Shown here piece after piece: positions 1 through 42,763 of a stretch of 42,763 bases of DNA. The notes beneath the pieces are model-generated. The model did not search any database. It was not told the origin of the DNA and was given only the letters and a program-made list of their open reading frames with translations. Source of the stretch: Octopus sinensis. Taxonomy: Eukaryota. The stretch covers positions 1 through 42,763 of the forward strand of contig NW_021832209.1 of assembly GCF_006345805.1 (NCBI RefSeq), written 5' to 3'. The position numbers and the translations under genes were made by a program. Position 1 is the stretch's first letter. Every line of letters starts with the position of its first letter.

Positions 1-1233
1 AAAACAAATATGTGAATTAATGTAGTCTTACACCTTGTATTCAATATTTCGTGGTTATGACCCCATTTTCAAGAAATTGACCAATGTTGCCGATGTGCGT
101 GTGTGTGTACACGCTCACACACACGCACATCGGCAACATCCATTATATAAACAGTCACCCAGGCATCCAGGCATCCAGGCATCCAGACATCCAGAGAAGC
201 AGACAGAACGACAGAGACAGATAGATACATTGAAATGGGTAGATTGATTGATATATCGATATATAAATAGTTAGTGAGAAAGGAGAGAAAGAGAGACTGC
301 ATGCAGATTTAGACAGGAAGCCAGGGACACTATCAGTTAACTCGCCAACCAGCCAGCCAGCCAGACAGACAGAAAGACAGACACAATGATAGAAAGCGAG
401 GTGAAATAGTGGTTGTTTTAAACAATTAGTGTCAAAGGAAGGACAGGAAATGAAGAGTATTTTTACGAATTTACTTTAATCAGTAATTCGAAAATGTTCA
501 GCGCCATCTTCATCTGAAATGAAATCTTTTTCGGACATCGTTAGGTAGAGGACAGCTTTTTCAACAGCTGACCTCAATGTACGGCCATTAGTGGTTTGCT
601 TTTAACCAGAATCACGTCAGCAGGCTGTACAAACATTACTTTACTCAACGCCGTAAGGGGTTTTAACTTCCGGGATTGCATTTTAGCCAAGCCATCAACG
701 GAGAGCTAGACGCCATGTTAGTTGCGATTTCTGGGTGACAGGTGATGTATTTCAATGAGGCTGGAGAAATTGTAAGCAATAAGAATTAAAATGTTCTGCT
801 GTTTAGAGGAATTGTGAGAAATGATTGAAAAGGAAATGACGTCAGACGAGCTGTAGGTTGTTGTTGTTGCCAGCTGTAATCCGAAGACATTTCACACTGG
901 ATCTAGTCACGCATAAAGTGTTGACATTATATCTTGGCAAAGACAAGATAAACAGTGCTTAAATTTCACAGCGCTACTTGCGCAGACATCAGCACACATT
1001 CATGACATCCATATCGAGATATCTGACACGCACGCATACACGCACACACATACACACACACACACGTCATTGTCGTCGACGTTCTCGTCGTTATGAGGAT
1101 GGTGATTATGATGATGACCATTATCCCCATCATCATTTTCCCACGCGAATTATGATGATGATGATGATGATGGTAAGAAATCTACCACTCCCGAAGAAAG
1201 ACCTTCATACAGGGGGGTCCTTTCCCCCTTATG

Positions 1234-1540
1234 TGTGACATGTTCGATCCGAGGTGAGACTAAACCAGTGTAAAACTAATCGAATTAAGTCAAAAAGGGA
1301 ATTGAGGACTTGAGATGCAATGTATGGCGACGAGGGAGTTCGATAGGGATCCATTGTAAAGACGGAAATAGTTTCCTAAGAATTACAAGAAGGGCCAAAC
1401 CAACAGACTAGGAACTGGTTGGCTTTGTGGCGACGGTCACTTGAGGTCCAGTTCTAGTGATAGGTTTCCATTGGTAGATGACATATCGAGGTCGGTGCCT
1501 CTGTCGGATTGAGGTCGGTAAAGTATCCTGGGGCTATACA
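1234..1540. mobile_element. Solo LTR (307 bp)
   Basis: Starts TGTGACA (1234), ends CTATACA (1540); perfect 5-bp target-site duplication TTATG at 1229-1233 and 1541-1545; no internal ORF. Superfamily and orientation not determined. Confidence 0.72.
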
Positions 1541-1559
1541 TTATGCCCATCTATTTTGG

Positions 1560-1775
1560 CTTCTACGTTAGACTGCGGTCATGCTGGGGCACAGCCTTCA
1601 ACAATTTTAGTCGAACGAATCGACCCTCAGTACTTTTGATTTCTTTCTTTTGTTTTTGTAAAGCCTGGTACTTATTCCATCGGTTCTTTTGCCGAGCCGC
1701 TAAGTTATGGGGACGTAAACACACCAAGACCCGTTTTCAATTGGTGGTTGGGGACAAACACAAAGACACACATAA
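1560..1775 (-). mobile_element. SINE body/3' part (same family as 4662-4790), head missing
   Basis: Reverse complement shares accgat.gaataagtac.aggctt...gggtcgatt.g.tcgactaaa...gg..gtgc.ccagcatg.ccgcagtc with the + strand copy at 4662-4790; abuts (CA)n. Confidence 0.7.
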
Positions 1776-1784
1776 ATACACGCA

Positions 1785-1785
1785 T

Positions 1786-1837
<52 letters not shown>

Positions 1838-1948
1838 GTTGTGAAGCTTAAGTTGGTTCTATTTTCAATATTGAGTCTCCATTAATAAATGTTACATTAT
1901 TCTTAAACTCACTCTAAAATAGTATCCTTATTTAAAACACACACACAT

Positions 1949-1999
<51 letters not shown>

Positions 2000-2659
2000 A
2001 TGAATCGTTAATCAAATTTTATGTCTGCCCTTCATCAGTAAATAATGACGCCCTTTGTCGAAACAATTCCTATATGAATATTCAGAGACCTTCTTAGCCC
2101 CGTCCTCTGTATGAAATGATAATTACTGTTTTACAGTATGAAAGAGAAGATGCATTTCAGCAAGAGGATGAGGCAGAAAAAATATTTAGATTGTAATGGA
2201 TTCATACACATTCACCCCTACCTACCTACCTACCTACCTACCTACCTACCTACCTACCTACCTACCTACCTACCTACCTACCTACATACCTACCTACCTA
2301 CCTATCTACCTACCTACCTACCTATATACGTACGTACGTACGTACGTAGGTACGTACGTACCTACCTACCTACCTATCTACATACATACATACGTATACA
2401 TATACATAGAAACGCACATCATACATAGAGTTATACATGCACACGTGTTCTCATATATGCATACATACATACATATACATACATATATAAACCTATATAT
2501 ATATATTATATATATATATATAGATATATATATAGTGTGTGTGGGTGTGTGGTGTGTGTGTGTGTGTGTATGAATGTATGCATGCATATGTACATATCCC
2601 TTATATAAACAAGTGTACATATATACATTCGCATACATTCATATATATGTATATTTATG

Positions 2660-2710
<51 letters not shown>

Positions 2711-2974
2711 TATATATATGTATCTCTCTCTATATATATGTATGTATACACACAGACACATTCAAAAATACGCACGCATATATGTATATATGTCTGTGTG
2801 TATATATATATGTACACATGTATAAATATATATTTATACATCAATACATATATAAATGTAGATGGATAGATAGATGGATAAATCGAAGGATAGTTTTGTA
2901 AAGAGATCGAATTGATCGAAAGATAGATAAATAGCTGGTTATCCAGCTACTTAGCTATACACACACATATACAT

Positions 2975-3042
<68 letters not shown>

Positions 3043-3080
3043 CATAATACATATATATATATATACACACACACATACAG
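1785..3080. repeat. Compound microsatellites (CA)n, (CCTA)n, (TACG)n, (TA)n
   Basis: Directly visible, e.g. (CA)n 1785-1836 and 1937-1997, (CCTA)n about 2216-2325, (TA)n 2490-3080; short unique sequence intervenes at about 2000-2215. Confidence 0.95.
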
Positions 3081-4296
3081 AGATAAAAGTATAGATAGCT
3101 CTATAGACAAATAAATAGATGGACTGTTCTGTCGATAGATAAAGAGATAAACTGCCGTATCGATAGATAAAGAGATAGATACCTAGTAAGACGAATGGTT
3201 AAGATGTTGGACATATAATTTAATAAGCAATGGAGATATCACCTGGGTTTCTTAGAAAATAGATAAAGAAGACAAAAAGAAGTTGCATGGTAACTGTTCA
3301 GCCACATTTTGGTGAAAATGTCAAACTCCATTTGGAGATCGCTGTTAATATCTTAGCAACACATAATATATTATTCAAAGAACGTGTGAGAACGAAACAG
3401 CCAGTTTCAGCCATCGCCATATTTTACTTCCTTTTCTATGAAATAAATATAAAAAATGCAAAAATTAATCTAATGACGTCGTGGAAATATCTTTGTCACA
3501 AACTGCGAATCCTTTTCTCACCTTTAAGAGAATATCATTCTATTGCAGTGTCAGTGTTTTGTCATATGACTCGTCATGTCTCTGGATCTCTCACACACCG
3601 TTAGTTCTGTATTCTTCATTTCAAAATATGTTGGTATTTACAGGAAATATCCCGATCTACATATTTCCGCAATGAGTGAAGGCCACTCGAGAGTTTTTCC
3701 AGATTCCACTTCACAGCTGACAATAAAGAACACAATAATGTTGTTGAGCCTATCTGAAATCAACATTTCAGGTTTGACCGTCGCTGGGACCACACTCACC
3801 GGATTTTATAACCTTTCTTTCACAGGATATCTGCCTCGTGGTTTACCTTTTCTCCTCATGTTATTCCTGCAGCCATCCACGTGCATTAGTGATACAAAAA
3901 ACATATACGACCTCATTGACCGTTATTTAATATCATTTATTACGGTATTAAATATTTACAAATACAGGTATATCAAATACCATACAACATAAATTACAGA
4001 TTTATTAAAATTGTCTCCACTTGTATTGAATGTAGCATAATTACCAAATGACAATTAAAACACGTTGTTCTAATAAATGCCATTGGCCTCACTGAGTTAT
4101 TTCTCTTGCCTCATTCCTGTTTAAATTATGCAAATTACCTCGGCTATAATGTGTTCTACTCCTCTTTGTATAATTCGGACATTTCTCGAGTTGCTGAAAG
4201 TCATTGAGCCAGAAACACGTGTCCATGACTGTCCTCTTATCTCTACACAATAGCTCTGCTGCATTCCTTCATGGCATGCCAAATTTTTTGAATCTT

Positions 4297-5208
4297 GAGA
4301 TCATCTCCTCATGTGGTGCTAATCTTAATTACCATTTGATAATTATGACACATACCTGAGACACAGAGAAACTGTTTCATAATTCAAGAATTCATTTTGA
4401 ATGATATTTGATGTACCTCTGTTTGTCTATATCAACCAAATATATGCAACTGGCCACTTCCTACGCTCATTTTTGTTTAAAAGATTAAATATTTACACCG
4501 TTCATATTTAAAGTATGTTCAGTATATTAATCTTTTATTCCGGACATCGCACTCAACCGTAATTCATCTTCAGTAGCCGTATAATTCCACCCCATTTAAA
4601 TCATAAACTGCCACCATTGAACGTTACATACACCCTTATATTTATCTAAATTATATATACTAAGACCGATAGAATAAGTACTGGGCTTACAAAGAATAAG
4701 TCCCGGGGTCGATTTGCTTGACTAAAGGCGGTGCTCCAGCATGGCCGCAGTCAAATGACTGAAACAAGTAAAAGAGTAAAAGAGAGAGTAATACTAGCAG
4801 AAAGACCACCCACGAGGAGGTTTTCTGCTGCTCCAATCTGGAATATGTGTGTGTTTATAATATATAAGACAGAGTGTGTGTGTGTGTGAGAGAGAGAGAA
4901 GAGAGAGAAGAGAGAGGGAAAGAGAGAGAGAGAAAGAGAGAGAGGGAGAGAGAAAGAGAGAGAGAGAGAAAGATAGAAAGATAAGGAGAGAGAGAGAACA
5001 TTGCAAACAATGAATGAAATAAACATGAAATGAAAAATCGTATAAATAAACCTCGTTAATTTATTCTTTATGATATAGACAAACAGAGGTACATCAAATA
5101 TCATTCAAAATGAATTCTTGAATTATGAAACAGTTTCTTTGTGTCTCAGGTATGTGTCATAATTATCAAATGGTAATTAAGATTAGCACCACATGAGGAG
5201 ATGATCTC
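4297..5208. repeat. 138-bp near-perfect inverted repeat (arms 4297-4434 and 5071-5208)
   Basis: Manual alignment of the left arm with the reverse complement of the right arm gives one mismatch (cagagaaac vs caaagaaac); the 636-bp spacer holds a SINE fragment and (GA)n. Confidence 0.92.
4662..4790 (+). mobile_element. SINE 3' fragment
   Basis: Homologous to 1560-1775 (opposite strand); ends in a short repeated tail gtaaaaga-gtaaaaga-gagagta. Confidence 0.7.
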
Positions 5209-6224
5209 CCTGCATTCTTTTGATCGAACTCTCAGAAATGCCAAAATGAAGGGCAGGGTTTGTTCGTTAATTTCCGTGTAAATTTTTTATTGATTTACTT
5301 TTGTTTTAAAATGAAAGAGAAGAGAAAGTCAAAGATGTATGTAAACGTATTTGAAATGGACGTGTGTGTGTGTGTGTGAGAGAGAGAGAGTGTGTGCCAC
5401 TTATACGTCACTCTTTCTCTGTGTGCGTCTCTCTCCCCCCACACAAACACACACACATACGTAAATGTATACAAACATACATACAAAAACACGTTTGCGT
5501 GTGTGACTGACTACAAATACATAGAGCTGAACACGGCGCGTAAAAAGTAAATAAATAAAAAAAAATTGCGGAAATTAACGAAGTGTGCGGGTTCAAGCGA
5601 AAGAATGCCAAACTATCTTGTACCGAAAATTTAAATTTGTGAACTTGAAATATTCAATAATAAAAGGAAGTTCAGAAAGTAAATTTTTCTGAAAACTTGA
5701 ACTTATAACAAATTCCATTTGCTTAGTAAATATTTCAGTAATTTTTCGTAGGTGTAATATATCTGTAATTGAAAGAAACTTCAAGGTAGCCCTAGCACGC
5801 TTAGCATGCTGGAAATAGCAGCGATCACATAGTTATTATTGTACGGCTTATAGCGTTCCAAACGGCCATACCAACAAAATCACTTCTTAATTGAAAAAGA
5901 ACAAAAATTATACCGGTATTTTAAAAAAATGTCATTTTATCAAAATTTTATCAATAAGTTATACAGCCATTTTGTGTAACAGCATTCATTCATTCAACGA
6001 ATAATTCATTTTACATTACGTATATAGAATAAATTGTGGGTTTTGCAAATAGCGAATTAAAACTTGAAATGAAAACATTGAAAGGAATGTATATTAAATT
6101 ATCATTATGAAAATAGAGGCGAGAAAGAGTAAGAGACTGTTGCAAATGAAAACGGAAAACTTCGTCTGCAACGAATTAATATTGTCTATTCTTTGTTATT
6201 TCATTTTTTTTTACACACATGCAC

Positions 6225-6272
<48 letters not shown>

Positions 6273-6281
6273 ATACACATT

Positions 6282-6312
<31 letters not shown>

Positions 6313-6439
6313 GATTGCCATCCCTTGTGTCTCAGAGTGGATGTCTCAGACATCTCTGAGTGTGTCTCAGACATCTCTGATGAAAGCGTTCAAGGACCTT
6401 TACATGCCGTATACATATACACGCATGCATATATAATAA

Positions 6440-7110
6440 ACTAGTCTCTACATTTAGCATTGCTTCTTCCCGTCCGTAAGTTTTCTGCTGTTATTTCTTT
6501 TAAAATGTCAGCCTCAAACATTCCCTTTATATGGCCATTACTATTAACGATGCAAACATTATCCAACATACAAGAAAGATGCTAGATCATCATGAAAAAT
6601 ACATCTGAATAAAATCATTTAGCACCCCCTTTGACATCAGCATAGGGGCAAGTAACCCAGCGGAGGTTAGCAACCTCTGTGGTTGTAAACTGCTATGTAG
6701 ACTTTACAATCTCTTTCGAGAAATCAGAAGAGGACTATACCGAGACGATGGACTGTTGATATTGCATAAGTGACTTAAGAATAAGTGACTTAAGAATAAG
6801 TGACTTAAGAATAAGTTTACTTGACTCCCCACAGAGAATCCCTAAACATCACAGAGATGAAATGATTTGCTGGCACAACTCGCTTTTCAGTCTTGGAGTT
6901 GCAACCCCATTAACCAGAAAATTGTTCACACTGCTTGCAATCACTTTACAACACGATATGGATACGCCTCCACTTTTCACAAAACCACCGCCAAACTCCC
7001 CTAAACAATCATTGCATATTCTATACCAGAAGCCTCAAACCTCGACGTCTCTAAGTTTAATAAACACCAACATGATATTAAGAAAGAATGCAATTGTCCC
7101 CCCCCCACCA
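6440..7110 (+). pseudogene. Decayed, internally deleted Penelope-like element RT/linker fragment
   Basis: 6609-6770 translates IKSFSTPFDISIGASNPAEVSNLCGCKLLCRLYNLFREIRRGLYRDDGLLIL, matching FDTPMGSSDSAEV...GLYRDDA of the 37475-39403 element; downstream frame [29 protein letters not shown] matches its ISYS...CTCR linker. Stops and deletions present. Confidence 0.8.
6766..6816 (+). repeat. 15-bp unit ataagtgacttaaga x3 plus partial copy
   Basis: Directly visible at 6766-6780, 6781-6795, 6796-6810, then ataagt. Confidence 0.95.
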
Positions 7111-7149
7111 TATATATCTGCTTTACTCGATATATTCTAGGTGTCTATA

Positions 7150-7212
7150 TTTTGTTATATGTATATACATATATATATATATTCTGGTATATACCTATTT
7201 ATAGATATATAC

Positions 7213-7277
<65 letters not shown>

Positions 7278-8419
7278 TATATACCTATACATATATATAT
7301 GTAAATATGTATATATATATATACATATACATAGAGGCATACATACATACACTCACACATATATAAATGTACATTCATGTGTGTGTGTATATGTGTATAT
7401 ATATGTGTATATATATACATTTATACACAGGCATATGCGTTTATCTATATATGTATATGTATATATATAAATACATATAAATATATATATGTATTTAGAC
7501 GCACATTTATTTACGAATGTGTGTGTTTATAAATATACAGACATACATAGCTATATTCATACACGCACGAACATATATACGTACATATATTTATATGTCT
7601 GTATATATCTACCTACCTACCTACCTACCTACCTACCTACCTACCTACCTACCTACCTACCTACCTACCTACCTACATACATACACACAGACATAACATA
7701 TGCATATATGCATATGTATATATATGTATGTATATGTGTCTGTATATATATGTATGTATACACATCTATAGATACATACAAATGTATATTAACCGTTAGA
7801 TAGATTAGACCACTTTACTAAAGTTAGCGATTGTGTGAAAGAGTGAGAGGGAGGGAGAAATAAAGGGAGAGAGAGGGGGAGTGAGAGTGAGAAAGAGGGA
7901 GATAGTGAAAGGAAGAGCGAGACAGAGAGAGGGGAAGGGATGAGGATGAGAGAGAAATCGGGAGAAAGCAAAAGAGAGTGGAGTTAGATACGCACACACA
8001 CACACACATACACACGCACACACGCACACACACAGAGAAGCGCATGCGCGCGCGTGTGCGTGCGGCAGTGACATGCACTTCACGAAATCATGCTGCCAGA
8101 GAAGCAGCATCAATTTACCATTCTGCAGCAGCAAGTTGTAGAGTCTTTTGTTTGAAAGGCAGGAAGGAATTGTTGAGAATCTCTTCAGGAGGTCTTTGTA
8201 TTCATGTGAGAGGGGGGATTGCGTGATGTTGAGTCACGATTAGTGGAGACTGCCATGGCACCGATGTTCGGCTGTGGAGATCAGACTGGAATAGATTAAA
8301 GAGGGGTGGGCACGGAGGAAGCTTATGAGGGTGGAGGTCTATGGGAGCATGGTCATGTTGGTGGAAATTAGCAGCGATTACTGAATGATGATGACGATGA
8401 TGATGATGATGATGACGAC

Positions 8420-8452
<33 letters not shown>

Positions 8453-8726
8453 GATGATGACGGAGATGGTGATGAAGAAAAGGAAGAGTAAGGGGGTTAG
8501 AATAAGCTAAGGAGGAATTTCAAAGCAGACGCGCAACAAAACGTCGTTGTTGTGATGACAGCGACGATGACGATGACGACGATGACGATGACGACGACGA
8601 TGACAATGACGACGATGACGATGACGACGATAATGATGATTATGAGGATTAAATGCAGCAGAAGCGGAGGTAAGCTGAGAGCAGACGCCATACACTTTTG
8701 GCACCAGTTTATCGGATACGCATACG

Positions 8727-8780
<54 letters not shown>

Positions 8781-8871
8781 CACACACACACACACGCACG
8801 CACGCACACACGCACGCACACAACACACACGCACGCACGCACGCACGCACACACGCACGCACACACGCACG

Positions 8872-8920
<49 letters not shown>
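7150..8920. repeat. Microsatellite-rich tract: (TA)n, (CCTA)n, (GA)n, (CA/CG)n, (GAT/GAC)n
   Basis: Directly visible; unique sequence intervenes at about 8065-8385. Confidence 0.9.
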
Positions 8921-8925
<5 letters not shown>

Positions 8926-8965
8926 CAAAGGCGGATAAGCATCGACAGCTAGCAAGCCAAGCTAC

Positions 8966-9008
8966 TCCAGACTGATGATGAGCAATGACTCTGAAACTAG
9001 TCTCTGGA
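8966..9008 (+). ncRNA. Minimal type I hammerhead ribozyme motif
   Basis: Stem I tccaga(8966-71)/tctgga(9003-08); core CTGATGA(8972-78); stem II gag/ctc with loop caatga and a U.U closing mismatch; GAAA(8993-96); palindromic stem III ACTAGT; GUC triplet, predicted cleavage after 9002. Confidence 0.72.
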
Positions 9009-9521
9009 TGCTGGCTTTGCTGGGTGGAGGTGCTTATCTCTCCTCTTTCAAAACATAAGGACACAGAAAATGTGTCATGGCCAACTGGAAACGGCGTTTC
9101 CTAGCGCAGTAGCATTTATACCTTTCATAGAACTGCCACATTAAGTTGGCAATAAACCATCACTTTATCGTGCTGCTATTATAGAAATCTCTCTAAGAGA
9201 TTTAGAAATGCATGTGAGTCCAAATACTTGAATGTATGCTAGGAGATTGTCTTAGCCAGATTGCCTTCGGACGGTTGATTTCTGTAGTTATTATCAGTGT
9301 ATTTTGGCGATTTAATTTAGTGTTTTGACTTGTTATTTCCAGCAGGTAGACATACTTAGTATGGCCTTTGATTAATGGTGACCCTTCAGCTATTTAATGC
9401 TTCTTTGGGCTTGCGATTGCCTATATTACTGATTCTGCTATTATCAGTTTAAAATTGTTATCCTAGACTATAATAGTATCAATGATATCCTCCTGAATTA
9501 TTTGCTCCGTATATATATGCA

Positions 9522-9522
<1 letters not shown>

Positions 9523-9607
<85 letters not shown>
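9523..9607 (+). repeat. (ATCT/CTAT)n microsatellite, 5' flank of the Tx1-like LINE
   Basis: Directly visible; ends immediately before cggacgtgctgtc. Confidence 0.97.
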
Positions 9608-9804
9608 CGGACGTGCTGTCACTTCGGCTCCGAAGGTAATCGTTTATTTTGACTATTTATAGCCCATATTTTGTGTACATTTTTATAAATAAGATGTGTA
9701 AGGCACCCAACTTTCGTTTGAGTGCTTTTTCAAGGGAGGAATTCGCCCCTAGGGGCAGTTTCAACCCTATTTAATTTGTGTAATTTTCTTCTCGACATTA
9801 AAAA

Positions 9805-11659
9805 ATGTCGAGAAATTTTATTGTAGAACGCTGGTCGCGTTCCTTTATGGACCAGCATTTTCCTAGTCTGGAAACGCTAGAAGAAAAAAAGACCTTATGC
9901 ACGCATAGTGCAAACCTGAATGACGTGGTAGTGAACGCTGCAACCGCTTGCGGTAACAGCCCTGTCACCACCACCACTAACAACAACAATGAGACTACTA
10001 CTGCTACCACCACCACCTCCACCACCACCTCCACCACCACCACGACCAACATAAATGATAAAAATGAAACGCACGCGAATACTATTAAGAAAAACAACAA
10101 TAAAAATGAACTATCTAATAGTGAAGATGTTAATATAAAAGAATCAACACCAGTAAATTTTGCTGACACTCTGCGTCAGAAAAAAGAAATTGTAAAATTT
10201 ACAAATGAGGAATTAATAGAAACTAGAGCTCTCTTTACAACCCGTGGGCAAGATTTAGGGATGCATACACCTCAACACATAAAAGAACAAATAGAAAATA
10301 AGACAATTATATATAAAATTATAAGAAAAAACAAAAAAACAAAATGAACAGATTACAAAAACGGATATAGAAAAATGTTTAAAAAACATAATGAAAAAAA
10401 AAGAATATATAAACTGGGGTCCCCAGTTTAACACAGTAGTGGTCCGCTTCCCTAACCAGGAATTGGCAAAAGCTCACTCTACCGAGTCTTTGGAAAATGA
10501 TGATATCAAAATGGTACCTTATTATAAAGGCCAGAGAGTGAGTAGAATTACTATTAAAAATGTACCTCCCGAGATCCCGAACAAATGGATAACAGGGGCA
10601 ATCTGTTACCATTTGAAAAAGATAAACATTTTAGAAACCGCCGTATACCTAAACGACAATTGGGGTGGAAAAACAATAGTAGTGACCATCCAGATTGAGG
10701 GGGCCTCTATCGAGAACCTACCCGATAGGATCCACCTAGAAAATGGGCAAAGCCTATATGTTGTAGCAGAAGGCAAAAAGCTTAGATGCTACAACTTTGG
10801 CAGCCCAGAGCATTTAATTGCCAAGTGCGCTCTGGCACAGAAAAAACAAGAAAGAACAAATCAGAAAACAAATAAAAAACCTTTGTTGTCAACACCAACA
10901 CCAACACACTCAATTATGGAACAATGCCAAGAAAAACAACAAACCAGCAAACAAACCCCAACAACATCACCAAGAAAAGAAACAGTACCAACACAATCAC
11001 CGTTGACGTCGCAACCAATTCATCATGCTGAACCAAAAGATAGACCAACACCAACACCCAGGACGACAATTAAAAAGACAGAAAACAGTGACGAGAAGAC
11101 AAATTCTACCCCTAACACCACAACAACACAAACACCGCACAAAACATCAACAATTTCTACAAGCATACATATTAAGGCAAATGCTTTGCCTTTACCCTCT
11201 TCAGATACGTCGGACGATGAAAGTTCGACGGAATGGCAAATAGACACAGGGGGTAAAAGGAAAAGATAAAAAAAGCCCACCAAACAAGGAAGTAAAGCAG
11301 GGAGATATTTAACTCCGGACAGCATCCCCCTAGACAATCAAAAAATCAATGAACCCGCAAAACCACACACACAACTAACTGCAATAGACACAGACAATAA
11401 AAAATTAATGGATTACATTGCATGCAACACGGACATCTGTGAAGATGACTTTAAGACAAACAATCATCCGCGCACCACACCACCGAAACACATAAGAATT
11501 GTACACATAACACAAACACAACACCATACACTGAAAACAATATTTCCAAATGCGGTAGGCGGGTTTCAACGATACATCTCCAAAAAACTATACAAACATC
11601 TCATCAAAGACACCACAAAAGAAGAAGAAAAAAACGAAACTTTCGAAATGAGTAAGTGA
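9805..11659 (+). pseudogene. ORF1 (gag-like nucleic-acid-binding protein), frameshifted
   Basis: ORF pieces 9805-10347, 10391-11269 and 11408-11659 join via a frameshift in an A-tract near 10340 and further lesions; degenerate CCHC knuckle RCYNFGSPEHLIAKC near 10787-10830; Thr/Asn- and Thr/Pro-rich low-complexity segments. Confidence 0.75.
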
Positions 11660-11725
11660 CCTTCCCTCTTGCCTCTTGTCTCTTCCAATGTAGTGTGTGA
11701 AACAGAATTTTCGTAAACGTCAATT

Positions 11726-14700
11726 ATGCTTAAATTAGGGTGTGTGAATGCGCGTGCGTGGCTTGGCGTCGGCTTGGAAGCAAGGTTACCTTCTAAACGA
11801 CATCAAGTCACTGAACGTGGATATAGTAGCTATCAGTGAAACCAGACTCAGCAAGCCACGGGCCCTCGCGTCCATGTTTGGCAATCAATTTGACATTTAT
11901 TTTTCTCCCTGTCTGCCGAACATAGGTGGTGGTGGTACCACGGTGCTTTTTCGAAAGAGTCTAAACGTAAAAGTAATATCAATATTCCTAAACCCGGAGG
12001 GTAGGCTGGTTGTCTTGGACGTGGATGGCAGAAATGGGTGTACATTCCGTCTGATGGCAGTTTATGCACCGTCCTTAACGGGTTGGGCGGATTTTTTCAG
12101 ACCTCTAGAGGTTTTTCTGGGAACGTCTCGACCTTTACCGTTAGTAGGGGATTGGAACGCTACCTTGGACACGAATCTAGACTATGTGGGAATGGATAGT
12201 AAGAGAAGGGAATGTAAGTGCTTCAATGACCTGCTCAGACGTTTCCATTTGTCTGACAGGTTCTGACTCGACCATCCGAATGTGCCAACATGGACTTGGA
12301 CAAACTGCGTCGGATCGTCGAGATCGTATCTAGATAGAGTTCTATGTAGGACAGAGGATAGGGATAGTGTAGGATGTCCACAATTTAAAATAGTCAGCTA
12401 CACAGATCACAAATTTGTGACGTGTTTCCTCGACTTAGATAAGACACATAGGCAGGGTCCCGGTTACTGGAAACTGAACACGTCGCTGTTAGCGCGGCAG
12501 GTTTACAGGAACTGGATTAGCGAGTTAATTATGAGGGTGTTAACGGGAGCCATCGTTAACAACCGCTGGTGGTTTGCCCTGAAAATGGCAATCAAATCGG
12601 AATCAATTAGGTTTTGCAAGGAATTAGCGATATATCGAAATAGAATAGAGGGAGACCTGGTTAAGAAACTAGAAGAGGCACTTACCACTGGCAGCGCAAC
12701 CAACGTGCTGGCTGCGAGGATGGCCTTCGACCAACACCTCAACGCCAAGCACGAATGTTGCGTCGTCAGAGCTAAAGTGCGTGCCTTAAGGAACGAAGGG
12801 ATCGAAGCTGCGCGTGAGGCCCAGGTAGCGGAGGCGCAACGTGGCAACAGAGTCACATTCGGTCTCTAATAGATCAACAGGGATGCAATTTACTCGAACC
12901 CGAAAGTATGTGTGAGGCCTTTCAACAGCACTTTGCTCGACTGTTTGGTGCGAGTGGTGGGTCGGAACGCGGGATGGACTTCAGTGCCTACATGACCGGC
13001 CTGCCGCGGCTCTCAGCAAGAGAAGCAGAGTGTTGTGAGAGTCCCATCACAGCTGCCGACGTACGGGATGCGATGGCGGGTTGCGTTTGGATGGTCTACC
13101 CTACGAGCTGTATTGTCAATTGCCAGACTTGTTTGGCGACCTCTTGGCATCCGTCTACTGCAACTGGCAACAAAACGGGAGAATCTCCGGTTTCGTGAGC
13201 CGAGGTGCAGTGACGTTGCTGAAGAAAGACCCAAACAAGGGGAATTTTATAGATAATTTCAGGCCCATCACTCTGCTCAACGCAGATTTGAAAATTTTGG
13301 CCAAAGAGGTTGGCGCTTGTCATTGGTAAACTGGTCGACAGGGCGCAAACATGCGCCGTGCCGGGCAGAACCATACATGACAACCTCCATCTGATGCGAT
13401 ACATTGTGGACAGGTAGTTAAGGATCCTGGCATGGGTGGGGCGCTGATCAATTTGGATTAGTCTAAAGCTTTCGATAAGGTCGACCATCGGCCTAGCGGC
13501 CCTCCTCAGGGTGGCTGCCTTCGGTCCCGTCTTCCGCGGTTGGATCGCTGCCTTGTATAGCGGCATCCGATCGGTGATTCGGGTGAACGGTCACCTGTCG
13601 AAACCGTTTAACATCACTCGTTCGGTCCGTCAGGGATGTCCCCTGTCGGCGCTTCTGTATGTATTGACTCTCGAGCCGCTACTGCGGAAGCTGGCGACAC
13701 TGAAGGGCATCCCACGGGAACTGGGTTGCGGGATGAGCGTGTCGGCATATGCGGACGATATCACCGTCATAGTGTCGAGCGACAAACACATCCAGATGAT
13801 AGGCGAGACACTAAGAAAATACCAAACGGTGACGGGAGCGAAGATTAACCCGGAAAAGTCAGTGGGTTTGCTACTCGGCACCTGGAGAAGCAAGCCCATA
13901 CCGTCCAATTGCGACTCAGTAGTGGGACGCTGGGTGGACGGGCCGGTTAAATTGCTCGGGGTCTGGTTCAAATGGATAAGAACTGGGACGAGATCACGAG
14001 TAGAGTGGTCGCTCTCAGCCAAACATGGGCTGAGAGAAAGCTGTCTCTAAAAGGTCGGGCGGAGGTGGCTAATGCGTATATCGCATCAATCATCGATTAC
14101 CGCCTGACCGTCGTGCCTTTTTCCGATGCTACCATCTCGAAACTGGAATGCATATTCTTCCGCTTTCTGTGGAAGGGTGGCGTTCCGATGGTGAGGCGAT
14201 CCATTTGCTGTCAACATCCGCTAAATGGAGGACTGGGCATGCCGTGGTTAATGATGCGCAGGCATGCGCTGAGACTGCGGCATCTCTGGAACTTCATCGA
14301 TGACGGTGAACAGGTGTGGGCGCCGTTTGTGAGGCGCGCCTTCCCGCAGCTCGTCTCACTGACCGAACTGCAAACGTGGATCAAAAAGAGACCGAAACTG
14401 GGCGATTAGCATCGAGAGTGTCGCCAAGCTCTACAGCAGCTCTGCCGTCCGGGATCAAACTTGTGCAACTTACAAACGACCAAAGCGTTCTATAGAGGAC
14501 TAGTGGAGGGGAGGTCCGACGACACACTCGGGGCAAACCTGGGCGTCGATGAGAAATTCCTAACCCGCCTTTTCAGGACGACGTTCGGTCCGGGGCCTAT
14601 GGATAACTTTCAGAGATCCCTGGTTTGGCAATGCTATCGGGACGCACTACCTGTTCGAGAGAAGAGCTACAGACACGGTTTGAAAACCACAGGACCGACC

Positions 14701-15117
14701 TGCCCGAGATGCGGACAGAATGACGAAACCGTTCTGCACGCACTTGTGCAGTGTCCCGATATTTAAGAGCTGTGGACCTTCATCGAACAGCTGTTGTCGC
14801 GTGTAGGACGGGCCCGCTTATCGGCCGAGTCTATCGTGAATATTGTTCCACTATCTTCCTTTAAACGGGAAGGAAAAACAGTTTTTGTAACACTGATAGC
14901 TATGGCGAAGGAATGTGTGTGGTAGACACGTTTGAAAGGCCTACAAAACACTTTCCTCTCTGGTCAGTCTCTCGTCAACTTTTTCAAGTACCACTTGAAA
15001 AGGAGGATGAGAATAGAGAGGAAATCTTTGTCGAATGAATGTTTCAATAAAAAGTGGGTAAATGTGGCAAAAATGGTCAGTATGAAAGACGACACTATTT
15101 TAAGCATAAATCTGTAA
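11726..15117 (+). pseudogene. ORF2 (APE endonuclease - reverse transcriptase - CCHC), many stops and frameshifts
   Basis: MLKLGCVN(V)RGL...DIVAISETR, VYAPS, GDWNATL, SYLDRVL, TDHK (APE); NFRPITLLNADLKILAK, SVRQGCPLSALLY, SAYADD (RT); TCPRCGQNDETVLHALVQC (zinc finger). Confidence 0.92.
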
Positions 15118-15417
15118 CAAAGAGACAACGAGAGGTAAGGTACTTACTCTTGTGTATATTTTGAACTACCTGAGGTGACCTTGGTCTTTTTTGTAGGTTT
15201 TTCTTTCCAAGGCTACACCTAAACTGTGAACAATATCGATCCCCGCTCTTGTTTTGGGGAACTTAATATATTTCTTTTTATACGCCACATAACCCAAAGA
15301 TCCCTATTGATCGAACTTTTTCTTTGTGTGTCCCACCCATCCCACCTCGAAAAGAAAAACTCTAAATTGTATTTCGTCTATTTTCTGTGTTTAGCCCTGT
15401 GTGGCCATAATAAAAAC

Positions 15418-15560
<143 letters not shown>

Positions 15561-16532
15561 TATGTACGTATTTATAATGTATATATGCTTATGTATATGT
15601 GTGTGTGTGTGCGTGTGTTTGCGCCTATTTATACCTTTATTTTGACATTCCACAAGGGAAGTTCTAAGATTATTTCGGATTTTGTCTCCAAAACATCTCT
15701 CTTTAGAATTCTTTTCGAGCAATCTCTTGTGACTTATCTCCCTTTGAAGCAGTATCTTTACCTCTCACATCGCTATTCTAAGTTAGAAATGTCAAAAAAA
15801 TATTAGTTATTTACTTTAGCTAAACTTTAAAAAAAGTCGTGGGTAATATCGTCATTTCAAACAACATTGCTTGATAGATAAACATTCTGTGCTAGAAATA
15901 GCAGTCAGTTAACATATTAAAAAATGCGTATAATGAAAGTTTCATTTCTATTTTCTAACATTACACAAAGTTTGCGACATATTTGACCAGAAAAGAAGCG
16001 ATGGAGAAAAATTCTCGCTTCAGTTCAAAGCGTCCCCTATGGGCTGGTAAATGGACTTCGAGCTTCATTGCGCTCTTCAGTATCAGATGCCAAGCGAGGT
16101 AACCTTAAATTGACTTGAAGACTTGGCAACCTTGTAAGAAATCATAAAAAACCATTTACTGATTGTGTATATTTCCAACATTAATTTCATTTACAAAGAC
16201 AGATCTCCGTTTTCTCTCTCTCTCTCCCTCCCTCCCTCCCTCTATCATTATCAGTTTGGTTTCCTCGAGCGACGCATTTACCCACTAGCTACTTCTTCAG
16301 TGACGTCTTCTAAAGGAGTTTCCGCAAATATTTTTCTACTTAATCCCCTTCTCCAACTTTCATTCCAACAGATTACCCTCCTCCAATATATAATCCAATC
16401 ATTATTAGGACGGCAACCATGACTACAGCAGCTGGGATTTTGTGTTTCTATGCTTAATGAGTTCCTTGGTCGAAAGGAAATCCAACCTCGACATTCACTG
16501 AATTTCTGGGACTGGTCACACACACACACATA

Positions 16533-16833
16533 TTAGGTTGGCAACTAAGTTCTCGCCGTTTTTTAAAATTTAAATTTTTTAAAAGGTTTAATAAAAAAAA
16601 ACAACTAATTAATCAATAATGTATTCACCCTTGTTGTTTACAACTTCTTCCCAACGTTCAACAAGATTTCCAAGCAAACCAGCGAAGATTATGGTTCGTT
16701 GATTTTTGTTGTTGTCACTTAAAGCATACGGAACCCATGCTCCATACTTCTGAACCTTACCCATCAAGTGAAGATGCTTCTCTATACCAGTGTTGGAGCA
16801 TTCCATTTTCTCTGCTAGTTCCCTTGTCGTTTG
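16533..16833 (-). mobile_element. Internally deleted mariner (Tc1/mariner) fragment with one TIR
   Basis: TA followed by ttaggttggcaactaag (mariner-type TIR) at 16531-16549; minus frame TTRELAEKMECSNTGIEKHLHLMGKVQKYGAWVPYAL (WVPHEL-like) fused directly to the C-terminus NLVERWEEVVNNKGEYIID; catalytic domain deleted; second TIR not seen. Confidence 0.85.
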
Positions 16834-16902
16834 ACGATAATTTGTGTGTGTGTATAATTATAATTTTCTTTCGGAAAACAGCGTAGAAGTATAACTAGAC
16901 AA

Positions 16903-17314
16903 GTATAACAGATAGAATAGAAGAGGTTCAAACCAGGCAGACTACGATTAACACACACGGGTTTAATTAGGATAAAATAAGAATTGTCCAATCTGAAATA
17001 TTTTGACATATGAATATATTTGAATATATTATGAATTTTTAAAAACGTCTTTTTTTCTATATTTCATTATTATTTTTTTTATCTATATTCTATTATTATT
17101 ATTATTATTATTATGTTCACATATTTATATATTTATATGTCCATGAATATTTATACTATTTCTATATTTTTAGTATTTCTATATTTTTATATTTCTAATA
17201 TATCAATATATATTTCAAATTAGACGATTATTATTTTATCCTAATTAAACCCGTATATGTATGTGTTAATCGTAGTCTGCCTGGTTTTAACCTCTTCTAT
17301 TGTATCTGTTATAC
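16903..17314. repeat. Imperfect inverted repeat of about 100 bp (arms 16903-17001 and 17210-17314) around an AT-rich spacer
   Basis: gtataacagata.aatagaagaggtt.aaaccaggcagactacgattaacac...cgggtttaattaggataaaataa occurs in both orientations. Confidence 0.88.
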
Positions 17315-17503
17315 GTATGTGTGTATATATATGTATATATATGTGCGTGTATAAGTGTATATATGTGTGTGTGTGTGGGTGTGTGTATGTATGTATGCGT
17401 ATGCATTTGTATATATGTGTGTACATGTTTGTATAAACACACGGACACATATGTATATGCACGCATATGTATAAGAAAATACATAAATATATACACACAC
17501 ACG

Positions 17504-17534
<31 letters not shown>

Positions 17535-17542
17535 TATAATAT

Positions 17543-17594
<52 letters not shown>

Positions 17595-17664
17595 ATATAT
17601 ATAAAACTTACTTGGAAGTGGATGCATGGCGTTCGATTATATAATAATATAAATAATATAAATA

Positions 17665-17782
<118 letters not shown>

Positions 17783-18332
17783 CTCTATCTATCTATCTCT
17801 CTATCTATCTATCTATCTATCTATCAACATACGCTCATGTAAATGAACAAACGTTCCTATAAGTATTTGTATACAATGAAATGTTAATCGTCCGTTCAAC
17901 ATCTAAACATCTCAAGTAACACTCTTCTACTCTGACAATTCTAACGGACATCAACCTACTTCCAACAAGGCTGTGCATGGAATAATTTGCATTTTTGCAA
18001 AAATTAATACAGCATTGCTTTTATTGCTTTTTTTATTCTGAGCATTTCCCATCATGCATTATTACATCCTCATATAATTAGATTTCCTTCCAGGGCGATT
18101 CCATCGTTTATGTCCCCTAACCCTTAAGAAACCTTACCTGTGACTAGTTGACAATTGTCATATTACACACACACGCCCCACCCCACATTTTATACACCCG
18201 GCAAATAATTGTGTATATATCTCTTCACCCAGCGTACCTATATTTTTCTGTGGAAAAAGACATAATTTTTTTACTGTTTTACATAATTTTTTACGATTCG
18301 TATTTTCGCATTTTACTATTACACAGTTTCAA

Positions 18333-18533
18333 GGCGGTGAGCTGGTAGAAACGTCAGCTAGATGAAAAGCTTGCGGTATTTCGCCCGTCGCTACGTTCCG
18401 AGTTCAAATTCCGCCGAGGTCGACTTTGCATTTCATCCTTTCGGGGTCGATGAATTGACTACCAGTGAAACACTGAGGTCAATGTAATCGACTAGCCCCA
18501 AATTTCAGGCTTTGTGCCTTTAGTAGAAATGGT
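18333..18533 (+). mobile_element. tRNA-derived SINE with 16-bp TSD
   Basis: A-box-like tgagctggtagaa, B-box gagttcaaattcc, central motif tttcatcctttcggggtcgat; TSD tattacacagtttcaa at 18317-18332 and 18534-18549. Confidence 0.88.
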
Positions 18534-18864
18534 TATTACACAGTTTCAACAGGATCATAAAAACTAGTTTGAGAGCGTATATGTATGCATCTACGAAGAT
18601 ACGTAAACGCTCATACAATACTGAGTGGTGTGTTTCTTCGTACATATATATGTGTGTATCTCTTCGTATTAATGTGTGTGTGTGTGATTCAGATTGTTGA
18701 CATTCAATACCAGGAAACTGTCACCAAACTTTCTATACCAACCTCTCTGACGAGCGCCGACATAGTTTATCACCCAATTCCTGTCGTGAAATCGGTTCTA
18801 ATGGATAAATAATGCAGCATACATACATGCATGCATGCATACATAGATGCCTACATACATACAT

Positions 18865-19504
18865 GATGGCTGCCCCTCGTTATCGAGTATGGCCATTGCA
18901 CGAAGCTTAACTGTTATTGGTGCTGTGATCGAATGTGACTTTATTTGCTTTTTAAGGCTACAGCCAGCTATTCAGTTGAGACTCACAGCACCATCAACAA
19001 TCATGAACAATGTTGTTATCGTGCAATGCCTGTGCAGGAATATTTTTTTTTAAAGTGAGGAAAGGCTGTGCACTGCGTCAATCCCACTCACTGAGCAACA
19101 GCAGCCATAATCCGAAAAGAACAAGTCAACATCATAGGTAACCACTGAGCCGCAGGTTTTATGTCGGAGTTATCCCAGTTACCCGAGTTACCTTCTCCTA
19201 GAAGGCTGCTCTAACAAAGGCAAGGAGTCCTTCACTTCCAATAGTTTAACCGCGCGATCGGGTATTCAGTCCGATTATTTCTATGTCCCCGCACATGATA
19301 CAGCCTTAAGACATTTATTGGATGGCCGTTGACTCTCAAGAGTTCCTCCGCCCTTTGACGGGTTTTGTTTTTCATCCCGCAGGGTGTCCAATAAACACCC
19401 TCCTCACCAAGCAGGCTTGGGGGTTGCCAGTTTAGTCGCCGACGACCCGACCATGCAACAGGTTGCACTGGGTTACATGTTACCAGTAGCACTCGAAAAT
19501 GACC
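18865..19504 (-). mobile_element. Non-coding RTE-derived (bipartite-like) non-autonomous retroelement, 640 bp
   Basis: Minus strand carries an RTE-type 5' UTR motif (ccttgcctttgttagagcagccttctaggagaaggtaactc); no RT or endonuclease ORF; both ends flanked by (CATA)n-type repeats. The RTE assignment is from recalled motif similarity. Confidence 0.65.
19427..19504 (-). ncRNA. HDV-like self-cleaving ribozyme candidate at the 5' end of the RTE-derived element
   Basis: Minus strand: P1 GGTCAT/ATGGTC, P2 CCAGT/ACTGG, P3 GCA/TGC, L3 ACCTGT whose CC can pair with GG (P1.1), P4 TCG-tcgg-CGA, J4/2 CTAA; G1 at 19504 lies at the element boundary. Confidence 0.65.
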
Positions 19505-19506
19505 TG

Positions 19507-19650
19507 ACATACATAATACATACATACATACATACATACATACATACATACATACATTCATGCATTCATGCATGCATGCATACGTATATACATACATGCA
19601 CACAGACACACACATATATATATATGTATATGTATATGTATATGCATATG

Positions 19651-19709
<59 letters not shown>

Positions 19710-19739
19710 GTACATATATATACATATATATATATATAT

Positions 19740-19779
<40 letters not shown>

Positions 19780-19925
19780 TATATATATATGTATATGTAT
19801 GTACATATATATACATACATATGCATATGCATATACATATACATATATATATATATACATACACAGGATAAGTTCATATGTATTAAGTATGATTATATAA
19901 ATTAAACAGATATATATGCATACAT

Positions 19926-19970
<45 letters not shown>

Positions 19971-20284
19971 TGTGTTTGTGTGTATGAAGCTGCAGAGAGG
20001 AAAATGAAAAGAAAGAGATCGGAAAAGATTTCCAGAAATTTATTTCCGCACGTATTCCATTTTCTTCTCCATTGTGACGTCAGAGAATTGTATTCCGTTT
20101 TGTCATAGAAATATTGTTCGTATTCTCATTTTTGTGTGAAAATGTGTGAGGAGGCGCGCACGCGCACACACACACATATACGTTCGTGCGCGCCAAAGCA
20201 TACCCCTCACATAAGCCGGTGTATTCACATACATATAGAGTCAGTGACATTACAACATACATATATGCGTACATACATACATAC

Positions 20285-20316
<32 letters not shown>

Positions 20317-20420
20317 TATATATTATATATATATATATATATATAATATATATATATATATTATATATATATATATATAATATATTATATATATGTATAT
20401 ATATGTATTTGTGTATATAG

Positions 20421-20453
<33 letters not shown>

Positions 20454-20600
20454 CATATATATTTATACACACACACACACACACATATATACACACATAC
20501 AGACACATAAATATATTCAATATATTCATGATGTACAGACAACCATCTATCTGTCTATCTCTCAGTCTCTCTCTCTCTCTCTCTTTCTCTCTATTCTCAT
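19507..20600. repeat. Compound (CATA)n/(TA)n/(CA)n/(TC)n microsatellites
   Basis: Directly visible; unique sequence intervenes at about 19985-20260. Confidence 0.93.
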
Positions 20601-20940
20601 ATACGTATATATGTACGTATTTTCCCCGTATGTGTGTGTGAGTGTACGCGCGTGCGTGTGTGTTAGTTTGCGTATGTGTATGCCTGTGTGCGCGTGTGTG
20701 TGTTTATTGCTGGTCATTCCAGGGAAAAAAAAGAATTTCGTGACAAATCATTGAATCAGAAACTGTTGAGTTAAACTAGCACAAAACAAACAAAAACAAA
20801 AAAAAATGAACTGCAGGAAATAATGTCTAGAATTCTCCACTAAAGGGGGAGGAGGAAGAGGCGGAGAAATACAAAAGCAAAGAAACACGGAAATAAACGA
20901 ATTGAAAAAGAGACAAATATTTTGGGTGAGAAGAGACAGA

Positions 20941-21999
20941 ATGGAAATTTATGATTTAAGTAAGAACAACGGTTATACCGTTTATAGTTGTTTAGGCAAG
21001 GAGAAGGACTGTGGGAAGAATTCCGAAGATCCTTCAATCTTGATCGATCTTTGTCATGCCATTGATGCCAACGAATTCCAAATGTCGCCCAATATGAAAT
21101 TATCGAATCGTGAAAAGAACTTAATGTTTCTGTCGAGAGATGTCGCGGATGTTGATAAGATAATGGGTATGTGCATGGATGTGAAAGACTCGATTCGTAT
21201 CCAAATGAATTCTGAACCTCCAGGAGAATACCAACATGCATTTGATCGAGGCTTGAACTCGGCACCGAGGATAAGGGTTGAAATACCAAGAACCATCGAA
21301 CGTTTGAAGAAATATAACGTTGCGAATTTAAAAGGCAGAAATAATGAACGGAGATATTTTACCGAAGTTGTTGATCCGTTCAATAAACGAGAGGCGTTTA
21401 ACGAAAGGGGTTTTAATTACCCACAATGTCAAGTATTTGGTCACGGCCTATACGACTTTTATTATCACCATCTTTACCATAATCACTCTCATTGTTCTTG
21501 TCATAAACTCTCTAATCCGCATTGTCATTTTCACGAAGCTGGCGCTCATAAAGTGGGCCTTTCATCTTGCAAATCAAAAACGGTTGAAAAGCAAATAAAA
21601 GCCGGTGGAAAAGAAGGGGAGGTCGAAACCGGAAGTAGAAAGAAACATGACGACGATTGGCATCAGGAAAAATCTTCCTTAAGATGTCGCAAACATGGCT
21701 TGATGTCACAAACTAAAGCAAGGAATTCCGTCTTTTGTCAGTCACCAAACATGGAAGATGAAAACTCGACGAAGATACAAGAAAGCCGCAAACACCCATC
21801 GTCTTCAGAGAAATCCATTTCTTTTGAGAAAAACCAAACAGAATCAGAAAATAGAGCTGAGAAAATTCTTAACTTTATTAATTCTTGTCTTCCATTAATT
21901 GCAGCCAGACAAGAAGCTCTGGTCTTTATTGCGTTTTGCTTTGTCGCCATTTTACTGTTTTTGATGAGAGCCACATTATGGAACTGTAAACAGGCATAA
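20941..21999 (+). CDS. Uncharacterised 352-aa protein with His/Cys-rich segment and C-terminal transmembrane-like helix
   Basis: Uninterrupted non-repetitive frame open from 20824 (after TAA 20821-23) to TAA 21997-99; first ATG at 20941; HHLYHNHSHCSCHKLSNPHCHFH segment; hydrophobic ALVFIAFCFVAILLFLM near the C-terminus; AATAAA at 22171-22176. No TE motifs. Could be a large terminal exon starting upstream of the ATG. Confidence 0.7.
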   Translation: MEIYDLSKNNGYTVYSCLGKEKDCGKNSEDPSILIDLCHAIDANEFQMSPNMKLSNREKNLMFLSRDVADVDKIMGMCMDVKDSIRIQMNSEPPGEYQHAFDRGLNSAPRIRVEIPRTIERLKKYNVANLKGRNNERRYFTEVVDPFNKREAFNERGFNYPQCQVFGHGLYDFYYHHLYHNHSHCSCHKLSNPHCHFHEAGAHKVGLSSCKSKTVEKQIKAGGKEGEVETGSRKKHDDDWHQEKSSLRCRKHGLMSQTKARNSVFCQSPNMEDENSTKIQESRKHPSSSEKSISFEKNQTESENRAEKILNFINSCLPLIAARQEALVFIAFCFVAILLFLMRATLWNCKQA

Positions 22000-22210
22000 C
22001 TCACATAATGTATCCATACACATACACACACACACATACATACAAATATACAATACACGCACACATATATACATATATACATACACATACATGCACACCA
22101 TCATATGTCGAAGCAAAATATCCTTTCTTAACACATTCTGTTGTATGTACGAAATGGTTCTCGAGATAATAATAAATCATTATTAATATTATCATCTTCC
22201 AATCGAATTG

Positions 22211-22948
22211 CATTTTATTTTATCTCTGACCCAAGACCACGTATATATTAGATGGAAAGAAACTTCCTGAGAATGTGGGCGGTTGATGTCAGCACAATAT
22301 TTTGTGTCGCATAGATTGTTGGTTACCCAGGAATCTGGTAAAAAAATTGTCAGTACCTTTCTTTGTCATTCCCAGGGCACCTACAACTGCAAGGATGGTT
22401 TTGGTTTTTAATTGCCACATTCTAGATCTCTCAATCTCAAGGTCCTTATATTTTGACAATTTTCAAATTCTTTTGCTGAGATGTTTCTATCAGTAGGCAC
22501 TCTCATATTAATTAGTAGGCATGGTTTTTGTTTTAAATCTTTGATGATGATGTCTGGTCTGTTAACATTTATTTGCCTATCTGTATGTATTCCACAATCT
22601 CATAGGATGGTAACATTCTTTTCCTCCGTGACTGGCTCTGGATGGTGTTCATTTCGGTTCTTAGGGTGTAGAATACCATAGTGACAACATACGTTCCAGT
22701 GCAAGTATTGACCGATTTGACCATTCCTAGTTTTATATTCTGTCGGGGCAGGGACTGAGCAACCGACAACAACGTGGCCAACACTCTCAAGTTTGTCATT
22801 GCAGAGTCTACACTTTGTGTCATATTCGCTTGATAGTTCCGGGTGAGGAGAGTCTGGTTTTGTCCTGCTAGGAAGAATCCTTCTGTTTCGGCTTTCAAAG
22901 CAACACTTTGCAGCCACTGATGGGTTCTTCTTATATCTAGGTCAGCTT
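22211..22948 (-). mobile_element. R4/Dong-clade LINE 3' fragment A (CCHC + RLE)
   Basis: LKAETEGFFLAGQNQTLLTRNY; CRLCNDKLESVGHVVVGC; HPEPVTEEKNVTIL; RPDII; frameshifted. Confidence 0.85.
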
Positions 22949-23028
<80 letters not shown>

Positions 23029-23030
23029 TA

Positions 23031-23061
<31 letters not shown>

Positions 23062-23064
23062 GAA

Positions 23065-23274
23065 GAATTACATAATACATAACAAAAACACCAGGGCTTA
23101 CAAACAGATATAACATACAGAAAAGTGCACTACTGGGCACTGCACACATCCTACGAAAAACACTTTCAATACAGTAACCATCAGAGCATCACAACAAATC
23201 ACAGCACATACCCAAGGCACACAGAGCTGCGCTCAGTAGTGAAGTGAAAGCACGCTATAAAAATAAAACTAGTG
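23065..23274 (+). mobile_element. R4/Dong-clade LINE 3' terminus B (same family as 26347-30025)
   Basis: Encodes KTPGLTNRYNIQKSALLGTAHILRKTLSIQ*; 3' UTR ending aaaaataaaactagtg matches the 3' end of the long copy; (TAA)n on both sides. Confidence 0.85.
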
Positions 23275-23432
23275 AATAATAATAATAATAATAATAACAC
23301 CAACAACACCAACAACAAACAACAACAATACAACAACATCATAATAATGATAATAATAATAATATAATAATAATAATAATAATAATAAATAATAATAATA
23401 ATAATAATAATATAATGATAATAATAATAATA

Positions 23433-23984
23433 CACTCCTCTGGAACCTCACCATTCAAACTGACAGAAGATAGACTCGATAGGCCAGACATCATCATAGT
23501 AAAAGACTTCAGACTAAAACATGCCTCCTCATTGATATGACTCTCCCATCGATATAAACGTATCTGTCAGGACCTACCAAAAACTGAGCAAATATAAGAT
23601 CTTGAAATAGAAATCAGCAAAATGTGGAACCTGAAGACTAAAACAATACCCGTTGTCATAGGTGCCCTGGGATATAGCAAAAGGGGCTGATTGCTACCTA
23701 ACTCAGATACTAGGAAACCCCAAAATGGCAAAATTCAAAAGATAGTGCTCATGGGAACTGCTCATATCCTACGCAATATACTTCCGATGTAATCTCAAGT
23801 TTTAAAACAAACATAATTTTCGTATGATTTTTTAGGTATTCACTTGTACAACACTAAGTACAAAACCAAATATATGGCACCCTAGGTATAACACCAACAT
23901 GAACTTCCAACTTGTTGTCTCTTGAGGTCTCTGGGTGAGACTTGGAGCCAGCTTGTGCAAATGTAAAGCAAAAGTCAAACATAG
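23433..23984 (+). mobile_element. R4/Dong-clade LINE 3' fragment C (RLE + 3' UTR)
   Basis: RPDII, MWNLKTKTIPVVIGALG, IQKIVLMGTAHILR; 3' UTR gtctcttgaggtctctgggtgagact shared with 24833-25036; (TAA)n on both sides. Confidence 0.85.
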
Positions 23985-24184
23985 AATAATAATAATAATA
24001 AATAATAATAATAAAGATAATAAAAATAAAAATAAAAATAAAATAATAATAATAATAAAAATAAAAATATAATAATAAATCATATTAATTATAATAATAA
24101 TAATAATATATTATAATAATAATAATAATAATTCATAATAATATAATAATAATAATAATAATAATAAGATAAATCTAATATAAT

Positions 24185-24464
24185 TTCTTTTTATCACAGG
24201 TTTTGTTGGAAGTCCTCGAGTCTTGCATGTGTAGCGGGCTTGCTACCTGCAGCCTACGGTACCATGCTATCTGTTCTTTTCAGCTATTTTAAATATTTCC
24301 CTGATTATCTTGGCCGTGTCAAGGAGGCAAACATTTTGTAACAGTTCTACTCGGCACTTTATTCCAGTTTCCTTTATATTCCTCTTGATGCCTTCTGCTA
24401 CTGTTCCCAAGGAACCAACAATAATTGGTACTGTCTTCACCTTCTTCATTTTTGATAGCCGGGC
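24185..24464 (-). mobile_element. R4/Dong-clade LINE 3' fragment D
   Basis: ORF 24267-24449 MKKVKTVPIIVGSLGTV...ELLQNVCLLDTAKIIRE, the RLE C-terminus of a divergent subfamily. Confidence 0.8.
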
Positions 24465-24544
24465 TATTATTATTATTATTATTATTATTATTTTATTATT
24501 ATTATTATTTTATTATTATCATCATCTCATCATCATCATCATCA

Positions 24545-24577
<33 letters not shown>

Positions 24578-24832
24578 TATTATTATTATTATTATTACTA
24601 TTATTATTATTATTACTACTATTACTACTACTACTATTATTACTATTTTATTATTATTACTACTATTATTACTATTATTAGTATTACTACTATTATACTA
24701 CTACTTATTACATTATTATTATTATTACTACTATATTACTATTATTATTATTATTTTACTATTATTATTATTATTATACTACTACTATTATTATTATTAT
24801 TATTTTATATTATTATTATTATTATTATTATT

Positions 24833-25036
24833 CTATGTTTTGATTTTGCTTTTATTTTGTACAAGTTGGCTGCAAGTCTCACCCAGAGACCTCAAGAGAC
24901 AACAGGTTGGAAGTTCTTGTTGTTGTTATGCCTAGGGTGCCATATATTTGGTTGGGGGGGGGGGAGTTTGGTGTTGTACTAATGAATGTCTAAAAAAAAA
25001 TTTTTTTTCTTTTTTTTTCTTTTTAAAACCGGAAAC
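24833..25036 (-). mobile_element. R4/Dong-clade 3' UTR fragment E (family of C)
   Basis: Reverse complement of the 3' UTR of copy C; (TAA)n on both sides of the element strand. Confidence 0.8.
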
Positions 25037-25083
<47 letters not shown>

Positions 25084-25123
25084 TTATTGTTTATTATATT
25101 ATTATTATTATTATTATTATTAT

Positions 25124-25760
25124 CATTGTCATTTACTTTTATCTGCATGTTTTAGCAATCACCTGCCGGGGCACACCCCGCGCCCTAGGGCAAGTGAGGT
25201 TAAGAGTTGTTGAAATATAGCTGAAAGCTTGGGGAGGGGAAGTAGAGATATATCTCCATGTAATGCAAACACAAACATTTACATTGATAGGGTTTTTTCT
25301 AAGGATGTGGGCAGTACTTGTTAGCACAATCTTTGGATTTCTTGAGACATGGTTTCCAGGGATATTGTCTAGGTGTTTCTGACATCCCTTTTTTATCATA
25401 CCTAGGGCACCTACAATAACAGGAACAGTTTTGTTTTAAGATTCCACATCCTCTGTATTTCGATTTCCAGGTCCTTATTTATTACTAAGTTTGTCAATTC
25501 CTTGACAGATACATTTTTATCAGTGGGGACGCTTACCTCTATTAGTCTGCAGGTATTTTCTTCCCTGTCTTTAACAATTATGTCTGGTCGATTAGCCTTG
25601 ATCGTTCTGTCAGTGTTGACTGGAAAATCCCAGAGGATGGTGACATTTTTACCTTCAACAACTGGCTGAGGATGGTGTTCATACAAGTTAGCAGGAGTGC
25701 CTAATTTGTAGTGTTTACATATCTGCCAATGTATATACTGTCCTACCCTATCGTGGCGAT
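25124..25760 (-). mobile_element. R4/Dong-clade LINE 3' fragment F
   Basis: YEHHPQPVVEGKNVTILWDFPVNTDRTIKANRPDIIVKDREENTCRLIEVSVP...DLEIEIQRMWNLKT; LTSTAHILRK. Confidence 0.88.
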
Positions 25761-25770
25761 TTTATTATTA

Positions 25771-25862
<92 letters not shown>

Positions 25863-25899
25863 ATCATCATCATCATCATCATCATATTATTATTATTTT

Positions 25900-26265
25900 T
25901 TTTTTCTTTCAAATTTGCTTCCATTTCTTGCCGAGTGTCTTCCCGACTCCTAGGGCAAAGAAACTCATAGTATACATTGGTAGGCCATTAAACCAAACTC
26001 AATAGTTCGTTCATTTTTTTTTTAAGTTAAATTAAAATACATGAGCAGCAACAGTTCTCACATCGACAATGCTCTTCTCAATACGTGTGATGTACCAGTT
26101 AAGACAATCTTTTGCACTTCTTGCAGGGATGGTAAGCCAGGGTTCATTCTCATATAATTTTCGCTTCCCTTCTTGATCATTCCTAGTGCTCCTACGATCA
26201 CTGGTATTGTAACCGCCTTGAGATGCCACATTTTCTCAATTTCAATGAGTAGGTCTTTATATTTT
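25900..26265 (-). mobile_element. R4/Dong-clade LINE 3' fragment G
   Basis: Minus strand encodes KYKDLLIEIEKMWHLKAVTIPVIVGALGMIKKG, then degenerates; TAA arrays on both sides. Confidence 0.75.
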
Positions 26266-26266
26266 A

Positions 26267-26346
<80 letters not shown>

Positions 26347-26349
<3 letters not shown>

Positions 26350-29300
26350 TAGTTTTATTTTTATAACGTGCTTTCACTTCACTGCCGAGCGCAGCTCTGT
26401 GTGCCTTAGGTATGTACTGTGATTTGTTGTGATGCTCTGATGGTTACTGTATTGAAGGTGTTCTGCGTAGGATGTGTGTAGTGCCTAGTAGTGCAATTGT
26501 CTGTATGTTATATGTGTTTGTAAGTCCTGGTGTTTTTGTTATATATTTGTCTGAATATTTTTTATCATACCTAATGCACCTACTATGATAGGAATTGTTT
26601 CTGTTTTTAGATTCCACATTCTAGTTACCTCTATTTCCAGGTCTTTGTATTTTGAAAGTTTCTCCATTTCTTTTAGAGAAACGTTGTCATCTGCTGGTAT
26701 TGATACATCAATTAGAAATCATTTTTTTCTTCATGATCTCTGACAACTATATCTGGTCTGTTGACCTTAATTTCTCTATTTCTGTGTGTATTGGCATATC
26801 CCAGAGTATGGTTGCTTTCTCGTTTTCTGTGACCTTTTCCGGTGTGTGCCTATACCATCTTTTTTCTGTTGTTATTCCATAATGTTGGCATAGCTTCCAA
26901 TGTATGTAGGTTCCAACTCTGTCATGTCTGTGAATATTTTCCTTCTTAGCCAGGACTGGGCAGCCAGAGATAATATGATTTATTGTTTCTTGTCCATCTC
27001 CACATATTCTGCAGTTACTTGTTATATTTATTTTCATTACATGTTTTTGGTAATTTCTGGTGGGGAGGCTTTGGTCTTGTGCTGCAATTAAGAATCCTCC
27101 TGTCTCTGCTTTGAGTCCTGAGCTTCTCAACCATTGTTGGGATTTTTCTTTGTCTATTTCTTTTGCATTTAGTTTAGTCCAGTACTTGCCATGAAGGGGC
27201 TTTTCTTGCTATCGTTTTATCATGGTCCGTTGCTGTTCTCGTTTTAGTTTTGATTTCATTTGCTTTATAGCTTTTGTTGTGTTTTCTTCTTCTTCTCCCT
27301 CCTCCTCCTCCTCCTCGTCTTCTTCTTCTTCTTCTTCTTCTTCTTCTTCTTCTTCTTCTTCTTCTTCTTCTTCTTCTTCTTCTTCTTCTTCTTCTTCATA
27401 TTTGTTAGGTGGTATGATTTCTTGTTTGTATTTGTCAGCTTCCTTAAATACTGAGAACAGTTTTTTGTTTTGCTCGTGTTTTGCAGCTATTTGTATAAGT
27501 TTTCCTTGCTTCTGAAGTAGATATTTTTGCAGTCCTATGGTGGTTATTTTATAGTAGTCTTCCAGCTTTATAACGCCTCTACCCCCTTCTATACGTTGTA
27601 TATATAGCCTTTCTATGTCAGATTTTGGGTGATGCATCCTAGATCCTGTCATTATTTTTCTTGTTTTCCTATCTATTTTGGTTAGTTCATTTAGCTTCCA
27701 GTTAAGGATATTGTAGCTGTAACTTATAACTGGGACGACTAAAGTGTTAATACATATTATCTTGTTTTTAGCATTGAGCTCTGTTTTTAGTATTGATCTA
27801 ACTCGTCTATAATATTTTTCTTTATTTTCTCTTTCATTTGTGTGTGTTGTGTCTTATCTAGTTCATGGATTCCTAAATATTTGTAAGTTTGGCTTTGGTC
27901 TCAATCACTTATTTCATTGGCTTTATCTAGTGTGATGTTGCTACTCTTAACTAGTTTTCCTCTTTTCAGGGTTACTTTGGCGCATTTTTCTAATCCAAAT
28001 TTCATATCTATTTCTTTGGTGAATCCACGAACTGTCTTTAGTAGTGTTTCCAGCTGTTTGTCATTTGTAGCGTATAGTTTTAGGTCATCCTAAAGGTGGC
28101 TGATCGTTTTGCCGTAACATTTATATCCGCATCCAGTTCTATGTAGCATATGAGATAGAGGTGACAGTGCCGAGCAGAAAAGGAGTGGAGAGAGCGTGTC
28201 TCCCTGGAATATTCCTCTTCTAATGGGGATGGCTTTGGTTTTCATGAGTCCCTCTTTTGTTTGGAACTGTAGCACTGTCTGCCATTTATTCATAGAGTGT
28301 CCTATGTATTTTATATTTGTTGGTGCTACTTTGTTAATGGCTAGTGTTTCGAGGATCCATGTGTGGGGGATGCTATCAAACGCATTTCTGTAGTCGATCC
28401 ATGCCATACTGAGGCCTTTCTTCTTTCTGTGGTTGTCTTCAGTTATGGCTTTATTGATCATTGGTTGTTTTCGTTCAGGTGCTTGTTAAATCTTTGCGAT
28501 ATTACTGCAGTAAATGCTTTGTACATTGTAGGGAGACAGGTTATAGGTCTGTAGTTTTCTGGTTTTGCTGTCTCATTGGATTTGGGAATTAAGATGGTTT
28601 TCCCCTTCGTGAGCCATTCAGGCATTGTCTCTGGCTCTGCCAGTATGTTGTTAAAGTTTTCAGCCAGCTTTTTGTGCATCCTTGGTAGATATTTCAGCCA
28701 GAAGTTGGGGATCTTGTCATGCCCAGGTGCCTTCCTGTTGCTTAGTCTTTGCAGTGCCTGGGTGACCTCTTCAGTTGTTATGGGGTCCAAAGTTGCTCAA
28801 ATGCTGAGTTTGTTGTTTTAATACTCCTTTTCTTGGTTGTTCTTCCTTTGACCATATTTCTTTCCAGAATTCTTCCACTTCTTCTGCCGTTGGTGCTGCC
28901 GTGATGTCTATTTTATTTTTGCACAGTTCTTGGTAGAACTTTTTGGGGTTGGAGTTGAACTGTTTGTTTTGTTCAAAGAAACGTTGGCGTTTCTCATACC
29001 GGCGGATCATTTAGCTTTGGCACGGATATCTTGCTTTAGCTTTTCTTTTATCTCAGGTAAATCTTTTTCTGTGGTGTTGTATTTGCGGAGTATTTTTGTT
29101 TTCTTTTTGTTGCTTAGTAGCGTTGATTTTCTACTGATTTCATTTAGAATCGACAGATCTTTTCTCATTTTTTAATTTTCTTTTGGATGTTATTTATCCA
29201 CAGGGTTTGTTTGGGTGGTGGTACTCCTGTTTGGATGGGTTTGTGGGAGTATCCAGCTTCTTTTGTGACTGCAGTGGCTTCTGCATATACTAAGTCATTT

Positions 29301-30023
29301 AGCTCAGTGATATCGCTATTTGTTTCAGTGGCTATTAGTTTTGTGACGGCTAGGTTTATGCTGTTTATAACTGATGTTGTTTTTTGTCCATTTTGATTTT
29401 TGGGAGGTATGGTCGGTGGTCTATTTTGAGATCTGTGTTTTTCAGTTCTTTGATTATTCTACTTTTTATGGTATCATAATCATTAGGCTCCCCTTCGTTG
29501 TTTCCAGGTTTTAGATTTGTGTCGCTTTTTTTCTCATTCGTATGTTTGTTTGTCGTGTTTTGGCTTGCTGCTTGTCGTGCATTATTATGCATCCTTACGG
29601 TCTGGTTTTGTTGTTTCTTGTTTACATTGTTTTTGTTGGGAATGTTACGTTTGTCTTCGTGTTTTACTATCTCAGTGTTCATATTATGTGGCATTGTTGT
29701 GTGGCTTCTATCTACATTTTCCTGATGTATTTTTTCTTTTAAATGTTCTATTTCTATTTCTGATATTTTTTTTTCGTTGAGAATATATCTTCGTACGTTA
29801 GCTAGTTTATTAGGGTTCATTGCTGTATCCAAATCTTTATTTATGTTATTTTTATTCCATATTTTATATGTATACATTATTGTGTTTTCGTTCTTTGGGT
29901 AGAGCACTGCTGTAAAGTAAGCCGTGTAGGATTGAAATGTATTCCGCACGTGTCCATTTATGTCTTTTTGGTTTTATTTGCAGGACATGAGGAACAACGT
30001 CCGGCCCATTATTTTGCCGGTCG

Positions 30024-30025
<2 letters not shown>
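26347..30025 (-). mobile_element. R4/Dong-clade LINE, nearly complete (about 3.7 kb), inactivated (copy H)
   Basis: N-terminal KWTRAEY...NKLANVRRYIL region; RT motifs KAPGHDKIPNFWLK, NYRPITCLPTMYK, WIDYRNAFDSIPH, GIFQGDTLSPLLF, damaged (YM)DDLKLY; ERLYIQRIEGGRG; CRICGDGQETINHIISGC; RPDIV (RLE); exact junctions with (TAA)n at both ends. Confidence 0.92.
27285..27396 (-). repeat. (GAA)n/(GAG)n tract encoding in-frame poly-Glu inside the R4/Dong ORF
   Basis: ORF 27209-27652: PPNKY-E-rich run of about 38 residues-NTTKAIK. Confidence 0.92.
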
Positions 30026-30083
<58 letters not shown>

Positions 30084-30087
30084 ATTA

Positions 30088-30689
30088 AATGAGAACTCAC
30101 ATCTTATTTTGCTGGGTATGAAGGTATGAGGGAAAGTGTCAGCTGTCCACAGCCGGGACGACTAAGGTGACACTTGTTTACTGGTCATACTTCAAGAACC
30201 CTGCGAATAATTCTTGCAGTTCCAAGCAATGCCGATTTTTGTAGGCGTTCTACCTTCACACTTTCACAGTTCTTTTTGTACCATGTTGGTAGTTGAGTGC
30301 TGATACTTCCAACTGCACCAATTACTATTCGTATCACGTCTACTCTCTTCATTGTCCACAACCTTCGATTTCCCACTTCAAATCGTCATATATTTTTTCT
30401 TCTTTCACATTAATCCTGTTGTCACCGGGGAATGCTATGTCGATTTTTATACGAGTTCTTTCTTTTTTATTCACCACAGCAATATCCGGTTTCCGATGTC
30501 TAGCCGGGTGATCGCATTGGATCCTTGCATCCCACAGGATTTTCCAATTCTCAATTACGGTGACCCCTTCTGGACTTTGCTCTTACTACGTCTTTGCTCT
30601 TTGCAGGCCGTGATTTTCACTGAGATCCCAATGCATCATTGTTACCACCTTGTGGCGTTTTTTGAGTTCGCATTGTGCCAATTTCGGAT
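30088..30689 (-). mobile_element. R4/Dong-clade LINE 3' fragment I
   Basis: WKILWDARIQCDH...RHRKPDIAVV; LWTMKRVDVIRIVIGAVGSIS...VERLQKSALLGTARIIRRVLEV*. Confidence 0.82.
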
Positions 30690-30690
30690 G

Positions 30691-30751
<61 letters not shown>

Positions 30752-30753
30752 TA

Positions 30754-30893
30754 GCAGAATCGTTAGCACGCGGCCAAAATGCCTTTCATCTATTCGGGGT
30801 CGATAAAATAAGTATCAATTGAACACTGTGGTCGATGCAATCGGCTCATCTCCTCCCCACAAAATAACTAGCTTTGTACCAAAAGTTGAAATC
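30754..30893 (+). mobile_element. Internally deleted SINE (family of 18333-18533)
   Basis: gcagaatcgttagcacg...aaatgc joined directly to ctttcatctattcggggtcgataaaataagta; the B-box segment is missing. Confidence 0.72.
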
Positions 30894-31706
30894 ATCATTA
30901 TCATCATCATCATCATCATTGTACTTGTTTTCGTTGTTATCCATATTACAGACAGATCTTGTTTTGGTTTGCATTTCAAAGAACAGCTCGTGGTCATTGG
31001 TCAAAGGTCCTTTAGAATTCTTTCTTTATTTCAAATTGTGACCCTTATTTCTTTGGATCCTTACACTTTGTAACAATTTTCTTCGTTTCCTGTAGTAGAT
31101 CTTCTTGTATTTCAATCCCAAACTTCTCCAATCTTGATTTCGTTCTCTTCTTTATTCTACCCACAATCCGTGTTCCTATTCCATAACATGACCGAGAAAC
31201 ACATTCCCGTCAGACCTTCATTAACTTTGAAAATATCGTCCCCAAATACTTGCCAACATGGTAATGTTCTGTGGCTGTATTTCTTTAATTTAAAAGTATG
31301 TCCACTGTTATATTTGGTCTTCACACTTCACCGCCAACCAATCAAAATGAATCTGTTTCATTGTAAAAACTCTCAGCTGAGAATGTCTTCATTCGAGTAA
31401 TTAGCTACTCATTTTCCTTTGTTATTTGTAGAAAATAAACTGCAGGTGTGAATCGCAAAAGACTGCTGCGTCCAGTGTTTGTTATTTCTGAAAATGTCTC
31501 TCTAATTGTCCAAGCCTCATTAAAATAGAACAGAATATGTTTCAATAAAGGCAGTTAAAAGTAACTTCTTAATTCGATCTTTGAGTTAGATAACTTCAAG
31601 AAATGCAAGTTTTATGAACTGCTATTAATTGGTATGTTTGGTTACAAATATTTCTGTTGTTTACCCTTTCACGCTCAATAATAAAAATTCGAGCTCTTCA
31701 GATAGC

Positions 31707-31758
<52 letters not shown>

Positions 31759-32823
31759 GAAAATCCTTGACCACTGTAATTCACTGAATTTAAATGCCTC
31801 TTTTCAAATGTAGTGGTCTTTCAAGTATCAAGGTTTGCCACTTAATCTTGCAGCGTCACCAGCAAAAGTCAATTCAGAGTGATTTTGTTACAAAAGGAAA
31901 TTGACCGGCTCGCGGTCTCCTGAGAGCACATTCACCTTGCACACACGCACACACGCATCGCACACATAGGAAATCGCGCGCGCACAAACACGCACTCACA
32001 CACAGCGGCACGCACACACACACACACACACAACACACGCGCATACGCACACACAAAATTTCGTCTAGCAAACTTTTATCTAATCGAGCAGCGTTTCCAA
32101 AACCAGATCCATTTGATTTTTCCTCTTTAATTTCTTTTTATTGATCAGCAGCTCATTAATTATTTTAAGTGCACTAATTAAATCCTCATTAATTGAAGTC
32201 ATTGGAACTTCTAATATATTTCAAAACTTTCAACATCTCTTCACTACAAGTCGTCCGAAAACCGATTTATCTCGACTCCCCACCACACAATACGCTGCCC
32301 CACCCCGCCATAATATTTTGGTCCCATTCGCACTTCAAGTCGTTTGACTGTCAGGTTTCCGCCAGTTTTTGCCTCTGCCGGGCAGGAGATAGGCTACCCC
32401 ACCCCCCAGGATCGTCAGAAACAGTTAAATGCAAAATGGAAAGCATCATGTTATGTGTGTCCTTTCCAACCACACACAACCAAAACGCATCGCTCCGCCG
32501 TCTTCTAGATTATTCCGTTGTAGCTGTACTGCATACAGTCATTTTCACAAGCATACATACATATAAACACACATATAAACATCACTTCATGCCTCTTCTA
32601 CTCCTGTCCTTCACCCATCAATCCATCCATTCATACAATAGTATTATTGTATATATATATATGTGAATGGATTGATGGATGAACAGAGACTGATTACCTG
32701 CCTCCGTTCATAAAGTGAACCACTCAAAATAGTTTAAGTAAAAGCAAACAAACTCTATCTTACGATGTTCTACTTTCAATGTTTGTTTTATATTTTATGC
32801 ATGGAATTATGTAACCGCTTTAG

Positions 32824-32854
<31 letters not shown>

Positions 32855-33640
32855 AAATCAGTCAATCAAAGTAAACCAACATAAAACATAGTAGAATACA
32901 CAGTTTGCAGAAGGCGAAAAGGTCGAAACCTCGAAGTAACTGTTATAAAGTAAATATATGTATGTATGTATAATTTAGGACAAACAGTAAGTTGTCATTA
33001 TAGTAATCGGAGTTTCGAATGTCGGAGCGAAAAGCTACGATGCATTGTCGTCGGCTATTAATAGCAATAGACGCTATGAAAAACCGTTGAATAAAAGGCA
33101 AGTTACTCTAATAGGTAGAAAAAAGAAAAAAAAATACACGCAACCATATTCTCACAATACATAGATATAAAACTTCCTGCGTTCATAACGTCTACATACG
33201 TACACACTCACACAAACATGTATATGTAGATGCACATACACACACAAATATATATGTGCATGTACGTACTCACACATACACACATATCCACATATGCACA
33301 CACGTATATATAGAAATATATATATATATATTATATATAAATCCAGGGGAATACTTGCAAGGTAAGCACCTGTACTATGCCAGCTAGTAGCAGAGGTGAG
33401 AGGGATATGCATCAAATGAAATAAAGAACAGAACACAAAGGATGTCGCGGTACACGTGTTTCAAGCTTTATACAACAACCTATTCTTACATCAATGTGTA
33501 ATCGGCATAACAGATAGTTAAAGCTCTCTTCAGCCGCATGCAATTGTTGTACCACTTCCGTCACGTTATGAAAAACCAAAGGTACATTTGGTATTATCTC
33601 ATAATGGTGGGTATTTGAGTTTCACTGAAAGTTATGTTTG

Positions 33641-33764
33641 TAAATCTTCATAACCAAAAAGGTATGTAGGGTATCATTGGACTTTGAAAATCCGTCCCTA
33701 CTCTATCATCAGTCAACATAGAGTCCAATGCTACCCTACATACCTATTTGATTATGAAGATTTA
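33641..33764. repeat. 124-bp hairpin: 45-bp arms (41/45 match) with 34-nt spacer
   Basis: taaatcttcataaccaaaaaggtatgtagggtatcattggacttt (33641-33685) vs reverse complement of 33720-33764. Confidence 0.9.
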
Positions 33765-33994
33765 TATATATATATATATATGTATGTTCACGCAACTTCA
33801 TCCTCATATATACATAGGTGTCTGCGTGCACACATATACAGCTACATTTAGACATCTGTACATATAAATATACGTATATATATATATATATATATATATG
33901 TAATGCCTATATATATATATATGTATGACTATATATATATATAGGCATACATTAACGCTCCCGCATATACGTGTATACATACACACACACACAC

Positions 33995-34067
<73 letters not shown>

Positions 34068-34339
34068 ACATATATATTACTCATATACATCCTCTTATCA
34101 CACACCTACACCCGTACATATACAAACATATATGTATCCGTATAAATTAAGGGGACGTGAATGTGAAAGTCACACGTATGCACCGGACACAGTCTTATAC
34201 TCATATACATACATATATCCATACGCATATATACACACGCATACACATATACGTATAGAATATATACATATATATATAAATATACTCACACACGTACACA
34301 TTCACACAAAAAGGGAAAAATTGAAAAATATATATAAAA

Positions 34340-35895
34340 AATAAAAAAATGTTGAGAGAGATCTACTTACTTTTTCTTTCCGTTCTTTTTTTGTATTTAA
34401 TCTAATTTATTTTGTTTATGTATATAGTTATTTAATTTCATTTATGTCTGTTTATTTGTATTATAGTCATATTATTATCAGTTTATGGCGATCTTATTCT
34501 GTTATATGTTGGGTGTGTGTGCTAGTGTTTCATTCTAGTTTCCTATTCAGGCTACGTTTATCTTCTATTATGTGTGTAGCTTCCGTAATTTGTCTAAGCG
34601 TTGCGTCTGTTCTATGTGTGGACAAGATTTTAACTTCTATGCTGTTGAGTGAGCACCCGTGTTCCTGCTTGGCGTGCTGGTACAGAACCGATGAACTCTT
34701 CTCTTCCTTAAGTTCCCTCCAATATTCATTTACCCGCTCTCCTATGCTCTGTGCCGTCTCCCCTACGTACGTCGTTGTATTGTTACTGCACCGTTCCTCT
34801 CTACATCTTATACTATAGACTACATCCCTAGCTTTATAGTTTGTTTGTGGGCTAAATCTACATACAATACAGTTCCTATCAGTACAGGGGGTTCTATTAA
34901 AAGGGCAGGTTCTACCGATTAGGGATTTGATAGGGTTACCTGACCTTTCTACAACCCTAATTGTTAGCTTAAGTTTGCCTAGGGTCCTTGTAAAGCGGTA
35001 CGCCAGTTCACCTCTAGGTATGGTGTCGACGAACATAACACTCTGGTATTTGTGGCTATCATACCATGAGTTGGCCTTCCCTATTTCCTTTCAATGGTGT
35101 TCCGTGACTTGCTCCTATAGAGCGAGCAAATCCCATTCCTATCGTTACGTATGATAGTTTCAAATTTCCTCATGGTTCCTTTGTATACACTGATCATTTC
35201 TCTATGGCTGTGTCCTCAGGACTGCATGCGATGAACGAAGTGTTGTATGTGTCTCTTGTAGGGTTGCCCATGCGGGACGTATTTCACATTATATTGAATT
35301 TGGCATTGTCCGAGATAGCCGAGTTCCGGTGGATCAGATGTTTGGAGGCCATAGTTTGGCATAGTGTGAATGAAGGATTTGGGCTTTATTATTCAGTTTC
35401 CAGCCAGAGTTTTGTATCTAGTACTGGTAGTCTATGGTTAGGCTGTTTCGTAGGGTAGTCTATAGTGACCTTAATACTCTGGTGAATGGAGTTAGCTATT
35501 TGCTGGATGCTCTCCATCGTATTAATCTCAATTTCTATTTCAAGAGTACTCTCCTGTGGGGGTACCTTTACCACTATGTTGATATCATCGACATAGCGGG
35601 AGTTCTGCGTCAGGCATTCTTTAAGCCTTCTGTGCCACCATACCATGAAAAGGTTGGCCACGTCACTGGCGATACAAACCCCGATGGCTGCCCCCTCATC
35701 CTGGATGTATATTTTCTTGTTAAACATAAACGTGTGGCCTTTTAGGGTAACTCTTACACTAGCTCCTAGTGCACGTGCAATCATTTTCTTTATTTGATGT
35801 TCGTTTTCGGGGATCCGCATGGCTCTGGTCTATCCGCTCCATTTCTCTATAGCCATAGATGTAATTGTGGGTGGTCTACCTCTTATACATCTTCT
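34340..35895 (-). mobile_element. 5'-truncated Penelope-like element (Neptune-like RT + GIY-YIG), decayed
   Basis: RT: IQDEGAAIG...SDVANLFM, RYVDD, LPVLD (35389-35820); Cys-rich linker CPFNRTPCTDRNCIVC; GIY-YIG VVY...YVGET...R...H...H...E...N (34530-35036); 5' end abuts (TA)n/(TATG)n. Clade label is inference. Confidence 0.88.
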
Positions 35896-35985
35896 GGGGC
35901 ATATATATATGTGTATGTATGTATGTATGTATGTATGTATGTATGTATGTATGTATGTAGGTATGTATGTATGTATGTATGTATA

Positions 35986-36055
<70 letters not shown>

Positions 36056-36066
36056 GTATGTGTGTG

Positions 36067-36127
<61 letters not shown>

Positions 36128-36300
36128 CATACATACACACATATATATGTATATATGTAAAAGCAATTAAGATTCAAGTGAGTTCTGTTGACACATGAAT
36201 GCGGTACTTAACTTAGATGCACCGAAATCTATATGGTATTAACCATAAGATAATGCGGGGTGATTATAAACAAGAAGAAAGCAACAAAAATGGATCAATA

Positions 36301-36387
36301 TTTCGGTACAATGTTTCGTACGAAGACCATCTTATTAAGGCTGCAAATATTGCAGCAATACAAGTGACCCGTACTCATCAGCCGAAA
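36301..36387 (-). ncRNA. Type I hammerhead ribozyme in the PLE 3' pseudo-LTR
   Basis: Minus strand: stem I tttcgg/ccgaaa; CTGATGA (36381-36375); stem II gtacg/cgtac with a 47-nt insert containing hairpin gctgcaa-tat-ttgcagc; GAAA; stem III AC-att-GT; GUA triplet. Same sense as the ORF. Confidence 0.82.
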
Positions 36388-37474
36388 AAACATCTGAGTT
36401 CTCAAAACATCTAAGGGGGTGAGGCTACACACCTGAAACATCAGGGATAGTTCTATAAAAATCAGATTTAGATAATAAACGGACTTCCAAAGTTCTTTAA
36501 TGTTGCACAGTCATATAACAGGTTTTAAAAAAGTATTTAAAAAAAACCTCTTAGTTTCACAGAAAATGAAAATGTAAATCCATCCATAATGAAGTAGGTT
36601 TGAATTCTGGAGATATGAGGAGAGATTTCATACTCACATAATTAGTCCATAATAAAGTGGGTTTCCTGATGTATGGTGATATACTGGTTGCATTTCTGAT
36701 CATTTCTCAAAACTGCTATGTTAGAATTAGTTGAAGGAAATTTAGTGGAGCGTAGAGACAATCACTCACATAGGGTATAATGGGGTAACTGAGAGAAGGG
36801 GTTGTAAATATCCAACTACGCAGAATAGTTTATTTCAGTGGAGACAGACTGACTGGTTAAGAATTTGCAAGAATCTAAGAGTTTTAAAGAGGAATGCTAT
36901 TCTTGACCAGTATACCGTCATTAATTGCAATATAAAGAGGACACGGGAAGGTAATGGCGGGTCAAAGGTTGTCACTATAGGAAAAAGCATTAACAGATTT
37001 CAGTGCAACACTAGAAAGGAGGTCATTTAATTTATTTCTTTATTTATTAATATTACTACTTATACATTGGCAGACTTTGGGACTACATTTAGGGGTCAAA
37101 AGAAAGAATTGAGAGTATTGTTTTTCATAATGAAAAATCGTTATATTATTTCTATGGGATTAGCTTTAATTTACTTGTAGTATATAAAAGAATTACGAAG
37201 TCTTATTAACTTATTTGCTTTAAGTTGGGTTACCTAAATTAGATTAAAAATTAGATTAAATTAATTTAAATTATCTATATAGTCTATTAGAATGACAGTT
37301 TTTTTGCAACTAATTTATTTCTTTATGTTCCAAATCTGGTACAGTTAGAGAGAAAATAACCATAGCTTATGAGCTCGCAGCTATCTATTTAAAATATATA
37401 ATATATGAGAGTATTGCTTTATTAGTATAAGCAAGATAGACAGATCACAAAATGGTTTTTATATACGATTATCA

Positions 37475-39403
37475 TTAAAAATATTTTAGAGTCTTAATTC
37501 TTGCGTGAATACAAGAGAATCCCAATTCTATACGGTTATTCAATAAGTCACCATTTCTTCTATGCATTAGTATTTCAAATGTTTCCATGGAGCAAAGTTG
37601 GCAACCAACTCTGTTACTTTTATAAGGCATCGCTCTTCTAACTAATTCCCAATTAAGGTTATATTTAATATTATTGTTTTTGAGTTCCCAGATCTTACTT
37701 GAAAGTGTGGTGCTATCAGCTTTATGACGTAATTTGAAAGAAGAGAGATGGTTGCTAAGACGTTTCTTAAAATTTATAGTACACCCTAAATAAATAAATT
37801 TGTTATTCTCTGTAGTTATGGTACATTTATAGATTACGTTATTTAACCCGCATAGCCCAGGTGCCGGGCATTTTGATCTAATTCTACAGGTACACCTAGG
37901 GGGATCATTTTCCGATGTGGGATTACTCAAGGATAGATGTCTCATATTCCTGCTATTCAAATCATTATTACTATATTTTTCGCTATTATAGTTAATGCTG
38001 CTATCTAAAATAGTGTTATCGTTATTATAGTTAATGTTGTTATCTAAAGCAGTATTATCATTTATCGGTCTTTCTACACTATCATTTAATTTTATAGTCC
38101 TACCATAATTACTAACATTATTGGTATTGCTACTATTATTGCCAGTATTAGTTTCCAAATGTATACTGTTACTATAGATATCATTGTTGTCTTCATTCCC
38201 GGTATTTTTCCTATTGGTATTACTCCTATTATTAACATAATTGTTCCTATTTGTATTATTATTATTACTAGCTATTCCATAGCTATTGGTTATACCTATG
38301 TTATGATAGTTATTATTATTGTGGCTATTATTACTTTCGGTAATGTTACTACAATTGCCATTGGTATTCCTATTGGTATTATTTAAATTTTTCCTGGCTA
38401 GTTTAATGTTATTATCATTAATCTTAGCTATTAAAGTGGACATATTTGTGAGGGTTGAATAAGAAATTCTGACCGTTTTTTTAGAAATAATTTTATGATA
38501 TCTATGAGAGGTTGGGAAGTTCTTTTCCAGAATTATTTTGAATCTACTCTGAATATCCGATAGAATCGCACGGTTGAAAGGAACATTTAGCCACAGTATA
38601 TCCTTCTTATTAAATTTCCTTGAATTAGAATTGGGGTTAGTTGAATCATTCCTACTCTCACCAGAGTCGTTGTATTTATCAATGTTACTATTTGCATGCT
38701 TCTTTGTTTTATCTAAATTTATCCTATCCGAGTTACCTATGTTCTTATCTTTATTCTTATTTTCATTTAGATTTGTTGTCACCGTAAATCTACTTCTACT
38801 TTTATTTCTAGCGTGATCCCTATTGTTGTTTACGTGGCTATTGTTACATCTTTTATTAGGAATATGTAAGTTCTCTTTATCAATAAAGGTAATTTTTTGG
38901 TTGTATTCTGCCTTAGATAACGCCGCATTATAATGCTCCGAATGGGAGTTAAATATATCAAAATTGGATGATAATTTAGAGATTCTTAAGGAAATATTTC
39001 TATCAAAGTATTAATTATATTTGGGGGATGATTGGATAATTTATTTACGTAACTAGTGATTTCGCCTTCTTTCCTAAATGGGTAATGTAGCGTAGAGTTA
39101 AGGTCTAATGTAATATCTAGGAAATTGACTATTTTAGTGCCTGGTTCATAGGTTATGCTAAGGTTGAAATCTTTAAAGAACCTATTAATTTTCTTTCTAA
39201 TCCTTTCAATGCTCGATTTATTATTACTAGGGATAACAAACAAAGCATCATCCCTATATAGACCAACTTGTAATTCAGGGATCTCCTTTTTTATGCATTT
39301 TAATAGATATGCGCCTACTAAATTAGTCACCTCAGCCGAATCACTGGAACCCATGGGTGTATCGAAAGTATTAGGGGTGTCTGCTCTGGTCCATAATTTT
39401 CCC
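37475..39403 (-). pseudogene. PLE polyprotein: RT C-terminal half, Asn-rich linkers, GIY-YIG endonuclease; one frameshift near 39000
   Basis: FDTPMGSSDSAEVTNLVG, GLYRDDA, VNFLDITLDL, SNHPP; after a 1-nt shift the frame runs into ORF 37475-38782 with DILWLNVPFN, ISYS, CTCRIRSKCPAPGLC, VIY...YLG, CQLC..E, N.R.E...CIH. Confidence 0.9.
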
Positions 39404-40032
39404 TCGTACGAAACAATTGTACCGAAATATTGATCCATTTTTGTTGCTTTTTTCTTGTATATATATGTGTGTATGTGTGTGTGTGTGTGCGTGCGCTGCT
39501 CCGTTGCTGTTGACATGTGAATTCTGTGCGTGCGTTGTCCGAATGTCTACGTTTGCAGAGCTGCCGAATTCGTCTTGTTGGTGCCACAAAATACGTGCAT
39601 GGCGCAGAAGTGGCATGTCATCTGAATGGGACGTATACTTTCTCTTTCGCTCTTAATATCCTTTAACGCCATTGTAAAAGGAGTTTTACCAGAAATATCA
39701 CGGCCAATTGAATACTTCTAAGGTAACGATTTTAATATCTTTCTTATTTTTATTTATCATGTTTAATATTCAATGATTAAAACCAATGATAGGTCTAAGT
39801 TGTTATACTAATAGAAATTTATTTTCTCTCTTTATCTCTTTAGTTCTTATACCTTCGTGAAAGAATTTTTACACCCGAAATTTCAGGATCATTAATTCAG
39901 GATCCGAGGTAAAAATTGAATATCTTCGTTTTTGTCTACATTGATATTTTATTTTCTCACTGTATTGCTGTTGCCCGTTAACACTCCGTTTCCTTTTATA
40001 TATTCATAGCATTCCAACAAACTATCAGCTCT

Positions 40033-40033
<1 letters not shown>

Positions 40034-40084
<51 letters not shown>

Positions 40085-40148
40085 TGTATGTATGTATATA
40101 TTCATCAATTTCCTTTTCTTTCCTTCTTTCTTTCATTCTCTATCTCTT

Positions 40149-40185
<37 letters not shown>

Positions 40186-40241
40186 GCGAATATATATATG
40201 TAAGCATTTATGCATATATATATATATATATATAATATTTG

Positions 40242-40273
<32 letters not shown>

Positions 40274-40462
40274 ATATATATATATATATTTATAATATAT
40301 ATATATATATATATATTACATATATATGTATATATATATGCATATGTACATATATATACATTCATATATATGTGTATATATATAACGGGAATCTTTATGA
40401 AAATAAACAAAAGACGAAGGCAGGTGGAGTACAAACATATATATATATATATATATATATAT

Positions 40463-40515
<53 letters not shown>

Positions 40516-40609
40516 CATGCATACATATAGCATACATACATACATATATATATAATACATGTATACATATATACATAATTATATATATATTTATACTACA
40601 TACATACAT

Positions 40610-40677
<68 letters not shown>

Positions 40678-41134
40678 GTCTGTATACACTTGGGCATGCA
40701 TACTTACATACATGCACACAAGCACAATTCTATGTATACCGTTGTACAAGTACACACATATACGCTTATCACCACACATATAATTATCTGGGTATATTTC
40801 AATCGATGTATGCATTTGCGCTCTTGTGTGTGTCACCGCGCGCGCGCGTGTATGTGTAGTGTGTGTGTATGTGTGTGTGTGTGTGTGTGTGTGAGTAGTA
40901 ATCTGTGTGCAGTACAAAAGCAGCAAGCCAGTGCCAGCTCTACTTATTTATAGATAACTGTTAAGATTTAATGCACTTTCACACAACTTGTATATTCCCC
41001 CATTACGGTCTCCGATCTTTCACACTTCACGAGTTCTCTTTTATACTTTACACTCTATCGCAGATAGCATCCGTTCGCAGGAGTTTTGTACAAACATACA
41101 CACATACACGCATACATACATACCTACATATACG

Positions 41135-41220
<86 letters not shown>

Positions 41221-41241
41221 GTATATATATATATGTATATA

Positions 41242-41309
<68 letters not shown>

Positions 41310-41345
41310 ATATATATATATATATAATATATATATATATATGCA
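40034..41345. repeat. Compound (TG)n/(TC)n/(TA)n/(CA)n microsatellite field
   Basis: Directly visible. Confidence 0.95.
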
Positions 41346-41651
41346 TATAATTACACCCTGCTAATACTGCACAGCCCTACTATTTCACAAGTTAATAATA
41401 GATACATAACATTACAATTTGGTTTTAATTCATTATTCAACGAAACCACTTAAACCCTATATTTAGGAAATGTTCACCGAGAAAAGCTTTGGAGGAGGGA
41501 GTCTTTCCAAAATGGAGGGAAATGCTTCATTGAGAAAGAAATCCTTTCTACAGAGAGAAACGAAGATTCTGTAAATGGAATTTTTTCTAGATTATTAGGA
41601 ATTCTCAATGAATTTCTCTGCGCAGCCCTACACACACTCTTTTCTCTCTTC

Positions 41652-41745
<94 letters not shown>

Positions 41746-41849
41746 ATCTATCTATCTATCTATCTATCTATCATCTATCTATCTATCTATCATGAATGTG
41801 TGTGTGTATACATGCACGCACACATATATGTATTAGCCACTACACATTC

Positions 41850-41993
41850 TTTATTTTCTCTCCTTGTTTCTTTCTGTGGAAGAGCGTAGGCTAGAAACGT
41901 TAAAGACTTTTTTCACTTCCCGAGCGTTATGCTAATAAATCTGTTGTTGTCTACACGACCTATCTTCGTCTTGTGTTTTTTCGTGAATTCTTC

Positions 41994-41997
<4 letters not shown>
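41850..41997 (+). mobile_element. Probable Penelope pseudo-LTR fragment with degenerate hammerhead (41869-41906)
   Basis: tcttt-CTGTGGA-agagcgtaggcta-GAAA-CGTT-aaaga; ends at (TA)n; a related terminal segment lies inverted at about 40388-40437. Confidence 0.5.
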
Positions 41998-42034
<37 letters not shown>

Positions 42035-42545
42035 TATATATATTATATATATACATAATTCCGCACACACCTATATAAAATAATGCCTCACTGCGGGTAA
42101 AACTAGAAGGTAAAGAAGCATGTTTTACCATTGATGTGTGGATAAAGTGAGTAGAGTGTCTCATTATGGAACATTTACAGTTTGTTGACGGTAAATGGTC
42201 CTTACAGATGTAATTCCTGGATTCCTCTCCTCTATCGGCAACAAAGATCAGCAGCTTATAAATTAGCCATAGATTAGGCTAGTGCTGATTGTCCAGCGTG
42301 GTAGCGGTAGGGCCGATAGTCGCAAAGGAGAGTATATCCACTGAGAGATTTTTGCTGCGTTTACCACCCACTTTTCCATGACACAGTTAGGGCCTGGAAT
42401 CTTCCAAACAGACGCATGACATATCACTTAATCGAATTAGCCCATCATTTACTCCACAAATGTCTCGTCGTCAATGCTGTACTTCCCCGTATCACGTGGT
42501 TCATCTTAACTGAATCATATATACAAACCATGCCATTTAAACTCC

Positions 42546-42595
<50 letters not shown>

Positions 42596-42597
<2 letters not shown>

Positions 42598-42690
42598 TTG
42601 GTTTTTCTTTTTTTTTCATCCCCCAAAAGAAAAGCTCTACCTTGTAACTTGACCCATCTGTGTGCAGCCCTGTGTGGCCAATAAAGAAAC
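42596..42690 (+). mobile_element. 95-bp 3' remnant of a Tx1-like LINE related to 9608-15417
   Basis: catccc..aaaagaaaa.ctcta..ttgta...ctgtgt..agccctgtgtggcca..aataaa aligns with about 15337-15417; (CTAT)n on both sides (42546-42595, 42691-42763). Confidence 0.82.
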
Positions 42691-42729
<39 letters not shown>

Positions 42730-42763
42730 CTATCTATCTATCCATCTATCTATCTATCTATCT

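What the first reader, a model, noticed from the sequence alone, without database searches (positions are those of the whole stretch)
20824..21999. Long orphan-like ORF: His/Cys-rich, probably tail-anchored membrane protein
The only long non-repetitive, non-TE ORF (391 open codons; 352 aa from ATG 20941), intact amid decayed elements, which suggests selection. It has a Cys-containing N-terminal region, a possible metal-binding HHLYHNHSHCSCHKLSNPHCHFH stretch, a charged disordered linker, one hydrophobic helix 8 residues from the C-terminus and no obvious signal peptide. I recognise no family. Candidate acceptors lie upstream (cattccag 20721, gtctag 20830) and AATAAA downstream (22171).
Basis: partly seen in the sequence, partly recalled or inferred. 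Interest (0 to 1): 0.7.

Follow-up and report, generated by a model that had tools for sequence, protein, structure and literature searches.

The report
Octopus-only tail-anchored orphan protein gene
This is a real, single-exon octopus gene, already listed in databases as a "hypothetical protein", that has no relatives outside octopuses and most likely makes a fast-evolving protein held in an internal cell membrane by one helix at its very end.

Summary
Window 20824-21996 is a 391-codon open frame. The ATG at 20941 gives a 352-aa protein, with the stop at 21997-21999.

The window is Octopus sinensis contig VCDQ01004178.1. This exact protein is already in NCBI nr and UniRef. O. vulgaris has a near-identical "hypothetical predicted protein".

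Two protein searches (5.8 billion clusters, 1.84 billion representatives), Pfam and PDB sequences found no family. The only relative is one 344-aa orthologue (about 70-73% identity) from an unidentified species in raw sequencing runs. AlphaFold models were unusable (pLDDT 30-35), and Foldseek returned nothing.

The reading frame is under selection. All four CDS indels against the distant orthologue are in frame, whereas only one of five leader indels is a multiple of three. Neutral simulation keeps the frame open in only 0.25-0.4% of trials. Constraint on the amino-acid sequence is weak (omega 0.45-0.75; some intervals reach 1).

The one hydrophobic segment (aa 326-342, GRAVY 3.15) has a 10-residue tail of charge +2 and is conserved, and there is no signal peptide. 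This is a tail-anchored topology, most likely in the ER.

The His cluster persists (10 of 11), but not significantly above background. The Cys residues within it are mostly lost, so a Cys/His zinc finger is not supported.

It is an ordinary lineage-restricted gene of unknown function, of modest interest.

The parts
20941..21999 (+). Complete single-exon CDS (352 aa plus TAA stop) of the Octopus-restricted gene
   Evidence: Searches give the ORF. The exact product is present in NCBI, UniRef and nr. It is colinear with the orthologue contig L001, and all its indels are in frame. An intact 353-aa ORF is also present in O. vulgaris.
20780..20940 (+). Non-coding leader (5' UTR or promoter-proximal sequence), A-rich. 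The ATG context is cagAATGG.
   Evidence: It aligns with L001 at 84% identity but with indels of 4, 1, 5, 3 and 8 nt. O. vulgaris has an extra in-frame stop here. It is therefore not coding, even though it is open in O. sinensis from 20824.
20941..21585 (+). N-terminal region, aa 1-215, predicted to face the cytosol. It is the most constrained part by NG86 (omega 0.36), and no fold could be predicted.
   Evidence: Regional dN/dS is. AlphaFold2 gave pLDDT 30-35. It sits on the Uversky order/disorder boundary.
21442..21549 (+). Histidine cluster, aa 168-203 (11 His in 36 residues; GHGLYDFYYHH...HFHEAGAH)
   Evidence: 10 of 11 His are kept in the orthologue, but 2 of the 3 Cys in it are lost. The His retention is not significant against the 73% background.
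21586..21837 (+). Charged, polar linker, aa 216-299, probably disordered
   Evidence: It falls on the disordered side of the charge-hydropathy boundary, with 37% KRDE and 14% hydrophobic residues. pLDDT is below 50, and regional omega (NG86) is 0.69.
21838..21915 (+). Juxtamembrane helix, aa 300-325, continuous with the anchor
   Evidence: This is the only part of the AlphaFold2 model that forms a confident element: a helix spanning 300-351 with pLDDT 57-86.
21916..21966 (+). Transmembrane anchor ALVFIAFCFVAILLFLM, aa 326-342
   Evidence: It is the only hydrophobic segment. GRAVY is 3.15, and 16 of 17 residues are identical in the orthologue. The one polymorphism seen in the other species is a conservative M336V.
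21967..21996 (+). Short C-terminal tail RATLWNCKQA, net charge +2
   Evidence: From. The orthologue's tail, RTTLWSSR, also has net charge +2, and its stop lies two codons earlier.
22171..22176 (+). AATAAA, a candidate polyadenylation signal 172 nt after the stop
   Evidence: Seen in the sequence only. Its use was not tested.
38272..38386 (+). Equivalent of 'exon 2' in the O. vulgaris gene model, which replaces the tail anchor; doubtful
   Evidence: The model CAI9738077.1 splices from a weak GTTTTG donor (window 21933) across 16.9 kb into this stretch. The stretch lies antisense inside the Penelope-like ORF at 37478-39010 (-).

Best explanation
This is a genuine single-copy, intronless protein-coding gene found so far only in octopuses. 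It is present in O. sinensis (this window), in O. vulgaris, and in one more distant species that I could not identify.

Its product is a 352-aa tail-anchored membrane protein. About 325 residues would face the cytosol: a weakly constrained N-terminal region containing a His/Tyr-rich cluster, then a disordered charged linker, then a juxtamembrane helix. A very hydrophobic 17-residue C-terminal helix with a short +2 tail would be inserted after translation.

The most likely destination is the ER membrane by the GET/TRC40 route. The mitochondrial outer membrane is the main alternative.

**Shown here:**
- the ORF and its coordinates;
- its restriction to octopus sequences in the databases searched;
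- selection for an intact frame;
- conservation of the anchor;
- the absence of any recognisable domain.

**Inferred, not shown:**
- membrane insertion and orientation, which follow only from the general rules for tail-anchored proteins;
- ER targeting, from high TMD hydrophobicity with modest tail charge;
- the idea that the cytosolic part acts as a flexible scaffold whose His cluster binds a divalent metal or a partner.

The last point is the weakest step.
For: **Origin and existing annotation**
- The window is GCA_006345805.1 contig VCDQ01004178.1. That assembly is O. sinensis according to 10.1101/2023.05.16.540928.
- The exact protein is already in NCBI nr and UniRef. Its cluster mate is O. 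vulgaris CAI9738077.1, a 'hypothetical predicted protein'.

**Coding status**
- Against the 81%-identical orthologue contig, the four CDS indels are 12, 3, 30 and 3 nt. The five leader indels are 4, 1, 5, 3 and 8 nt.
- O. vulgaris adds one more 3-nt in-frame indel and keeps a full 353-aa ORF.
- Placing the 149 observed substitutions at random leaves the frame open in only 0.25% or 0.39% of trials.
- The 391 open codons exceed every shuffle of the window (maximum 268).
- Omega is below 1 by all four estimators: 0.45, 0.63, 0.71 and 0.75.

**Single copy**
- There is one protein per species in 5.8 billion clusters.
- No paralogue appears in the window or in 38 kb of O. vulgaris sequence.

**Topology**
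- There is one hydrophobic segment, 10 residues from the C-terminus.
- The N-terminus is not hydrophobic.
- TMD GRAVY is 3.15 and 3.14, and the tail charge is +2 in both species.
- AlphaFold2's only confident element is helix 300-351.

**ER inference**
- A highly hydrophobic TMD with low tail charge favours the ER through GET3/TRC40 (PMC5450235).
Against: - **Weak amino-acid constraint.** Methods that account for transition bias give omega of about 0.72-0.74, with bootstrap intervals that reach 1 (0.53-1.05 and 0.45-1.14). The observed 91 amino-acid-changing codons are not significantly fewer than the 95.9 +/- 5.0 expected from random placement (P = 0.19).
- **CDS no better conserved than its leader.** Ungapped identity is 85% in the CDS and 84% in the leader.
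- **No expression evidence.** None could be obtained. I could not tell whether the Logan runs that hold the orthologue are RNA or DNA.
- **A conflicting gene model.** The O. vulgaris model replaces the anchor with another exon.
- **Mammalian targeting rules.** A +2 tail is also compatible with mitochondrial targeting, and the rules used come from mammalian cells.
- **His cluster not significant.** Its conservation does not exceed background (P = 0.13).
- **No structural support.** No structure could be predicted.
Confidence: 0.7

Rival explanations
1. The gene is real, but the mature product is the spliced form in the O. vulgaris annotation. The transcript would leave the ORF inside the anchor (donor at window 21933) and end in an exon 16.9 kb downstream. 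That gives a different hydrophobic C-terminus, so the conserved helix would not be the functional anchor.
For: The annotated model CAI9738077.1 (369 aa) has canonical GT...AG boundaries. That annotation pipeline used Iso-Seq and RNA-seq evidence.
Against: - The donor, GTTTTG, is weak.
- Exon 2 is ATT-rich, low-complexity sequence lying antisense inside a Penelope-like element.
- The unspliced ORF, with the same anchor and stop, is intact in O. vulgaris.
- The anchor is 16/17 identical in the distant orthologue, and its stop lies two codons earlier.
- The exact unspliced 352-aa product is what is on record for O. sinensis.
Confidence: 0.1
2. The ORF has no protein function. It would be a chance or decaying ORF, or part of a non-coding RNA, kept open by luck and picked up by gene predictors.
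For: - Substitutions are close to neutral in pattern (P = 0.19).
- Omega intervals reach 1.
- The CDS is no more conserved than its leader.
- There is no domain, no predictable fold and no expression data.
- The gene sits in a gene-poor, TE- and microsatellite-rich region.
Against: - The frame survives about 15% nucleotide divergence, with P = 0.0025-0.004 under neutrality.
- 5 of 5 coding indels are in frame, against 1 of 5 in the leader.
- No fragmentary or disrupted copies were found among about 15 billion proteins.
- Conservation is uneven along the protein (block variance P = 0.027).
- The ATG, its context and the anchor are conserved.
Confidence: 0.1
3. It is not a true orphan. It would be a very diverged member of a known tail-anchored or other family, whose similarity has eroded beyond detection by sequence.
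For: - The protein evolves fast: 27% amino-acid divergence at dS of about 0.2-0.3.
- At that rate, homology to squid or other molluscs would fade quickly.
- The large disordered portion makes sequence searches insensitive.
Against: - The phmmer search of 1.84 billion representatives found nothing.
- Profile search, Pfam at E <= 10 and the PDB profile search also found nothing.
- The structural route failed for lack of a usable model, so it could neither confirm nor exclude this.
Confidence: 0.15
4. It is a transposable-element or virus-derived ORF, belonging to one of the surrounding decayed elements.
For: It is intronless and embedded among LINE and Penelope-like fragments.
Against: - There is no TE or viral domain.
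- There is one copy per species and no related fragments in the window or the O. vulgaris locus.
- No terminal repeats bracket it; the repeats found nearby are microsatellite families.
- The same microsatellite-bounded locus is found in the distant species.
Confidence: 0.03

Closest known systems
Tail-anchored (TA) membrane proteins of the ER and the mitochondrial outer membrane. This is a topological class; examples recalled from memory are cytochrome b5, Sec61-beta and mitochondrial fission factor.
   Same: It has a single C-terminal TMD and a very short tail. It has no signal peptide, and the bulk of the protein precedes the anchor. The TMD hydrophobicity and tail-charge values fall in the range that PMC5450235 associates with ER targeting, or less likely mitochondrial targeting.
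   Different: There is no sequence or profile similarity to any TA family. TA proteins form a class defined by topology, not a homologous family. Insertion and localisation are untested.
Taxonomically restricted ('orphan') genes of coleoid cephalopods. From my own knowledge, such genes are common in octopus genomes. About 46% of O. vulgaris proteins received no functional label.
   Same: It is restricted to octopus sequences, has no domains and evolves fast. It is short and simple in structure, lies in a repeat-rich region, and is annotated only as hypothetical.
   Different: Nothing sets it apart from that class except its clear tail-anchor topology and its His cluster.
De novo membrane proteins arising from thymine-rich non-coding DNA (concept recalled from the yeast literature; not checked here)
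   Same: The anchor is encoded by a T-rich stretch. The gene is intronless, shows weak amino-acid constraint and has no homologues.
   Different: De novo origin is untested, because no outgroup locus could be examined. The gene predates a split with dS of about 0.2-0.3 and spans 352 codons, which is long for a recent de novo gene.
Cys/His zinc-binding modules and His-rich cephalopod structural proteins (reflectins, beak and sucker-ring proteins; recalled from memory)
   Same: There is a local His density of 11 in 36 residues, together with Tyr and Cys.
   Different: There is no Pfam zinc-finger or reflectin match. The Cys positions in the stretch are not conserved. The overall composition is K/E/N/S-rich. 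The His cluster would be cytosolic rather than secreted.

Membership tests
Tail-anchored membrane protein (topological class) | Exactly one transmembrane segment | tested here: met
   Only one run of 19-residue Kyte-Doolittle windows exceeds 1.6, at aa 316-349 in the window protein and 309-343 in the orthologue. No dedicated TM predictor was available.
Tail-anchored membrane protein (topological class) | The TMD lies at the extreme C-terminus, with a tail too short to emerge from the ribosome before termination | tested here: met
   The TMD is aa 326-342. The tail is 10 residues here and 8 in the orthologue.
Tail-anchored membrane protein (topological class) | No N-terminal signal peptide or signal anchor | tested here: met
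   The N-terminus, MEIYDLSKNNGYTVYSCLGKEKDC, is polar. No long hydrophobic window occurs before aa 316. This rests on hydropathy only; no SignalP-type tool was available.
Tail-anchored membrane protein (topological class) | Post-translational insertion with the N-terminus in the cytosol (GET/TRC40 or equivalent) | not testable with these tools
   This needs cell-biological assays. ER targeting is inferred from GRAVY 3.15 and tail charge +2 using PMC5450235.
Taxonomically restricted (orphan) gene | No detectable homologue outside the lineage | tested here: met
   Only octopus sequences were found by phmmer against 1.84 billion representatives and by word-indexed single-sequence and profile searches of 5.8 billion clusters. 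Pfam and PDB gave nothing. How well these collections cover cephalopod genomes is unknown.
Taxonomically restricted (orphan) gene | The reading frame is maintained by selection in more than one species | tested here: met
   All coding indels are in frame. P(no stop) is 0.0025-0.004. Constraint at the amino-acid level is only weak.
Taxonomically restricted (orphan) gene | Transcribed and translated | not testable with these tools
   No read-level expression data were accessible. Gene models exist in two species.
De novo originated gene | The orthologous outgroup locus is non-coding | not testable with these tools
Transposable-element protein | Multi-copy, carrying TE domains or bounded by terminal repeats | tested here: not met
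   There is one copy per species and no TE domain. No paralogue fragments were found, and no bracketing repeats other than microsatellite families.
Cys/His zinc-finger-type metal site | Conserved Cys/His ligands with the spacing of a known family | tested here: not met
   There is no Pfam hit at E <= 10. C187R and C195S occur in the orthologue. Only 8 of 14 Cys are conserved, and the 15 of 17 conserved His are not above background (P = 0.13).

The most novel reading that the evidence does not exclude
The gene arose de novo, or was remodelled beyond recognition, within the octopod lineage from A/T-rich non-coding DNA. Its T-rich 3' end would supply a ready-made membrane anchor. It would now be kept as a cytosol-facing, largely disordered, His-rich ER or mitochondrial surface protein with an octopus-specific role.
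Probability: 0.2. Interest if true: 0.5.

Novelty: new member of a known kind. Interest (0 to 1): 0.3.

Why it matters
This is a clean example of a lineage-restricted animal gene. Selection clearly preserves the open frame and the membrane anchor, yet it barely constrains the rest of the sequence. That pattern is relevant to how new membrane proteins are born and kept.

For cephalopod biology, it adds one testable candidate for an octopus-specific organelle-surface protein. It is one of many unlabelled octopus genes and is already annotated as hypothetical, so its value is modest until its expression or localisation is known.

The work also flags a probably wrong C-terminal exon in the O. vulgaris gene model.

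Tried and rejected
**Searches that found nothing**
- Pfam on the protein and on its orthologue found nothing credible. The single hit, Presenilin at E = 0.044 for one member, is hydrophobic-helix noise.
- PDB sequence and profile searches found nothing.
- The profile search with the two-sequence alignment added no new relatives.

**Structure**
- AlphaFold2 was run on the two-sequence alignment and on the N-terminal 215 aa alone. Both models were unusable, at pLDDT 34.8 and 30.0.
- Foldseek against PDB was run only to close the loop. It gave 0 hits at E <= 0.001; the best had E of about 1 and TM 0.07. I discard these.

**Species and library type of the orthologue runs**
- I tried to identify the species and library type of the runs holding the orthologue (SRR11869384, SRR11869391, SRR11869394) by searching papers. 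There were no relevant hits.

**Readings I dropped**
- The NG86 omega of 0.45, with its tight bootstrap, at first looked like solid purifying selection. I rejected it as the headline figure, because NG86 ignores the 97:52 transition bias. LWL85, YN00, ML and a random-placement test give a much weaker signal.
- I considered the 'conserved His cluster' as evidence of a metal site and dropped it as not significant.

**Uninformative runs**
- The bacterial promoter/terminator scan is irrelevant to a eukaryotic gene.
- The Rfam scan of the window found nothing.
Full report
**Observation.**
- An open frame runs from 20824, directly after TAA 20821-20823, to 21996. That is 391 codons.
- The first ATG is at 20941, in the context cagAATGG. 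It gives a 352-aa product that ends at TAA 21997-21999.
- In 200 shuffles that keep local composition, the longest open frame averaged 159 codons and never passed 268. The length is therefore not a chance effect.
- Only one frame in the window is longer: 511 codons at 37478-39010 (-). It carries GIY-YIG similarity, lies next to a reverse-transcriptase fragment, and so looks like a Penelope-like retroelement.
- The other frames of 200 codons or more are LINE pieces (endonuclease at 11748-12263, RT at 13511-14047), microsatellite translations, or low-complexity frames that match no Pfam family.

**Where the window comes from.**
- An exact-sequence look-up places the protein on NCBI assembly GCA_006345805.1, contig VCDQ01004178.1, whose length equals that of the window. 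The O. vulgaris genome paper names that assembly as Octopus sinensis (10.1101/2023.05.16.540928).
- The exact 352-aa sequence is already held in NCBI nr and UniRef.
- Its 90% cluster also contains O. vulgaris CAI9738077.1 / A0AA36BQY1, a 369-aa 'Hypothetical predicted protein'.
- So the gene is already annotated, but only as a hypothetical protein.

**Relatives.**
- The word-indexed search of 5.8 billion protein clusters returned one homologue besides the query itself. The phmmer search of 1.84 billion representatives and a profile search with the two sequences added nothing further.
- That homologue is P0002: 344 aa, 70% identity by BLASTP and 73% in the HMMER and MAFFT alignments.
- It is assembled on contigs of about 1.27 kb from sequencing runs SRR11869391 and SRR11869394. 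A one-residue allele, M336V, occurs in SRR11869384.
- I could not identify the species or the library type of those runs.
- Pfam at E <= 10 and PDB sequences gave nothing credible for either protein.

**Structure prediction.**
- AlphaFold2 on the two-sequence alignment gave a mean pLDDT of 34.8.
- Only helix 300-351 rose above 50.
- The N-terminal 215 residues alone gave pLDDT 30.
- Foldseek against PDB returned no hit at E <= 0.001; the best had E of about 1 and TM 0.07.
- The structural route is therefore uninformative.

**Is it a gene? Frame integrity.** The orthologue contig is colinear with window 20780-22043 at 81% nucleotide identity, running from the A-rich leader to the CA/TA microsatellite after the stop. 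Three points bear on coding.
- *Indels.* Within the CDS the four indels are 12, 3, 30 and 3 nt. In the 160-nt leader the five indels are 4, 1, 5, 3 and 8 nt. O. vulgaris differs from O. sinensis in the CDS by four substitutions and one 3-nt insertion, and it keeps a complete 353-aa ORF with the same C-terminus and stop.
- *Stops.* Placing the 149 observed substitutions at random, with the observed spectrum, yields about 5 stop codons on average. The frame stays open in only 0.25% of trials in one direction and 0.39% in the other.
- *No broken copies.* No truncated or fragmentary copies appeared in the protein searches.

Together these are strong evidence that an intact frame is selected.

**Is it a gene? 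Amino-acid constraint.** This is much weaker than I first thought.
- NG86 gives omega 0.45 with a bootstrap interval of 0.31-0.67. NG86 ignores the 97:52 transition bias.
- ML gives 0.63, YN00 0.71 and LWL85 0.75.
- The bootstrap interval is 0.53-1.05 for LWL85 and 0.45-1.14 for YN00.
- Random placement predicts 95.9 +/- 5.0 amino-acid-changing codons, against 91 observed (P = 0.19).
- The CDS (85%) is no better conserved than the leader (84%) at aligned sites.
- Conservation is modestly uneven along the protein (block variance P = 0.027).
- The best-kept blocks are aa 161-180 and 321-340, at 90% identity each.

**Gene structure.**
- The 39 open codons before the ATG are not coding. O. vulgaris has an in-frame stop there, and the leader indels in the distant orthologue break the frame.
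- The candidate acceptors at 20721 and 20830 therefore cannot bring in upstream coding sequence.
- Whether they serve a 5'-UTR intron cannot be told.
- The CDS is a single exon.

**The conflicting O. vulgaris model.**
- It leaves the ORF at a weak GTTTTG donor inside the anchor (window 21933).
- It then joins an exon 16.9 kb away, equivalent to window 38272-38386.
- That exon is ATT-rich sequence lying antisense inside the Penelope-like ORF.
- The unspliced anchor and stop are conserved in all three species, so I regard that exon as a probable annotation artefact or a minor isoform.

**Anatomy of the protein.**
- aa 1-215: mixed composition, on the order/disorder boundary, NG86 omega 0.36.
- aa 168-203: 11 His in 36 residues, with Tyr and Cys.
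- aa 216-299: charged and polar, on the disordered side of the charge-hydropathy plot.
- aa 300-325: helix continuous with the anchor.
- aa 326-342: ALVFIAFCFVAILLFLM, GRAVY 3.15, with 16 of 17 residues identical in the orthologue.
- aa 343-352: tail RATLWNCKQA with charge +2. The orthologue has RTTLWSSR, also +2.

The protein has no hydrophobic N-terminus. It therefore meets the sequence-level definition of a tail-anchored protein.

**His and Cys.**
- In the orthologue, His is kept at 15 of 17 positions, and at 10 of 11 in the cluster. With 73% background identity this is not significant (P = 0.13).
- Cys is kept at only 8 of 14 positions. Two of the three Cys in the proposed metal site are replaced.
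- A Cys/His zinc finger is not supported.
- A His-based metal or pH-sensitive site remains possible but unproven.

**Likely mechanism.**
- The protein is made on free ribosomes.
- Its C-terminal helix is then captured and inserted after translation, leaving about 325 residues in the cytosol.
- In mammalian cells, a highly hydrophobic TMD with low tail charge goes to the ER through GET3/TRC40. More tail charge or less hydrophobicity shifts proteins to mitochondria or peroxisomes (PMC5450235).
- GRAVY 3.15 with a +2 tail therefore points to the ER first and to the mitochondrial outer membrane second.
- The pattern of evolution fits a flexible, largely disordered scaffold better than an enzyme. 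The frame and anchor are kept, the rest drifts, and a few better-conserved islands remain.
- All of this beyond topology is inference.

**Comparison and novelty.**
- The protein works like a tail-anchored protein but belongs to no known homologous family.
- It is one more member of the large class of cephalopod lineage-restricted genes of unknown function. Only 53.5% of O. vulgaris proteins could be given a functional label.
- It is not TE-derived. It has no TE domain, one copy per species, no bracketing repeats, and no paralogue fragments in 42.8 kb of O. sinensis or 38 kb of O. vulgaris sequence.
- De novo origin and divergence beyond recognition cannot be separated without outgroup genomes.

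**Verdict.**
- Four corrections apply: the gene is already annotated, the leader is non-coding, the Cys residues are not conserved, and amino-acid constraint is weak.
- Interest is modest at 0.3.
- Nothing here called for a referred step.

Noticed in passing
window 11748-14050 (+), with ORFs at 9805-11269 upstream: A decayed LINE. It has an Exo_endo_phos endonuclease (E = 6.6e-09) and an RVT_1 reverse transcriptase (E = 4.7e-16), split over several frames. It coincides with the only GC-rich stretch of the window (49-54% GC at 12-15 kb). The 292-314-codon frame upstream may be its ORF1, but it matches no family.
   Followed up: partly
window 37478-39516 (-), and a second fragment at 34533-35036 (-): A Penelope-like retroelement with an RVT_1 fragment and a GIY-YIG-like C-terminus. 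Both matches fall below Pfam's cut-offs. It contains the longest open frame of the window (511 codons), much of it Asn-rich low complexity. A second GIY-YIG-like fragment lies 2.5 kb away.
   Followed up: partly
window 38272-38386 (+); L004 27887-28001: The last exon of the O. vulgaris gene model for this protein lies antisense inside the Penelope-like element. It is reached by a 16.9-kb intron from a weak donor inside the tail anchor. This is probably a mis-annotation.
   Followed up: yes
window 17300-17900, 19230-20700, 22010-22100: Dense compound microsatellites of the (TA)n, (CA)n and (CATA)n types bracket the gene on both sides. The same repeat types bound the orthologue contig in the other species, which is probably why those contigs end there.
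   Followed up: partly
window 22930-25930: Long (ATT)n/(AAT)n tracts are arranged as inverted repeats, for example 23864-24077 against 24740-24953 (214 nt, 83% complementary). They may be remnants of a repeat-rich element. I did not examine them further.
   Followed up: no
window 15500-17730 versus L004 5700-6950: O. sinensis and O. vulgaris align at 90-99% identity across nearly the whole window. This stretch has no megablast match and differs in length (about 2.2 kb against 1.25 kb), which suggests a species-specific insertion, deletion or repeat expansion.
   Followed up: no
L001 / L005 position 1190 (codon 336 of the orthologue): A single A/G polymorphism separates the sequencing runs of the unidentified species. 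It gives M336V inside the transmembrane helix, which is a conservative change.
   Followed up: yes
window 27212-27853 (-) and 29368-29973 (-): Two further open frames of 214 and 202 codons. They show only sub-threshold, low-complexity Pfam matches, and their nature is unknown.
   Followed up: partly
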